This document shows, one piece after another, positions 1 to 64,000 of a stretch of 64,000 nt of DNA. The DNA is taken from NCBI GenBank assembly GCA_017403155.1, contig JAFQOP010000003.1, positions 2,504 to 66,503 on the forward strand, given 5' to 3'. This stretch comes from Clostridia bacterium. Lineage in GTDB: Bacteria > Bacillota > Clostridia > Oscillospirales > CAG-272. The notes under the pieces are model-generated. The model made no database searches. It was not told where the DNA came from and saw only the letters and a program-made list of their open reading frames with translations. Numbering within the stretch: position 1 is the stretch's first letter; every line of letters starts with the position of its first letter. The position numbers and the translations under genes were made by a program.

Positions 1-741
1 TACGTCAAGGATCAGTGGAGCATGGATGAGTACGAGGGTGTTCTTCGTGTTTTCACTACCACTAACGCAACGACCATTAGAGAGCAGTATCATGACAACG
101 GAACTGTTTCTGCCGAAATACTTCAAACTGCTACGGGGCAATCCAATGCAAGCTTGTATTGCATCGACCTTTCCACATTTGAGGTTGTCGCTTCGGTGAT
201 TGATTTTGCACCCCCGCGCGAGGAAATTCAATCAGTAAGATTCGATAAAGAAATTGCTTATGTTTGTACCTCTATTGAACTTTCTGATCCCGTATTCTTC
301 TTTGAACTTTCTGATCTGAACAACATCACCTATAAGGATACCGGCACGATAGAGGGCTTCTCAACCTCTCTTATCAACCTCGGAAACGGTTATCTCCTCG
401 GCATTGGTAGGGGAGATAGTTGGAGTAGCTTTAAGGCTGAAGTGTATGAGGAAACAGAAGATGGAGTTCGTTCTGTCTGCTCTTATGAGATTCAAGATGC
501 ACAGTATTCTACCGAATACAAGTCCTATTATGTAGATCGTCAAAATCAATTCGTAGGTGTTGGCGTGATAGCGGAAGGAGTAACTAAATACATTCTCCTT
601 CATTTTGATGGGTACGAGCTTGTCGAGCTTGTTAACGTACAGCTTGACGGAGATCCTGCATTTATGCGCGGTGTTTATATAGACGGATATATGTATATGT
701 TCGGAACTAACGACTATAAGGTTGAAAAGCTTTTTGACTAA
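1..741 (+). CDS. beta-propeller domain protein, C-terminal part (5' end lies outside the window)
   Basis: Frame 1 is open from nt 1, so the listed Met at 22 is internal. The run VRFDKEIAYVCTSIELSDPVFFFELSDL...GFSTSLINLGNGYLLGIGRG resembles the secreted Beta_propel (PF09826-type) family from memory. Hairpin terminator follows. GC is visibly lower than the window average. Confidence 0.6.
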   Translation, partial: YVKDQWSMDEYEGVLRVFTTTNATTIREQYHDNGTVSAEILQTATGQSNASLYCIDLSTFEVVASVIDFAPPREEIQSVRFDKEIAYVCTSIELSDPVFFFELSDLNNITYKDTGTIEGFSTSLINLGNGYLLGIGRGDSWSSFKAEVYEETEDGVRSVCSYEIQDAQYSTEYKSYYVDRQNQFVGVGVIAEGVTKYILLHFDGYELVELVNVQLDGDPAFMRGVYIDGYMYMFGTNDYKVEKLFD

Positions 742-789
742 TTGATGCCAGAGCGCGAAGAAATGAAAAGATAACAACTTGTAAGAATT

Positions 790-820
790 GCCACGGGTTT
801 TATGATCCGTGGCTTTTTCT
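790..820 (+). terminator. rho-independent terminator
   Basis: Stem gccacgg (790-796) pairs with ccgtggc (807-813), followed by a T-run. Confidence 0.7.
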
Positions 821-983
821 CTGTCTTCAGCAGGTCAGTTTTTGATATTTGAGGGTTGAAATCCTTCTGATTGAACAATGGACTATTTTTGAAAAAAGTA
901 GGCGCGAAAAAACGGGAGAAATCTCTCGAAATCTCCTGTTTTCTCTTGTTTTTTCTTTCGGATCTTTTTTGACAGATAGCCAT

Positions 984-1250
984 GTGAAGAGCGGACAAAA
1001 AAGATATTTTTAAGTGTTTTCGTATTGACTTGAATTCACGTACCAAATCGCGCCGAAAGGCGTGTATGGAATCAATGCAAAGAATTGTATGGAATCCGTT
1101 GCAAGACGGTATGGAATCAAGCCGAAGAAAATGCACCTTCGGTGATGCCATGCGCCTACGGCGATTCCATTCTCACCTGCGGTGAGATTACATACCAAGC
1201 CTGCGGCTTGGATAAAAAAATTCGACAAGTCGAAACCTGTCGAATTTTTT
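984..1250. repeat. repeat unit A: 28-bp header, motif/hairpin array, terminator-like hairpin
   Basis: Header gtgaagagcggacaaaaaagatattttt (984-1011) is identical to 1251-1278. gtatggaatc occurs 3x direct (1064, 1087, 1109; period 22-23 nt). Three inverted, partly degenerate copies follow (gatgccat 1144, gattccat 1163, gattacatac 1186). Seven short GC stems with 3-4 nt loops are interleaved. The unit ends with an A-run/hairpin/T-run at 1214-1250. Confidence 0.7.
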
Positions 1251-1517
1251 GTGAAGAGCGGACAAAAAAGATATTTTTCGTTGTTTTGATATGGACTTGA
1301 ACTTGTGTGTTAATGAAGCATCGGCTTACGCCGATATGAAGCACTCGCTACGCACGTATGAAGTATTTGCTACGCAAATATGAAGCGAAGCGCGTGTAAC
1401 CTCTCCGTGAGCCAAAGGCTCGCTTCATAGGGCGAAGTCCTGCTTCATTTTTCATGCGTCGTAGACGCGCTTCATTGAAAAAACGACAAACTTCTGTCGA
1501 AGCTTGTCGTTTTTTCT
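1251..1517. repeat. repeat unit B: same 28-bp header and architecture, different internal motif
   Basis: Header at 1251-1278. atgaagc/atgaagt occurs 4x direct (1313, 1336, 1358, 1380; period 22-23 nt) and gcttcat inverted (1422, 1442, 1469, plus partial 1451). Tri-loop hairpins are interleaved: atcggc-ttac-gccgat 1320-1335, atttgc-tac-gcaaat 1365-1379, gcgtc-gta-gacgc 1456-1468. atgaagcga (1380-1388) is perfectly complementary to tcgcttcat (1420-1428). The unit ends with an A-run/hairpin/T-run at 1478-1516. Confidence 0.7.
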
Positions 1518-1592
1518 GGCAGGGGCGGAAGGACTCGAACCCACGACCCATGGTTTTGGAGACCAGTACTCTACCAACTGAGCTACACCCCT
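1517..1592 (-). tRNA. trnW: tRNA-Trp (anticodon CCA), CCA end encoded
   Basis: The reverse complement folds as a cloverleaf: acceptor AGGGGTG/CGCCCCT, D-arm GCTC-AGTTGGTA-GAGT, anticodon arm CTGGT-CTCCAAA-ACCAT (CCA anticodon flanked by CT and AA), T-arm GTGGG-TTCGAGT-CCTTC, then discriminator G plus CCA. The T-stem has one T:T mismatch and one G:T pair. Confidence 0.85.
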
Positions 1593-1604
1593 TCAAACGA
1601 GAGT

Positions 1605-1633
1605 ATTATACTAGATTTATCTGCGTTTGTCAA
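1605..1633 (-). promoter_or_regulatory. sigma-A type promoter for tRNA-Trp
   Basis: On the minus strand: TTGACA (1633-1628), 17-nt spacer, TATAAT (1610-1605), about 12 nt upstream of the mature tRNA 5' end. Confidence 0.75.
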
Positions 1634-1683
1634 GAGGCTTGCGAAATATTTTGGCATATTTTTGTCCGTGCGCACGCTATTGC

Positions 1684-1712
1684 TTGACATAGAGGAGGAT
1701 TTTTGATATAAT
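1684..1712 (+). promoter_or_regulatory. sigma-A type promoter
   Basis: TTGACA 1684-1689, 17-nt spacer, TATAAT 1707-1712, upstream of the CDS at 1751. Confidence 0.75.
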
Positions 1713-1750
1713 TCAAGTAAAGAATATAACTATATAGGAGGCCTTATATT

Positions 1751-2188
1751 ATGACACGACTTGAGAGATTCGCTCGCTTTTTTGTTGTAGCTGTGCTTGT
1801 TATTACGGCGGTGCTGTCGCTATCCTCATGCGGAATCGACAAAGATGAGGCGAAGGAGGATATGCTCTCGTTTCTCGAGGCAGTTGAAGCGGAGAGATTC
1901 GATGACGCAAAGGCTCTTTTGCATCCCGAGCTTATCGAAAAGACAACCGATTTCGCCACGGCTATACACTCTCTTGAGGAGCGATGCGGAATTGATTTCA
2001 GCGACGGAATCACTATAAACAAAACCGTAAATATGCAATATAGCCTCTACAACAGTGATTATAACGGATCGGGCTATGAGCTCACCTTCTATGCCGCAGT
2101 AGGCGAGGCGGACGTATATATAACCCTGCGGGTGGTTGAGAATAATGACGGATACGGAGTATATTACTTCGGAGTAGATAACGGCTAA
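1751..2188 (+). CDS. small lipoprotein of unknown function
   Basis: Signal peptide with lipobox (VLSLSSC-G). RBS ataggagg upstream. Own consensus promoter. Confidence 0.75.
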   Translation: MTRLERFARFFVVAVLVITAVLSLSSCGIDKDEAKEDMLSFLEAVEAERFDDAKALLHPELIEKTTDFATAIHSLEERCGIDFSDGITINKTVNMQYSLYNSDYNGSGYELTFYAAVGEADVYITLRVVENNDGYGVYYFGVDNG

Positions 2189-2252
2189 GCACAGTGAGTA
2201 CAATATACCACACAGAGAGCGTAGCTTGAGTAAAAAATAAGGGAAGATAATT

Positions 2253-2426
2253 GTGGAAAACTGGCAAGAAGTTGAGGATATTGAACTGGGATTTGACCCT
2301 GAAATGGCATATAAAAAACCTCCGGCATATAATTATAAGCTGATGAGAGAATATGTAAAGGAAAAAAACAAATTGTGGAGCGAATTGACGACAGAGGAAA
2401 TTGAGCAATTTCGCTTGCAGGACTAA
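2253..2426 (+). CDS. hypothetical small protein (57 aa, GTG start; below the ORF-track cutoff)
   Basis: My own translation: VENWQEVEDIELGFDPEMAYKKPPAYNYKLMREYVKEKNKLWSELTTEEIEQFRLQD. aaggga lies 8 nt upstream. A strong terminator follows immediately. Confidence 0.4.
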   Translation: MENWQEVEDIELGFDPEMAYKKPPAYNYKLMREYVKEKNKLWSELTTEEIEQFRLQD

Positions 2427-2438
2427 TAGAATAGATAA

Positions 2439-2470
2439 ACACCCCGCACTCGTTGCGGGGTGTTTTTTTA
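2439..2470 (+). terminator. rho-independent terminator
   Basis: acaccccgca (2439-2448) pairs with tgcggggtgt (2454-2463), followed by T7. Confidence 0.8.
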
Positions 2471-2514
2471 TCATTGCAAGCTATAATACTGAGGGCGGAT
2501 TTGGCGGTGTCCTC

Positions 2515-2543
2515 TTGACAAATTGGGGCGGCGGTATTATAAT
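2515..2543 (+). promoter_or_regulatory. sigma-A type promoter of the riboswitch-led operon
   Basis: TTGACA 2515-2520, 17-nt spacer, TATAAT 2538-2543. Confidence 0.75.
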
Positions 2544-2549
2544 ATACGC

Positions 2550-2786
2550 GACAAAGGAATAAACGAGTGGTATTGCCCCATTGGGCATTGTCGGGGCGGG
2601 TATTGGCTCACCTCGGGGATAAGGAAAGTGCGGTGAAAATCCGCCACAACAGCCATTACCGTAAAAGTCGGAATGCTTATCACCTCTTGCACTAAAGGGA
2701 TTCTTCGGGCAAACGGAGGAGTCGGCGCGGCAGGGTGAAGACTGCCTATTTTCGCTTGGCACTCCGTGGAGGAGTGCTTTTATTTT
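2550..2786 (+). promoter_or_regulatory. candidate cobalamin (B12) riboswitch with terminator expression platform
   Basis: About 240-nt structured leader. It contains ggtgaaaatccgccacaacagcc (compare the conserved GGTGNNAAATCC...GCCAC core) and aagtcggaatgc (B12-box-like). It ends in hairpin gcactcc (2759-2765)/ggagtgc (2771-2777) plus a T-run. The downstream genes (DUF4430-type lipoprotein, small polytopic membrane protein) are classic B12-regulon members. Confidence 0.55.
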
Positions 2787-2822
2787 ATCCTTTTGATATT
2801 TTTAAAATTGAAAGGAAGAAAA

Positions 2823-3260
2823 ATGAAAAAAATCATCAGTATCACACTTGCGGTGCTGCTCCTTGTGTGCACAGCGCTCACTCTCATCTCCTGCAACTCG
2901 GTAGATGCAGAGGGACTTTGGGAGAATGCCACGCACCGCCGCGACAAGACCTTCGGCAGCGGAGATAAAACATTTTCAGTCACGGTAACGGCAGGGGAGA
3001 GCAGTGTAGTATTCACTGTCAGGACCGATAAGGACAACCTCGCCGACGCGCTCCTCAAGCATGAGCTTATTGACGGGGAGGAGGGCGATTTCGGCTTTAC
3101 CGTCTATTCGGTAAACGGTATGACAGCCGACTTCACCGTCGACAAGGCGTATTGGGCAATATACGTGGGTGATAAGTATGCGAGCACGGGTGCGTCGGGC
3201 ATCAAGATAGCCGACGGAGCATCCTATTCCTTCGTATACGAGGTGTACAGTGCATACTAA
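2823..3260 (+). CDS. DUF4430-type lipoprotein (putative corrinoid-binding surface protein)
   Basis: ATG at 2823 gives MKKIISITLAVLLLVCTALTLISC-N (lipobox) with RBS aggaag upstream. The track start at 2766 lies inside the leader terminator. The C-terminal WAIYVGDKY...GIKIADGASYSFVY is typical of DUF4430. Confidence 0.75.
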   Translation: MKKIISITLAVLLLVCTALTLISCNSVDAEGLWENATHRRDKTFGSGDKTFSVTVTAGESSVVFTVRTDKDNLADALLKHELIDGEEGDFGFTVYSVNGMTADFTVDKAYWAIYVGDKYASTGASGIKIADGASYSFVYEVYSAY

Positions 3261-3780
3261 AAGCCGAAGGAGGGTATTTGAGCTCGTTCTGTTTTCTATG
3301 CTCGGTGCGATAATGTTTGCGTCCGACCTGGCGATGGAAATGCTGCCGAATATCCACATCCTGGGTATGCTGACGGTGCTCTTCACAGCACTCTTCCGCC
3401 TGAAGGCGCTTATACCCATATACGTCTACGTTTTTCTGACGGGCTTGTTCTACGGCTTTGCCATCTGGTGGGTCGCCTACCTTTATATATGGCTACCCCT
3501 CTGGGGGCTTGCGATGCTCGTGCCGAGAAGGGCACCCGCGTGGCTCGCGTGCATAGTATATCCCGTTATCACCTGCTTGCACGGTCTGTTTTTCGGTGTG
3601 CTTTATGCACCTGCGCAGGCGCTCTTCTTCCGTCTCACTCTCGAAGAGACTATTGCGTGGATTGGGGCAGGGCTGGTGTTTGACGTGGTGCACGCGATAG
3701 GCAACCTTGCGGCAGGGCTGCTCGTCTACCCCTTGCGCGAGCTGCTTTCAAAAATGCTCAAAAGGGTAGGATATTACTGA
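3250..3780 (+). CDS. small polytopic membrane protein, ECF S-component-like (putative corrinoid transporter by context)
   Basis: 176 aa with about 6 hydrophobic helices. GTG start overlaps the upstream stop. Lies in the same riboswitch-led operon. Confidence 0.55.
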   Translation: MHTKSRRRVFELVLFSMLGAIMFASDLAMEMLPNIHILGMLTVLFTALFRLKALIPIYVYVFLTGLFYGFAIWWVAYLYIWLPLWGLAMLVPRRAPAWLACIVYPVITCLHGLFFGVLYAPAQALFFRLTLEETIAWIGAGLVFDVVHAIGNLAAGLLVYPLRELLSKMLKRVGYY

Positions 3781-3839
3781 TATGGAGGCGCACAGAGTGT
3801 TCTGTGCGCCCTCATTTGTGCAATTTTTTATTCACGAAA

Positions 3840-3855
3840 GTTAGCAAAGGCTAAC
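3840..3855. promoter_or_regulatory. palindromic operator candidate, copy 1 (GTTAGCAAAGGCTAAC)
   Basis: 6-4-6 inverted repeat located 47 nt upstream of the feo -35 box. Same palindrome as at 3938 and 4255. Confidence 0.5.
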
Positions 3856-3901
3856 TCGGTTGTATATTATCACCAAAATACACAAAATTGTGGAAAAAAT
3901 A

Positions 3902-3930
3902 TTGACAGTCGGAAAAAAATAATGTATAAT
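3902..3930 (+). promoter_or_regulatory. sigma-A type promoter of feoAB
   Basis: TTGACA 3902-3907, 17-nt spacer, TATAAT 3925-3930. Confidence 0.75.
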
Positions 3931-3937
3931 AGCATCA

Positions 3938-3953
3938 GTTAGCGGAGGCTAAC
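3938..3953. promoter_or_regulatory. palindromic operator candidate, copy 2 (GTTAGCGGAGGCTAAC)
   Basis: Begins 8 nt downstream of the -10 box, so it covers the expected transcription start. Confidence 0.55.
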
Positions 3954-3995
3954 TCGAATGAAATTCTATGATTTTTTTCTCGGCAGGAGGATGCT

Positions 3996-4217
3996 ATGAA
4001 TACTTTGAGAGACGTGAAGATTGGCTCGCGCTGTAGGGTAGTGAAGCTGCACGGCGAGGGTCCCATCAGACGCAGAATAATGGATATGGGTATAACCAAG
4101 GGCGTCGAGATATACGTCCGCAAGGTTGCACCTCTCGGTGACCCTATCGAGATTATGGTGCGCGGCTATGAGCTCTCGCTTCGCAAGTCGGATGCCCAGA
4201 CGATAGAGGTAGAATAA
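3996..4217 (+). CDS. feoA: ferrous iron transport protein A
   Basis: 73-aa SH3-like FeoA pattern (VVKLHGEGPIRRRIMDMGITKGVEIYVRKVAPLGDPIEI). Lies directly upstream of feoB. Confidence 0.9.
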   Translation: MNTLRDVKIGSRCRVVKLHGEGPIRRRIMDMGITKGVEIYVRKVAPLGDPIEIMVRGYELSLRKSDAQTIEVE

Positions 4218-4254
4218 AAGGGGGAAGGTATTTCCCCTAAATGCTTGCGTGTGA

Positions 4255-4270
4255 GTTAGCGGTGGCTAAC
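4255..4270. promoter_or_regulatory. palindromic operator candidate, copy 3 (GTTAGCGGTGGCTAAC)
   Basis: Same palindrome, here in the feoA-feoB spacer. Confidence 0.5.
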
Positions 4271-4319
4271 CGAAGCAAAAATTAATTTCACAATATGATG
4301 TGTATGAAAGGAAGAAAGT

Positions 4320-6728
4320 ATGGGTATCAAAATTGCCCTGGCAGGTAACCCGAACTGCGGTAAGACCACCCTGTTCAACGCACTCACGGGCTCTAATCAG
4401 TTCGTCGGCAACTGGCCGGGTGTTACCGTGGAGAAGAAGGAGGGAAAGCTGAAGGGGCGCGACGACGTTATCATCACCGACCTTCCCGGCATTTATTCGC
4501 TCTCTCCCTATACGCTTGAGGAGGTTGTGGCAAGAAACTACCTTATAGTCGAGCGCCCCGACGCGATTCTTAACATCGTCGACGGCACCAACCTTGAGCG
4601 CAATCTCTATCTCACCACTCAGCTTTGCGAGATAGGTATCCCCGTTGTAATTGCCATCAATATGATGGACGTTGTAAGAAAGAACGGCGACAAGATAGAC
4701 ACCGAGCAGCTCTCGCGCGAGCTTGGCTGTCCGATCGTTGAGATATCCGCCCTCAAGAGCACGGGTATCCTCGAGGCGGCAGAGGTGGCGATAGAGACGG
4801 CAAAGGGCGGCAAAACCGTTCCGATGCATACCTTCTCGGGTATAGTTGAGCACGCACTCGCACACATCGAGGAGGCAGCGATTCACGGTCTGCCTGAGGA
4901 GCAGCAGCGCTGGTATTCCATTAAGATATTCGAGAGGGACGCGAGGGTAATCGAGGCACTCAAGATAGATAAGGAAAAGCTCGCTCACATCGAAAAGGAT
5001 ATACAAAGGGCAGAGCACGACCTCGACGATGATGCCGAGGGCATCATTACCAACGAGCGCTATCTCTACATAGAGCAGCTGACGAAGCGCTGCTACAAGA
5101 AAAAGCACGCGAACAGACTCACCGTGTCCGATAAGATAGACAAGGTGGTAACCAACCGCATACTTGCCCTTCCTATCTTCGCGCTCGTTATGTTCCTTGT
5201 GTATTTCATTTCGGTAACCACGGTCGGAACGTGGGTGACCGACTTTACCAACGACGGCCTCTTCGGTGACGGCTGGCATCTCTTCGGTATAAACGGAGAC
5301 TATGATACTCACGTCGAGGAATACGCCGAGCCGTTATGGACGGAGGCAGACCTGCTATACAGTCTCGAGAGTGCTACCGATGCCGACGTGCCGGGTGCGG
5401 ACGAGGTTCTCGACGCATTCCGCGAGAAGGACTACGGTGCCTTTGAGGAGGCATACGGCAGCTACGGTGCAGCCCTCGTTGAGGACGGATTTATATCCGA
5501 GGAGAGGGACGCATACCTCTCCGGGTACTTTGAGGGTGCTCCCGACCCGTCCGAATACGGTGTTTGGGTGCCCGGCATCGGCGTGCTTGTTGCCTCGGGG
5601 CTTCAGGCAATCGGCTGCTGGGAGTGGCTTGAGAGCCTTATCGTGGACGGCATCGTAGGCGGTGTCGGTGCGGTGCTCGGCTTCGTGCCCCAGATGCTTG
5701 TGCTCTTCCTTCTTCTCGCATTCCTCGAGGCGTGCGGCTATATGTCTCGTATCGCCTTTGTGCTTGACAGAATATTCAGAAAGTTCGGTCTTTCGGGCAA
5801 GTCCTTTATTCCTATGCTTATCGGCACGGGCTGTGGCGTTCCCGGTATTATGGCATCCCGCACGATAGAAAACGAGCGCGACCGCCGTATGACTATTATC
5901 ACAACCACCTTCGTGCCCTGCGGTGCGAAGCTGCCGATTATCGCGCTCATCGCCTCCGCCCTCTTCGGCGGTGCCTGGTGGGTAGCCCCCTCGGCATACT
6001 TTATCGGTATTGCCGCAGTAATCATCTCGGGCATTATGCTGAAGAAGACAAAGCCCTTCGCAGGCGAGCCCGCTCCCTTTGTAATGGAGCTGCCCGCATA
6101 TCATATGCCCACCGTCATAAACCTCCTTCGCTCTATGTGGGAGCGCGGCTGGTCCTTCATCAAGAAGGCAGGCACGGTAATCCTTCTCTCCTCCGTAATA
6201 ATCTGGGCAACCTCCAGCCTCGGCTTTGTTGACGGTGCGTTTACCTTCGACCCCGAGATGGATATAGCAAACTCCTTCCTCGGCTATTTCGGTATGGCAT
6301 TCTCCTGGCTCTTTGCGCCCCTGGGCTTCGGCTCCATCGAGGCAACGGTGGCAACCTTTATGGGTCTGCTTGCCAAGGAGGAGGTCGTCGGAGTATTCGG
6401 AGTGCTTGAGTTTGTAGGCCTCGGAAAGCTCGAGGGCTTCTCATTCCTGCTCTTCAACCTTCTTTGCGCACCCTGCTTTGCGGCTATCGGCGCAATCAAG
6501 CGCGAGATGAACAACACCAAGTGGACCCTCTTTGCGATAGGCTATCAGACCCTGCTCGCATACTGCGTGTCCTTCTGTCTGTACAACATCGGCTCGCTCT
6601 TCGTAGGCACCTTCAATTGGTGGGAGCCTATAACCTTCACGATCTCCCTCGCTATAATCGCATTCGTAGTTTATATGCTCGTCCGCCCCTACAAGGATAG
6701 CACCGATAATAAAATCAAAAGCCTCTGA
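4320..6728 (+). CDS. feoB: ferrous iron transporter FeoB
   Basis: G-domain motifs GNPNCGKTT, DLPG and NMMD, followed by a polytopic permease. 802 aa, including an acidic insert of about 130 aa after the first TM helix. Confidence 0.95.
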   Translation: MGIKIALAGNPNCGKTTLFNALTGSNQFVGNWPGVTVEKKEGKLKGRDDVIITDLPGIYSLSPYTLEEVVARNYLIVERPDAILNIVDGTNLERNLYLTTQLCEIGIPVVIAINMMDVVRKNGDKIDTEQLSRELGCPIVEISALKSTGILEAAEVAIETAKGGKTVPMHTFSGIVEHALAHIEEAAIHGLPEEQQRWYSIKIFERDARVIEALKIDKEKLAHIEKDIQRAEHDLDDDAEGIITNERYLYIEQLTKRCYKKKHANRLTVSDKIDKVVTNRILALPIFALVMFLVYFISVTTVGTWVTDFTNDGLFGDGWHLFGINGDYDTHVEEYAEPLWTEADLLYSLESATDADVPGADEVLDAFREKDYGAFEEAYGSYGAALVEDGFISEERDAYLSGYFEGAPDPSEYGVWVPGIGVLVASGLQAIGCWEWLESLIVDGIVGGVGAVLGFVPQMLVLFLLLAFLEACGYMSRIAFVLDRIFRKFGLSGKSFIPMLIGTGCGVPGIMASRTIENERDRRMTIITTTFVPCGAKLPIIALIASALFGGAWWVAPSAYFIGIAAVIISGIMLKKTKPFAGEPAPFVMELPAYHMPTVINLLRSMWERGWSFIKKAGTVILLSSVIIWATSSLGFVDGAFTFDPEMDIANSFLGYFGMAFSWLFAPLGFGSIEATVATFMGLLAKEEVVGVFGVLEFVGLGKLEGFSFLLFNLLCAPCFAAIGAIKREMNNTKWTLFAIGYQTLLAYCVSFCLYNIGSLFVGTFNWWEPITFTISLAIIAFVVYMLVRPYKDSTDNKIKSL

Positions 6729-6751
6729 TAAAAAAAGAAAGGAGAAGCACC

Positions 6752-6988
6752 GTGTTTTTTGAATGGCTCGCTGACAACATTTTTTCCGTTTTAATTCTTC
6801 TCGGCGTGATAGCCGTGCTCGCCATACTCGCCTTCAGGATGTATAGAGAGCATAAGGCATCGGCGCACTCTCCCACCCCGAGGTGCTGCGGCTGTCCTTA
6901 TGCCAAGAGGTGCTCCTCGGGCAGCTCCTCCTGCTCCTGCCACCCCGAAAAGGAGGGTGGGGAAGGGGAAGAAACAAAAAATCCTTAA
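6752..6988 (+). CDS. FeoB-associated Cys-rich membrane protein
   Basis: One N-terminal TM helix followed by a Cys-rich tail (CCGCPYAKRCSSGSSSCSC). GTG start after aggag. Lies immediately after feoB. Confidence 0.75.
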   Translation: MFFEWLADNIFSVLILLGVIAVLAILAFRMYREHKASAHSPTPRCCGCPYAKRCSSGSSSCSCHPEKEGGEGEETKNP

Positions 6989-7006
6989 GCCTTGTATGCC
7001 AAACGA

Positions 7007-7042
7007 AAGGGTGCATAGACAGCCGTCTATGCACCCTTTTTA
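7007..7042 (+). terminator. rho-independent terminator (shared by convergent genes)
   Basis: aagggtgcatagac (7007-7020) pairs with gtctatgcaccctt (7025-7038), followed by a T-run. Confidence 0.8.
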
Positions 7043-7092
7043 AATCCGTAGGGGAGGCGTTTCACCTCCCGTTTTTATTGTTTAAAGCTTGC

Positions 7093-7857
7093 CTAAATAC
7101 GCGCGAAGTAGCCGTCATATGCCAAAACCATGCCGTGCTGTGCCACAATCGGTGCAAGCTCGAAGTGTATCTCCCTCTTTTTGTCGGTCGGAATATGAGA
7201 AACTATGTATTTCGTCTTTTCTCCCGTTATACCTGCCGACTCGAGAATCCCCTTCATTTTTACAAGGGTATTGAGGTCGTTGTGATAGAGGTGCCTCTCA
7301 CTTATCGGCTCCCCCTCAAGCGCGCAGTCAAGCACTGCGCAGTCGATTTTTAGCATCTTCAGCACGTTGAAGGCTCTCTTGTTGAAGAAGCCGCCGTCAA
7401 GCGCGTAGAATAGCGTGCGCGAGCCGACGAGCAAAAAGCTGAAGCACTCCTCGGCAGGGTCGGAGGTCTGATGATTTGTCGGCAGCGCCGCGGCGGTGTA
7501 TTCTCCCACAACAAGCTCCGAGAAGACACCGATGGGATGTCGCTCGATATTCGGGCTCTCGGGCAGGCGCGAGAGCACCTTCTCCGAGGCAAAAACGCGC
7601 ACCCTTTTTCTCTGTGCCAGGCGCAGCACAGCCCTCGGTGAAAAGTGCCCCTCGTGGGAGTGAGATATCAAAACGTCGGTAACCGTGTTAAATATTTCGT
7701 CAAATCCGAGCTCCTTTGCCACCTCAAAAATGTCGTCGGGCGCATCGATAAGAATATGCTCGTCGACAAGGACGCCTCCGCGTCCACGGAACTCCTTTGA
7801 GTATTTTCTTTTATTCTTGCAGGGGCCGTATCCCGTTCCCAGCATTCTTATTTTCAT
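7093..7857 (-). CDS. MBL-fold metallo-hydrolase
   Basis: ISHSHEGH motif (HxHxxH variant), 254 aa. Start is coupled to the galM stop (TAAtATG). Confidence 0.7.
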   Translation of the reverse strand: MKIRMLGTGYGPCKNKRKYSKEFRGRGGVLVDEHILIDAPDDIFEVAKELGFDEIFNTVTDVLISHSHEGHFSPRAVLRLAQRKRVRVFASEKVLSRLPESPNIERHPIGVFSELVVGEYTAAALPTNHQTSDPAEECFSFLLVGSRTLFYALDGGFFNKRAFNVLKMLKIDCAVLDCALEGEPISERHLYHNDLNTLVKMKGILESAGITGEKTKYIVSHIPTDKKREIHFELAPIVAQHGMVLAYDGYFARI

Positions 7858-7858
7858 A

Positions 7859-8872
7859 TTACTTCAGCCTTTCCACACCGTAGACGGTTGTATGGGTATA
7901 GGTCGAGCCCGCGTCGTAGAAGCCGATACCGCGCTTTATGCTGTTCGGCTCGGTTTGCGTCTCAAGGCAGAGGGCTCCGTGCTTTATCCTCTCAACACCG
8001 CCCTTGAAGTCGGGCTTGCCGCCGAGAAAGTTGCCCGTGTAGAACTGGACGCAGGGCTGATCGGTAAAGACGAAGAGCTTTATTTTTCCGTTGTCCACGG
8101 TTGCAATGAGTGGGAGCTCGTCGTCGTGCAGCCCATCCTTCACCGCGTAGTCGATGTGATAGTTGTGGTCGTATCCGCCAGCCTCGTCGATTCTCTCACC
8201 GATTTTGCGCGGAGAGGTGAAGTCATACGTTGTGCCCTTGACCGCAGGGCGCCTGCCCGTTGGGATGAGGCTGCCGTCAACCTCGGTATATACGTCTGCC
8301 ATTATACGCACGGTGTGACCGAGCACGGTGCCGCCGAGTCCGTCCAGGTTAAAGTACGTGTGGTTTGTGAGTGATATGGGTGTCCTCGCCGAGGGCTGTG
8401 CTATGTATTTTATGGTGAGATATGTGCCTGCTAGCGTGTACGTAACCTTGACGGCAAGCTCGGCAGGGAAGCCCTCCTCTCCGTCTGCGGAAAGGTAGGA
8501 AAGGGTAAGCGACTCTGCGCCCTCTCTTTTTTCGGTGCCCTCATATTTCCACATGCGTCTGTCAAAGCCGCAGCCGCCGTGCAGACAGCTCTCCCCGTCA
8601 TTTTTCGGCAGGAGGTATTCCTTGCCATCCATTGTGAAGGAGGCGTCGGCAATGCGGTTTGCAACCCTGCCGATGAGCCCACCCTGGTGAGAGTCATCGT
8701 TGATATAGCCCTCCACGCTGTCGTAGCCGCCGACGATATCCGTGCCATAGACAACGAAGCGCTGCACCGTTGCACCGAGGTCGAGTATAGCCACCTCGCA
8801 GTCTGCGTTTTTCAGTATATATTCGTGCACGGTGGCACCCGTGTCAAGTTTTCCAAACTCTTTTATCTCCAT
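7859..8872 (-). CDS. galM: aldose 1-epimerase (galactose mutarotase)
   Basis: 337 aa. GGLIGRVANRI and LHGG motifs typical of the aldose epimerase family. RBS ggagga. Confidence 0.85.
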   Translation of the reverse strand: MEIKEFGKLDTGATVHEYILKNADCEVAILDLGATVQRFVVYGTDIVGGYDSVEGYINDDSHQGGLIGRVANRIADASFTMDGKEYLLPKNDGESCLHGGCGFDRRMWKYEGTEKREGAESLTLSYLSADGEEGFPAELAVKVTYTLAGTYLTIKYIAQPSARTPISLTNHTYFNLDGLGGTVLGHTVRIMADVYTEVDGSLIPTGRRPAVKGTTYDFTSPRKIGERIDEAGGYDHNYHIDYAVKDGLHDDELPLIATVDNGKIKLFVFTDQPCVQFYTGNFLGGKPDFKGGVERIKHGALCLETQTEPNSIKRGIGFYDAGSTYTHTTVYGVERLK

Positions 8873-9018
8873 TTTGCATTTCCTCCGAGGATGCTTTTCT
8901 GCTTTTCTCTTATATTATAATTTATTTTTTCCAACTTGTAAAGGGTGTTTTTTGTCACTTTTCGTATTTCTTTAAAATGTTAACTTTTTTGCACCGCGTG
9001 AAAAAAACACCATTTTAC

Positions 9019-9047
9019 TTGATTTTCGTCCTGCATTATGATATGAT
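9019..9047 (+). promoter_or_regulatory. sigma-A type promoter of the three-lipoprotein operon
   Basis: TTGATT 9019-9024, 17-nt spacer, TATGAT 9042-9047. Confidence 0.6.
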
Positions 9048-9100
9048 ATACTAGAGAAAAAATAAAAACGCGTATATGTACGTAAAATAAGGAGATATGT

Positions 9101-12100
9101 ATGACAAGGACTAGAAGAATTATCTCGCTGCTTCTTGCGGCGGTAATGCTTGTGCTTTGCGCATTGCCGCTCGCCTCGTGCGGGTCGGATGACGACACCC
9201 CCTGCACCTCCCACGTTGACGCAAACGGCGACGGTGTGTGTGACAAGGAGGGCTGCGGCGCGAGCATGGGCACGGGCACGTGCCAGAATCACGTTGACCT
9301 CAACGGCGACGGTGTGTGTGACAGAGAGGGCTGCAACGAGCCCGTTGCACCGGCACCGGCAGGAAAAACCAAATACACGGTCCAGCTGAAGTCCGTGGGC
9401 GGCTATAAGCTCTCGGGCGTCTACCTCGACCTATACGATAGCGAGACGGGCGCGCTCGTTACCTACGAGAAGACGGACAAGGACGGCTTTGCCACCTTTG
9501 AGGTAGCAACGAAGGAGACCTACTACGTTTCCTTTGGCGATGGTGCGGCTCCCGCAGGCTATATAGGTCAGCAGAGCTATCCGCTTCAGGCAACGGGAAC
9601 CGTTATCACCCTTGCAACACAGCTTCAGCCGGAGGGACACGCGGGTGTTACCTACGCACTCGGTGATATTATGCACGACTTCACCGTCACCACGAGCGAC
9701 GGCACCGTTATAAAGCTCTCCGAGCTTCTCAAGACGAAGAAGGCTGTTGTGCTTAACTTCTGGTACACAGATTGCTCCTGGTGTATTGAGGAATTCCCCG
9801 ACATCCAGACGGCATACGACACTGTTATAGACGAGGAGACGGGGCTTAAATACAGCGACCTCGTTGAGGTTGTGGCTCTTGACCCACCTGCCGCAAACGG
9901 AGACACGATGACCTCTATCCGCGGCTTCAAGGCGGACATGGATCTCACCTTCCCGATGGGACTTGACAACGACGGCATATATGCCTCCTTCGGTGTCGGC
10001 TCCTTCCCGACCACCGTTATCGTTGACCGCTACGGCATGGTTACGGTAAAGCACGCGGGTGCACTCCTCGGTGCAAGCTACTGGAGAAAGCTGTTCTCCT
10101 ACTTCACCTCGGACAGCTATGAGCAGAAAACTGCCGCTACCTTCGAGGAGCTTATGCCCAAGGATAAGCCCAACGTACAGATGCCCTCCTCCGACAAGAT
10201 AGCGGAGTATTTTGACGGTCAGTCAAATATGGGAATAACCTATTCCCCCGAAACCAAGCCCGGAGACGCAGAGTTCTCCTGGCCCTTCACCACAAAGACA
10301 CTCGATGACGGCACGAAGTGCATAGTCCCCACCAACACGGGCTATGACAATTCCTATGCAACCCTCTACGCCACCGTAACGCTGGAGGCGGGCGAGGCGC
10401 TGATGTTCGACTACCACTCCTCCACCGAGCTTACCGATACCAATGCGGACGTCCTCTACGTAATAGTTGACGGCAAGGATATGTATTCCATCGCGGGTCT
10501 GCACGACAACAAGGATAGCTTCTGGGATAAGTGCTGTGCCTTTGTTGCTGAGGAGGCAGGCACCTATGAGGTAGCCTTCGTCTACATCAAGGACACAGCC
10601 GACGATGACCTTGCGGGAGTTGAGGATACTATATATCTTTCCAACCTGCAAAGGCTCGATAAGTCCGAGGTCGACGTGCCGACGTATATCTTCCGCTATG
10701 CCGACGGACTCACCTCCGGGCAGCTGTATCTGAGCGACGTCGACGGCTACTATCACGTAGGCAGTGCCGACGGTCCCATTCTCCTTGCTAACCTTATCGG
10801 ATATACGCCCTTCGAGAGCAAGCTCGAGACGACCAACGCGAGAAAGACGGTCTCCGAGCGCCTTACCGAGGCGGGTACCTTCCTTGTTGGAGGCACCGAC
10901 AGATACAATGACTTTATCAAGCACGCAAATTACAGCGTAAACTCCAGGAGCAGTGGCTACACCTCGGTTACCGAGGAGCTCTATACCCTCCTCGACGCAT
11001 ACGTAAGGAAGTATGCCGCAACCGCAGGAGTTACCTACACCGCCAACACCTGGCTCACCCTCTGTGCATACTACAACGCGTATGGCACGGGCGGCGAGGA
11101 GATGGCAGACCCGATAAAGGGACTTACCTCCTTCTCAGCCTTCGAGACGCTTGAAACCACCGACCCGAATAATAAGCAGTATAACACGGTAACCTTTGAA
11201 ACCGTGGTAATGCCGAGAGGCTATCTGTATAAGTTCGTGCCCACAAAATCGGGCGCATACCGCATCACAACGCAGAGCGACGGTGTAACGATGAACGACA
11301 GAATCGATGCGTGGATTTTCGTCGGTGACCACTACACCTGGCCGTCGGTTCAGGAAAGAGTGCTTTACGACGATTCCGGTAGGGGCGAGAGATACAACCT
11401 CGACCTGCTTGTTGAGGGCGAAAACGGCTTTGAGCGTGATTACATCAACGCAAGTATGATAACCTACCTTGAGGCAGGAAAGACCTATTACCTTGCGTTT
11501 GGCTACGACGACATTTATAAATTCGACACCTTCACCTTCACCGTAACCTATGAGGCAGAGGCGTTTAACGCCTTCTTCGAGGCGAGCCCCGGCACCTTCA
11601 CCTTTGAGGAGGGCCTCGGCGGCGCTGTCGGCGACACCATCGCGGGCGGCATTGACGTAATGATCAGCCCCGAGGACGGCATCTACCGTCATCTCATCTC
11701 CACCGAGACCGACAAGCAGACGGGTCTTGCACTCACTGATGCGGATCGACTTCGTGGAGAGGGCAGCTTTGTTGAGAAGAGCTGGGAGAATGATGGCATC
11801 TTCACCTACGTAACGGAGGTTTCCACCACGGTTGCACGCAACCGCTACGGTGTGCTTAATAAATCAGTGCTCACCACAACCTATAAGCTTGGCGGCAAGG
11901 TCTATGCCGACCTTATCTGGCCCACCAATATATTCACGACCAGAACAATGCAGCAGCTTATAAACGCGGATTCCTTCGACTTTACCAAGACCTCGGTCGA
12001 CCTTGAGGCGCTTGCAATTTACACAGCTTATGCCGAGGACGGTATAAAGCGCTCCGTAATTATGACCCCCTGGCTCACCGAGCGCTTTGAGGAGCACTGG

Positions 12101-13981
12101 GTGGCAGACGGCACCGAGGCAGCCCTTGGTGCGGCAGGCAAGAGCCCGAGCGAGATTGCCGCAGTAAAGGCAGAGCGCCTTGCCGCCTATATCTCGGCTA
12201 TGAACGAGACGAGCCTCGTTATCGCACCTCTGTTTGAAGAATGGTGGGTGGCCGAGGATATGGAGGCAGAGCTCAAGAAGGACGGTAAGACCAACGCAGA
12301 AATCGTTGAAATTAAAATTGAGGAATTCTATAATTACTGCTCCACCGAATTCACAGGATATGATGGCTACGAGATTATCTTCGAGGGCATTTGGCTCACC
12401 TCGGGCAGGGAGGACGCACTCCGAGCAGAGGGCATGGGACTTGCCGACATCAGAAATCTCAAGAAGGCAGAGCGGATTAAATACGTTGCAGACAGAGAGG
12501 CGTGGGATGAATACTACACCGAGATGAGTGCAACCGACGAGGCTCTTACCAAGCTCTTCAACATCGAGTGGGCAGAGAATGACTCCGAGGGCGACAAGGC
12601 AGCAGCCCTTGCCGCATATCTCGAGGAGGTTCACGAAAGACAGGCTGCGTGGGCTTCCGAATTTGAGTCCGTATGGGAGGAGGGCGGCTATCAGGCTATC
12701 TCCGACGGGCTTTATGACAAGAACTATTTCGAGGGCGAGTATAACGATAATTTCCATGAGCACGCAAGGCGCGGCTTCTATGAGTATCACGGCTACGAGG
12801 GCTTCTACTACTGGAGCGATATCTATGATATGGATAATCTCCTTATAGGAGTATTCCACGGCAGTATCCACTCATCTCTTGACAAGGAGGCTCTTGACCT
12901 CTTTGAGAAGGGCGCTGCGAGAATGCTTAGGGCAGAGTGGGGAAGCGAGTACACCGCAAGGTGGAACGAGATGCGTATGGGCGAGGTTGTCAGCGCATTC
13001 AGACTCGGCACCCTCTCCGTTGCCGATATCCCCGAGGCCTCGGTCAGCACCTTCCTTGCCGCAGGCAGGGCGGGAGTCGTTGAAATTTGGCTTGACGAGA
13101 TGTATGAGTCCTTCGGCATTAACGATATAATCGGAGGCACCTTCCACGGCTCGGTATATTCCGAGGACGATCTTTATATTATGAATCTCGCGCTTGAGGC
13201 GGCATACAAGCTTCTCGCGAGCGAGTGGGGCGAGGACTTTGATCGCAACTGGGACCTCTACGGCATGGACGAGATGGTTGTTGCCTTTATGAACGGAACC
13301 GTCAGAGCCGATGAGCTTCTTAATCCCGATACGGTCACCCTCTTTGTAGATGCTCTGGCGCGAGGACTTGCAACCGAGCTCGGTCAGACCGAGGCGGACG
13401 CGGCGTGGAGCAGCTATGCTATGGAGCAAATCCTTGACGGCACCTTCCACGGCAGCATAAAGAGCGCACAGGACGCAGAGTCCATCGAGCAGTACCTCGA
13501 GCTTGCACGCGAGGGACTCGCTGAGCTCTGGGGCGACGAATATGAGGCAAATCTTGCCGCACACAGAATGGCAGACGTATTCGCTGCCTTCGAGGCAGGC
13601 ACCCTCTCCGAGCTCGGTGAGGAGTACGACGGCGCCGTTGCACTCTTCCACAGCACAGTAAGAGAAAAGATCAAGCAAATGCAGGGGGAGATGTTCGATG
13701 AGAAGTGGGCTTCCTATCAGCTCGACGACGTCCTCGCAGGTATCTTCCACAATGACCTCACCGCAAGGATGCAGGCAGTCCTTGACGCTAATCTCGTCTT
13801 CGACGGCGAGGGTAACCTCGAGTATGAGAAGGCGAATCCCGAGAGGCAGGGCTGCGTCGAGGTTGATGCAGCACTTGCCGAGATGCTCCAGGCTCTTATG
13901 GATAAGTACACCTTTGCAGGTGTAGACCACTCCTGGACCAAGCTCTGCTACTATTATCTGTACCTCGGTCCCGAGGCGTGA
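9101..13981 (+). CDS. giant lipoprotein (1626 aa): 2x Cys/Asp module, prealbumin-like domain, thioredoxin/TlpA-fold domain (CSWC), large repeat-containing C-terminal region
   Basis: RBS aaggag. Lipobox LPLASC-G. Modules CTSHVDANGDGVCDKEGC (9203-9256) and CQNHVDLNGDGVCDREGC (9281-9334). Redoxin-like AVVLNFWYTDCSWCIEEFPD...FPTTVIVDRYG (about 9653-10105). Four GxFH(G/N) repeats of about 100 aa near the C-terminus. Confidence 0.9.
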   Translation: MTRTRRIISLLLAAVMLVLCALPLASCGSDDDTPCTSHVDANGDGVCDKEGCGASMGTGTCQNHVDLNGDGVCDREGCNEPVAPAPAGKTKYTVQLKSVGGYKLSGVYLDLYDSETGALVTYEKTDKDGFATFEVATKETYYVSFGDGAAPAGYIGQQSYPLQATGTVITLATQLQPEGHAGVTYALGDIMHDFTVTTSDGTVIKLSELLKTKKAVVLNFWYTDCSWCIEEFPDIQTAYDTVIDEETGLKYSDLVEVVALDPPAANGDTMTSIRGFKADMDLTFPMGLDNDGIYASFGVGSFPTTVIVDRYGMVTVKHAGALLGASYWRKLFSYFTSDSYEQKTAATFEELMPKDKPNVQMPSSDKIAEYFDGQSNMGITYSPETKPGDAEFSWPFTTKTLDDGTKCIVPTNTGYDNSYATLYATVTLEAGEALMFDYHSSTELTDTNADVLYVIVDGKDMYSIAGLHDNKDSFWDKCCAFVAEEAGTYEVAFVYIKDTADDDLAGVEDTIYLSNLQRLDKSEVDVPTYIFRYADGLTSGQLYLSDVDGYYHVGSADGPILLANLIGYTPFESKLETTNARKTVSERLTEAGTFLVGGTDRYNDFIKHANYSVNSRSSGYTSVTEELYTLLDAYVRKYAATAGVTYTANTWLTLCAYYNAYGTGGEEMADPIKGLTSFSAFETLETTDPNNKQYNTVTFETVVMPRGYLYKFVPTKSGAYRITTQSDGVTMNDRIDAWIFVGDHYTWPSVQERVLYDDSGRGERYNLDLLVEGENGFERDYINASMITYLEAGKTYYLAFGYDDIYKFDTFTFTVTYEAEAFNAFFEASPGTFTFEEGLGGAVGDTIAGGIDVMISPEDGIYRHLISTETDKQTGLALTDADRLRGEGSFVEKSWENDGIFTYVTEVSTTVARNRYGVLNKSVLTTTYKLGGKVYADLIWPTNIFTTRTMQQLINADSFDFTKTSVDLEALAIYTAYAEDGIKRSVIMTPWLTERFEEHWVADGTEAALGAAGKSPSEIAAVKAERLAAYISAMNETSLVIAPLFEEWWVAEDMEAELKKDGKTNAEIVEIKIEEFYNYCSTEFTGYDGYEIIFEGIWLTSGREDALRAEGMGLADIRNLKKAERIKYVADREAWDEYYTEMSATDEALTKLFNIEWAENDSEGDKAAALAAYLEEVHERQAAWASEFESVWEEGGYQAISDGLYDKNYFEGEYNDNFHEHARRGFYEYHGYEGFYYWSDIYDMDNLLIGVFHGSIHSSLDKEALDLFEKGAARMLRAEWGSEYTARWNEMRMGEVVSAFRLGTLSVADIPEASVSTFLAAGRAGVVEIWLDEMYESFGINDIIGGTFHGSVYSEDDLYIMNLALEAAYKLLASEWGEDFDRNWDLYGMDEMVVAFMNGTVRADELLNPDTVTLFVDALARGLATELGQTEADAAWSSYAMEQILDGTFHGSIKSAQDAESIEQYLELAREGLAELWGDEYEANLAAHRMADVFAAFEAGTLSELGEEYDGAVALFHSTVREKIKQMQGEMFDEKWASYQLDDVLAGIFHNDLTARMQAVLDANLVFDGEGNLEYEKANPERQGCVEVDAALAEMLQALMDKYTFAGVDHSWTKLCYYYLYLGPEA

Positions 13982-14008
13982 TATTCCTTGTAGGAAAGGA
14001 AAAATAAA

Positions 14009-15877
14009 ATGACGAAATTCAAGAAAATATGGGCGCTTCTGACCTCGCTTGTGCTCCTCCTTTCGGTGCTCTCGGCTCTCTCCGCCTGCACCGAGCCCGA
14101 CGAGGGCGACGGTGGCACTCCCTGCACCTCCCACGTGGACAACAACGGAGACGGTGTGTGCGACAGCGAGGGCTGTGACGAGAGTGTTGCACCCGAACAG
14201 ACGGGGCCTGTTACCTACAAGGTAACGGTGAGGGACTACTTCGGCAATATTCCCGAGGGCTCCTTCGTCCTTGAGGTCGACACGGGTGCGGAGAACACCG
14301 TCAAGGCAAGGCTCAGAGACGGTGTTGCATCCCTCACTCTCGACCGAGGAGAATACACCTTCTTTATAAACACCGACGGTAAATACGTTTATGACGCGCA
14401 GAGCGCTGTCTGGACACCCGACAGCCGAGAGGCGGAGATAGTTTTCTACTCTCCCACCGTTGCAGGGCCCTCGATAGGCGTGGTATGCACCGAGCATACC
14501 GACAGCAATACCGACGGTGACTGCAGATGTGACCTCTGCGGACTCACACTTCCCACCTCCCACGTAAATGTGCAGGGAAATGACTGCGTTTGCGACGTGT
14601 GCGACGAGGTAATCGATGCATTCCATGAGGATAATGACGGTGACTGCGCGTGCGACACCTGCAGCTCGCCCTACCACCCCGACCTTGGCGGCGACAGAAG
14701 CTGTGACAACTGCGGCACCCCCCTCGTCAACCTTGACGGCTTGCTCGAGGGACGTCGCTACGTGACTACAACGGGCGTGTCTGTCGGTGCTACCTCGGTA
14801 GCCCTTGTGGCAGGGGATATGACCTACTTCATCTTTACCCCCACTGTGGGCGGTATATACAAATTCAGCTGTGTTGCCGAGGGTGAAAGCTCGATAGGCT
14901 ACTACGGAGCTCCCCACTTCGTTCAGAAGGAAAACACCGCTACGATAGTCGATGGTGCATTCAGACTCACTATACCCGAGAGTGCAATAAACGAAGGTGC
15001 CGGTGGCACCGCGCAGTACGTTATCGGTATCAGAAGCGAGTCGACCGAGAGCGCTGTCCTGGTTATAGAGCGTGAGGACGACGTGCCCGAGGAGCTTCCC
15101 TTTGTTGACGTGCGTGCGGAGAGTGGTGCAGTAAAATACGACGACCCTCTCAACGACGGACTCGTCGACATCGACGTCACAAAGGCGGTTACGGTCGTTT
15201 ACAACGAGGATGACGGATATTACCATTACGGCAGCGCAGACGGTCCCCTCGTGCTCGTCAAAATAACAGCGTGCGGCAACTCAAATCTTCCCGATTTTGC
15301 ATTTGCCTCCTTCCTCTCGATAACCGAGACGGACAGGCTCTGCTACTATTTCTATGAGGGCGATACCGTCGTCCGCAAGGAAAGCTATAACGTAATGATA
15401 GAGGACTATGCGGCTCTCGCAGGCTCGCGCGGACTCGTCCCCCTTGACAAGACTCTTGCCGATTCGATAAAGAAAATGGGCGAGCACAACGGCTGGTGGG
15501 AGAAGGGCGGCGTCGGCTACATCTTCGGAGACGTATCGGTGAATGCCGAGTCGGCTTGGCTCTTCGCTTGCTCCTACGTCTCCCCCGACCTCTACGGCAG
15601 CTCTGCCTCTCCGATAGGCGTGAGACCCGAGGAGGGCAAGAGCTTTGCGGTGAGGGTCGACGCAGACAGCTCCACCTATCTCAAAATTATAGGCTCCGTC
15701 GGCGGCAGCTTCACCGTGACACTCTCCGACCCGACGGGCACTGCCACAGCCTCGGTGGGCTCTATGGAATACACCGACACCGACAGCGACGGTGTAATTA
15801 CCTTTGACGTTGCGGTAGGCACGGTGATTGTGCTGGAGTGCGGCACTGACGCGCTCCTCACCTTCACCTGCGAGTAA
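14009..15877 (+). CDS. lipoprotein (622 aa) with the shared N-terminal Cys/Asp module plus four more degenerate modules
   Basis: Lipobox LSALSAC-T. CTSHVDNNGDGVCDSEGC (14123-14176). Cluster CTEHTDSNTDGDCRCDLC...DNDGDCACDTC...GGDRSCDNC (14486-14713). Shares the DGYYHYGSADGPLVL motif with the 1626-aa protein. Confidence 0.9.
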   Translation: MTKFKKIWALLTSLVLLLSVLSALSACTEPDEGDGGTPCTSHVDNNGDGVCDSEGCDESVAPEQTGPVTYKVTVRDYFGNIPEGSFVLEVDTGAENTVKARLRDGVASLTLDRGEYTFFINTDGKYVYDAQSAVWTPDSREAEIVFYSPTVAGPSIGVVCTEHTDSNTDGDCRCDLCGLTLPTSHVNVQGNDCVCDVCDEVIDAFHEDNDGDCACDTCSSPYHPDLGGDRSCDNCGTPLVNLDGLLEGRRYVTTTGVSVGATSVALVAGDMTYFIFTPTVGGIYKFSCVAEGESSIGYYGAPHFVQKENTATIVDGAFRLTIPESAINEGAGGTAQYVIGIRSESTESAVLVIEREDDVPEELPFVDVRAESGAVKYDDPLNDGLVDIDVTKAVTVVYNEDDGYYHYGSADGPLVLVKITACGNSNLPDFAFASFLSITETDRLCYYFYEGDTVVRKESYNVMIEDYAALAGSRGLVPLDKTLADSIKKMGEHNGWWEKGGVGYIFGDVSVNAESAWLFACSYVSPDLYGSSASPIGVRPEEGKSFAVRVDADSSTYLKIIGSVGGSFTVTLSDPTGTATASVGSMEYTDTDSDGVITFDVAVGTVIVLECGTDALLTFTCE

Positions 15878-15903
15878 AATAGGAAATTAAAGGAGAATAT
15901 AAA

Positions 15904-16692
15904 ATGAATATCAAGAGAATAATTTCTCTTCTTCTCGTGCTTGTGCTCTCGCTTGGCGTATGTGTTGGACTTGCCTCCTGCGGTGAGCCCGAGACCGAGC
16001 CCTGCACCTCCCACGTTGATAATGACAAGGACGGTGTGTGTGACACCGAGGGCTGCACCGAGGCGGTAACTCCCTCCGAGCCCGAGAAAACAGCCTATAC
16101 GGTAACCGTGCTTGACGACGAGGGCAACGCGGTTGTCGGAGCTACGGTGGAAATCCTTGTCGGCTCCGTCAGATCGGATATCCTCACCACCAACACCGAG
16201 GGCAAGGTAAGCGCAGAATTTGACGTTCAGGGTACGGGTACTGTTGTTGCGAGAGCTACCGTAAAGACCGTCCCCGCAGGATACAAAACACCCTCCTCTG
16301 CCGAGAGATTTTCCGCAGGCGAGACCGAGCTGACCGTAACGGTTGAGAAGGACAGAAGGGTTGCCCATACCGTAAAGCTCGTTGACAGCGAGGGCAACGC
16401 GCTGAATATTGCAGGCGCGACGGTAATGATTTGCCAGCAGACCTGCCAGACCCCCGTAGATACGGATGAAAACGGCGTTGCAGTAATCACCTTCGAGCCC
16501 CTCCCCACCTACCTCAAGGTAAAAATCACCAACTTCGACTACGACACAAGTGACAACAATGATATCGAGACTCTCGATGCTCTTGTCGGCTACGTCTATG
16601 CCAAGGATACCGATGCTGAGGGATACATTCACTTCGAGCTGAGCGAGTTTGATGCCGCAGCTCCCGTGCTTGAGATCGTGCTTCTCAAGTAA
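15904..16692 (+). CDS. lipoprotein (262 aa) with the shared N-terminal Cys/Asp module and two prealbumin/CarboxypepD_reg-like domains
   Basis: Lipobox VGLASC-G. CTSHVDNDKDGVCDTEGC (16003-16056). YTVTVLDDEGNAVVGATVEI and HTVKLVDSEGNALNIAGATVMI beta-sandwich signatures. Confidence 0.9.
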   Translation: MNIKRIISLLLVLVLSLGVCVGLASCGEPETEPCTSHVDNDKDGVCDTEGCTEAVTPSEPEKTAYTVTVLDDEGNAVVGATVEILVGSVRSDILTTNTEGKVSAEFDVQGTGTVVARATVKTVPAGYKTPSSAERFSAGETELTVTVEKDRRVAHTVKLVDSEGNALNIAGATVMICQQTCQTPVDTDENGVAVITFEPLPTYLKVKITNFDYDTSDNNDIETLDALVGYVYAKDTDAEGYIHFELSEFDAAAPVLEIVLLK

Positions 16693-16707
16693 GATATAAG
16701 AAAATGT

Positions 16708-16738
16708 AAAAAAGGACGAGAAATTCTCGTCCTTTTTT
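16708..16738. terminator. bidirectional rho-independent terminator
   Basis: A-run, stem aggacgag/ctcgtcct, T-run, between convergent genes. The 30-mer at 16709-16738 is identical to 38271-38300. Confidence 0.8.
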
Positions 16739-16745
16739 GTTGTAT

Positions 16746-18368
16746 TCAGTTGTAAAATGACTTTATTTCCTCAATATCCCGCTTCAGCTCGTCGTAGGTA
16801 AGCTCGCTTGCATATTTGTATTCTATCAAGCCGTCGGGATTCAGAATTACCGTGACGGGGTAGCCGCCCGTAAAGCCGAGTGAGGTGTAATATTTGTCTG
16901 CCGTCGAGCCCTCAATCTGCGTGTCGAGCGCGAATATCATATTGTCCCAGTCGGAGTAGTTGTTTTTGATGTGGTCGGGAGCCTGATCCTCGTTCAGGAC
17001 CGTGTGTATCGCAATGACAGTGACCTCGCCTGCATACTCGTCTGCAATGCGGTTAAAGTCGGGCAGCTCCTTTTTACAGCCGTCGCACCAAACGCCCCAG
17101 AAGTTGATAATCACAATTTTGCCGTCGGTCGCGGCAGGGTTGATTATATCACCCGTTTTGCCGTTTTCGTCGAGCACCTCGAGGTGTGCGCCAATGCACT
17201 TGTCGAATATTGCATTGCCCGTTGCAATCTCGCTTCCGTCCTTGTTAAGGAAGGCAAGACCGCACGTATCGCAGCATAGATCGCCGTCCCCGTCTGTGCA
17301 GCTGTCGGAAACAACAAGCTCGGAGGGGTCCTTGTAGATGAAGTTGTAGTAAACAAGAGAGCCGACAAGGAGCGCGACGGTGAGAATCAGGGAGACGAGC
17401 CTTGCTACAAAGGAGCGGCGCTCCGCCTTCTTCTTCTCGGCGGCAACCTCCTCCTCGGTGGCAGGGCGCTCGAGCCTTGCCGACAGCTCCGTCTCATTCG
17501 GGGGGAGGAATATTTTTGATCCGCGCCAGGTTATGGCATTCGTCGGGCACACGTCAACACACTCGCCGCAGTTGATGCACTCGCGGTCGCCAACGTGCTT
17601 GATATCCATCTTGCATTTTGCGTGGCATCTTCCGCAGTCAACGCACTTGTCTCGGTTGAGCTTGATGCCGAGGATAGAGAAGCGGTTGAACAAGCCGTAC
17701 AGAGCCCCGAGAGGGCAGAGAAAGCGGCAGAAGAAGCGGTAGATAAATACGCACAGTAGCATTACAGTCACAAAAAGTGAGAACTTCCACACGAACAGCG
17801 GACCGAGGTTTAACAGCTCTGCCGCGTTGTCCGCATGGGAGAGCAGACCTATCGCACCCTCGAGCACACCTGCGGGGCAGATATACTTACAGAAGGAGGG
17901 AATTCCTCTGTCCTTCATCATATATAGAAGTGGAATGCAAACCGTTATAAATACGAGAATTACGTACTTGAGGCAGGATAGCACTCGCGTAAATCTCGAT
18001 TTTTTAATCTTCGGGGTCTTAATCTTGTGCAAAAGATCCTGAACAAGTCCGAAGGGACAGAAGAAGCCGCATATCATTCTGCCGAACATAATGCTGTAAA
18101 GCAGGATAATGCCGAATATGTAGTAGGGAGCTCTCTTTCCCGAGGCAGAGAAGGCATTCTGGAGTGCACCGATGGGGCACGCCGCCGACGCACCGGGGCA
18201 GGAGTAGCAGTTGATGCCCGGGGCGCACAGATTCTTGAGCGGACCCTGGTATATCTTTCCCGTCACAAAGCCCTTGATATGCGCGTTGAAGAGCAGGGCG
18301 CAGTACAGCTGTATAAGACGGCGCTTGGTGGGGATGTGGCTCTTAAACCAATTTAATATCCTTTTCAT
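16746..18368 (-). CDS. NapH-like membrane polyferredoxin fused to a C-terminal thioredoxin/TlpA-family domain
   Basis: N-terminal half has CxxCP-type motifs in and near TM helices (CYSCPGASAACP, FFCPFG, YICPAG, FLCPLGALYG). Two 4Fe-4S motifs: CVDCGRCHAKC and CINCGECVDVCP (17547-17645). One further TM helix (about 17334-17405). Then CTDGDGDLCCDTC (17262-17300) and redoxin-like IVIINFWGVWCDGCKKELPDF (CxxC at 17076-17087). Confidence 0.9.
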   Translation of the reverse strand: MKRILNWFKSHIPTKRRLIQLYCALLFNAHIKGFVTGKIYQGPLKNLCAPGINCYSCPGASAACPIGALQNAFSASGKRAPYYIFGIILLYSIMFGRMICGFFCPFGLVQDLLHKIKTPKIKKSRFTRVLSCLKYVILVFITVCIPLLYMMKDRGIPSFCKYICPAGVLEGAIGLLSHADNAAELLNLGPLFVWKFSLFVTVMLLCVFIYRFFCRFLCPLGALYGLFNRFSILGIKLNRDKCVDCGRCHAKCKMDIKHVGDRECINCGECVDVCPTNAITWRGSKIFLPPNETELSARLERPATEEEVAAEKKKAERRSFVARLVSLILTVALLVGSLVYYNFIYKDPSELVVSDSCTDGDGDLCCDTCGLAFLNKDGSEIATGNAIFDKCIGAHLEVLDENGKTGDIINPAATDGKIVIINFWGVWCDGCKKELPDFNRIADEYAGEVTVIAIHTVLNEDQAPDHIKNNYSDWDNMIFALDTQIEGSTADKYYTSLGFTGGYPVTVILNPDGLIEYKYASELTYDELKRDIEEIKSFYN

Positions 18369-18375
18369 ACCTTAA

Positions 18376-19203
18376 TCACCCCAATCCTATACATTCGCGG
18401 CATATCTTTGCCGCCTTGTCGAGCACGTCTGCCATTCCCCCGTTTACAATGCCGAGGATAATGAAGACCATCGAAAGCGCAAGAATGGCGGTTGCCGCAA
18501 TTCTGCCGATAAGTGCCGAATTAGTGCGGAGCCACACGGCGGCGGCAGGGGGAGGGGGCAGGGGAGAGCCGTCCTCGGCACTCATTCGCAGGAGCTTGCC
18601 CTCGCGCCTCTTCGAGCTTGCGAAGAGGATACCGATTACAAAAGCATACACCGCCGACGGAGTGAGAAAGGCGAGGAGCACAAGAGAGAATGCAAGCACC
18701 TCTTCGTTTGCATTGCCGAGGGCTGTAAAGGTCTCGCTGTCAAGCATTCTGATAATGGGATATATCAAAGATATGATAAACAGACCTATCCCCGAGAGGG
18801 TAAAGATAAAGCGAAGCCTTCTCTCCCTCATTATGGCAGAGACTGTCTCACTGTCATAGAGCGCGTCCTTGGCGCGTCTTTTTGCGATAGAGTATTTTGC
18901 GTCCTCGTCGGGGGCAGCCTTGAGCTTTTCGTCTGTGAGGGGGAGCAGGCGGTTTAGGATGGGTGTACCGATTATCATGGCGAGAGCTATCGCAGACGGA
19001 CAAATCAGACGCAAAAGCGCCCCTCCGATTTCCTCTCGCAGCCCATCACCCGTATATCTGCCCTCGCTCGCAAGGCGCTCGATATTCTCCTCCGAGAAAA
19101 CGCAGGCACAGGATATGATGAAGCAAATCCCGAGTGCTATCAGCATAGCCGCGAGGACGGTAGAGTATATTCTGTGTATCAGCCTCTTTTTGTTTTCGTT
19201 CAT
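18376..19203 (-). CDS. polytopic membrane protein with a C-terminal CxxC tail (KICRECIGLG)
   Basis: About 5 predicted TM helices. Start moved to the ATG at 19203 because the track start (19248) lies inside the promoter spacer. Stop lies 8 nt before the polyferredoxin start, consistent with co-transcription. Confidence 0.8.
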   Translation of the reverse strand: MNENKKRLIHRIYSTVLAAMLIALGICFIISCACVFSEENIERLASEGRYTGDGLREEIGGALLRLICPSAIALAMIIGTPILNRLLPLTDEKLKAAPDEDAKYSIAKRRAKDALYDSETVSAIMRERRLRFIFTLSGIGLFIISLIYPIIRMLDSETFTALGNANEEVLAFSLVLLAFLTPSAVYAFVIGILFASSKRREGKLLRMSAEDGSPLPPPPAAAVWLRTNSALIGRIAATAILALSMVFIILGIVNGGMADVLDKAAKICRECIGLG

Positions 19204-19238
19204 AAGGCGACCGTAGCCTTTCTTAAAAATTATTAAAT

Positions 19239-19267
19239 AGTATATCATGTTTTCTTTGAAAAGTCAA
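19239..19267 (-). promoter_or_regulatory. sigma-A type promoter of the CxxC-membrane/polyferredoxin operon
   Basis: On the minus strand: TTGACT (19267-19262), 17-nt spacer, TATACT (19244-19239). Confidence 0.65.
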
Positions 19268-19475
19268 TATAAATCGCGCGTTGCGGCTCGGGAAATGTAA
19301 AAAAACGGGATTGCATAAAAACAAAATCATTCGCAATAATTTTACACGGGATACCGTTTATTGACAAAAATGTAAATAATTATTTGCCATTTTCCGACAG
19401 TGCTGTCGCGCCGTACGAACGGGCATCCCGCCTCGCGCGAATTGTTAATAATCTGTTATAAAGATAGAAAGGTGC

Positions 19476-19504
19476 TTGAAATTGTCGGCAAAATATGCTA
19501 TAAT
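19476..19504 (+). promoter_or_regulatory. sigma-A type promoter of the protease/Opp operon
   Basis: TTGAAA 19476-19481, 17-nt spacer, TATAAT 19499-19504. This coincides with the track ORF start, which argues for the downstream ATG at 19560. Confidence 0.65.
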
Positions 19505-19559
19505 CTTCTACGCGTATTATATATTTATACGCGCAAAAACAGAAAGGCAAAACAGATCA

Positions 19560-22500
19560 ATGAACAGAAAGAATCTCACAAGGCTATCATCGCTGCTCGT
19601 CGTAGCCGTTATGGTTGCTCTTCTTCTTGCGTCCCTTCTCACACCCGTTATGGGTGCGGGCTCGGGTACAATCGGGGGCATCAATGCACTTAACGGCATC
19701 AACACGAACTGGCAGCAGTATCTTGACGGCTCGGTAGTAACAAAGCTCCCCGAGACCGTTAAGTCCACCGACGAAATATCGGTGATAATAAAGCTTGATA
19801 ACCCTGCGCTCCTCGATGCTCACGAGGCAACCGACAGGACTATGTCCCTCGCCGAGTTTGCCCTCACCGATGAGGCGGAGGCTGTCAGAAAGGAAATACT
19901 CAGGGAAAAGAGCGAGTATCTCGCCCTGCTCGACGAGCGCGGAATAGAATACGCGACGGGTCTCACCTACGATACCGTTTTTGCCGGCTTTGAGATAATC
20001 ATCAAGGCGTCGAGCTTTGCTACCGCTACCACCCTGCTCGGCGAGAACGGCACAGCCATCGTCGGTGAGGTGTATGAGGTTGCCGAGACCAAGCTCGTGA
20101 ACAACAAGGTCGACTTCTATGAGGATACGGGTATATTCGACAGCTCGGACTTCCCCTTCGACGGCTCGGGCATGGTTATTGCCGTGCTTGATACGGGTCT
20201 TGACTACACCCACTCTGCCTTCGATCCCTCGAGATTTACAGCCACCGAGCTCGGTCTTACCAAGGATGAGGTTGCAGCCCTGCTTGGAAATACCGATGCG
20301 GCATCCCGTTATCCCGGTCTCTCCGCAGACGACGTGTATCTCAACGACAAGGTACCCTTTTCCTTCGACTATGCGGACAGCGACCCCGACGTTTACTCCA
20401 TGCACAACAACCACGGCACCCACGTCTCGGGCGTTATAGTGGGCAAGGACGACGTTATCACGGGTGTTGCACCCAACGCACAGCTTGTGTCGATGAAGAT
20501 ATTCTCGGATACCGCCGACAGCGCGCGTACCTCCTGGATACTTGCCGCGCTCGAGGACTGTGTTACACTCGGAGTTGACGTTATCAATATGTCTCTCGGT
20601 ACCGCCTGTGGCTTCAGCCGCGAGATGGACAAGGAGGCAGTGACGGGTGTCTACGACAGAATCCGCTCCACCGGTATCAGCATGGTCGTTGCCGCCTCCA
20701 ACAGCTTTAACTCCGCCTACTCCTCGGAGAAGAACGGCAACCTTCCTCTGACCTCCAACCCCGACTCCGCTACGGTAGGCTCCCCCTCCACCTATGAGGG
20801 CGCGCTCTCGGTTGCATCCATCGCAGGCGAGAAGACCCCCTATATGCTCTACAACGGAAAGATAGTCTATTTCGTTGAGGCAACCAATTCCTCCCAGAAG
20901 GAAAAGGACTTTTTTGATGAGATTCTGACTCCCCTTGGCACTGATTCTGTTGAAATTGAATATATACTTATCCCCGGTGCGGGACGCCCCGCAGATTATA
21001 CGGGTCTTGATATGACGGGCAAAATTGCCCTCGTCCGCCGCGGCTCGAACACCTTCGAGGAGAAGGCGAATGCCGCGCAGGCCGCAGGCGCCGCAGGCAT
21101 CATCGTCTTCAACAACGTTGCAGGCGACATCAAGATGAACGCAGGCGTAACCAAAATTCCGATTTGCTCGATAGGGCAGGACGACGGTGAGATGCTTGCC
21201 GCAGCGGGCAGCGGTGTGCTGAAAATAAGCCGCATACAGACCTCGGGCCCCTTCATCTCCGACTTCTCATCCTGGGGCCCCACCCCCGACCTCGGAATCA
21301 AGCCCGAGATAACCGCCCACGGAGGCAACATCCTCTCCGCTGTAACCGCAAATACGGGCGAGAGCGGCTATGACCGTCTCTCGGGTACCTCGATGGCTTG
21401 TCCCAATATGGCGGGTGCCGTTGCTCTTATGAGACAGTACGTCAAGGCAACCTTCCCCGAGATCCGTGAGGACGAGGTCGAGGTTACCGCTATGGTAAAC
21501 AGACTCCTTATGTCCACCGCGGATATAATGCTCAACAAAAACGGTCTGCCCTATGCCGTAAGAAAGCAGGGCGCGGGACTCGGCAACCTTGACAAGGCGT
21601 CCGCCACCACCGCATATATCCTCACCTACGACCGTCTCGACGGCTCCGTGATGGACAAGACCAAGCTCGAGCTCGGAGACGACCCCGAGAGGACGGGCGT
21701 ATATGAGATGACCTTCTCGGTCAATAACTTCGGCTACTACGACCTTATCTATTTCGTTGACGCATACGTCATGACCGAGGGCGTCAGTGAGACCAAGACA
21801 CACGCGGGCGAGACCACCGTAACCGAGGAGGGCTACCTCCTTGACGGCGCAAAAATCGAGATAATCTCGGTAAGCGGCGGCACACAGAGCGGCATGAAGG
21901 TCACCGTCCCTGCAGGTGAGAGCACCGACGTCACGGTGAGAATAACCCTCTCCGATGCCGATAAGAAATACATAGACGACTCCTTTGAGAACGGTATGTA
22001 CGTAGAGGGCTTCGTAAGGCTTGAGCCCGTGTCGGGCACCGACGTAGGAATGAGCGTGCCCTACCTCGCCTTCTACGGCGACTGGACCGAGGCACCCCTC
22101 TTTGACCTCGACTATTTTGAGACCAACAAGGACGAGCTCGACGATTCTATCGAAACCCTTGACAAGACCCTCCCCGACGCATACGCAACCCGTCCCGTCG
22201 GCGGTCTTTACCTCGATTACATCAGCTATCTTGGCTCCTACTACTTCGTTCAGGACCCCCAGAATGAAATAATCTCGGCAAACCGCGATTACATATCCCT
22301 CACCAACACGGGCGAGGCGCTCCACTCTCTTGTCAGCGTCTACGCCGGACTTCTCCGTAACGCGGAGAGGATAGTCGTGACGATAACCGACGATGCAACG
22401 GGCGAGGTTATATTCGAAACTGTTGCAAACGACGTGAGAAAGTCCTACGGTGACGGCGGACCCATCTATCCTGCCAACGTGGAGATAGAGTTCGACACCC

Positions 22501-25500
22501 TCGACTACAACCTTATGAACAACAGTCGCTACACCGTGCGCCTTGAGGGCTACCTCGATTACGGTGACGGCGGCATTGAAACGAATGAGAAGAACACCTT
22601 CGAGTTCCCGATAACCATGGACTTCCAGGCTCCGCAGGTCACGGGTGTGGAGTATTACACAGAGTATGACCGCGATAGCGAGAAGATGCGCCTTTATGCC
22701 AAGGTTGCAATTTACGACAACCACTATGCAATGTCCTCGCAGATAGGCTACATAAGCGACAACCTCGATTACGACCCCACAGACCCCGAGGACAGCCCCT
22801 ACATCTTCAACACCTTCAATTCCTATATGACCCCGGTCTACTCCGAGCGCAACAGCGTAAGCTACGTTACCTACGAGCTCACCGACTATATCTCCGACTT
22901 CAAGGAGAAGGCGTCGGTCGCAGAGCTTGACGGCACCTCCTTGAGAAACAGCTTCGTCATCTCCTGCTATGACTATGCGCTGAACGAGTCGACCTTCCAG
23001 ATTCCTCTGCCCGACGATATCACCGACTTCTACTTCGACGGGTATGAGCTCACCCTTTGCCGCAACGAGGTGTTCACCCTCGAGCCCGAGACCTATCCCG
23101 GCACCGAATGGACCGACTTCCTCGTCTACGGGGACTACGACGCCTCCGTTGTGAACGTCGTCGGCAATAAGATAGTAGCGGTAGGCAAGGGCACCACCGA
23201 CGTCACCGTAAGAAGCCTTGACGAGAGTGGCAGGAGCGTTGTTGCCGAGCAGAAGCTGCGCATAAGAGTTCTTGACGAGGGAGACCCGGGATTTGTCTAC
23301 TATGACAAGCCCGTAGCCGACGTCTTTGAGCTTCGCGCCTACGAAACGCTCAAGGCATACTACGTTGTCAACACCGACGAGCGCGATATTGGCTCGACGG
23401 GCAGCATCACCACCTTCAACGGCAGATACTCGCTGAAGCTCTATCCCTCCGAGTCTGTCAGACTCATATATGAGCTAGCGGAGTATTTCCCGTCAGACAC
23501 GACGGTCGTCTTTGAGAGCTCAAACGAGAATATTGTAAAGATTGACGGCACGGGCACCGTTGTCGCCCGTGAGGAGGGCTATGCCTCCGTCACTGTCAGC
23601 GTATACCTCGACGGAGAGCCCACCTACTATTCCGCAACGGTCGATATAGAGGTAAAGGACCCCTACCTTACGACAGGCCCCTCCCTCACTCACTACTACG
23701 GACTCGGCGGCACCGTTGAGGTGCCCGCAAGACTCGAGCTCACCGAGATCGGTCAGTTTGCCTTCTCCAACTACGACTGGGTAGAGAAGGGCGAGGACGA
23801 CGAGATAAGCGAGGAGGAGCCCACCGAGACCAAGCAGTGGTTCCTCGGAGAGGGAACTATCACCAAGGTCGTTATCCCCGAGGGCATCAAGAAGATTGGC
23901 GCCTACGCCTTTGCCAGCCTCACCGCCCTCGAGGAGGTTGTTCTTCCCTCGACTCTCGAGGCAATCGAATACGGTGCCTTCTACAACTGCGTAAAGCTCA
24001 AGAGGGTAGTGGGACTCGAGCACGTCCAGCTTATAAACAAGCACGCCTTCTACAACTGCCCGATAACGGGTAGAATAGACCTCTCGAGCGCGTATGCCGT
24101 CTCCGACTATGCCTTCGCTGCACCTTCCAATGCGGCTCTGGCCGAGGTTGTCCTCCCCGAAACACTCCGCTCCATCGGAGCCTATGCCTTCTCGGGACAG
24201 AATAAGCTCACCCGCGTGACGGTAAATGCCGCAAGCGTCAAGCTCGGAGCCTATGCCTTTATGAATTGCACACGACTCACAAGCATAAACATCAATACCC
24301 AGGTTATTCCGACGGGAGCCTTCTACGGATGTCTCTCCCTCGCGTCGATAACTCTCGGTGCAGATGTTGCTACGGTAGGCGAGTATGCGTTCTACAACAC
24401 CAAGCTCACAGCCTTCACCGTTGCCGACGGCAACGCAGTCTACCGTCCCCAGCAGAGCGGTGCCTACCTCCTCTCTGCCGACGGCTCGACACTTCTGCTC
24501 GTTGCACCGGGTGTCGGCTCGTCCTTTGCGCTCAATAACCCCGAGGTAACGAGAATAGGCAGCGGTGCCTTCTCCGCCAGCCAGACGCTGAAGAGCGTCA
24601 GCATCCCCTCGGTAACCGAGGTTGACAGCCATGCCTTTGCAGGCTGCTCCGTCCTTGAGAGCATCACCCTCGGCACTCTTACCTACGTCGGCTCCTATGC
24701 CTTTGCCGACACAGCGATTAAGGTGCTGCCCGATATCAGCGCCCTCGACGAGATAAGCGATTATGCATTTGCATACACCGACCTGACCGAGGTAACGATT
24801 CCCGACGGCACGGTGATCGGAGAGGCGGCATTCGGTGAGTGCCGTTCTCTTGAGCGCATCCATATCGGAAATAACGTTATTATAGGCAGCTCCGCCTTTA
24901 TGGTGACACCCACCATCGTCTACTATGATGAATATACACCCCCCTCGTATGACGACGGTGGCAGAAGGGTCTACTACTATGAGTTTGAGTCTCCTCTGAA
25001 GGAGCTCCATATAGGTGAAGGCGCAGTGATAGGCACCTCTGCCTTCTATTATGCAACGAATCTCGAGAGAGTCACCCTCGGTGACGGTGCGGTAATAGGA
25101 GATCTCGCCTTCTACAATGCCTGCTCGCTCAGGGAGATTGACCTCTCGGCGGCTGTGAGCATCGGCTCCTATGCCTTCTCGGGCGACTCCTGGCCGACCT
25201 TCACCGACAAGACCTTCTCCGACCAGTATATCAAGGAAAATTATTACGTTTACAAGTATTTTGCACCTAAGCTCACGAGCGTCGACCTCTCGAGTGCGAC
25301 CTATATCGGCGAGAGAGCCTTCCACTACTGTGAGAGTCTCGTCTCTGTCAAGCTCGGCGAGGGTGTGAGAAGCATCTCCACCTATGCCTTTGCAAACTGC
25401 TCCGCGCTGAAGAGCATCAATCTCGAGGGCGTTGAGTATATAGACGAGAGTGCCTTTGCCGAAACGGCACTTACGGAGGTAAGCCTCGACAGCATCGTCA

Positions 25501-26867
25501 CGGTAGGTAAGTACGCCTTCACCACCTGTGAAAGCCTTACCTCGGTAAGCCTCAATCCCTCCTGCGCCGAGATTCTCGAGGGTGCTTTTGCAAGCTGCAC
25601 GGCACTTCGCAGGGTTGACAACCTCAGATATATATCCAGAATCGGCGCGTATGCCTTTGCGCATACCCTGCTTAATAACATCGACCTCACCATGGCAAGC
25701 TACGTCGGTGACCTTGCGTTTATGAAGCAGCGCTTCACGATAGTCAGGCTGACCCTCGGCGAGCTGCTCACCGAGATTGGTGACAACCCGTTTGCTATGT
25801 GCATCATCGACCCCGAGTGCCTCACCCGAGAGGTCGTGGTTGACAGCTTCAACGGCACAGACCTCACCGAAGCGGTCAACACCTATGAAATAAGCGAGAA
25901 TATCCTCGTTATAAACGGCTCTCTGTATGCAAGAGTTCCGAACGGGCTCGAGCTCGTCTTCTACACGGGAGACGGAGCGCGCTATGAGGTTGAGGAGGGA
26001 ACGGTCAGAATATCCTCCTATGCCTTCGCGGGCTCAACCCTCGAGGACATAGTTCTCCCCGAGTCGCTCAGGTCGATAGGACACAAGGCGTTCTACGGTG
26101 TGACGAATATAGACAGCGTGGTATTCAAGAGCTACAGCGCTCCCGTCCTCGAGGAGGAGTACGACCAGGAATACTATATGAGCTACGACAATATCCCCGG
26201 CTCGGGCAGCTACGGCATCTCCGAGTATGACAGCAAGTATCCCCTGTCGCAGAACACGGTGATAAAGACGGGTCTCGGCATAAGCCCCTATTATATGTGG
26301 GGCATCACCTCCAGATCCTCAAACTACTTCTACGGCGCAAGCTTTGTCGATTATATCGGCAAGGGGAATAAGGATATCGAGATGGTTCGTCCCGTCAACG
26401 GTGTCGGCTATGACTCGTTTATCTATTCGCAGTATTTCACCGACGTGCAGGACGGTGCAGCCGCCCCCGACGAGGTTACCACCCTCGCTATCGAGGCGAT
26501 AGAGAAGCTCGTCGGCGTCAGAATCAATCTTGAGCATGAGCAGCTCGTCCTTGAGGCGCGTGCGGCGTATGACAGGATTGCCACCGAGCTCCAGCGCGCA
26601 ATTGTAAGCGAGCGCTACGATGAGAGCGGCACCTCCTACACCAACATCCTCACCTCCGCGGAGAGAAGAATAGCAGCGCTCAAGGGCGCAGCCGGCGAGA
26701 GCCCCGATGAGCCCGAGGATGCCCCGAGCACCGACGAGCCCGAAAATGCACCCGACAACACGGTAAGAAACACCGTTATCGTTATTACGGCACTGCTGCT
26801 TATAGCAGGCGTTGCCACCGTCCTCATCATCGCAAGAAAGAGAAGAGAAGGAGAGAGTGAAGAGTAA
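19560..26867 (+). CDS. cell-envelope S8 subtilisin-like serine protease with PA insert, Big2 domains, long BspA-type LRR region and C-terminal TM anchor
   Basis: Signal peptide MNRKNLTRLSSLLVVAVMVALLLASLL. Catalytic triad contexts VIAVLDTGLDYTH, HGTHVSGV, LSGTSMACPNMAG. PA domain GKIALVRRGSNTFEEKANAAQAAGAAGIIVFNN. Big2-like VGKGTTDVTVRS. Many IGxYAFxxCxxLxxVxLP LRR units (about 23.8-26.2 kb). TM anchor VIVITALLLIAGVATVLIIARKRR. Confidence 0.92.
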   Translation: MNRKNLTRLSSLLVVAVMVALLLASLLTPVMGAGSGTIGGINALNGINTNWQQYLDGSVVTKLPETVKSTDEISVIIKLDNPALLDAHEATDRTMSLAEFALTDEAEAVRKEILREKSEYLALLDERGIEYATGLTYDTVFAGFEIIIKASSFATATTLLGENGTAIVGEVYEVAETKLVNNKVDFYEDTGIFDSSDFPFDGSGMVIAVLDTGLDYTHSAFDPSRFTATELGLTKDEVAALLGNTDAASRYPGLSADDVYLNDKVPFSFDYADSDPDVYSMHNNHGTHVSGVIVGKDDVITGVAPNAQLVSMKIFSDTADSARTSWILAALEDCVTLGVDVINMSLGTACGFSREMDKEAVTGVYDRIRSTGISMVVAASNSFNSAYSSEKNGNLPLTSNPDSATVGSPSTYEGALSVASIAGEKTPYMLYNGKIVYFVEATNSSQKEKDFFDEILTPLGTDSVEIEYILIPGAGRPADYTGLDMTGKIALVRRGSNTFEEKANAAQAAGAAGIIVFNNVAGDIKMNAGVTKIPICSIGQDDGEMLAAAGSGVLKISRIQTSGPFISDFSSWGPTPDLGIKPEITAHGGNILSAVTANTGESGYDRLSGTSMACPNMAGAVALMRQYVKATFPEIREDEVEVTAMVNRLLMSTADIMLNKNGLPYAVRKQGAGLGNLDKASATTAYILTYDRLDGSVMDKTKLELGDDPERTGVYEMTFSVNNFGYYDLIYFVDAYVMTEGVSETKTHAGETTVTEEGYLLDGAKIEIISVSGGTQSGMKVTVPAGESTDVTVRITLSDADKKYIDDSFENGMYVEGFVRLEPVSGTDVGMSVPYLAFYGDWTEAPLFDLDYFETNKDELDDSIETLDKTLPDAYATRPVGGLYLDYISYLGSYYFVQDPQNEIISANRDYISLTNTGEALHSLVSVYAGLLRNAERIVVTITDDATGEVIFETVANDVRKSYGDGGPIYPANVEIEFDTLDYNLMNNSRYTVRLEGYLDYGDGGIETNEKNTFEFPITMDFQAPQVTGVEYYTEYDRDSEKMRLYAKVAIYDNHYAMSSQIGYISDNLDYDPTDPEDSPYIFNTFNSYMTPVYSERNSVSYVTYELTDYISDFKEKASVAELDGTSLRNSFVISCYDYALNESTFQIPLPDDITDFYFDGYELTLCRNEVFTLEPETYPGTEWTDFLVYGDYDASVVNVVGNKIVAVGKGTTDVTVRSLDESGRSVVAEQKLRIRVLDEGDPGFVYYDKPVADVFELRAYETLKAYYVVNTDERDIGSTGSITTFNGRYSLKLYPSESVRLIYELAEYFPSDTTVVFESSNENIVKIDGTGTVVAREEGYASVTVSVYLDGEPTYYSATVDIEVKDPYLTTGPSLTHYYGLGGTVEVPARLELTEIGQFAFSNYDWVEKGEDDEISEEEPTETKQWFLGEGTITKVVIPEGIKKIGAYAFASLTALEEVVLPSTLEAIEYGAFYNCVKLKRVVGLEHVQLINKHAFYNCPITGRIDLSSAYAVSDYAFAAPSNAALAEVVLPETLRSIGAYAFSGQNKLTRVTVNAASVKLGAYAFMNCTRLTSININTQVIPTGAFYGCLSLASITLGADVATVGEYAFYNTKLTAFTVADGNAVYRPQQSGAYLLSADGSTLLLVAPGVGSSFALNNPEVTRIGSGAFSASQTLKSVSIPSVTEVDSHAFAGCSVLESITLGTLTYVGSYAFADTAIKVLPDISALDEISDYAFAYTDLTEVTIPDGTVIGEAAFGECRSLERIHIGNNVIIGSSAFMVTPTIVYYDEYTPPSYDDGGRRVYYYEFESPLKELHIGEGAVIGTSAFYYATNLERVTLGDGAVIGDLAFYNACSLREIDLSAAVSIGSYAFSGDSWPTFTDKTFSDQYIKENYYVYKYFAPKLTSVDLSSATYIGERAFHYCESLVSVKLGEGVRSISTYAFANCSALKSINLEGVEYIDESAFAETALTEVSLDSIVTVGKYAFTTCESLTSVSLNPSCAEILEGAFASCTALRRVDNLRYISRIGAYAFAHTLLNNIDLTMASYVGDLAFMKQRFTIVRLTLGELLTEIGDNPFAMCIIDPECLTREVVVDSFNGTDLTEAVNTYEISENILVINGSLYARVPNGLELVFYTGDGARYEVEEGTVRISSYAFAGSTLEDIVLPESLRSIGHKAFYGVTNIDSVVFKSYSAPVLEEEYDQEYYMSYDNIPGSGSYGISEYDSKYPLSQNTVIKTGLGISPYYMWGITSRSSNYFYGASFVDYIGKGNKDIEMVRPVNGVGYDSFIYSQYFTDVQDGAAAPDEVTTLAIEAIEKLVGVRINLEHEQLVLEARAAYDRIATELQRAIVSERYDESGTSYTNILTSAERRIAALKGAAGESPDEPEDAPSTDEPENAPDNTVRNTVIVITALLLIAGVATVLIIARKRREGESEE

Positions 26868-28168
26868 TGAAAGCTAAAAACAGAATAACGCTACTCCTTG
26901 CGGCACTTATGCTTCTCCTTTGCCTGATGTGCGTCAGCGCCTGCTCGCAGGAGGAGGCGGAGGGCACTGTGTCGGTAAGATACAATGCCAACGGCGGTAC
27001 TTTTACAACCAACACCTACACGGTAATTGATACCTACTCCCTCTCCGAGCTGCCGAAAAACGGCAGCGGAGGCTATGAGGTACCTCTCGTTGATCCGAGC
27101 GACTCCCGTCGCGGCGAGGAAAACTCCTTCCTCGCCTCGCGCTCCGGCTATTTCCTCGTCGGCTGGTACGCGGCATTTGAGTCGGACGGTGAGACCGTAT
27201 ATCAGCGGTGGGACTTCAGTAGCGACACACTCGAGCTCGATGAGAAGAGCGCAAGAGAGGGTGGGGTAGTCCTCGACGTCTATGCAATGTGGCTGCCCGA
27301 GTTTACCTATGAGTTCTATGAGCTCTCCACGGGCAACCTTCTCAAGGCGCATAGGGTAGACCCGATGTACGTCGACTCCCTCCTCCTTCCCGAATGGGAT
27401 GAGGAAACGGGCAAGCTCGATATGCACGATTTCCCCGAGGTTGAGGGAAGGACCTATAAGGGCTTGTACCTTGACCCCCACGGTATAGAGTCGGTGACGG
27501 ATGAGCGCGTGTACCACACGGGCAAAATCGACTATGAGGCAATCGAGGCGACCGACACGGTGATGAAGCTGTACGTCGACACCTACGATACCGTGACCTA
27601 CAACGTATACAAGGCAGAGCACCTCATCGATGCGGCTGACCCCACCGCCACGTACAACATTATGTGCGACCTCGACTTTTCCGAGGACGGCTGGGCAGAC
27701 GAATTTATCTACGGTGAGTTCTCGGGCAGAATATACGGCAACGGTCATAAGCTCAGCAACATCACGCTCTATCAGTCCTCCACCTCCAAGACCGACGCAG
27801 GACTTTTCGGCGTCGTAAAGGACGGTGCGGTATTTGAGGACGTTATGCTTGAAAACGTTAATTTCTATATTGAGACGGGCTCACGTATGGTGGGTGCCAG
27901 CTTTGGACTTTTCGCGGGCGTGCTCGAGGAGGGTGCGGAGCTCTCGGGAGTCTCAATAAACGGCAAAATAACAGTTACACCCTCGCCTTATATCACGTCA
28001 GGCACGGTTCTCGGCTTGTTCTGCGGAACGGGTAACCACAAGGATATCGACATTTCGGGTATCCGCTGTGTGGCTCTCGCACCCGAGAGCGATTATGACA
28101 CGGGTCTTTCGCTCCTCGTCGACGGCAACACGGTGAAAATAACGGTTATCCCTGCCAAGGAAGACTAG
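26867..28168 (+). CDS. lipoprotein with Listeria-Bacteroides (InlB B-type) repeat and GLUG-motif region
   Basis: Start overlaps the protease stop (TAATG). Lipobox MCVSAC-S. VRYNANGGTF repeat. AGLFG/GASFGLFAG GLUG-like motifs. Confidence 0.8.
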   Translation: MKAKNRITLLLAALMLLLCLMCVSACSQEEAEGTVSVRYNANGGTFTTNTYTVIDTYSLSELPKNGSGGYEVPLVDPSDSRRGEENSFLASRSGYFLVGWYAAFESDGETVYQRWDFSSDTLELDEKSAREGGVVLDVYAMWLPEFTYEFYELSTGNLLKAHRVDPMYVDSLLLPEWDEETGKLDMHDFPEVEGRTYKGLYLDPHGIESVTDERVYHTGKIDYEAIEATDTVMKLYVDTYDTVTYNVYKAEHLIDAADPTATYNIMCDLDFSEDGWADEFIYGEFSGRIYGNGHKLSNITLYQSSTSKTDAGLFGVVKDGAVFEDVMLENVNFYIETGSRMVGASFGLFAGVLEEGAELSGVSINGKITVTPSPYITSGTVLGLFCGTGNHKDIDISGIRCVALAPESDYDTGLSLLVDGNTVKITVIPAKED

Positions 28169-28204
28169 ACTGTGACGTGCTAACGAAGCTATAAGGAGGA
28201 AAAA

Positions 28205-30844
28205 ATGAAGAAAGTCATATCACTCATACTTGTCCTTTGTATGTGCCTTTCTATGGTGCTCACGCTTGCCTCGTGCGCGGACTCGGGAGCACCCGATGCG
28301 TTCGTAATAATGTCCGAGGAGCTTGACGGACTCTTTAATCCGTTCTTCTCGACCACGGGCGCCGATAACACCATCGTCGCCATGACACAGATAAGTATGC
28401 TAACGTCTAAATACGAAAACGGTGAGGTCGTCGTCGGCTACGGCGAGGATGAGGCCGTTGTAACTCTGGACTTTGAGAGTGTCTACAACAAGAAGAAGGA
28501 CCAGACCGTATTTACCTTTGTAATAAAGAACGGAGTCAAGTTCTCCGACGGGCATCCTCTCACGATAGAGGACGTGCTCTTTAACCTTTATGTATATCTC
28601 GACCCCGTCTACACGGGCTCTGCCACGATGTATTCGACCGATATCGTCGGACTCACAGCATACAGAACGCAGACCGTTGGCGCAGGCTCCTCGAGCAGCA
28701 ATGACGACAGAATCTCGTCCCTTGCAAACGACAGAGCAAGCTCGAGAGTAAAGGAGCTTCTCAACCTGTTCAACAGCCTTCGCAAGAAGAACAGAAATAC
28801 ACCCGTATCCTACGAGGATATGAAGGCGGCTATCCTTGCCCATTCGCTCTCCTCGGGATACAAAAACGCAGTATCCAACACTCCCGAGAGTGTAAAGGTA
28901 GACCAGCTTCTCGCTGACTACGACCTCACCCTCAAGAAGTTCCGCGAGGAGCTTGAGTCCGACTACGTAAGCTCGCAGGAGTCCTTCACGGAATCTCCCT
29001 ACAAGGAGAGAAAGGAGTTCCTTGACCCCATCTTCTGCTATATGTTTGCAGAGGGCTACGTGGACGTTGAGTACTACAAGGACCCCGTAACCAACAAGGA
29101 GGATCGCTCGAGGATAATCAAGCTCACCAAGAACTACAACGACGCGCTCCTCACCACCAAGGAGGCGGCTATCAGCTTCGTCTACGAGGACAAGATATCC
29201 AACGAGCTTAATATCATACTCACCTATTGGGCAACCGCGCAGGAGCTCATGACCGAGTATGCCGCTCAGGCAAAGGAGGTTATCCTCCATGCAAATATCA
29301 AGGACGGTGACCTTCGCGTAGACAGCATATCGGGCATCGTCTCCCTCGGTCACAGCAAGACCACCGCGGGCACCACCGTCACCGTAAACGGCACCGACTA
29401 CCTCGTTGCCGACAAGCATAACGACGACGGCACACCCACCCAGCCCGAGACCGTAACCGATGCCGATGGCAAGCCCGTGGAGCAGCCCGAGGCATTCGAC
29501 GTCCTGCAGATCACCATCGACGGTGTTGACCCCAAGGCTGTGTGGAACTTCGCCTTTACCGTAGCGCCTCAGCATTACTACGGAGAGGGAAGTAAGGTGG
29601 GCGTTGACGTCGCAAGCAATAAGTTCGGTGTAGAATACGGCTCGTTCGACTTTATGACCAAGATAGTCCAGTCCAACCGCAACATCTCCGTGCCGATGGG
29701 CGCAGGTGCCTACAAGGCAACCAACCGCGCAAACGCGGACAACCCCGACGGCAACGAGTTCTACTCGGATAACGTCGTCTACTTCAAGGCAAACGAGTAT
29801 TTCGAGACGGTAGGAGAGGGACTTAACAACGCGAAGATAGAGAAGATACGCTATCAGGTAGTAAGCTCCAATAACGCTCTGTCTGCACTCGAGTCCGGCT
29901 CGGTACACTACGTATCCCCCCAGCTTACCCAGGACAACTATAAGAAGATAGACGCCCTTGAGGCTGTGGGAATGAACTCCCTGCTTGCAAAGCAGCTCGG
30001 CTACGGCTACATTGGCGTAAACGCGAGCAAGATAACCGATATCAACCTTCGCCGCGCAATCCTCTCCGCAATGAACACCGCCTCGGCAATAGCATACTAC
30101 CGTGCAGGCACGGCAGAGCAGATTTACTGGCCGATGTCTACCGTCTCCTGGGCATATCCGAGGGACGACAGCGGCAAGCTCTCGCAGGACAACGGCAGAG
30201 ACTACCCTCAGATAGGACTCTTCGATAAGGAGGTCGCAAGGGAGAAGATTCTCGAGTATATGGCGGCAGCAGGCGTCAGTGAGGGCGACTCGCAGCTTGA
30301 CATCACCTTCACCATAGCGGGCTCCAACCTTCAGGAGCACCCCGCCTACGTCACCTTCCGTGATGCCGCGGCTCTTCTCAACGAGCTCGGCTGGGAGGTA
30401 GAGGTTGTTCCCGACACCCAGGCGCTCACCAAGCTCTCCACGGGCTCGCTCGAGGTTTGGGCGGCAGCATGGGGCTCAACGATTGACCCCGACCTTTACC
30501 AGGTCTATCACAAGAACTCCACCGCGACGAGCACTCTCGCGTGGGGTTACCCCTCAATAAAGAACAGCTCGACCCGTCGCCAGGAGCAGAAGATTCTTGA
30601 CGAGCTGAGTGAGCTTATCGACGACGCACGCTCCACCACCGACAAGGAGGAGCGAATAGAGCTGTATGAGGAGGCAATGGGCAAGATACTCGACCTTGCC
30701 ATCGAGCTTCCCATCTACCAGCGCTCGACCGTCTACGTTTATAATGCAAACATAATTGACCCCGCGTCCCTTCCCACAAACGAGGAGATGAACCCCTACA
30801 CGTCTCCGCTTGACCGAATCTGGGAAGTTGATTTCGTGAGGTAG
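28205..30844 (+). CDS. unusually large (879 aa) family-5 peptide/nickel ABC substrate-binding lipoprotein
   Basis: RBS aaggagg. Lipobox LTLASC-A. SBP_bac_5-type signature VKFSDGHPLTIEDVLFNLYVYLDP. Followed by Opp/Dpp-type permeases. Confidence 0.85.
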   Translation: MKKVISLILVLCMCLSMVLTLASCADSGAPDAFVIMSEELDGLFNPFFSTTGADNTIVAMTQISMLTSKYENGEVVVGYGEDEAVVTLDFESVYNKKKDQTVFTFVIKNGVKFSDGHPLTIEDVLFNLYVYLDPVYTGSATMYSTDIVGLTAYRTQTVGAGSSSSNDDRISSLANDRASSRVKELLNLFNSLRKKNRNTPVSYEDMKAAILAHSLSSGYKNAVSNTPESVKVDQLLADYDLTLKKFREELESDYVSSQESFTESPYKERKEFLDPIFCYMFAEGYVDVEYYKDPVTNKEDRSRIIKLTKNYNDALLTTKEAAISFVYEDKISNELNIILTYWATAQELMTEYAAQAKEVILHANIKDGDLRVDSISGIVSLGHSKTTAGTTVTVNGTDYLVADKHNDDGTPTQPETVTDADGKPVEQPEAFDVLQITIDGVDPKAVWNFAFTVAPQHYYGEGSKVGVDVASNKFGVEYGSFDFMTKIVQSNRNISVPMGAGAYKATNRANADNPDGNEFYSDNVVYFKANEYFETVGEGLNNAKIEKIRYQVVSSNNALSALESGSVHYVSPQLTQDNYKKIDALEAVGMNSLLAKQLGYGYIGVNASKITDINLRRAILSAMNTASAIAYYRAGTAEQIYWPMSTVSWAYPRDDSGKLSQDNGRDYPQIGLFDKEVAREKILEYMAAAGVSEGDSQLDITFTIAGSNLQEHPAYVTFRDAAALLNELGWEVEVVPDTQALTKLSTGSLEVWAAAWGSTIDPDLYQVYHKNSTATSTLAWGYPSIKNSSTRRQEQKILDELSELIDDARSTTDKEERIELYEEAMGKILDLAIELPIYQRSTVYVYNANIIDPASLPTNEEMNPYTSPLDRIWEVDFVR

Positions 30845-30856
30845 GAAGGAGGAAAT

Positions 30857-31849
30857 ATGCTTAAATACATAATCAAAAGACTTCTTTTGTCCATAGTAAT
30901 TCTTCTTGGCGTGTCGCTGATAATATATTTCCTCGTCCGCCTCATGCCCGTCGACTTCATCCAGAACAAGATTAACGCGATGAACCAGGGCGGTGCTACC
31001 ATCGACGAGTCCACCGTGCAGGCGATGTATGAGATGTACGGTCTCGGTGACAACAGCTTTATGGGAATTCTCTCGGGCTACTTTAACTGGCTTGGCAATC
31101 TATTCCGACTTGACCTCGGTCGCAGCTTCCAGTATTCCGCACCCGTCACCGACGTTATCGTCGACCACATGGGCGTGTCTTTTGCGGTGGCTCTTATCGC
31201 GACCTTCTTCGAGTTTATGATTGCCATTCCCCTCGGCATCACCGCCGCAACCCACCAGTATTCGATACGCGACTATGCTGTAACGATACTCGTAATGATA
31301 GGCATATCCCTTCCGTCCTTCTTCTTCGGTCAGATGCTGAAGGACCTGTTTGCAAACAAGCTGAAATGGTTTCCCGCCTCGGGTCTTGTCGATGCGGGCA
31401 GCTCCGCGACGGGACTTGCGCTGTTGCCCGACTATCTTGCACATATGTTCCTGCCGATACTGACGGTAGTAATACTCAGCATAGGCGGACGAATGCGTAT
31501 GACGCGAACGAATATGCTCGAGGTTCTCAATGCCGACTACATCCGCACGGCAAGAGCCAAGGGCTTGAAGGAAAGCAAGGTTATCTACAAGCACGCCTTC
31601 CGCAACACCCTTATCCCCATAGTAACGACCCTTGCGGGACTTTTGCCCTCCCTCTTCTCGGGTGCTATCATCACCGAGCAGGTCTTCGACCTTCCCGGTA
31701 TCGGTAACGTAGCGCTCAAGGCGATGAACGCGGGCGATATTCCCTTCATAATGGGCTACAATATGTTCTTAGCATTCCTCTCGGTTATAGGAGTGCTCTT
31801 ATCAGACCTTATGTATGCGCTGGTAGACCCGCGCGTAAAGCTGGAGTAA
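30857..31849 (+). CDS. ABC transporter permease (OppB/DppB type)
   Basis: 330 aa. N-terminal MLKYIIKRLL and the EAA-region YIRTARAKGL are typical of OppB. Confidence 0.9.
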   Translation: MLKYIIKRLLLSIVILLGVSLIIYFLVRLMPVDFIQNKINAMNQGGATIDESTVQAMYEMYGLGDNSFMGILSGYFNWLGNLFRLDLGRSFQYSAPVTDVIVDHMGVSFAVALIATFFEFMIAIPLGITAATHQYSIRDYAVTILVMIGISLPSFFFGQMLKDLFANKLKWFPASGLVDAGSSATGLALLPDYLAHMFLPILTVVILSIGGRMRMTRTNMLEVLNADYIRTARAKGLKESKVIYKHAFRNTLIPIVTTLAGLLPSLFSGAIITEQVFDLPGIGNVALKAMNAGDIPFIMGYNMFLAFLSVIGVLLSDLMYALVDPRVKLE

Positions 31850-31867
31850 AGGAGGGCAGACGAAAAT

Positions 31868-32935
31868 ATGGAAAACAAAAAAGCTATAAATCAGAACGAA
31901 GCCCTCAGCGAAGCGAAGGAAAAGGATACGGAGGCGCCCCTCGACAAGAACGTGCGCCTTATGTCCCCGACGCGTATGGTTGTCCGTCGCTTCTTCCGCT
32001 CGAAGCTGTCTATCATAGGACTTATAATGATTATAAGCCTCTTCGCCTTCAGCTTCCTCGGACCTCTGTTCTATACCCAGTGGGGAGAGATAGAGGTAGA
32101 CGAGTCTCAGCCCGTAAAGCCTAACTATTCAACCTATGAGATAGAGCTCACCGATAAGGACGGAAAGGTCATCCACGTCAGCCAGACTATCGAGACCGTC
32201 TCCGACTTCAACGGACTTGCACCTATGTCGTGGGAGCATCCCCTCGGCACGGATAAGCAGGGCTACGACGTTTTCGTCCGCCTTATGTACGGCGGCAGAA
32301 TATCCCTTATCGTCAGCTTCCTCTCGGTATTCGTCATCACCGTTCTCGGTGTAATTATGGGCGGTATCGCGGGCTACTTCGGCGGCGCTATCGACAACGT
32401 GATAATGCGTGTGTGCGATATCCTAATGTGTCTGCCCGGCGTGCCGATCCTCCTTATCATAAGCCTTATCCTTGATTCGGCTGACGTCGATGCCAAGTAC
32501 CGTATATATCTGCTTATGATATATCTGACACTCTTCTCCTGGCCGGGCACCGCCCGTCTTGTCAGAGGACAGATACTCTCCCTTCGCGAGCAGGAGTATA
32601 TGGTTGCCGCGGAGGCGATGGGCTACTCGGTGCCCCGTAAGATATTCAAGCACCTCGTGCCCAACGTAATGCCCCAGCTCATCGTTCAGATGACCCTCAG
32701 CCTCGGTAGCATGATACTCTATGAGGCAACCCTCTCTTACCTGAACCTCGGTGTAAGAGCGCCCTACGCCGCGTGGGGCACTATGATAAACGTAATTTCC
32801 ACCGATATGGAAATTCTCCAGAACTACTTTAACGTATGGGGCCCGCCCGGCATCTGTATCGTTATTGCCGTTCTCGGCTTCAACTTTGTTGGCGACGGCC
32901 TGCGCGATGCGCTCGACCCGAAGATGAGGAGGTAA
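31868..32935 (+). CDS. ABC transporter permease (OppC/DppC type)
   Basis: 355 aa with an extended external loop after TM1. HPLGTDKQGYDVFVRLMYGGR motif. Confidence 0.9.
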   Translation: MENKKAINQNEALSEAKEKDTEAPLDKNVRLMSPTRMVVRRFFRSKLSIIGLIMIISLFAFSFLGPLFYTQWGEIEVDESQPVKPNYSTYEIELTDKDGKVIHVSQTIETVSDFNGLAPMSWEHPLGTDKQGYDVFVRLMYGGRISLIVSFLSVFVITVLGVIMGGIAGYFGGAIDNVIMRVCDILMCLPGVPILLIISLILDSADVDAKYRIYLLMIYLTLFSWPGTARLVRGQILSLREQEYMVAAEAMGYSVPRKIFKHLVPNVMPQLIVQMTLSLGSMILYEATLSYLNLGVRAPYAAWGTMINVISTDMEILQNYFNVWGPPGICIVIAVLGFNFVGDGLRDALDPKMRR

Positions 32936-32938
32936 AAA

Positions 32939-34273
32939 ATGAGCAAGGATAAAAAGCTTGAAATAAAAACCTCCGCAAAGGCAAAAAGCTACCTTACGGG
33001 TAAGGAAATAAAGGAAATAGCCAAGGCAAACGCCAAGGTTATGAAGCAGCTTGAGAAGTACAAGTACCGCAAGGCTGACGAGTCCGAGTTCGTCACCGAG
33101 ATGAAGGACGACGCCAATATCCTTGAGATTGAGGACCTCAACACCTATTTCTTCACCGACCAGGGTGTCGTAAAGGCGGTAAACGGCGTTTCCCTCAATA
33201 TCCCGAAGAATGCCACCGTAGGCATCGTCGGTGAGTCGGGCTGCGGCAAGAGTGTAACGAGTATGTCGGTTATGCGCCTGCTCCAGGGACCGCAGGGACA
33301 GATATACTCGGGCTCAATCCGCTTCAAGGCATACGACTACGTCCTCGACGACAAGGGCAGACCCATTCCCGTCTACGAAAAGGATGAGGAGGGCAACGTC
33401 ATAACCGAGGAGGTAACCGATAAGAAGGGCAGAGTGACTACCCGTCCCGTTCACAAGAAGGACGCACAGGGCAACCTTATGTACGAGAGCGAGGAGAAGG
33501 TCTACGATATCGCAAAGATGCCGATAAGGGAGATATACCGCATCCGCGGCAAGCAGATTGCGATGATCTTCCAGGAGCCCATGACCTCCCTTAACCCCGT
33601 ATTCACGATAGGACAGCAGCTCGACGAGGTAACCTTTATCCACGTTCCCGACGCAACGAAGGAAATGGCAAAGGCAAAGTCGCTCGAGATGCTCAACCTC
33701 GTCGGCATAGCAATGCCCGAGCGCGTATACAACTCCTATCCCCACGAGCTCTCGGGAGGTATGAGACAGCGCGTTATGATTTCTATGGCGCTCGCCTGCA
33801 ACCCCCGTCTTATAATCGCAGACGAGCCCACCACCGCCCTTGACGTTACGATACAGGCGCAGATACTCGACCTGCTTCGCGATATCAAGGACAAGATGGA
33901 CGGCTCGATAATGCTCATCACCCACGACCTCGGCATCATTGCCGAGATGGCAGACTACGTCGTCGTTATGTACGCGGGCAGAGTAATAGAGCAGGGCACC
34001 GTCTCCGAGATATTCCACAATCCCCTCCATCCCTATACCGTAGGACTACAGAAGTCGAAGCCGACGCTCGACTCCGACTCGGACACCCTCTTCAACATTC
34101 CGGGCAACGTACCCAACCCGATAAATATGCCCACCCACTGCTTCTTCAAGGAAAGATGCTCGCAGTGTGTGGAGAAGTGCTCGGGCGACTACCCGTGTAT
34201 GGTGCAGGTGAGCCCCACTCACTTTGTGTCCTGCCACCTCTACAAAGACAGAAAGGAGAGCGACAATGGCTGA
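32939..34273 (+). CDS. ABC transporter ATP-binding protein (OppD type) with N-terminal extension and internal insert
   Basis: Walker A GESGCGKS, signature LSGGMRQR, Walker B IIADEPTTALD, and the C-terminal oligopeptide-type Cys motif. Extra K/E-rich leader of about 55 aa, plus an insert of about 70 aa (about 33293-33509). Confidence 0.9.
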   Translation: MSKDKKLEIKTSAKAKSYLTGKEIKEIAKANAKVMKQLEKYKYRKADESEFVTEMKDDANILEIEDLNTYFFTDQGVVKAVNGVSLNIPKNATVGIVGESGCGKSVTSMSVMRLLQGPQGQIYSGSIRFKAYDYVLDDKGRPIPVYEKDEEGNVITEEVTDKKGRVTTRPVHKKDAQGNLMYESEEKVYDIAKMPIREIYRIRGKQIAMIFQEPMTSLNPVFTIGQQLDEVTFIHVPDATKEMAKAKSLEMLNLVGIAMPERVYNSYPHELSGGMRQRVMISMALACNPRLIIADEPTTALDVTIQAQILDLLRDIKDKMDGSIMLITHDLGIIAEMADYVVVMYAGRVIEQGTVSEIFHNPLHPYTVGLQKSKPTLDSDSDTLFNIPGNVPNPINMPTHCFFKERCSQCVEKCSGDYPCMVQVSPTHFVSCHLYKDRKESDNG

Positions 34274-35432
34274 TATAAATGAAAAGAACGAAGCCCTCGA
34301 AGCCTCTCCCGATGTAGAGATGAAGCAGACGGCACAGACCCCCGATACCGCCGCTCCCTCCGAGGCGACTCCCACCTGGGACGACGAGGCGGAGCGCCGC
34401 CGCTATGAGGAGGCAAAGGCAGCGAGAATCAAGGCGGACAAAAAGAAGCCCTTCGATCCCGACGCCCTGCTCGAGGTGCGCCATCTGCGCAAGGCATTCC
34501 CCCTCAAGAAGACCATAACGGGCAAGGTGCTCTCCGAGCTCGTTGCCGTGGACGACATCTCCTTCACACTGAAGGCGGGTGAGACGCTCGGCATCGTCGG
34601 TGAGTCGGGCTGTGGCAAGACCACGATGGGCAGAACTATACTGAAGCTCCACCCCTCAAACGGCGGACAGATTATCTTCGACGGCAAGGACATCACGAAT
34701 GCCACCTCTTCCGAGATGCGCGAGATTCGCAAGCAGATGCAGATAATCTTCCAGGACCCCTATTCCTCTCTCCCTCCCCGTAGCACGGTCGGCGGAATTC
34801 TCTCCGAGCCCGTAGAGGTGCATAAGATTGTGCCCAAGGCCGAGATAAAGGACTACGTGCTTGACCTTATGGACAAGTGCGGACTCCGTGACTACTACTA
34901 TGAGAGATATCCCCACGAATTCTCCGGAGGACAGAGACAGCGTATTTGCATAGCGCGCGCCCTCTCCGTAAACCCCAAGCTCGTCGTTTGCGACGAGCCC
35001 GTATCCGCTCTCGACGTTTCTATCCAGGCGCAGATAATCAATCTGCTCAAGGAGCTGCAGCAGTCGATGAACCTCACCTACCTCTTCATCTCCCACGACC
35101 TCTCCGTCGTAAAGTTCATCTCTGACAAAATAGGAGTTATGTACCTCGGTACAATGGTAGAGTACGGTGCCAAGTCGGATATATTCTCCAACCCCCTCCA
35201 CCCCTATACCAAGGCTCTTTTCTCAGCGATTCCTCATCCGAATCCCGATATCAAGATGAACCGTATAGTTCTGAAGGGAGATATCCCCTCTCCCGCAAAT
35301 CCTCCGCGCGGATGCCGCTTCCACACCCGTTGCCCCTATGCCACGGAAATATGCAAGCACGTCACCCCCGAGTATAAGGAATATGAAGAGGGGCACTTTG
35401 CCGCATGTCACCTCCTCGAGGGAGATAAGTGA
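34266..35432 (+). CDS. ABC transporter ATP-binding protein (OppF type) with an acidic N-terminal extension of about 70 aa
   Basis: ATG at 34266 overlaps the upstream stop (ATGGCTGA). Walker A GESGCGKT, FSGGQRQR, VVCDEPVSALD. Confidence 0.9.
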   Translation: MADINEKNEALEASPDVEMKQTAQTPDTAAPSEATPTWDDEAERRRYEEAKAARIKADKKKPFDPDALLEVRHLRKAFPLKKTITGKVLSELVAVDDISFTLKAGETLGIVGESGCGKTTMGRTILKLHPSNGGQIIFDGKDITNATSSEMREIRKQMQIIFQDPYSSLPPRSTVGGILSEPVEVHKIVPKAEIKDYVLDLMDKCGLRDYYYERYPHEFSGGQRQRICIARALSVNPKLVVCDEPVSALDVSIQAQIINLLKELQQSMNLTYLFISHDLSVVKFISDKIGVMYLGTMVEYGAKSDIFSNPLHPYTKALFSAIPHPNPDIKMNRIVLKGDIPSPANPPRGCRFHTRCPYATEICKHVTPEYKEYEEGHFAACHLLEGDK

Positions 35433-35701
35433 TGGCGAAGAAAAAGAAAAAGAAGGAAAAGATAACCTATATCGACGACGGCAGAACCATTGCCGATATG
35501 TCAGGGACGAGCAAGCCGAGCCCGATTCTCGGCTCTCGCTCCCGTACAAGCGAGAGGGGAAAGCGTCGCGCAGGAGCGCGCGAGCAGTGGAACACATATA
35601 AGACCGCTGCAAAGCAGATGTTTCTCCCTATGCTCGTCGTTATGGGTATCATCACGGTCGCCTTTGGCGTTATGTATCTTTTGCTGAAATACGGAGTATA
35701 G
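35429..35701 (+). CDS. small membrane protein with poly-Lys N-terminus
   Basis: MMAKKKKKKEK... with a basic middle and one C-terminal TM helix (MFLPMLVVMGIITVAFGVMYLLL). Start overlaps the oppF stop. Confidence 0.55.
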   Translation: MMAKKKKKKEKITYIDDGRTIADMSGTSKPSPILGSRSRTSERGKRRAGAREQWNTYKTAAKQMFLPMLVVMGIITVAFGVMYLLLKYGV

Positions 35702-35704
35702 ATT

Positions 35705-36208
35705 ATGAAGAAGCTCACAATTGTAATAAACGGCGCAGGCGGAGTAGGAAAGGACACCCTCTGCTCTCTTGCCGCAAAGCACTTTAAGGTAATGAATATC
35801 TCCTCCATAACGCCGATAAAGGAGATAGCAGCGCAGTGCGGCTGGAACGGTGCCAAGGATGACCGCGCGCGCAAGTTTCTCTCCGACCTGAAGCGGCTCA
35901 CCGTGGAGTACAACGATTACCCGACCACCTGGGCTCTGGAGCGCTACAACTCCTTCCTTATGTCCGACTGTGAGATAATGTTCGTCCACATAAGGGAGGC
36001 GGATGAGATTCGCAAGTTCGTCCGTGCCACCAAGGGCAACGCAAAAACGCTCCTTGTCCGCGCAGGCGCGAGAATGACCAAGGAGATTTACGGCAACGTC
36101 TCCGACGACGAGGTCGAAAACTATGACTACGACTACTATTTCACAAACGATAAGACCCTTGATATAGCAGAGACGGAGTTCGTAGGACTCCTTGAGCAAA
36201 TGAGATAA
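35705..36208 (+). CDS. P-loop NTPase of unknown function (dNMP-kinase-like size)
   Basis: Walker A INGAGGVGKDT near the N-terminus, 167 aa. Last gene before the terminator. Confidence 0.6.
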   Translation: MKKLTIVINGAGGVGKDTLCSLAAKHFKVMNISSITPIKEIAAQCGWNGAKDDRARKFLSDLKRLTVEYNDYPTTWALERYNSFLMSDCEIMFVHIREADEIRKFVRATKGNAKTLLVRAGARMTKEIYGNVSDDEVENYDYDYYFTNDKTLDIAETEFVGLLEQMR

Positions 36209-36213
36209 AATAA

Positions 36214-36255
36214 AAGCACCCGTGTGAAATTATCACACGGGTGCACCTTTTTTTG
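36214..36255. terminator. bidirectional rho-independent terminator
   Basis: gcacccgtgtga (36216-36227) pairs with cacacgggtgc (36234-36245), flanked by A- and T-runs. Confidence 0.8.
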
Positions 36256-36281
36256 TTGTTAATAATTATTGTCAAAAAGCG

Positions 36282-37742
36282 TCACAGAAGTATGCAGACG
36301 AGTCCGTTTGCCCCCTCGTTTACAATCCTCTCGAGAGTCACCGCCAGCTTCTCGCGTGACTCGTCGGGGATGTTCATCAGCTTTGCGTGCAGTCCGTCCT
36401 TAACAAGGTCGTAGAGCGACTTGCCGAACATATTGGATTCCCACACCCTCTCGGGTGCCTCCTCAAGCTCGCCGAGCAGGTATTTCACTACCTCCTCGCT
36501 CTGCTCCTCCGTGCCGACAACGGGGCACAGCTCGGTTTTTATTCCCGTCCTTATCATATGTATGCTGTCTGCGTGCGCGCATACCTTAACACCCCAGCCG
36601 CCCGATTGCTTCGTGAGTGTCGGCTCGTCGAGCTGAAGCTCCTCGGGCGAGGGCATGACGATGCCATATCCCTTCTCCGTAGCATCGCGCAGTGCGCTCT
36701 CGATGCGGCTGTACTCGCGCTCGGTTGCCGAAAGGCGTATGACAGAGCGCATAAGCGCGCATTCGTCGTGTATATCAAGCCCCGAAAGGTCGGACAGGGC
36801 ACCGAGATATTCCTCCCTCGACAGCGGGATTTTCAAATCCCCGACACCGTCACATGCCGACAGGCATTCGGTGCTTATACCCTCATACTCTCCTACAACC
36901 CTCTCCACGTCTCCTAGGGTTTTGACACGTGAGCACAGAGATTCTATCTTGTCGAGTATCGTAGAGTATATCGGGTGTCCCTCGGGCAGAAGAGAGGTCC
37001 ACTCGGGCAGATGGAAGGAAAGTGCCGTCACGGGAAATTCCCGAAGCACAAGCCCCAGAATCCCCTTTATATCCTCCGCGCACAGGAGAGTGCAGTTGAC
37101 AAGCGCGACGGGAGCCGAGTATTTTTCCTCCAGACTCATCGCCAGCTCTCTTGCCCTCTCACTCTCGGGCTCGGCTGAGTTGAGCACGATGACAAACGGC
37201 TTGCCGAGCTCATGCAGCTCCCGTGCCACTCTTTCCTCCGCCGCGATAAAGGAATCGCGCGGTATCTCTCCGAAGCTGCCGTCCGACGTAACGAGCACAC
37301 CTATCGTCGAGTGCTCGCTTATAACCCTCTCGGTGCCCAGCTCCGCCGCCTCGGCAAAGGGCATCGCCTCCTCGCTCCACGGTGTGTGCACCATTCTTGT
37401 GACCTCGCCCTCCTCTGTGCCGAGAGCCCCGTCGACAAGGTAGCCGACGCAGTCTATCATCTTGATATTAAGAGATGTGCCGTCCTCCATCCTGACTCTT
37501 ACCGACTCGTCGGGCACAAACTTCGGCTCCGTCGTCATAACGGTACGACCCGAGGCGCTCTGCGGTGTGGTGTCCAGTGCGCGTGCTCTGTCGTATTCAT
37601 TCTCGATATTCGGTATCACAAGCCCGTCGAGCATCCTGCTGATAAAGGTAGATTTTCCCGTTCTGACGGGTCCGACAACACCGATATAAATATCTCCGCC
37701 CGTCCTTTTTGCTATGTCCTGGTATATAGAGTTGTTCTGCAT
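36282..37742 (-). CDS. spoIVA: stage IV sporulation protein A
   Basis: MQNNSIYQDIAKRTGGDIYIGVVGPVRTGKSTFI (Walker A), 486 aa. Start chosen at 37742 after ggaaggag rather than the track start at 37772. Confidence 0.93.
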   Translation of the reverse strand: MQNNSIYQDIAKRTGGDIYIGVVGPVRTGKSTFISRMLDGLVIPNIENEYDRARALDTTPQSASGRTVMTTEPKFVPDESVRVRMEDGTSLNIKMIDCVGYLVDGALGTEEGEVTRMVHTPWSEEAMPFAEAAELGTERVISEHSTIGVLVTSDGSFGEIPRDSFIAAEERVARELHELGKPFVIVLNSAEPESERARELAMSLEEKYSAPVALVNCTLLCAEDIKGILGLVLREFPVTALSFHLPEWTSLLPEGHPIYSTILDKIESLCSRVKTLGDVERVVGEYEGISTECLSACDGVGDLKIPLSREEYLGALSDLSGLDIHDECALMRSVIRLSATEREYSRIESALRDATEKGYGIVMPSPEELQLDEPTLTKQSGGWGVKVCAHADSIHMIRTGIKTELCPVVGTEEQSEEVVKYLLGELEEAPERVWESNMFGKSLYDLVKDGLHAKLMNIPDESREKLAVTLERIVNEGANGLVCILL

Positions 37743-37869
37743 AAATAGCTCCTTCCGCCAATTCCTTTTCACATCAATCTATGCACCCACATCTGCGAAT
37801 ATTCATTCGACCGCATAAATACGGCGGCAGGGGTGCATAATACCCATATAATACCAAAAGGAGTGTAAA

Positions 37870-38268
37870 ATGGACAGAAAGAGCAAATTCTTTATCTGTA
37901 ATAGGTGTAACAATCTTAATCTCTCCCTCACCTTCTCCGGAGAGATTCCCACCTGCTGCGGCAGAGAAATGGAGAATATCGCGCCCCACACGGAGGGGGA
38001 GGGTACAGAGAAGCATCTGCCGAGGGTCAGGGTGTCGGGTAGCCTCGTCACAGTATCCGTCGCAGACACACCCCACCCGATGACAGAGGAGCATAACATC
38101 GGCTGGATATATCTTGTCACCCGTGAGGGCGACGCGCGCAAGCACCTTATCGCAGAGGACTCCCCCGAGCGCACCTTCGCCCTCACCGAGGGCGATATCC
38201 CCGTTGCCGCCTACGCCTATTGCAACCGCCACGGACTCTGGAAAACGCAGATAAATAAGGGTAAATAA
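37870..38268 (+). CDS. dfx: desulfoferrodoxin (2Fe superoxide reductase)
   Basis: N-terminal desulforedoxin-type CNRC...CCG. SOR-centre motifs HPMTEEHNIGWIY and CNRHGLW. Confidence 0.92.
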   Translation: MDRKSKFFICNRCNNLNLSLTFSGEIPTCCGREMENIAPHTEGEGTEKHLPRVRVSGSLVTVSVADTPHPMTEEHNIGWIYLVTREGDARKHLIAEDSPERTFALTEGDIPVAAYAYCNRHGLWKTQINKGK

Positions 38269-38270
38269 CG

Positions 38271-38300
38271 AAAAAGGACGAGAAATTCTCGTCCTTTTTT
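38271..38300. terminator. bidirectional rho-independent terminator (exact copy of 16709-16738)
   Basis: aaaaaggacgagaaattctcgtcctttttt. Confidence 0.8.
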
Positions 38301-38415
38301 ATCTCCTACTCTCAGAATTTCAACCTTAGAAAAAACGCTCACAAATATCAAAAGAGACACTACGTAAAAACGTAATGCCTCTTTTTCGTTCGGTTATACT
38401 TAAATACGAAGCCTC

Positions 38416-39183
38416 TTATTTCTTCAGCTTTATCTTTTTGGGTATTATCACACTCGCAGGACGGGTGATATGCTTGATGCCGTCCTTCTTTGTTTCCACA
38501 ATGAGGGCGGAGGTCGCCGTGTCAACGCTCAGCACCTTGCAGCTGCGGCGCTTGCCGTCCTCGATGAGCTTCACCTTCGTGCCCGATAGGATAAAGCGCT
38601 TGTGATAGGATGCCATGAAGCTCGTCGACGTCTTCATATTCGCATAGAAGGGGAAAAACTTGTTCAGCACGTTCTTTGCGATAATGGTGGCGATAGAGTT
38701 GTTGTTGCTCTCAAACACCTTCTTTATCATATCGGTGAGCCTCGGAGGAAAGTCCTCGCGCGGTAGCCTGACGGCAAAGTTGACTATTATGTATTCATAC
38801 GTCGCGTAGTTGTCGAGCTTGCCCTCGATTGTGACTCCGCCTATATGCTTGCCCTCGCAGTAAACGCCTCCGACCCAGCCTATGCCGAGCCTTTTTGTCG
38901 TGTGCTCCTCGAGTGCCTTGACCAGCGCCACAGTGGCAAGGGCGGTGAGCAGACCTGCCTGAGAGGGGAAAAGGGAGGGGCGCAGCAGCAGTGACATGTA
39001 CATTCCCTTTGTGTCTCCGCCGTAGGAGAAGTCCTGCTCCGCTATTACCGCAAATCTGTCCGAGTAGCTCGGGTCGGCGGCATAGTCGCGCATCAGTGAG
39101 GCGCAGGATTCGATCCTGTCGTGACACTCGAGCTTGACAATGCTGTTGTCCTGCGCGCGCATGCTTATTATACTGTGTGCCAC
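38416..39183 (-). CDS. biotin-protein-ligase-fold (BPL/LPL family) protein lacking canonical catalytic motifs
   Basis: GTG start after ggaggagg. Aligns by eye to the BirA catalytic core (VIAEQ..., LGIGWVGGVYCEGKHIGGVTIE) and the C-terminal SH3-like tail. However, GRGRRGR is replaced by SYGGDTKG and KWPND by GWVGG. No HTH domain. Confidence 0.55.
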   Translation of the reverse strand: MAHSIISMRAQDNSIVKLECHDRIESCASLMRDYAADPSYSDRFAVIAEQDFSYGGDTKGMYMSLLLRPSLFPSQAGLLTALATVALVKALEEHTTKRLGIGWVGGVYCEGKHIGGVTIEGKLDNYATYEYIIVNFAVRLPREDFPPRLTDMIKKVFESNNNSIATIIAKNVLNKFFPFYANMKTSTSFMASYHKRFILSGTKVKLIEDGKRRSCKVLSVDTATSALIVETKKDGIKHITRPASVIIPKKIKLKK

Positions 39184-39392
39184 GGTCCTCTACCTCCTCC
39201 GTCAGAAAACGTGTGTCCTATCCCCTCCTCGGGGATATAAATATCATAACCAAATTATACAATACCGGCTCGATTTTGTCAAGCAAAAGCCTCAAAATAT
39301 ATATAATATATAGTATAGTGCATAACTTATCGCAGAAAATATGTATAATATGCAACAACTTTGAATTTAAAAGGATAATTTTGAAAAATCCC

Positions 39393-39421
39393 TTGAAATA
39401 AATTTCAAAATGTACTATAAT
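39393..39421 (+). promoter_or_regulatory. sigma-A type promoter
   Basis: TTGAAA 39393-39398, 17-nt spacer, TATAAT 39416-39421. Confidence 0.65.
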
Positions 39422-39494
39422 AAAGGGGAATTTTGGTATAAATGAATAGCATTTTGAAATTTTTGATTTCAAAAAATGCAAAAAAGGAATCGAA

Positions 39495-40766
39495 ATGAAG
39501 GATTACAGATCACTTAGTGCCAAGGAGAGAGAGCATCTTCTTGCACAGCTCCTTGGCGAATACGAAAAGTACAAGGCAATGGGACTCTCGCTCGACCTCT
39601 CGCGCGGAAAGCCGAACGCTGAGCAGCTGGACATCAGCCAGGCTATGCTTGCGGTGGATATGTCGCGTGAGGCGTGCTTTGACGATACGGGCTTCGACTG
39701 CCGCAACTACGGTATGCTCGACGGTGTGCCCGAGATGAAGCGCTTCTTTGCCTATCTCTACGGACTTAAAAAGGAATATATATTTATCGGAGGAAATTCC
39801 TCCCTCCAGCTTATGTACGACACCCTTGCGCGCGCAATGCTCTTCGGTGTGCTCGGCTCACCCCGTCCCTGGTGCCGTGAGGAGGGACGCAAGTGGATAT
39901 GCGTGGCTCCGGGCTACGACCGCCACTTTGCCATTACCGAGGCATTCGGCTTTGAGCTCCTCACAGTAAGGATGACTCCAACGGGTCCCGATATGGACGA
40001 GGTAGAGAAGCTCGTCGCTGACCCGAAGGTAAAGGGAATCTGGTGTGTGCCCAAGTATTCCAACCCCACGGGCAACACCTATTCGGACGAGACGGTGCGC
40101 CGCCTTGCCAAGATGAAGTGTGCCGCCCCCGACTTCCGCATTATGTGGGACAACGCCTATGCCGTCCACGATATCAACGACCACGGTGACACCCTCGCGG
40201 ATATCTTCGCAGAGGCGAGAGCCTTCGGCACAGAGGACAGAATATTCTACTTCTCCTCCACCTCCAAGATAACCTTCCCGGGTGGCGGTGTATCCCTCCT
40301 TGCCGCAACGCCTGCCAACCTAGCACAGATGAAGCCCCTTATCGGTGTGCAGACGATAGGCTACGACAAGCTCAACCAGCTTCGACATCTCCGCTACTTT
40401 GCCAACCCCGACGCTGTTCGCGAGCATATGACGAGGATGGGAGACTATATCAGAAACAAGTTCAGCATCACCCTTGCCGCGCTCAGCGAGCTTGACGGAC
40501 TCGGCATTGCCGAGTGGACGAAGCCCAACGGTGGCTATTTCATATCCCTCGACGTCCTTCCGGGCACGGCAAAGCGTGTATTTGAGCTTATGCGCGAGGT
40601 CGGTGTAACCCTCACGGGTGTCGGCGCCACCTTCCCATACGGTGTAGACCCCGATGACAGCAATCTGCGCATAGCACCCACCTATCCCACAGACTCCGAC
40701 CTTGCCCTCGCGTGCAAGATTCTTGTTCTCGCGGTGAAGATTGCCGCCCTCGAAAAGATGAAATAA
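39495..40766 (+). CDS. class I/II PLP-dependent aminotransferase
   Basis: 423 aa. LSRGKP, KYSNPTG and SSTSKITFPGGG (PLP-lysine region) motifs. Confidence 0.8.
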   Translation: MKDYRSLSAKEREHLLAQLLGEYEKYKAMGLSLDLSRGKPNAEQLDISQAMLAVDMSREACFDDTGFDCRNYGMLDGVPEMKRFFAYLYGLKKEYIFIGGNSSLQLMYDTLARAMLFGVLGSPRPWCREEGRKWICVAPGYDRHFAITEAFGFELLTVRMTPTGPDMDEVEKLVADPKVKGIWCVPKYSNPTGNTYSDETVRRLAKMKCAAPDFRIMWDNAYAVHDINDHGDTLADIFAEARAFGTEDRIFYFSSTSKITFPGGGVSLLAATPANLAQMKPLIGVQTIGYDKLNQLRHLRYFANPDAVREHMTRMGDYIRNKFSITLAALSELDGLGIAEWTKPNGGYFISLDVLPGTAKRVFELMREVGVTLTGVGATFPYGVDPDDSNLRIAPTYPTDSDLALACKILVLAVKIAALEKMK

Positions 40767-40798
40767 AACGAGCGCTCATCCGAGCGCTCGTTTTATTA

Positions 40799-41737
40799 TT
40801 ACTGTGCATCTCTGAAGCCCTTGCCCATTATCTCGCTTGTCTTTGTGATAATGATAAATGCACCGGGGTCAATCTCCTTGACCTTGCGGCGCAGGCGAAG
40901 TGCCTCCGTACGGCGGCATACGGTAACGATGACCTTCTTCTCCTGATGGGAGAAGGCACCCTCTGCGTTGTAGACGGTGGCGCCGCGCTTCATATTGTTC
41001 ATAATGAAGTCGTCTATCTCCTCTGCCTTCGTCGTTATTATGGTAAACGCCTTGCACATATTCATAGAGTCGAGAATATCGTCCACCACAAATACCTTTG
41101 CAAACAGACCGAGAAGGGAGTACAGACCCGTTTCGAGATTATATATAAATATACTCGATGCAGCTATTATAATATCGGTGCAGAGCAGGGCAGTACCTAC
41201 GTTGATGCTGGTGTACTTCTTGATAATGAGTGCAACGATGTCGGTGCCGCCCGACGATGCGTTGCAGCGGAAGATGACAGCCGAGCCGATGCCGGTCAGC
41301 ATAACGGCAAATATAAGGTCGAGCAGCGGTGAGGAGGTAAGCGTGTATCCGATAACCTCTCCGCTTTCGCTGAGCTTTGCAACAGCCCCGGGAATATTGC
41401 TTATCGGCAGAAACGTCTCGAGCAGAAAATTCTCTATCGAGTACATAAGAGAGCAGAATATAGTCAGAAGACCGCATTGCCTGCCGAGCACGGCAACTCC
41501 CAGCACAAGCAGGACGGAGTTGAATATAAGAACGTAGGTTGACTGATTTATTCCGAGGAAGGACAGTGCCCTCGTCAAAATAATTGCCAGACCCGTAACG
41601 CCGCCGGTAGCAAAGCCGTTTGGTGCCTTGAAGAAGTATATACCCAGGGTGAGCATAAGTATACCGAGGTTCAAAATTAGGATATAGGTAAGCCTTCTTG
41701 CCCACTGGGTCTTACCAAAGCCTGAGAAGCTGCTCAT
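40799..41737 (-). CDS. YitT-family membrane protein (with DUF2179 C-terminal domain)
   Basis: FKAPNGFATGGVTGLAIIL and ASSGGTDIVALIIKK motifs. C-terminal soluble domain. RBS ggagg. Confidence 0.85.
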   Translation of the reverse strand: MSSFSGFGKTQWARRLTYILILNLGILMLTLGIYFFKAPNGFATGGVTGLAIILTRALSFLGINQSTYVLIFNSVLLVLGVAVLGRQCGLLTIFCSLMYSIENFLLETFLPISNIPGAVAKLSESGEVIGYTLTSSPLLDLIFAVMLTGIGSAVIFRCNASSGGTDIVALIIKKYTSINVGTALLCTDIIIAASSIFIYNLETGLYSLLGLFAKVFVVDDILDSMNMCKAFTIITTKAEEIDDFIMNNMKRGATVYNAEGAFSHQEKKVIVTVCRRTEALRLRRKVKEIDPGAFIIITKTSEIMGKGFRDAQ

Positions 41738-41917
41738 TATAGCGTCCTCCGAAAGAAAATGTATACAATCAATATTATAGAATTTTTTCAGTGAATGTCA
41801 ATACACAAAATTAATTCATTTTTGCCGTTTTTTACGCTGTGTCTCACCCGTTTTTGAATAATTTCAATCTTCTTTATTCAATTTGGAGAAAACTCCTTCC
41901 CAAAGGTGCGAATTTGA

Positions 41918-43989
<2,072 letters not shown>

Positions 43990-44002
43990 ACAAAACATTA
44001 CA

Positions 44003-44033
44003 AAGCGCCACCTATTTCGGTGGCGCTTTTCTC
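44003..44033 (+). terminator. rho-independent terminator
   Basis: agcgccacc pairs with ggtggcgct, followed by a T-run. Confidence 0.8.
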
Positions 44034-44071
44034 GCATACGCGCATAATAAATTAATATTATGTTCATATTA

Positions 44072-44100
44072 TTGACTTTTACATCTGTGTGTGATATAAT
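44072..44100 (+). promoter_or_regulatory. sigma-A type promoter of the teichoic-acid-like cluster
   Basis: TTGACT 44072-44077, 17-nt spacer, TATAAT 44095-44100. The track start at 44060 lies upstream of it, so the start is moved to 44129. Confidence 0.7.
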
Positions 44101-44128
44101 CAATACGATACTTGATTTGGAGGATGTT

Positions 44129-46834
44129 ATGTCAAATCTTCAAACGGATATAAACAGCTTTAAATATAAGGTCTCCATTGTTTGCTCTGTTTATAACGTC
44201 GAGAGCTACATCCGCGAGGCAATTGACAGCATTATTGCGCAGTCAATAGGCTTCAGGGAAAACGTTCAGATCGTTATGGTTGACGATGGCTCTACCGATA
44301 GTAGCGGTGCCATATGTGATGAGTATGCTGCCGAGTACCCCGATAACATCGTCGTTCTTCACAAGGAGAACGAGGGGCTCTCAAGAGCGAGAAAGGACGG
44401 CATCCCTCTCACTGTCGGTAAGTACGTCACCTTCTTTGACCCCGACGATATACTTTCATCCGAGACCCTTGAGAATGTAGTAAGGTTCTTTGATAAGCAC
44501 TACGACCGGACCGACGTTGTCTCCGTTCCCATCTATATGTTTGGCGGCTATGAGGGTGCCCATCCTCTTAACGACAAGTTCGAGGAGGGCACGAGAGTGA
44601 TAAACCTTGCCGAGGAATGGCAGGTTGCGCAGATGAGCCTCGCCACCGCATACATAAAGCGCGAGGTGATTAATCTCATAGATGCGGATGAGCAGCTCGT
44701 TACCAGCGAGGATGCAAAGGAGCTTGTCAAGATACTGACCGAAAAGATGACCCTCGGTGTTGTCAGCGAGGCGAAATATCTTTATCGCCGCCGCGGTAAT
44801 TCCCAGGTTGGCAAATCCAGATCCAAGCCTGCCTGGTATCTGACGTATCTTGAGCATTACACCGAGTGGGCGATTGATTATTGCCGCGAAAAGCTCGGCT
44901 ATGTTCCAAATTTCATATATTACACGCTTATGTACGACCTCCAGTGGAGGTTTATGCCCGCAAGGATAGAGAATGACGAAATCAGCGAGGAGCAGAAGAG
45001 AGAATACGTCACAAAGCTCTTCTCGCTTGTCAACGGCTTCCCGTCCGAGGTGATCTTCTGTCAGAGACTCCTTCCCGTCTACCATAAGCTATATCTTGCG
45101 TACAGAAGCCACGGTGCCACCCCTCCCGAGGTAATAAAGGGAGAGGACGGTGTGCATTACTGCTTCGCATATAACGGCGAGTCCCTCCATCCCATCGACG
45201 GAGAGCTCTGCAGAATCCATTTTATAAGATTAAGTGAGAAGAATCTGACCGTCGAGGGCACCTTCACCAGACCTGCCGTCGGCATTGATTTTTCCGCGCT
45301 TTATGCATCTGTTGGCGGCGAGCGAGTTCCCATCAGATGGACGGGCTACGATGAGAGCACCCTTTCGGCAGGAGTTGAAATATGCACCTCGTCGGGCTTT
45401 GAGCTGAAGCTCCCCCTCTCCGAGCTGACAAGCCCGACAACCCTCTCCTTTGAGATTGATATAGCGGGCACGGTCATTCCTCTTGGCGCGCCCTGCTATG
45501 AGAAATTTGCTCCCCTGACCGGAGAGTGCGAGTATTCCTACTATGCAAAGGGAGGATATATGCTCACTCCCTCCGCGGAGGGCATGGTTATTGCACCCGC
45601 CACAAGGAAGGAGATAAAGCGACGCGACAGGCTCTTTACGCGCGCGCTCCTGAGAGGCGAGGGCAAGGCGTCGAAGAAGGCATTCGTCGCCAGAATTCTC
45701 TATAAAACAGCAAAAAGAATATACCCGAAGAATATCTGGCTCGTGATGGACAAGGCTGACCGCGCCGACGATAACGGCGAGGCATTCTTCACGTATCTTT
45801 GCAAGAATAAGGACAAGCTCGATTGCACCCCCATATTTGCTATCAGCAAGAGCTCGGTTGACTATAAGCGCCTTAAAAGGATCGGACACGTCGTCCCGTA
45901 TATGTCCTGGCGCCACAAGATATTGCATCTGATTGCAAAGCACACCGTGTCGGCATACAGCCACGATGAGATAAGCCGTCCGTTCCTTGAGAATACTAAA
46001 TTTTATGCCAACCTTATGCAGGATAACCAGGTTATCTTCCTTCAGCACGGCATAATAAAGGACGACCTCTCGAAGAGCTTAAATCGCCGTCACAAGAACT
46101 TCAGCATGTTCGTCACCTCGACGGTGCAGGAGCGCGATTCGGTCCTCCGCTGCAACTACGGCTACAACGAGGACGAGGTAGTCCTCACGGGTCTGCCGAG
46201 ATACGACGCGCTTTATAACGCCCCCGAGAAGAAGATAACGATAATGCCGACCTGGCTAAGAAAGCTGTTCGGCAGCTATGATGCCGCCAGCTCGACCTGG
46301 TCGCTTCTCGACGGATTTGAGGAGAGTGAATACTACCTGTTCTACAACTCTCTCATCAATTCCGACAGACTCCTCAGCGCAGCAGAGAAGTACGGCTACA
46401 CAATTCAGTTTATGCCGCACCCCGTCTTCTTCCCCTACATGGACCGCTTCACCACCGACGGTCGCGCGGTAATTCTCGACCCTGCGACAAGATACAGAGA
46501 CGTATTTGCGACAAGCTCGCTGATAACCACCGACTATTCCTCGGTTGCCTTCGACTTCGCATACCTTCGCAAGCCCCTCTTCTATACCCAGTTTGAGGAG
46601 AATCACTATGAAACGGGCTACTTTGATTATGAGCGCGACGGCTTCGGTGAGGTCGAGAAAACCCTGGAAGCGACCGTTGACAGAATGATAGAGTATATGC
46701 AAAACGACTGCCGTCTCAAGGACGAATACAGAGCGCGCATAGACTCCTTCTTCGCCTTCGCAGACAAAAACAACTGCCGGCGCGTCTATGAGAAGATTCT
46801 CGAGGTTGAGAAATTAAAGGACGACAGACGGTAG
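44129..46834 (+). CDS. bifunctional GT2 glycosyltransferase / CDP-glycerol glycerophosphotransferase (TagF-like)
   Basis: RBS ggagga. GT2 N-terminus VSIVCSVYNVESYI...VDDGSTD...DPDD. TagF-like C-terminus IWLVMDKADRADDNGEAFF, IMPTW, LITTDYSSVAFDFAYLRKP. Confidence 0.88.
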   Translation: MSNLQTDINSFKYKVSIVCSVYNVESYIREAIDSIIAQSIGFRENVQIVMVDDGSTDSSGAICDEYAAEYPDNIVVLHKENEGLSRARKDGIPLTVGKYVTFFDPDDILSSETLENVVRFFDKHYDRTDVVSVPIYMFGGYEGAHPLNDKFEEGTRVINLAEEWQVAQMSLATAYIKREVINLIDADEQLVTSEDAKELVKILTEKMTLGVVSEAKYLYRRRGNSQVGKSRSKPAWYLTYLEHYTEWAIDYCREKLGYVPNFIYYTLMYDLQWRFMPARIENDEISEEQKREYVTKLFSLVNGFPSEVIFCQRLLPVYHKLYLAYRSHGATPPEVIKGEDGVHYCFAYNGESLHPIDGELCRIHFIRLSEKNLTVEGTFTRPAVGIDFSALYASVGGERVPIRWTGYDESTLSAGVEICTSSGFELKLPLSELTSPTTLSFEIDIAGTVIPLGAPCYEKFAPLTGECEYSYYAKGGYMLTPSAEGMVIAPATRKEIKRRDRLFTRALLRGEGKASKKAFVARILYKTAKRIYPKNIWLVMDKADRADDNGEAFFTYLCKNKDKLDCTPIFAISKSSVDYKRLKRIGHVVPYMSWRHKILHLIAKHTVSAYSHDEISRPFLENTKFYANLMQDNQVIFLQHGIIKDDLSKSLNRRHKNFSMFVTSTVQERDSVLRCNYGYNEDEVVLTGLPRYDALYNAPEKKITIMPTWLRKLFGSYDAASSTWSLLDGFEESEYYLFYNSLINSDRLLSAAEKYGYTIQFMPHPVFFPYMDRFTTDGRAVILDPATRYRDVFATSSLITTDYSSVAFDFAYLRKPLFYTQFEENHYETGYFDYERDGFGEVEKTLEATVDRMIEYMQNDCRLKDEYRARIDSFFAFADKNNCRRVYEKILEVEKLKDDRR

Positions 46835-46891
46835 TCTGACATTTCCCACGGTCGGAGTGTCACGAAAACCAAAAAAGTAACGGAGTAAATT

Positions 46892-47656
46892 ATGTTTACT
46901 AAATTCAAAGAGAATAGCTTCCTTTTTTCCGAGCTGGTAAAAAGGGACTTCAAAAAGAAGTATAAGCGCACCTATCTCGGCATGCTGTGGAGCGTTCTGT
47001 CCCCACTTCTCACCCTGCTGGTCATGAGGCTGGTGTTCACGAAGTTCTTCGGCAATGAGATAGAGCACTACACGATATACCTCTTCTGCGGTAACATCGT
47101 ATTCTCCTTCTTCAGCGATTGCACGAACGGAGGCATGGGCTCCCTGATGGGAAACGCGCACATCTTCTCGAAGATAAACGTGCCTAAATACCTCTTCCTC
47201 TTCTCGCGCACCGTATCCTCGCTCATCAACTTCGGACTGACGTTTATCGTTTTCCTTATCTTCTGTGTTATCGACGGGGTACCCTTCTCGTTCAGCTTCT
47301 TCGCGCTGATAATTCCCATCATCTGCCTCGTTATATTCAACGTAGGTGTGGGACTTATCCTCTCGGCGCTCTTTATGTTCTTCCGCGACGTGCAGTATCT
47401 GTGGAGCGTGTTCTCCATGCTCCTTATGTATATGTCGGCAATCTTCTACGACCCCGCCCGCTTCGGCGCGCTTGAGCGCCTCTTCCTCATCAATCCCGTC
47501 TACGTGTATATCAAGTATTTCAGGATTGCGGTGCTGGAGGGCTACCTGCCGTCAATTCAGTTCCACCTTCTTGCCATCGGCTATGCGGTAGTATTCTTCG
47601 CTATCGGAGCTCTGATATACAAGAAGTTCAACCACAAGTTCATCTATTACATCTGA
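46892..47656 (+). CDS. tagG: ABC-2 type polymer export permease (TagG/Wzm-like)
   Basis: 254 aa, 6 TM helices. N-terminal ELVKRDFKKKYKRTYLGMLWSVLSPLL signature. Confidence 0.85.
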   Translation: MFTKFKENSFLFSELVKRDFKKKYKRTYLGMLWSVLSPLLTLLVMRLVFTKFFGNEIEHYTIYLFCGNIVFSFFSDCTNGGMGSLMGNAHIFSKINVPKYLFLFSRTVSSLINFGLTFIVFLIFCVIDGVPFSFSFFALIIPIICLVIFNVGVGLILSALFMFFRDVQYLWSVFSMLLMYMSAIFYDPARFGALERLFLINPVYVYIKYFRIAVLEGYLPSIQFHLLAIGYAVVFFAIGALIYKKFNHKFIYYI

Positions 47657-47669
47657 GGAGGGAAGAGCA

Positions 47670-48437
47670 GTGACACACGAACCTATCCTCTCCTTGGACA
47701 ACGTCTCCATCCGTTATATGACGGGAGATTTCAAGGAGATTGGAATAAAAGAGTTTTTCCTGCGTAAGATAACGGGAAAGTACAAGGTGACCGAGTTCTG
47801 GGCTGACAGGCACGTCACCTTCACCATCAACCGCGGCGATATGCTCGGTATAATCGGCACCAACGGTGCGGGCAAATCCACACTTCTCAAGGCGGTCTCC
47901 GGCATTATGCGACCCACCGAGGGCACAGTGTGGTGCAACGGCAAGATAGCCGCCCTGCTTGAGCTCGGCTCGGGCTTCGACGGAGACCTCACCGTCGGTG
48001 AGAACACCTATCTTCGCGGTGCCATGCTCGGCTACACAAGAAGGTTTATGGACGAGAAATATCGGGAAATACTCGCCTTTGCTGAGCTTGAGGAATATGA
48101 GGAAAGAGCCTTCAAGCATCTCTCCTCGGGAATGAAATCCCGCCTCGCCTTCTCAATTGCCTCTCTCGTCAACCCCGATATCCTCATCCTCGACGAGGTT
48201 CTCTCGGTCGGTGACGGCGCCTTCCGCAAGAAGAGCGAGGCAAAGATGAAGTCTATAATAAACGGCGGAGCCACAACGATTCTCGTCTCCCACTCGATTC
48301 CGCAGGTGCGCTCGATGTGCAGCAAGATTCTCTGGCTCGACCACGGCAAGCAGATAACCTTTGGCGATGACGTGAACGGTATATGCGACGCATACGAGGA
48401 ATTCCTCAAAACCAAGGTCTTACCGACTAATCTTTAA
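47670..48437 (+). CDS. tagH: polymer export ABC ATP-binding protein (TagH/Wzt-like)
   Basis: Walker A GTNGAGKST, LSSGMKSRLAF, Walker B LILDEVLSVGD. GTG start after ggaggg. Confidence 0.88.
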   Translation: MTHEPILSLDNVSIRYMTGDFKEIGIKEFFLRKITGKYKVTEFWADRHVTFTINRGDMLGIIGTNGAGKSTLLKAVSGIMRPTEGTVWCNGKIAALLELGSGFDGDLTVGENTYLRGAMLGYTRRFMDEKYREILAFAELEEYEERAFKHLSSGMKSRLAFSIASLVNPDILILDEVLSVGDGAFRKKSEAKMKSIINGGATTILVSHSIPQVRSMCSKILWLDHGKQITFGDDVNGICDAYEEFLKTKVLPTNL

Positions 48438-48466
48438 TTAAAGCAGCATTAAGGAGAAAAAGGAAA

Positions 48467-51172
48467 TTGGATAAGCCGATTCTCAGTAGCAAAGAGTACA
48501 AATACAAATTCACACTGATATGTGCGGTTTACAATGTAGAAAACTATATAGAGGAAACGCTTGAGAGCTTTATTTCGCAGGATATTGGCTTCATTGAGAA
48601 CGTCCAGGTAGTATTGGTTAACGACGGATCAAAGGACGGTAGCGGCGCTATATGCGATAAATATGCCCTAAGGTATCCCGATAATATAAAGGTCATTCAC
48701 AAGGCTAACGGCGGAGTTTCCTCTGCGAGAAATATTGGTCTGCAGAATATAGAGGGAAAGTATTATAACTTCTGTGATCCTGATGACCTTCTTACTCGCA
48801 ACACGCTATCATCTGTATGGAAATTCTTCGAGGAGCATGAGGACGAGATCGATATTGCAACTATCCCTATGCATTTCTTTGAGGCATATACAGGTGTACC
48901 GTACCATAACTCAAAGTTTGAAAAGGGAACGCGCGTTATAGATCTTATGGCAGAGCCATACGCGCCCCTGTTCAGCAGTTCCTCCTCATTTATCCATAGC
49001 AGAATGAAGGATAAGTTTACGTTTGATACAAGGCTGAAGTTTGCCGAGGACTCTAAGTACATCCAGCACATTCTCCTCGAGAAGCTTGCACTCGGTGTTG
49101 TTGCCGACTGCAAATATATGTATAGGAGACGTGTAGCAAACACCTCGGCAATAAATTCATCACAGAACAAGGACGAGTGGTATTTTGACACTCTTGAGCA
49201 CTCATTCTGGGATACTATGCAGTATGCCAAGGAGAAGTACGGATACATTCCTCAGTTCATCCAGCATACCTTCCTTTGTGATTTCAAATGGCGTCTGACG
49301 CAGGCAAGGGAGGACAATAAGTATATAGACAAGGATGAGGAAACCTACAATAAATATTTCGCTCTCCTGTCCAGATGCATAAACGAGATAGATGTAGACG
49401 TGGTGATGTCAAACCAGTTCTACAATGCTCAGCTGATGCTTCTTGTGCTGAAGGATATTCAAAAGCGAGATCTTACGATAAGAAATCTGCGCGGAGTGGA
49501 CTGCTATTTCTTCGGAAGAAAATGGCTTTTCGACCTTTCCAGACTCTTTGAGGCTGAATTTGATATTTTTGAGCCTAAGGGGGATCACGCCGATTTGTAT
49601 TTTTCCATCAGCGGTCCTTCCACAATTGAAAAATATGAGTTCTGCCTCGAGGTTAACGGGCAGAGATGCTTCGCATCACTTTTGAAGAGTGAGTCCGCCT
49701 ACAACCTTCATATCAATTCGGGCATAAAGAGGTATTACAAGGTATCAATTCCGCTAAAGGACAAGGAAAATTACTTCTCGCTTAAAATGTGCGATAAGGC
49801 TACCAACCGTCTGTCTATGGTTGAGGTTAACAAATTCGGCAGATTCTTCCCCCTCAACACGGTACCTACTTCGTATTTCTCCTTCGGTCGGTACGTTATG
49901 AGAAGGTCGGATAAGCAGGTGTTCCTGATTAAGAGGGCATCGAGAATACGTAAGCTGGCATATGAGCTGAAATATTGCCGCAGTCTGCTCAAGGTCAAGA
50001 ATCCAAAGGGCACCAAAATTATTGCATACAGATGGTTGTATTTTGTCGGCAGGCTCTTCTCATTTAAGAAGAAGTGGCTGCTTATGGATAGAATCAATAA
50101 GGCAGACGATAATGCAGAGGCGCTCTTTGATTATATGAATAAAAAGGGTCGCAGAAAGGCAAAGGCAAGATTTGCCGTTGCTGACGGAGGGGAGCTCAAG
50201 AGACTTAAAAAGAGGTATAGGGGTGTAATAAAATACAATACACGCCGCTTTTATCTTAACTATGTATTGAGTGACGTCATAATATCTTCCCACGTTGATG
50301 ACTTCATAATGAGACCCCTTTTGTGGAAACAGGTCTATATCAAGGATATATCTGCGAAGAAGAAATTCGTATTCCTTCAGCACGGTGTAACACAGAACGA
50401 TATTTCGAATTATCTCAACAAGTTCAGCAAAAATATATATGGCATTACCGTAGTGTCCGATATAGAGAGGGAGAACATTTCCCGGACGGAATATATGTAT
50501 GAAGATTCCAACATCTGGCTGAGTGGCTTTGCTCGCTTTGACCGCTTGTATGATGCAACCGAGAAGGTTGTAACAATCATGCCTACCTGGCGCAGCTATC
50601 TTGCGGCAGGTATGGATAACGAGACCGGAATTTGGAAGCTGTACGATGATTTTAAGGATTCGTCGTTCTATACCTTCTACAATAATCTGCTGAATGATGA
50701 GCGGCTGATAGAGGCAGCACAGAGGAGCGGATATAGTCTGCAGTTTATGCCACATCCGATACTTGCTCCGCATATCGATCTGTTTGATAAGAACGAGAAC
50801 GTCGAATTCCTCGACCCACTGACCTCTTACCGCGAAATTTACGCGCGAAGCGCGCTGGTTCTTACCGACTATTCCTCGGCAGTATTTGACTTCGCATACC
50901 TGCGTAAGCCCGTTCTTTATACGCAGTTTGACCGAGAGGAAATGCAAAAGCGTGCCAACACCTATTCGTTGAACGTCGATTTCTATGATAAATACGCATT
51001 CGGAGAGATTGCGTTCGACTATGACACTACCGTAGACCTCCTTATTGAGTATATGGAGAACGGCTGTCGTGTTAAGGACGAATATCGTAAAAAAATTGAT
51101 GATTTCTTTGCATACAACGATAACAATAACTGTGCTCGTATAGTAGAGAGGATCGTCAAGTCGCGCGATTAA
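48467..51172 (+). CDS. second bifunctional GT2 / CDP-glycerol glycerophosphotransferase (paralog, visibly lower GC)
   Basis: TTG start after aaggag. Same architecture as 44129-46834 (FTLICAVYNVENYI...VNDGSKD...DPDD; WLLMDRINKADDNAEALF; IMPTW; VLTDYSSAVFDFAYLRKP). Confidence 0.85.
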   Translation: MDKPILSSKEYKYKFTLICAVYNVENYIEETLESFISQDIGFIENVQVVLVNDGSKDGSGAICDKYALRYPDNIKVIHKANGGVSSARNIGLQNIEGKYYNFCDPDDLLTRNTLSSVWKFFEEHEDEIDIATIPMHFFEAYTGVPYHNSKFEKGTRVIDLMAEPYAPLFSSSSSFIHSRMKDKFTFDTRLKFAEDSKYIQHILLEKLALGVVADCKYMYRRRVANTSAINSSQNKDEWYFDTLEHSFWDTMQYAKEKYGYIPQFIQHTFLCDFKWRLTQAREDNKYIDKDEETYNKYFALLSRCINEIDVDVVMSNQFYNAQLMLLVLKDIQKRDLTIRNLRGVDCYFFGRKWLFDLSRLFEAEFDIFEPKGDHADLYFSISGPSTIEKYEFCLEVNGQRCFASLLKSESAYNLHINSGIKRYYKVSIPLKDKENYFSLKMCDKATNRLSMVEVNKFGRFFPLNTVPTSYFSFGRYVMRRSDKQVFLIKRASRIRKLAYELKYCRSLLKVKNPKGTKIIAYRWLYFVGRLFSFKKKWLLMDRINKADDNAEALFDYMNKKGRRKAKARFAVADGGELKRLKKRYRGVIKYNTRRFYLNYVLSDVIISSHVDDFIMRPLLWKQVYIKDISAKKKFVFLQHGVTQNDISNYLNKFSKNIYGITVVSDIERENISRTEYMYEDSNIWLSGFARFDRLYDATEKVVTIMPTWRSYLAAGMDNETGIWKLYDDFKDSSFYTFYNNLLNDERLIEAAQRSGYSLQFMPHPILAPHIDLFDKNENVEFLDPLTSYREIYARSALVLTDYSSAVFDFAYLRKPVLYTQFDREEMQKRANTYSLNVDFYDKYAFGEIAFDYDTTVDLLIEYMENGCRVKDEYRKKIDDFFAYNDNNNCARIVERIVKSRD

Positions 51173-51263
51173 ATCCCTCAAAAAAGAAAGGGAGAAATAG
51201 TATATCTTCCCAATGTGTTCTTGGGCTTGAAGCACGCGAGTTCTTCGGAATTTGATAAATACA

Positions 51264-51300
51264 GAAAAAATCCCGACGGAAAATTCCGTCGGGATTTTTA
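51264..51300. terminator. bidirectional rho-independent terminator
   Basis: aatcccgacgga (51269-51280) pairs with tccgtcgggatt (51286-51297), flanked by A- and T-runs. Confidence 0.8.
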
Positions 51301-51310
51301 TCATTTATTA

Positions 51311-53116
51311 TTAGTTCTTCTTGTAAAGGGGGCCGTAGGCTGCGCAAGCGCGGTAGTCCTGACCCTCCTTATCAGCGCCAAAGGCGTTCCAAGCCGCAGG
51401 GCGGAAGATGTTCTCGGGAGAGACGTTGTGCATACATACGGGTATGCGGAGCATCGAGCAGAGGGTAATGAGGTCTGCGCCGATGTGACCGTAGCTGATA
51501 GCGCCGTGGTTAGCACCCCAGTTGTTCATAACCGAGTATGCATTCTCAAACGGAGAGCCTGCAACACCGTCGCATCTGGGTGCGAACCAGGTGCAGGGCC
51601 AGGTGTAGTCGGTTCTCTTCCAGAGTGTGTCGGTAACCTCGAGGGGAAGGTCAACCGTCCAGCCCTCGGCTATCTGGAGCACGGGGCCAAGACCCTTTAC
51701 GAGGTTGAGTCTTATCATAGTGCAGGGAACCTCAGCACGGGTAAGGAAGCGAGAGGAGAATCCTCCGCCTCTGAAGTATCCGTTGTCAGCAGGGCACCAC
51801 TCTACGTTTGCCATAATTGCATCGGCATCCTTCGCAGTAACGTCGAACCACCTCTTGATTTCGGGCTCGCCTGCCTCGTTCTTTGCCTGGCAGCTTGCAT
51901 CAAGGCAAGCCGCACCCGAGTTGATAAGGTGGATAAATCCGCCTGCCTCGGCAGCCTTGCCCTCTATCTCATAGCCCGTAACTCTCTTAACAGCCTCGCC
52001 CGACCAGTAGGTACGTACGTCAGCGAATATCTGGGGACGGTTGGTAAGCAGCTTCATAAACAGCATACCGAAGCCGTTGAGCACGTCGTTCTCTGTTGCG
52101 AGTATGTAGGGCTCACGGATGCCGTTCCAGTCAAAGGAGGAGTTGAGGATTGCCTCGGCAAAGTCGCCGTTGGGGTAGAAGTCAGTCCACTGTCTCTGTC
52201 CCTGGAAGCCTGCCGCAATAGCGTTGTGACCGACCTTCTCCTCCTCGCAGCCCTTGGGGAGCTTGTCGTTGCCGTTCATAAGGTCCTTGATGATAATAGC
52301 GGTCTTAACGCAGAATTCGAGCTCCTCCTCCTTCTTCTCGTCGGAGTGCTTGATAAAGTCGGGGTTCTTGTCAAAGCCGATAATGCACTTCTCCTTCGCC
52401 CACTTCATAGCCTTGTCAAACTCGTCCTTGTCGTAGATGCCCTCTGTCATGCGGCGGATGATCTCAACCTCGTCAACCGACTCGACTCTCATGCCGAAGT
52501 AGTCCTCGATAAAGTCGGAGTTTATCTGCGAGCCTGCGATACCCATGCAGAGCGAGCCTATCTGGAGATAGGACTTTCCTCTCATCGTGGCCGCAGCGAC
52601 AGCCGCGCGACCGAAGCGGAGCAGCTTCTCCTCTACGTCCTTCGGGATAGTGGTGTCGTCCAGATCCTGCACCTCGTGGCCATAGATGCCGAATGCGGGC
52701 AGACCCTTCTGCGCGTGACCTGCGAGCACTGCCGCGAGGTAAACCGCACCGGGGCGCTCAGTGCCGTTGAAGCCCCACACACCCTTGATGGTGAGGGGGT
52801 CCATATCCATAGTCTCCGAGCCGTAGCACCAGCAGGGAGTAACGGTGAGGGTGATGTCAACGCCCTCGCGGCGGAACTTCTCTGCGCAGGCAGCTGCCTC
52901 GGCAACTCTGCCGATGGTGGTATCTGCTATAACTACCTTAACGGGCTCGCCGTTGGAATACTTGAGATTTTCGCTGAAGAGCTTTGCCGCGCTCTTCGCC
53001 ATATTCATAGTCTGTACCTCGAGAGATTCGCGCACACCGAGTGCACCGCGACGTCCGTCGATGGTGGGGCGGATACCGATAACGGGATACTCGCCGATAA
53101 GTCTGCTTTTTGCCAT
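51311..53116 (-). CDS. fucI: L-fucose isomerase
   Basis: 601 aa. N-terminus [33 protein letters not shown] and overall length are typical of FucI. RBS aaggagg. Confidence 0.9.
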
Positions 53117-53286
53117 AAGAAATTCCTCCTTGCAGTGAGCGACTCGAAGAGCCGTTCTTAAATATTTTATTCTTACAATAATATTATAAAGTTATATTTT
53201 GCTAAAAGCAATACGTCATTTTCACAAAAAACCCTATACTTCTTTAGGCAATAATGAATAAAAAAACGCGCGCACGCGCGTGAGTC

Positions 53287-53315
53287 TTGACAAAAGGTGC
53301 GTCCTTCGGTAAAAT
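53287..53315 (+). promoter_or_regulatory. sigma-A type promoter upstream of the GH94 remnant
   Basis: TTGACA 53287-53292, 17-nt spacer, TAAAAT 53310-53315. Confidence 0.65.
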
Positions 53316-53346
53316 GAAAAGAGAAAAAAGCTAAAGGAGACGACGA

Positions 53347-53586
53347 GTGTATTCTTTTAACAATGAGAAAAAGGAGATCACCTTTGACAGCCATAGAACA
53401 CCCACCCCGTGGATGAACTATTTCTCAAACGGCTCGTTTCACACGATGATGTCGCAGGCAGGCGGCGGCGTTGCCTTCTATAAGTCGCCACAGATATGGC
53501 GCATAAACCACTACCGCTTCTTCCACCTCCCGACCGTCCTTATCCCTCACGTTGATGGCAGAGAGCACTGCGAGATAACAGTGTAA
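53347..53586 (+). pseudogene. N-terminal remnant of a GH94 cellobiose/chitobiose-phosphorylase-like gene
   Basis: 79-aa ORF. The first 60 aa or so (RTPTPWMNYFSNGSFHTMMSQAGGGVAFYKSPQIWRINHYRFFHLPT) match the N-terminus of 800-900 aa GH94 phosphorylases as I recall them. The ORF then diverges and stops, and a terminator follows. Confidence 0.6.
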
Positions 53587-53624
53587 AAAGGAAAGGCGCG
53601 ACGGTGTCACCGTCGCGCCTTTTG
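53587..53624. terminator. bidirectional rho-independent terminator
   Basis: aggcgcgacgg (53594-53604) pairs with ccgtcgcgcct (53610-53620), flanked by A- and T-runs. Confidence 0.75.
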
Positions 53625-53631
53625 TACGGAC

Positions 53632-53910
53632 CTAGCCGAGCTCGTCCTCGACAACGTAGGCAAGGTCAATCGGTGTTGCCAGATTGTCGCACAGCTTGTC
53701 GAAGAAGCGCTCCGCCTTCCTCTCGTCGGCAAAGATGCCGCCCGTGTGCGCCTCGGTGACTTTTCCCGTCCTGCCGCACTCCATCCGCACGCGTAGGGAA
53801 TAGACGGGTATTCCTACCGTGGTTGTGACGGTGTCGGTGTTGTAGATAAGCTCATAGATATAGGTGTCGCCACCCTCGCAGCGGCGCCTTTGCCTTATGC
53901 ACTCGGTCAT
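53632..53910 (-). CDS. small hypothetical protein (DUF6514-like pattern)
   Basis: 92 aa. YIYELIY...VYSLRV...ATPIDLAYVVEDEL resembles the small clostridial DUF6514 family from memory. Confidence 0.5.
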   Translation of the reverse strand: MTECIRQRRRCEGGDTYIYELIYNTDTVTTTVGIPVYSLRVRMECGRTGKVTEAHTGGIFADERKAERFFDKLCDNLATPIDLAYVVEDELG

Positions 53911-54196
53911 TCGTGTTTTCTCCCCTTATGTATTTACGGGAATATTATATCATAAATAAAAAAATAAAGTTGTTAAGATATGGGGCAAAATAATGCTCGA
54001 TAGCCGTCGAAGTCTGTCCCGCATTGCCAAAATTGTCTCTTCCCGACAGATATATGCACAAGTCGACAAAAAGAAAAAGCACCGACGGGACGGGCAGTGG
54101 AGTGCGCGTGCCTTCGACGATGCTTTTTGCACTGACTTTAAGTCAAAAAAATTGAAATAATTGCAGAATCTGCCTGATTGAACGGAGAGGTAAATT

Positions 54197-54913
54197 TTAG
54201 CAATCCAGCGGTACAGTGCGTATTTCCGCCTCGCTGTTTATCCTGCCGTCGGAGCGGAAGGTGCGAAAATAGTATCTGCCCTCGCTCTCACCGCGCAGAA
54301 CCGTGAGCACGTCGCCGGCGGGAGCCTCGTTCCGGTAATTTATCGTTATCTCCTCAATTCTTCTTCCCTCGAGGTCGAGGAAGTTGGAGTACATATCGGG
54401 ATATTTCGTATTGTTCATGTGTCTGTTCTGGTCTACCGAGTCATAGGTAACCTCATATTTGCCGACAAGAGTCATTGACTCGGGCATCACTATTCTCGAT
54501 ATGGGGTAGTCGAGAGGGTCAAAGGTCGTAAGCCCGAGCTCAAAGTCATTCACCTTGACAAGTGCGTGCGTGTCGGTGTCTATGAGTGCCCACACGGATG
54601 CCGCCCGACCGACAATTCCTCCGTCCCGTAGTAGCTCATAGCAGCGCAGAAAGCTGTATCCGCGGCTATGGCAGGGAAAGCTTATGCCAACAAGACGCTC
54701 ATACGCGTGTATATCCTCTGTGAATTCCATCCTTATCCTCGAGAGGACAAAGGCGCGCTTCTTGTCCTTGAGGCTGTCGTAGGACATGCCCCCCTCGGTG
54801 AGCTGCGACTGTGCTGTCGATTGAATAAGGCGCATAAGCGCGCTCGTCCTTGCAACGCCGTTGAAGTCGACGTCGTGGATATCAACCTCGAATTCCTTCT
54901 TATAGTATTCCAT
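54197..54913 (-). CDS. acyl-ACP thioesterase
   Basis: Double hot-dog family pattern (EVDIHDVDFNGVARTSALMRLIQ..., second half VDQNRHMNNTKY). Start moved to the second ATG (54913), 9 nt after GGAG; the first ATG directly abuts the SD. Confidence 0.8.
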   Translation of the reverse strand: MEYYKKEFEVDIHDVDFNGVARTSALMRLIQSTAQSQLTEGGMSYDSLKDKKRAFVLSRIRMEFTEDIHAYERLVGISFPCHSRGYSFLRCYELLRDGGIVGRAASVWALIDTDTHALVKVNDFELGLTTFDPLDYPISRIVMPESMTLVGKYEVTYDSVDQNRHMNNTKYPDMYSNFLDLEGRRIEEITINYRNEAPAGDVLTVLRGESEGRYYFRTFRSDGRINSEAEIRTVPLDC

Positions 54914-54996
54914 AGCATACATCTCCTTTTACCGACTATATTTTACCCCTCATGCAAGGAATTTTCAAGTAAAAAATGTAAATAATTAAAATATAC

Positions 54997-55025
54997 TGGA
55001 CAAGACCCTAAATGTGTGGTAAAAT
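54997..55025 (+). promoter_or_regulatory. sigma-A type promoter of trxA
   Basis: TGGACA 54997-55002, 17-nt spacer, TAAAAT 55020-55025. Confidence 0.6.
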
Positions 55026-55048
55026 AAGGGCAAAAGGAGGTACTAATA

Positions 55049-55360
55049 ATGATACAGCTTACAAAGGATAATTTTAAGAGCGAGGTGGAGGAGCACGACG
55101 GTCTTGTCGTCATCGACCTCTATGCCGATTGGTGCGGTCCGTGCAAGATGCTTGCCCCCACCGTTGAGGCTCTCGAGCGCGAGATGCCCGACGTCAAGTT
55201 TGCCAAGGTGAACGTGGACAGTGAGATGGAGATAGCAAAGATGTTTAAGGTGACGAGCATACCCATGATTGCACTCGTGCGCGACAACACCTTCCTCGAT
55301 ATGTCCGTCGGCTATGTCCCGAAGCAAACACTCGAGAATCTCATAAACGAATACAGATAA
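55049..55360 (+). CDS. trxA: thioredoxin
   Basis: 103 aa. WCGPC active site. RBS aaggagg. Confidence 0.93.
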   Translation: MIQLTKDNFKSEVEEHDGLVVIDLYADWCGPCKMLAPTVEALEREMPDVKFAKVNVDSEMEIAKMFKVTSIPMIALVRDNTFLDMSVGYVPKQTLENLINEYR

Positions 55361-55385
55361 TAAATCGCAGGAAATACCCACCACA

Positions 55386-55417
55386 GAGCCCGAAGCATCA
55401 CGCTTCGGGCTTTTTCG
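55386..55417 (+). terminator. rho-independent terminator
   Basis: agcccgaagc pairs with gcttcgggct, followed by T5. Confidence 0.8.
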
Positions 55418-55514
55418 TGCCACCCGCGTCACATTTTGCTATATTTAAACCTTGCATACTTATCATCTCGGGGATAGAATTTACGTAATACGCTTTATCT
55501 TTCGGGAGATTGAA

Positions 55515-58500
55515 ATGAGAAGACTGCTAAAAACTGTAATTTTCCTCGCCCTCGCTACCTTATCGCTGCTTTTTGCAATGCCTGTCAGTGCCGCGGAGGC
55601 GGCAGGCGAGCCCTGCCGCATATATTCCGATGGTGGAGAGTACGTGCTCGTGTGCGGCGATGGCGAGATGCGCTCGGACAGCCTCACCTCGCTTTTTGCC
55701 GAGGTGCCGCAGGGCTCCACCGTCACCCTCGACGGGCTCTCGAGCGACGGGAGCATACTTATAAGCCACCCCTCCCTCACGCTGACGGGTAGCCTCGCGC
55801 TGACGGGCGGAGCCACACTTACTCTTGACGGAGGAAATCTGACTTTTCGCGCCGTCACTCTCACCTCCGAGGGGCAGGCTGTCAGAATAAAGCGCGGCAC
55901 ACTTACCCTTGAGAGTGGCAGCATCACAGCGCGCGGCGCATCTGTTGTCCTCGATTTCGCCGCATCTGCCGAGTATATACAGACGGGCGGCGCCATCACC
56001 TCGACAGAGGGGGTTGCTCTCTCGGTCTGGCAGGGCAGTGCCACGGTGAGAGGAGGCAGGATTTGCTCTCTTAGCGACCTTGCGGTGGTCTCCTCCTCCA
56101 CTCTGACCCTTGTCGGTGCGCCCGAGCTTGTCGGTGCCTCCTACGATATTGCCCTTTCCTCTCCCGCTACCCTTTATGAGGGAAATGCTGTCTTTCGCGG
56201 CTCTGCCCGCACAAAGCTGCTCTACGGGGTAGAGCGCGGACGCGTCAAGGCAGCCTTTTATACAGAGAGTGCCGATTCTCTTTCGGGCATATCCCTCTAC
56301 TCCACCCTCGGAGAGCAGCTGACGCTCAGATACCTTGAGGCAGGAGAGTACGGGTGCGACGAGGGGACGGGCGCAGTATGGCTGCCGTTTTTTGTCACCT
56401 TTGTTCGTGAGGGAGGGGGAGAGACGGTCGTTGAATGCATGTCCTCCGATACCGTCACACCCCCAACACCTCCCTCGGTGAGTGGCTATGCCCACACGGG
56501 CTGGTGCTACTCGGACGGAGAGAGCTTTGACGTCGGTGCGTCGGTGCAGGGGGACGTAACGGTCTATGCAACCTACTCCCTCCTGCCACCCACCTTCAGA
56601 ATGCGCGGCGAGGGCTTTGCCTTCGACGGTGAGGAGAGGTATATCTCCATCTCCGATATCACTCACCCTCTCCTTGAGTCGGGCTATCTCTCCTTCGAGT
56701 GGTACAAGGACGGTGCCCCCCTCTCCTCCTACACGCAAACTCACCCCATAAGATACGCTTCGGACAGCGGAATATATGAGGCAAGGATAACCTTCACCGT
56801 CGGAACAGATACCGTAACGGTAAGCACACCGAGCGTTGATATAAGAATAACGAAGAGGGTTGTCAATATCCCGAAAATACCCTCGAAATTTTACACGGGG
56901 CAGCACCAGAGCCCCGAAATAGCCGAAAACGGCATATATACGGCAGCCCCCGTCACGGGCAGGGAGGTTGGCATATATCCCGTCCGCCTCACCCTTATCG
57001 ACCCTGCCAACAATTCTTTTTTTGGCACCTTGGAGGCGCACGCGTATTCCGACTTTGAGATAAAGAGGGCAGAAAACAGCTGGACAGAGTCTCTTGCCAT
57101 CTCCGATTTTTATACGGGAGGTGCGCCGATTCCCACCGCCCGTGCTGCCTTCGGTGAGGTTAGATATCTCTATGCATCGGCGGCGGACGGGCTCTTCTCC
57201 TCCTCGCCTCCGACAGAGGCAGGGGAGTATCTTGTGCGCGCCTTCGTCGACGGCACGGAAAACTATACCTCTCTTGAGAGTGAGACGGTAGCGTTTAAGG
57301 TAATCCTCGAAGTGCCACTCGCCATCTCTGTGAAGATACCGCCGACAAGAGAGAGCTATACCGCCTTTGAGAGGATAGACCCCGAGGGGATTTGTGTTGA
57401 GGTTGTATATAACAGCAAAAGGTGTGCCCTTCTTTATTCGGATAGCCTCACCTTCTCCTATCAGACGTCGGGGGCAGACTCGCTCCGCTACGGAGACAGC
57501 GGTGTCACCGTCAGCTATATGGGTGCGTCGGTTATGCTCCCGCTCTCTGTCGGTCGAGCAGAGTACGACATTTCCTCCGTCGTCTTCTCCGACCTGACTC
57601 TTACCTTTGACGGTGAGCCGAAAACTATACCCCAGCCTACGGGGCTGCCCGTTGGACTTGACGGCATACCTCTGTGCGCCACAGTGTCGGGTGGCGGCAC
57701 CGATGCGGCAGATTATACCGTGATACTCACCTTTTACAGCGAGAGCCGAAATTACACCCTCCCCGAGCCGATAAGCGCCACCCTCACCGTCCTGCCGAGA
57801 GAGTGCGAGGTCGTGTGGGGAGCGAGAGAATTCGTATACGACGGAGGGGAGAAGCTGCCGAGTGCCTTCTATACCGATATATACGGCAGGCGTATCGACC
57901 TCTCGGTTGAGGGGAGGCATAGCCTGGCAGGCACCTATACCGCCACAGTCCGCAGTGAAAATCCAAACTACACTCTGAAAAATCCAACGGCAGAATATAC
58001 GGTACTGAAGGCGGACTATGACCTCTCGGGCGCTGTGTGGGTGGGTGGAGAATTCGTCTATAACGGCTCTTCTCACTCGGTCACCCTCACAGGGCTACCC
58101 GACGGGGTCGGTGTAATAGGCTACCTGAATGCGGATGCCACACTGGCAGGCAGCTACGTTGCGAGCGCCACCCTCTCCTACGACGCGCGCAACTACAATC
58201 CGCCGACGGTGCCCGACTTTGCGTGGCAGGTTTGCCGCGCAGAATACCCGAGCGGCGGCTATCACTTTGCCGACCTTGCCGTCACCTACGACGGGGGCGT
58301 GCATTATCCCACCCTTGTCGGTGAGATGCCCTGTGGGCTTGACGGCTCGGTGCCTAGCTATACCTTCTCGCGCGGTGTTTGCCACGTCGCAGAGGGGAGA
58401 GCGGCGGTCACCGTAGTCTTCTCCACCGACAGCCGTAACTACAATCCACCCCCGAGCCTCGTTGCCTTTGTAACGGTATCTGCTATGGAGATAAGTGTCG

Positions 58501-60401
58501 AGTGGGGGAATAGTGAGTTCGTTTACTGTGCCGCTTACACAGTGCCGAGCGCAGTGAGCGAATATACCTCCGTAACGGTTACGGGCGGCGGTGTTGATGC
58601 AGGGGATTATATCGCCCGCGCCACCTCGGATAACCCCGATTATCTCGTCACAAACTGCGAGCTCCCCTTCAGCATATTGAGGGCAGAAAACGCATGGACG
58701 GCAGAGCCCTCCGTTTCCGACGTCTTCTACGGCAGGCTACCCTCGCCCGAGGGCGCGTGCATCGCAGGTGCGCTTGTTCCTGCCTATTATTCAGCCGCGT
58801 CGGGAGAGCCGCTTGCCGAAATACCAAGGGCGGTGGGGGAGTATATCCTCGTCCTCTCGAGCGAGGGAGATAGAAATTATCTGCCTATATCGTCAGAGCC
58901 TCTTCGCTTCTCTGTAATCGCGGTGGTTCCCGTTTCGGTAAGCGCCTCCCTCACGGGCACGCCGCTTGTCGCTATGTCCTCTCTCGGCGAGGAGGATATC
59001 ACGGTTCTCCTCCATTATAATGACGGCACGAGCTCCCCGGTGCCGCACAGACTTGCCGAAATACAGTACCAGAGTGGGGAGAGCCTTCGCCACTCGGACA
59101 CCGAGCTCACCGTTTCCTATCTTGGCTTTGCCGTCACCCTTCCCATAAGCGTCGGTCGCGCAGATTACGATATGAGCCACGTGCGCTGGGAGAACACCCT
59201 GCTTGTCTTTGACGGGAGCGAGAGGGTGGCGTATCTCTCGGGGCTTCCCGAGGGTGTCACGGTCAGAGAATATATTTCCTGCTCTGCCACCGCGGCAGGC
59301 AGGTATCCCCTTGCGGCAACCGTCGATTACGACCGCGAGAATTACAATCCGCCAAAAATCCCGAGCGGAGTTATGATTATCGAGAGGTGCATAGTGCCTC
59401 TTCCGATTATAGAGTCGGTTGTCTATGACGGAGAGTGGCACCTGCCCGAGGTGCCCGAGAGTGCCCTGTATACAGCCTCCTTTGCTGATGGGGTGAGAGC
59501 GGCAGGGCACTATCCCGTCAGGCTCACCCTCGCCGACGGAGCAAACTATGCCTTCCCGACGGGTGCGGCAAGTGCCTCGGTTGACTTCGTTGTAGCTCGC
59601 CGCCCCATAACGGTGAGGGTAGCGGACGTTCGTCTTTGCCTCTTTGAGGAGGATTACGTCCCCTCGTTTGTAATAACCGAGGGCACCCTTGTCGGCTCCG
59701 ACACCCTCACTCCCACCTACACCGAGCGAGACGGACGGATATACGCCCGCTTCGACAGCCCCTCTTATGATATAACCGTTATCGCAGGCACCCTCGAGCA
59801 TACGCGCTCGCTGTCCCCGAGAGCTCTCGGTATCATAATCTTCTCGCTTCTTTTGCTGCTTCTCGTCCTCTTAATCGTCTATCTTCTCCTGCGCCACAGA
59901 GCATACGCATACTATTCCGTGCGCTCCCGTCTTTTCGGAGCCACAGCCGAGCTTGCCGACCCCACGCCTCCCCCGCCTCCGACGGAAGAGGAGAAAAAGG
60001 AGGACACCGATGCGGACGCGGTGAGCGAGGTCGCGGCTATCAGCGTCGAGTATGCTGACGGAGCTATCTCCGACTCGCTTGCCAAGGATCTCATAAGACG
60101 GGACGAGGTGATAGTCACCGAAGGGCGTCGGCGCGGAATAATAAACGTTGATACCCTCTCGCGCGCCTTCTCGGCAGGGGATAGGGTAGACGTCAATATC
60201 CTGAAGCGAAGGAGCCTTATCCCGTATGACACCGCATATATCAAGGTGCTCGCCCGCGGTATAATCGACAAGCCGCTTGAGGTATATGCAAACGACTTCA
60301 GCCTCTCGGCGGTAAAGATGATAGCCCTCTCGGGTGGCAAGGCTATCCGCGTCGGCACTATGTTGGCACCGCGGACGGAGAAAAATAAAGAAAAGCCTTG
60401 A
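55515..60401 (+). CDS. giant surface protein (1628 aa): beta-helix-like N-terminus, InlB B-repeat, multiple MBG-type and Ig-like repeats, TM helix, cytoplasmic uL15-like tail
   Basis: ATG at 55515 gives signal peptide MRRLLKTVIFLALATLSLLFAMPVSA-AE. Repeated ...NPNYTLKNPTAEYTVLKA-type modules. TM helix LGIIIFSLLLLLLVLLIVYLLL (about 59826-59891). Tail GIINVDTLSRAFSAGDRVDVNILKRRSLIPYDTAYIKVLARGIIDKPLEVYANDFSLSAVKMIALSGGKAIRV. Confidence 0.88.
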   Translation: MRRLLKTVIFLALATLSLLFAMPVSAAEAAGEPCRIYSDGGEYVLVCGDGEMRSDSLTSLFAEVPQGSTVTLDGLSSDGSILISHPSLTLTGSLALTGGATLTLDGGNLTFRAVTLTSEGQAVRIKRGTLTLESGSITARGASVVLDFAASAEYIQTGGAITSTEGVALSVWQGSATVRGGRICSLSDLAVVSSSTLTLVGAPELVGASYDIALSSPATLYEGNAVFRGSARTKLLYGVERGRVKAAFYTESADSLSGISLYSTLGEQLTLRYLEAGEYGCDEGTGAVWLPFFVTFVREGGGETVVECMSSDTVTPPTPPSVSGYAHTGWCYSDGESFDVGASVQGDVTVYATYSLLPPTFRMRGEGFAFDGEERYISISDITHPLLESGYLSFEWYKDGAPLSSYTQTHPIRYASDSGIYEARITFTVGTDTVTVSTPSVDIRITKRVVNIPKIPSKFYTGQHQSPEIAENGIYTAAPVTGREVGIYPVRLTLIDPANNSFFGTLEAHAYSDFEIKRAENSWTESLAISDFYTGGAPIPTARAAFGEVRYLYASAADGLFSSSPPTEAGEYLVRAFVDGTENYTSLESETVAFKVILEVPLAISVKIPPTRESYTAFERIDPEGICVEVVYNSKRCALLYSDSLTFSYQTSGADSLRYGDSGVTVSYMGASVMLPLSVGRAEYDISSVVFSDLTLTFDGEPKTIPQPTGLPVGLDGIPLCATVSGGGTDAADYTVILTFYSESRNYTLPEPISATLTVLPRECEVVWGAREFVYDGGEKLPSAFYTDIYGRRIDLSVEGRHSLAGTYTATVRSENPNYTLKNPTAEYTVLKADYDLSGAVWVGGEFVYNGSSHSVTLTGLPDGVGVIGYLNADATLAGSYVASATLSYDARNYNPPTVPDFAWQVCRAEYPSGGYHFADLAVTYDGGVHYPTLVGEMPCGLDGSVPSYTFSRGVCHVAEGRAAVTVVFSTDSRNYNPPPSLVAFVTVSAMEISVEWGNSEFVYCAAYTVPSAVSEYTSVTVTGGGVDAGDYIARATSDNPDYLVTNCELPFSILRAENAWTAEPSVSDVFYGRLPSPEGACIAGALVPAYYSAASGEPLAEIPRAVGEYILVLSSEGDRNYLPISSEPLRFSVIAVVPVSVSASLTGTPLVAMSSLGEEDITVLLHYNDGTSSPVPHRLAEIQYQSGESLRHSDTELTVSYLGFAVTLPISVGRADYDMSHVRWENTLLVFDGSERVAYLSGLPEGVTVREYISCSATAAGRYPLAATVDYDRENYNPPKIPSGVMIIERCIVPLPIIESVVYDGEWHLPEVPESALYTASFADGVRAAGHYPVRLTLADGANYAFPTGAASASVDFVVARRPITVRVADVRLCLFEEDYVPSFVITEGTLVGSDTLTPTYTERDGRIYARFDSPSYDITVIAGTLEHTRSLSPRALGIIIFSLLLLLLVLLIVYLLLRHRAYAYYSVRSRLFGATAELADPTPPPPPTEEEKKEDTDADAVSEVAAISVEYADGAISDSLAKDLIRRDEVIVTEGRRRGIINVDTLSRAFSAGDRVDVNILKRRSLIPYDTAYIKVLARGIIDKPLEVYANDFSLSAVKMIALSGGKAIRVGTMLAPRTEKNKEKP

Positions 60402-60445
60402 AAAAAATATAAAATAATGCTAGAATTATTTTAAGCAAAAGTAAT

Positions 60446-60480
60446 GCCGCAGTCGTCTCTTTGCCGACTGCGGCTTTTTA
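60446..60480 (+). terminator. rho-independent terminator
   Basis: gccgcagtcg pairs with cgactgcggc, followed by T5. Confidence 0.8.
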
Positions 60481-60495
60481 AAAGGGATTTTTGAA

Positions 60496-62319
60496 ATGCA
60501 GATAATCTACAAGGATAAGGATATCGTATTTATAAACAAGGCGGCAGGTATGCCCAGCCAGCCCGACCCGACGGGCGACACGGATGCTATGAGCGCTACG
60601 TCAGCGGAGCTTTCCGCGTGCGGCGAGAGGGATGCGCTCTGGCTCGTCCATAGGCTTGACCGCGTTGTCGGTGGAGTAATGGTCTTTGCCAGAAGCAAGG
60701 AATATGCCGCGCGCCTCAGCGCCCTAATCTCGGATAAAACGGCAAGGAAGGAATATCTTGCCGTAGTCGAGGGGCGTGCCGAGGGCGGTGCTCTCACCGA
60801 CCTGATATACAAGGATGCGAGGGCGGCAAAGGCGTTTGTCGTTGACCGCAAGCGCTCAGGGGTAAAGGAGGCGCGGCTCGAGTATATCCCCCTTGAGTGC
60901 GTAAGGACGGATAGGGGAGAATATACCCTCGTCCGTGTCAGACTCGATACGGGCAGATACCATCAGATACGCGTGCAGCTCTCTCACAGAGGAATGCCCA
61001 TAGTAGGTGACGGTAAGTACGGCAGTCACGACAACCGCGCCCACCTGCCAGCGCTATTTTCAACTCGGCTCTCCATCCCCCTCGGCAAGAGGGCGGCGGG
61101 GTGCAGTGTCCTTCCCGACCTTGAGAGCTATCCGTGGTCGCTCTTCTCAAAAGAGGCATATGAAAAGGAGTTTATAATGACTGAAAAGCTGTATTATAAG
61201 GATGCATATATAAAGGAGTTCGACGCGAGGGTAATCTCCGTAAGGAGCAAGTCGGATGAGTACGTAGTCGTCCTCGACAGGACTGCCTTCTTCCCCGAGG
61301 CGGGAGGACAGTATGCCGACAACGGCACGATTGGCGGCATTGCAGTTGCCGACGTGCGTGAGTGCGATGGAGTGATATATCATCACCTTCCCGTGCCTGT
61401 TGAGGTCGGTGCCACCGTACACTGCGTTATCGACTTTGAGGAAAGGTATGAAAAGATGCGCGTGCATACCGCCGAGCATATACTATCGGGTCTTTTTCAC
61501 ACGCACTACGGTCTTGACAACGTCGGATTTCACCTCGGAGCCGAGGATGTAACAATGGATATCAGCGCACCTCTGGGCTACGACGAGCTTATGAGGATTG
61601 AGGAGCTTGCCAACCGCGCCGTGCTCGATAACCTTGAGGTTACCGCCTTCTTTCCCACACCCGAAGAGCTCCCGACGCTCACCTATCGCTCGAAGCTCGA
61701 GCTTACCAAGGATGTAAGAATAGTGAAAATCGGAGACGTCGACTCCTGCGCCTGCTGTGCGCCCCACGTCGGGAGGACGAGTGAGGTCGGCAGCATCAAG
61801 ATTATCGACTTTGAGAAGCTGCGCGGCGGACTTCGCATACATATCGCCGCAGGCGAGAGAGCCCTCCGCTATTACAGAGGAATGTACGAAAATCTTACAA
61901 AAATCTCTCGCGCCCTCTCCGCCCCCAAGCTAGAGTGCGCGGCGGCAGTGGAGCGCACCCTGTCCGAGCTCGAGAGCTGGCGTGCCGCATATAAGAGGGC
62001 GAGGGTCAGCTACTTTGAGAGGGAGGCTACCCTTATACATCCTGCCCCCAAGAACCTCGTTCTCGACTACCCCGACGCAACCTATGAGGAGCTTCGCGTG
62101 CTGGCAAACCTCGCCCGCGACAGAGTCGAGGGTATGCTCGTCCTCCTTTCGGGCACAGAAGGTGACTACAATTACGTAATAACCTCAAATAGCATAGATA
62201 TGAGAGGCGAGATTAAAAAAATAAACACCGCCCTTTTTGGTGTGGGCGGTGGTAATTCGCTTATGGTGCAGGGTGGCTTCTCTGCCAAGCTCGAGGAAAT
62301 AAAGAAATACTTTATTTGA
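60496..62319 (+). CDS. single ORF joining an RluA-family pseudouridine synthase (aa 1-227) in frame to an AlaX-L type alanyl-tRNA editing protein (aa 228-607)
   Basis: N-terminal part has HRLDRVVGG (catalytic Asp) and YHQIRVQL. From the internal ATG at 61177 (preceded by aaaaggag): MTEKLYYKDAYIKEFDA..., the HTAEHILSG zinc motif, CCAPHV, and a DHHA1-like C-terminus GGGNSLMVQGG. There is no in-frame stop between the parts. Confidence 0.85.
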   Translation: MQIIYKDKDIVFINKAAGMPSQPDPTGDTDAMSATSAELSACGERDALWLVHRLDRVVGGVMVFARSKEYAARLSALISDKTARKEYLAVVEGRAEGGALTDLIYKDARAAKAFVVDRKRSGVKEARLEYIPLECVRTDRGEYTLVRVRLDTGRYHQIRVQLSHRGMPIVGDGKYGSHDNRAHLPALFSTRLSIPLGKRAAGCSVLPDLESYPWSLFSKEAYEKEFIMTEKLYYKDAYIKEFDARVISVRSKSDEYVVVLDRTAFFPEAGGQYADNGTIGGIAVADVRECDGVIYHHLPVPVEVGATVHCVIDFEERYEKMRVHTAEHILSGLFHTHYGLDNVGFHLGAEDVTMDISAPLGYDELMRIEELANRAVLDNLEVTAFFPTPEELPTLTYRSKLELTKDVRIVKIGDVDSCACCAPHVGRTSEVGSIKIIDFEKLRGGLRIHIAAGERALRYYRGMYENLTKISRALSAPKLECAAAVERTLSELESWRAAYKRARVSYFEREATLIHPAPKNLVLDYPDATYEELRVLANLARDRVEGMLVLLSGTEGDYNYVITSNSIDMRGEIKKINTALFGVGGGNSLMVQGGFSAKLEEIKKYFI

Positions 62320-62806
62320 TATCGAAATCAAGCACAAGACGTGCCTTGGTGGGCTTCAGCTTTGTGAGCTTGACGCCTGCCGCCTCGAGCATACGCTTGG
62401 ATGCTACGTCGGAGGGAGTGCCGTTATACTTGTCGGAGAGGTAAACCACCTCGGTAACGCCCGACTGTATGATAGCCTTGGCGCACTCATGGCAGGGGAA
62501 GAGGCTGACGTACAGCTTCGAGCCCGAGAGATTCTTGCCGCGCGAGTTCAGTATGGCATTGAGCTCTGCGTGAACAACAAACTGATACTTCGTCTCACCG
62601 AGGGAGGAATCTCTGTTCCAGGGGAAGTCGTCGTCCGAGCATCCGTGGGGGAATCCGTTGTAGCCTGTCGAGAGTATTCTGTTCTGGTCGTCGATGATGC
62701 AGGCACCGACCTGCGTGTTCGGGTCCTTTGAGCGCTGTGCCGCCAGCAGGGAAACACCCATAAAGTATTCGTCCCAGCTTATGTAATCGAGTCTTTTGTC
62801 TGCCAT
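62312..62806 (-). CDS. comEB: dCMP deaminase (ComEB-type)
   Basis: HAELNAI and PCHECAKAI zinc motifs. Start set to the ATG at 62806, which has GAGG about 10 nt upstream; the track GTG at 62821 would contain that SD. Confidence 0.88.
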   Translation of the reverse strand: MADKRLDYISWDEYFMGVSLLAAQRSKDPNTQVGACIIDDQNRILSTGYNGFPHGCSDDDFPWNRDSSLGETKYQFVVHAELNAILNSRGKNLSGSKLYVSLFPCHECAKAIIQSGVTEVVYLSDKYNGTPSDVASKRMLEAAGVKLTKLKPTKARLVLDFDIK

Positions 62807-62887
62807 AGCATAAAACCTCACATACCTTTTATAACCCTAATTTTACCACACTTTTCATACTATGTCAACAGTAAAGGAGGGATAATT

Positions 62888-63787
62888 GTGATAGATAACG
62901 AGAATATATACTATTCCTCCTGCCGCCTTTGCGCAAGGGAGTGCGGTGTTGACCGCACGCGAGTCAACGGTGGGTGCGGTGTCGGGAGCGAGCTGCTCGT
63001 TGCCCGTGCCTCCCTCCACGCGTGGGAGGAGCCTCCCATATCGGGCACTCGCGGTTCGGGCACTATCTTCTTCTCGGGCTGCTCTCTCGGCTGCTCCTTC
63101 TGCCAAAATAGGGAAATCTCGGGCGGCAGGGTAGGCAAGACTGTCACCACCGACCGCCTTGCCGACATAATGCTCGAGCTTGAGGGGAGGGGCGCACACA
63201 ATATCAACCTTGTTACCCCCACCCATTACGTGCCGAGCATAATCCGCGCCATCGACCGCGCAAGGGGGCTTGGGCTCACCCTGCCGATAGTATATAACAC
63301 CTCCTCGATAGACACCCCCGACACCCTCCGCATGCTTGAGGGCTACGTCGATATTTACCTCGCGGACTATAAGTATAACACCGAAAAAACCGCCCAAGCC
63401 CTCACCCGTGTAAAAAATTACACCGCCGCCGCCCGTCTGGCAATAGCCGAGATGGTGCGCCAGAGGCCGACGCCAACCATAGAGGACGGGCTTATGAAGA
63501 GCGGAGTCATCGTCCGCCTCCTTCTCCTGCCCGCCCACGTTGCCGAGGCAAAGCTCTCGGTGAAGTATCTCTATGAGACCTACGGCGATAGCATAATTAT
63601 GAGCCTTATGAGCCAGTACACCCCGATGGAGGGCGTCGCCGCACCTCTTGACCGCCCCGTAACGGCGGCAGAATACGACGAGCTTGTAGCCTACGCCCTG
63701 CGCAAGGGCGTGAAAAACGCGTATATCCAAGAGGACGGTGCCGCCCGCGAGAGCTTTATCCCGCCCTTTGATTTGACAGGCGTTTAG
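62888..63787 (+). CDS. radical SAM protein, PflX-like (putative glycyl-radical activating enzyme family)
   Basis: GTG after aaaggaggg. CSLGCSFCQN CxxxCxxC cluster motif. N-terminal Cys pair CRLCARECGVDR. Confidence 0.8.
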   Translation: MIDNENIYYSSCRLCARECGVDRTRVNGGCGVGSELLVARASLHAWEEPPISGTRGSGTIFFSGCSLGCSFCQNREISGGRVGKTVTTDRLADIMLELEGRGAHNINLVTPTHYVPSIIRAIDRARGLGLTLPIVYNTSSIDTPDTLRMLEGYVDIYLADYKYNTEKTAQALTRVKNYTAAARLAIAEMVRQRPTPTIEDGLMKSGVIVRLLLLPAHVAEAKLSVKYLYETYGDSIIMSLMSQYTPMEGVAAPLDRPVTAAEYDELVAYALRKGVKNAYIQEDGAARESFIPPFDLTGV

Positions 63788-63791
63788 CCCT

Positions 63792-63912
63792 TTATCGGTG
63801 ACGCAGTCGCCGTATATCATCGGCACGAGGTGCCGCACATCACCAAAGCCCGTTGGGCTTTGCATATCATTAAAGCCGCAGGCTTTGGAAATCATCAATT
63901 CCACAGAATTGC
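63792..63912. repeat. third motif/hairpin array (motif ATATCAT-like, five interleaved short hairpins)
   Basis: Motif copies: ttatc 63792, gtatatcatc 63812, gcacatcacc 63835, gcatatcatt 63862, ggaaatcatc 63888. They alternate with hairpins ggtgac-gca-gtcgcc, ggcac-gag-gtgcc, aaagccc-gtt-gggcttt, aaagcc-gca-ggcttt and aattc-caca-gaatt. A terminator follows. Confidence 0.6.
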
Positions 63913-63915
63913 ATT

Positions 63916-63950
63916 AAAAAAGAGGAACAGAAACCTGTTCCTCTTTTTCT
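63916..63950. terminator. bidirectional rho-independent terminator
   Basis: agaggaacag (63921-63930) pairs with ctgttcctct (63935-63944), flanked by an A-run and a T-run. Confidence 0.8.
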
Positions 63951-64000
63951 TATTTGGTTTTCTTTTTCCTGTAATGCTTTGAGCGCTTCTTCTTTATATA
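63950..64000 (-). CDS. 3' end of an unidentified gene (Lys/Arg-rich C-terminus), remainder outside the window
   Basis: My own reverse translation gives ...YIKKKRSKHYRKKKTK-stop, with TAA at 63952-63950 directly followed by the terminator. Too short to identify. Confidence 0.3.
   Translation of the reverse strand, partial: YIKKKRSKHYRKKKTK

What the first reader, a model, noticed from the sequence alone, without database searches (positions are those of the whole stretch)
59826..60401. Giant surface protein ends in a transmembrane helix followed by a cytoplasmic domain resembling the C-terminal half of ribosomal protein uL15
The TM helix is LGIIIFSLLLLLLVLLIVYLLL, followed by a Pro-rich/acidic linker (PTPPPPPTEEEKKEDTDAD).

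The tail then reads GIINVDTLSRAFSAGDRVDVNILKRRSLIPYDTAYIKVLARGIIDKPLEVYANDFSLSAVKMIALSGGKAIRV. By eye it aligns position for position with E. coli RplO ...[68 protein letters not shown].

A ribosomal-protein-like fold on the cytoplasmic side of a 1600-aa adhesin-like protein is unexpected. It could tether the protein's own translation or secretion, bind RNA, or simply be a reused fold (speculation).
Basis: partly seen in the sequence, partly recalled or inferred. Interest (0 to 1): 0.6.

Follow-up and report, generated by a model that had tools for sequence, protein, structure and literature searches.

The report
Membrane-tethered copy of ribosomal uL15 domain
A 1628-residue cell-surface protein of an uncultured gut Clostridium ends, on the cytoplasmic side of the membrane, in a strongly conserved copy of the globular half of ribosomal protein uL15; this domain defines a large, undescribed family that databases mislabel as "ribosomal protein", and its job is unknown.

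Summary
ORF 55515-60401 (+) is identical to NCBI MBQ4070905.1. It encodes signal peptide, 1411-aa repeat ectodomain, one TM helix, acidic/Pro-rich linker, and a C-terminal module matching Pfam PF00828 (E 5e-12). Its AlphaFold model (pLDDT 95) superposes on uL15 C-domains at 1.1-1.9 A.

It is not rplO. It scores 26-31 bits on TIGR01071 (cutoff 78; a genuine uL15 control scores 188), lacks the N-terminal extension, and lies outside the spc operon.

The fusion is not a one-off. At least 333 species-level genomes and about 760-1700 protein clusters carry the module. In 77 of 81 genome loci examined the gene sits in the same syntenic slot.

The uL15-like domain is the best-conserved part: 70% identity against 28-40% for the ectodomain. 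Some orthologues lack the ectodomain, and one lacks the TM helix.

Other subfamilies pair the module with N-terminal TM anchors, or are soluble and lie beside rpsL.

The function is unresolved. My best inference is a flexibly tethered cytoplasmic docking head, possibly for ribosome or RNA. Reuse of the fold for something unrelated to the ribosome is about equally likely. I found no literature describing the family.

The parts
55382..55419 (+). Intrinsic terminator of the upstream thioredoxin gene (55049-55360)
   Evidence: Hairpin GAGCCCGAAGC/GCTTCGGGCTC followed by a T-run; -22.3 kcal/mol, z -7.0, 0 of 200 shuffles fold as well.
55417..55445 (+). Promoter-like site (GTGCCA-17-TATATT with TG) upstream of the gene
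   Evidence: Consensus scan only; not evidence of function.
55504..55508 (+). Shine-Dalgarno GGGAG, 6 nt before the ATG
   Evidence: Read directly from the sequence. It supports the ATG at 55515, the same start as NCBI MBQ4070905.1, over the TTG at 55452.
55515..60401 (+). Complete CDS, 1628 aa plus stop
   Evidence: ORF list. Exact match to MBQ4070905.1, 'uL15 family ribosomal protein [Clostridia bacterium]'.
55515..55592 (+). Signal peptide (aa 1-26; predicted cleavage after VSA)
   Evidence: Basic n-region MRRLLK, 15-aa hydrophobic core, AXA-type site. 68 of 71 complete orthologues have the same kind of N-terminus.
55593..59825 (+). Extracellular domain (aa 27-1437): N-terminal beta-solenoid plus B-repeat, then Ig/MBG-like repeats
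   Evidence: AF2 of aa 27-400: pLDDT 94.9, all-beta. Foldseek best local match is the InlB B-repeat, rmsd 1.9-2.0 A, TMt 0.76-0.80. Pfam Flg_new E 1.8e-5; MBG_3 and Ig_2 weak. Internal repeats between aa ~380 and 1360. 28-40% identity to orthologues.
59826..59891 (+). Transmembrane helix (aa 1438-1459)
   Evidence: 22 hydrophobic residues. A TM is found at the equivalent place in 70 of 71 orthologues, and no LPXTG motif in 0 of 70.
59892..60035 (+). Juxtamembrane basic cluster (RHRAYAYYSVRSR), then an acidic/Pro-rich linker that looks disordered (aa 1460-1507)
   Evidence: Sequence. In orthologues the linker has mean net charge -8 and is E/A/P/D/S-rich. The TM-to-domain distance is 68-250 aa, and linker identity is only 14%.
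60036..60134 (+). N-terminal extension of the module (aa 1508-1540): two short helices and a strand, motif AD..ISDSLAK.LI; absent from uL15
   Evidence: AF2 secondary structure H5-11, H14-20, E22-29 at pLDDT above 94. hhalign aligns only module residues 33-105 to uL15. 45% identity among orthologues.
60135..60353 (+). uL15 C-terminal-domain homologue (aa 1541-1613)
   Evidence: PF00828 at aa 1542-1610. PDB sequence and fold matches to uL15. 70% mean identity among 40 orthologues, the highest of any region.
60354..60398 (+). Short basic C-terminal tail (GTMLAPRTEKNKEKP)
   Evidence: Sequence. Family tails average net charge +2.4 and about 9 aa; their sequence is not conserved.
60446..60479 (+). 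Intrinsic terminator after the gene
   Evidence: 10-bp GC-rich stem followed by TTTTT; -20.8 kcal/mol, z -4.7. The gene therefore looks monocistronic.
60496..62319 (+). Syntenic downstream neighbour: RluA-family pseudouridine synthase fused to an AlaX-like domain
   Evidence: Pfam PseudoU_synth_2, tRNA-synt_2c and tRNA_SAD. Downstream of the module gene in 77 of 81 genome loci examined.
54197..54922 (-). Syntenic upstream neighbour: acyl-ACP thioesterase
   Evidence: Conserved upstream in most loci.

Best explanation
**Shown.** The gene encodes a type I membrane protein: signal peptide, large repeat ectodomain, one TM helix. Its cytoplasmic C-terminus is an autonomous, divergent paralogue of the globular C-terminal domain of uL15. 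A 32-residue helical/strand cap extends this domain at its N-terminus, and a short basic tail follows it. It is not the ribosomal protein. The module is the conserved core of a large family in gut Bacillota. In that family it is almost always C-terminal, predicted to be cytoplasmic, and joined to a membrane anchor by a long, acidic, variable linker that looks disordered.

**Inferred.** The module acts as a flexibly tethered docking head that captures a conserved cytoplasmic partner at the membrane. The partner is most likely rRNA, the large ribosomal subunit, or a factor that recognises the uL15 surface. This would couple the membrane, and in this lineage a giant surface protein, to the translation machinery.
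For: **Identity**
- PF00828: E 5e-12.
- hhalign against a genuine uL15: probability 98.2%.
- Fold match: rmsd 1.1-1.9 A.

**Not rplO**
- TIGR01071: 26-31 bits against a 78-bit cutoff, versus 188 bits for the control uL15.
- Only the C-terminal half of the model is covered.
- The gene is not in the spc operon.

**The module is the functional core**
- 70% identity for the uL15-like domain, against 28-40% for the ectodomain, 22% for the TM and 14% for the linker.
- Syntenic orthologues exist with no ectodomain (P0077, 215 aa) and with no TM (P0067).

**Tethered-head geometry**
- Acidic linkers place the domain 68-250 aa from the TM.
- The same layout occurs with N-terminal TM anchors in another subfamily: 37 of 49 complete genes.

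**Breadth**
- At least 333 species genomes.
- 763 clusters at E<=1e-30.

**Hints of a link to translation**
- A soluble Bacilli subfamily lies directly upstream of rpsL-rpsG-fusA-tuf.
- One member lies after obg-yhbY.
- rplI is upstream in 3 loci.
- An RluA-family pseudouridine synthase and AlaX are downstream in the Clostridia clade.
- The uL15 sequence motifs (KVL..G, FS..A, GG) are retained.
Against: - No direct evidence of ribosome or RNA binding.
- On mature 50S subunits the uL15 site is occupied by genuine uL15, and the module lacks the N-terminal extension that threads into rRNA.
- The module core is on average near neutral (net +0.6, range -6 to +10).
- Neighbourhoods of the divergent subfamily are not conserved: the largest recurrent neighbour family covers 6 of 65 loci. 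The translation-gene contexts may therefore be coincidence or shared ancestry.
- In the window the gene is flanked by terminators and is not co-transcribed with the RluA-AlaX gene.
- The extra N-terminal cap could occlude the ancestral RNA-binding face.
Confidence: 0.4

Rival explanations
1. The fold has been reused for something unrelated to the ribosome. The uL15-like domain is a cytoplasmic protein-protein interaction or self-association domain. It would organise, cluster or anchor membrane and surface proteins, for example by linking giant surface fibrils to a cytoplasmic or membrane-associated partner. Its ribosomal ancestry would then be only historical.
For: - The module is fused to a giant surface protein in this clade.
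- In another subfamily it is encoded 0-13 bp downstream of a separate giant surface protein that ends in a TM helix (L131, L144, L148, L163). This is a Rosetta-stone-type association with surface proteins rather than with translation genes.
- The module has a family-specific N-terminal cap and family-specific invariant residues: the R of KVLARG, DKPL, and the K and M of VKMI.
- The core is near neutral in charge.
- There is no conserved operon link to translation genes in the divergent subfamily.
Against: - Orthologues without any ectodomain or TM keep the module, so its role does not depend on a surface protein.
- A soluble subfamily sits next to the str operon.
- No candidate protein partner emerges from the gene neighbourhoods.
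Confidence: 0.38
2. The protein signals by regulated proteolysis. Events at the ectodomain (adhesion, force, shedding) trigger cleavage within or near the membrane, which releases the module into the cytoplasm as a soluble effector. The effector could, for example, modulate translation or ribosome assembly.
For: - Naturally soluble versions of the module exist (P0067; Bacilli subfamily), so the module can plausibly act untethered.
- The layout of a single-pass membrane protein with a large ectodomain and a conserved cytoplasmic head resembles proteins that signal by regulated intramembrane proteolysis. This is general knowledge, not tested here.
Against: - No protease gene is conserved next to the gene.
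- I identified no cleavage motif.
- The only fusion to a DNA-binding domain (P0012) is most likely a chimeric 1.2x-coverage contig.
- Orthologues with a minimal ectodomain would have nothing to sense.
Confidence: 0.1
3. The tail is a passive element. Any folded cytoplasmic domain after the last TM helix would ensure co-translational stop-transfer insertion and keep the giant ectodomain anchored.
For: The module always follows the membrane anchor, and the protein has no sortase (LPXTG) motif (0 of 70 orthologues), so the TM helix is the only anchor.
Against: - A passive plug would not be the most conserved part of the protein: 70% identity against 14% for the linker.
- It would not persist in orthologues lacking the ectodomain or the TM.
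- It would not recur in soluble proteins.
Confidence: 0.07
4. The database label is right: this is a functional ribosomal protein uL15, an unusually extended rplO.
For: NCBI and JGI name family members 'uL15 family ribosomal protein', 'L15' or 'L18E'.
Against: - TIGR01071: 26-31 bits against a 78-bit cutoff, versus 188 bits for a genuine uL15.
- The N-terminal half of uL15 is absent.
- The protein is 1628 aa with a signal peptide and a TM helix.
- The gene is not in an spc operon. The canonical arrangement is seen in L093.
Confidence: 0.02

Closest known systems
Bacterial ribosomal protein uL15 (rplO), C-terminal globular domain (Pfam PF00828; uL15/eL18 fold)
   Same: Homologous sequence: 36-41% identity to Firmicutes and Clostridia uL15 over about 70 residues. 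Same fold, rmsd 1.1-1.9 A. The KVL..G, FS..A and GG motifs are retained.
   Different: - It lacks the Gly/Lys-rich N-terminal half that enters the rRNA core.
- It has its own 32-aa N-terminal cap and a basic tail.
- It sits at the cytoplasmic end of a 1628-aa membrane protein.
- The gene is not in the spc operon.
- It scores far below the rplO equivalog cutoff.
Extra-ribosomal paralogues of ribosomal proteins in Firmicutes, such as the L7Ae-family protein YbxF/RplGB encoded upstream of rpsL in B. subtilis, and the bL31/bL36 paralogues (own knowledge; bL31 paralogues as in PMC10931766)
   Same: It is a duplicated ribosomal-protein domain kept alongside the genuine ribosomal protein. The soluble Bacilli subfamily even occupies the position immediately upstream of rpsL.
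   Different: Those paralogues are small soluble proteins that bind to, or substitute on, the ribosome. This one is a half-protein, usually tethered to the membrane. No uL15 paralogue or extraribosomal role for uL15 is listed in the 2024 review.
Mitochondrial Mba1/mL45-type membrane ribosome receptors (own knowledge; analogy only)
   Same: The concept is the same: a relative of a ribosomal protein attached to a membrane, which could hold ribosomes at the membrane.
   Different: There is no sequence or fold relationship, the organisms are different, and ribosome binding by the present module has not been shown.
Gram-positive surface proteins with Listeria-Bacteroides (Flg_new / InlB B-repeat), MBG and Ig-like repeats
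   Same: Signal peptide. B-repeat fold match to InlB (rmsd 1.9-2.0 A, TMt 0.76-0.80). Repeated Ig/MBG-like modules.
   Different: It is anchored by a TM helix, not by LPXTG/sortase, GW or other wall-binding modules. It also carries a conserved folded cytoplasmic domain, which such proteins normally lack.

Membership tests
Bacterial uL15 / rplO (NCBIfam TIGR01071 equivalog) | Whole-protein score at or above the curated cutoff (77.95 bits) | tested here: not met
   26.5 bits for the full protein and 31 bits for the tail. Other family members score 28-41 bits. The genuine uL15 control from L093 scores 188 bits.
Bacterial uL15 / rplO (NCBIfam TIGR01071 equivalog) | Gly/Lys-rich N-terminal extension (model positions about 1-70) | tested here: not met
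   Matches cover only model positions 74-142 and uL15 residues 73-145. The preceding sequence is an acidic/Pro-rich linker.
Bacterial uL15 / rplO (NCBIfam TIGR01071 equivalog) | Gene located in the spc operon, before secY | tested here: not met
   The neighbours are a thioesterase and thioredoxin upstream, and RluA-AlaX downstream. The canonical rplF-rplR-rpsE-rplO-secY-adk order is seen in the control locus L093.
Bacterial uL15 / rplO (NCBIfam TIGR01071 equivalog) | Stoichiometric component of the 50S subunit | not testable with these tools
   This needs ribosome purification and proteomics, or cryo-EM.
Pfam PF00828 Ribosomal_L27A domain (uL15/eL18 fold) | HMM score above the gathering threshold (21.5 bits) | tested here: met
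   40.5-46.4 bits, E 3.7e-10 to 5.4e-12, profile positions 1-71 of 72. All 89 first-round homologues carry PF00828.
Pfam PF00828 Ribosomal_L27A domain (uL15/eL18 fold) | Three-dimensional fold of the uL15 C-terminal domain | tested here: met
   AF2 pLDDT 95.2. The top 40 or so Foldseek PDB hits are all uL15 or eL18, rmsd 1.1-1.9 A over 71-76 columns.
Sortase-anchored (LPXTG) Gram-positive surface proteins | LPXTG-type sorting motif just before the C-terminal hydrophobic segment, followed by a short basic tail | tested here: not met
   There is no LPXTG-like motif within 40 aa of the TM helix in the window protein or in any of 70 orthologues. About 170 aa, including a folded domain, follow the TM helix.
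Listeria-Bacteroides repeat (Flg_new, PF09479) surface proteins | Flg_new / B-repeat domain | tested here: inconclusive
   The Pfam score is 25.2 bits, just under the 27-bit cutoff (E 1.8e-5, aa 294-352). The structure model matches the InlB B-repeat 2y5p at rmsd 1.9-2.0 A, TMt 0.76-0.80.
Membrane ribosome receptors derived from ribosomal proteins (Mba1/mL45 type) | Direct binding of the large ribosomal subunit at the membrane | not testable with these tools
   This is an analogy only, and no binding data exist.

The most novel reading that the evidence does not exclude
Gut Bacillota carry a previously unrecognised class of membrane-tethered (and sometimes soluble) uL15 half-paralogues. These bind the large ribosomal subunit, an assembly intermediate or rRNA, and so act as a bacterial membrane receptor or organiser for ribosomes. 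In this lineage the receptor is physically fused to a giant surface protein. It would be the first extra-ribosomal use of the uL15/eL18 fold.
Probability: 0.25. Interest if true: 0.85.

Novelty: new variant of a known kind. Interest (0 to 1): 0.6.

Why it matters
- **Fold.** To my knowledge the uL15/eL18 fold has been seen only inside ribosomes. A 2024 review of extraribosomal functions lists none for uL15.
- **What is new.** Here the globular half of uL15 has been duplicated, capped and turned into an autonomous cytoplasmic module. It is the best-conserved part of a family found in hundreds of uncultured gut Clostridia and Bacilli species.
- **If it still binds ribosomes or rRNA.** It would be a new way for bacteria to place translation or ribosome assembly at the membrane, next to giant surface proteins.
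- **If it does not.** It would be a clean example of a ribosomal fold taking on a new role.
- **Practical consequence.** Hundreds of database entries named "uL15 family ribosomal protein", "L15" or "L18E" are misleading. They can inflate ribosomal-protein marker counts in analyses of metagenome-assembled genomes.

Tried and rejected
1. **HTH_XRE-module fusion (P0012) as evidence for a regulatory role: rejected.** It sits at the end of a 1.2x-coverage, 2.2-kb contig in the usual syntenic slot, so it is probably chimeric.
2. **Stand-alone "module-only" proteins (P0039, P0027): rejected.** They lie in the same syntenic slot, downstream of an uncalled 5-kb gap or a split 1589-aa ORF. They are gene-calling or frameshift artefacts.
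3. **A general operon link to translation or ribosome-biogenesis genes: not supported.** Across 65 loci of a divergent subfamily, no neighbour family recurs in more than 6 loci. In the window, terminators flank the gene. Individual suggestive contexts remain.
4. **Mobile-element origin: not supported.** Plasmid and phage searches found only genuine rplO genes. One is in a misclassified "Bacteriophage sp." record. The viral structure library gave no match.
5. **Further copies of the module, or an rplO, in the window: none**.
6. **RNA leader or riboswitch near the gene: none** at Rfam gathering thresholds.
7. **Fold searches against AFDB: library unavailable**.
8. **Structure of the unknown mid-domain of the divergent subfamily: not obtained.** The mid-domain also has no Pfam or PDB sequence match.
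9. **Literature: nothing found.** Searches for uL15 paralogues, "uL15 family ribosomal protein", PF00828 and extraribosomal/membrane-anchored ribosomal-protein paralogues found no description of the family. One query was malformed.
10. **Naming organisms for divergent members: no names or cultured hosts recovered**.
Full report
**1. The observation**

It contains:
- a 22-residue hydrophobic helix, LGIIIFSLLLLLLVLLIVYLLL;
- a basic juxtamembrane stretch, RHRAYAYYSVRSR;
- a Pro-rich/acidic linker;
- a roughly 120-residue tail.

It is the 3' end of one ORF, 55515-60401, 1628 aa from the ATG. A GGGAG Shine-Dalgarno sits 6 nt upstream of that ATG. The protein is identical to NCBI MBQ4070905.1, "MAG: uL15 family ribosomal protein [Clostridia bacterium]", recorded on a 170-kb contig.

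**2. Is the uL15 resemblance real?**

Yes, by every test I ran.

| Test | Result |
|---|---|
| Pfam PF00828 (Ribosomal_L27A) on the tail | E 5.4e-12, 46.4 bits vs 21.5-bit cutoff, profile positions 1-71 of 72 |
| phmmer against PDB sequences | best hits all uL15 (Listeria, Enterococcus, Bacillus, Staphylococcus), E to 3.6e-6, uL15 residues 73-143 |
| Family profile vs a genuine Clostridia-type uL15 (hhalign) | probability 98.2%, E 3.6e-14, 38% identity over uL15 residues 73-145 |
| Pairwise BLASTP vs that uL15 | E 1e-12, 41% identity |
| AlphaFold2 model of aa 1507-1628 (37-sequence alignment) | pLDDT 95.2, pTM 0.85 |
| Foldseek of that model against PDB | only uL15/eL18 chains at the top; rmsd 1.1-1.9 A over 71-76 columns; 32-37% identity |

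The genuine uL15 used for comparison comes from L093. That locus is an spc operon inside a record mislabelled "Bacteriophage sp.".

The first ~32 residues of the module are an addition with no counterpart in uL15. They form two short helices and a strand and carry the motif AD..ISDSLAK.LI.

**3. It is not the ribosomal protein**

- On the rplO equivalog model TIGR01071 the protein scores 26-31 bits against a cutoff of 78, and only model positions 74-142 are matched.
- The genuine uL15 control scores 188 bits over positions 1-143. Other family members score 28-41 bits.
- The window holds no rplO and no second copy of the module.
- The gene's neighbours are not spc-operon genes.
- I could not check that a normal rplO exists elsewhere in this genome. 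Its presence is an expectation from general knowledge, not a result.

**4. Topology and the rest of the protein**

- The N-terminus, MRRLLKTVIFLALATLSLLFAMPVSA|AEA, is a classical signal peptide.
- There is one TM helix near the C-terminus, followed by a cluster of Arg residues.
- There is no LPXTG motif.
- Among orthologues, 68 of 71 complete ORFs have a signal-peptide-like N-terminus.
- K+R averages 4.0 in the 15 residues after the TM helix against 2.4 before it, and 53 of 70 orthologues have more after than before.
- None of 70 orthologues has an LPXTG-like motif.
- The tail is therefore predicted to be cytoplasmic.
- The ectodomain is of the surface-protein type. AF2 of aa 27-400 gives a confident all-beta model (pLDDT 94.9).
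- The best structural match of that model is the B-repeat of Listeria internalin B (2y5p, rmsd 1.9-2.0 A, TMt 0.76-0.80). This agrees with a near-threshold Flg_new hit.
- Residues ~380-1360 consist of internally repeated Ig/MBG-like units.
- "Adhesin-like" remains an inference.

**5. The transcription unit**

Strong hairpin-plus-T-run terminators flank the gene. One lies after the upstream thioredoxin gene (55382-55419, -22.3 kcal/mol, z -7.0). The other lies after the gene's own stop codon (60446-60479, -20.8 kcal/mol, z -4.7). A promoter-like site lies at 55417-55445. The gene looks monocistronic.

**6. A large conserved family, with the module as its core**

- A search with the tail found 89 relatives, all carrying PF00828. 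Sources label them "uL15 family ribosomal protein", "L15" or "L18E".
- An exhaustive profile search of 1.84 billion representatives found 763 clusters at E<=1e-30 and 1672 at E<=1e-10. Most of the full-length hits listed are about 1600-1800 aa, with the module at the extreme C-terminus.
- A scan of one genome per species found 333 genomes. All of the best 80 are uncultured gut "Clostridia", "Eubacteriales", "Oscillospiraceae" or "Ruminococcus sp." metagenome-assembled genomes, from ruminants and humans.
- In 77 of 81 genome loci examined the gene sits in the same slot: acyl-ACP thioesterase, thioredoxin, [this gene], RluA-family pseudouridine synthase, AlaX-like, dCMP deaminase, radical SAM. 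ORF length ranges from about 680 to 1830 aa.
- Across 40 full-length orthologues, identity to the window protein varies sharply by region:

| Region | Mean identity to the window protein |
|---|---|
| uL15-like domain | 70% |
| N-terminal cap of the module | 45% |
| Ectodomain | 28-40% |
| TM helix | 22% |
| Linker | 14% |

- In the same syntenic slot, one genome encodes only a 215-aa protein: 27 aa, a TM helix, a linker and the module (P0077).
- Another genome encodes a 314-aa protein with no TM helix at all (P0067).
- The module is therefore the constant element, and the ectodomain is a variable, expandable accessory.

**7. Other architectures**

- Two-TM and four-TM proteins that end in the module.
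- A very prevalent soluble subfamily in uncultured Bacilli. These proteins are 191-275 aa, with a basic N-terminus, a charged repeat linker that varies in 12-residue steps, and then the module. Their gene lies directly upstream of rpsL-rpsG-fusA-tuf.
- A widespread gut subfamily (at least 425 metagenome loci) with an N-terminal TM helix, a PE-rich acidic linker, an unknown mid-domain of about 180 aa, a second linker and the module.
- In four loci of that subfamily (L131, L144, L148, L163), a separate giant surface protein ending in a TM helix and a short basic tail (KRRKGRSN/KRRKGRNN, or KKRKAQ in L131) is encoded 0-13 bp upstream. This is a split version of the fusion seen in the window.
- Every architecture that can be oriented places the module in the cytoplasm.

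**8. What does it do?**

Nothing here shows function directly.

The geometry suggests a tethered docking module for a conserved cytoplasmic partner. A highly conserved globular head sits at the end of a long, acidic, poorly conserved linker, 68-250 aa from the membrane.

Several points argue for a ribosome or RNA partner:
- the ancestry of the domain;
- the retained uL15 motifs;
- several translation-linked contexts: the str operon, obg-yhbY, rplI and RluA/AlaX.

Several points argue against it:
- the uL15 site on mature ribosomes is already occupied;
- the module lacks the rRNA-penetrating extension;
- the module core is on average near neutral;
- the neighbourhoods of the divergent subfamily are not conserved;
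- terminators insulate the window gene from its neighbours.

The fusion and adjacency to giant surface proteins argue for a role tied to those proteins. Orthologues without an ectodomain show that the module also works without one.

My estimates are:

| Explanation | Probability |
|---|---|
| Tethered docking head for the ribosome, rRNA or a uL15-recognising factor | about 0.4 |
| Ribosome-unrelated reuse of the fold | about 0.38 |
| Effector released by proteolysis | about 0.1 |
| Passive plug | about 0.07 |
| Genuine ribosomal protein | about 0.02 |

**9. Novelty**

I found no paper describing this family or any extraribosomal uL15 paralogue. A 2024 review of extraribosomal functions mentions uL15 only as a gene of the spc operon. 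Automated pipelines have noticed the domain but name these proteins as ribosomal proteins, which is misleading. I rate it a new variant of a known kind: a ribosomal-protein paralogue or domain recruited outside the ribosome. The fold has not previously been seen in that role.

**10. Caveats**

- All members come from metagenome assemblies, and no cultured host was identified.
- The genome counts come from pattern-seeded scans and are lower bounds.
- TM helices and signal peptides were called with simple hydropathy rules, not a dedicated predictor.

Noticed in passing
window 60496-62319 (+): The downstream neighbour is a single 607-aa ORF that fuses an RluA-family pseudouridine synthase (aa 10-164) to an AlaX-like tRNA-editing domain (aa 243-447). 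In relatives (L081, L090, L091, L094) these are two separate genes, adjacent or overlapping by a few bases.
   Followed up: partly
L086-L089 (gene at L086:8001-8576); proteins P0251, P0257, P0272-P0382: A very prevalent soluble uL15-like protein of uncultured Bacilli (NCBI label 'uL15m family ribosomal protein'). It is encoded directly upstream of rpsL-rpsG-fusA-tuf. Length variants (191, 203, 215, 227, 251, 263 and 275 aa) come from 12-residue steps in a charged EEKRLAEEKARE-like repeat.
   Followed up: partly
L096-L175, e.g. L144:4431-5843; P0259, P0243: A widespread gut subfamily carries an unknown, conserved mid-domain of about 180 aa (Y.RSF.AKLIQ ... GK.L..Y.ALDP ... KY) between an N-terminal TM helix and the uL15-like module. 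The mid-domain has no Pfam or PDB sequence match.
   Followed up: partly
L131:3-6164, L144:1-5843, L148:1-8876, L163:1-8888: A giant surface protein (1474 to more than 2486 aa, C-terminal TM helix plus a short basic tail) is followed after 0-13 bp by the TM-linker-mid-domain-module gene. This is a split counterpart of the fused protein in the window.
   Followed up: partly
L093 (GenBank MT835508.1, 3607-11810): A record deposited as 'UNVERIFIED: Bacteriophage sp.' contains a bacterial spc operon (rplF, rplR, rpsE, rplO, secY, adk). This is bacterial DNA, or a chimera, in the phage collection. I used its rplO as the genuine uL15 control.
   Followed up: yes
window 19476-26867 (+) and 9101-13981 (+): The window holds two more giant ORFs. 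One is a 2463-aa subtilase (Peptidase_S8 with PA and Fn3-like domains) carrying eight BspA-type LRR stretches. The other is a 1626-aa protein with an AhpC/TSA-redoxin domain near its N-terminus. Neither carries the uL15-like tail.
   Followed up: partly
window 2619-2680 (+) and 1520-1592 (-): An AdoCbl-II (cobalamin) riboswitch aptamer (39.6 bits, gathering score 36.5) and a tRNA gene.
   Followed up: no
window 44060-46834 (+) and 48467-51172 (+): Two paralogous proteins of about 900 aa combine a GT2 glycosyltransferase with a CDP-glycerol glycerophosphotransferase (TagF-like) domain. This points to teichoic-acid-type polymer synthesis and a Gram-positive envelope.
   Followed up: no
L176 (P0012); L090 (P0039); L091 (P0027): Database proteins that look like unusual architectures are probably artefacts: a chimeric 1.2x-coverage contig end (HTH-module), and split or uncalled giant ORFs in the usual syntenic slot (module-only proteins).
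   Followed up: yes
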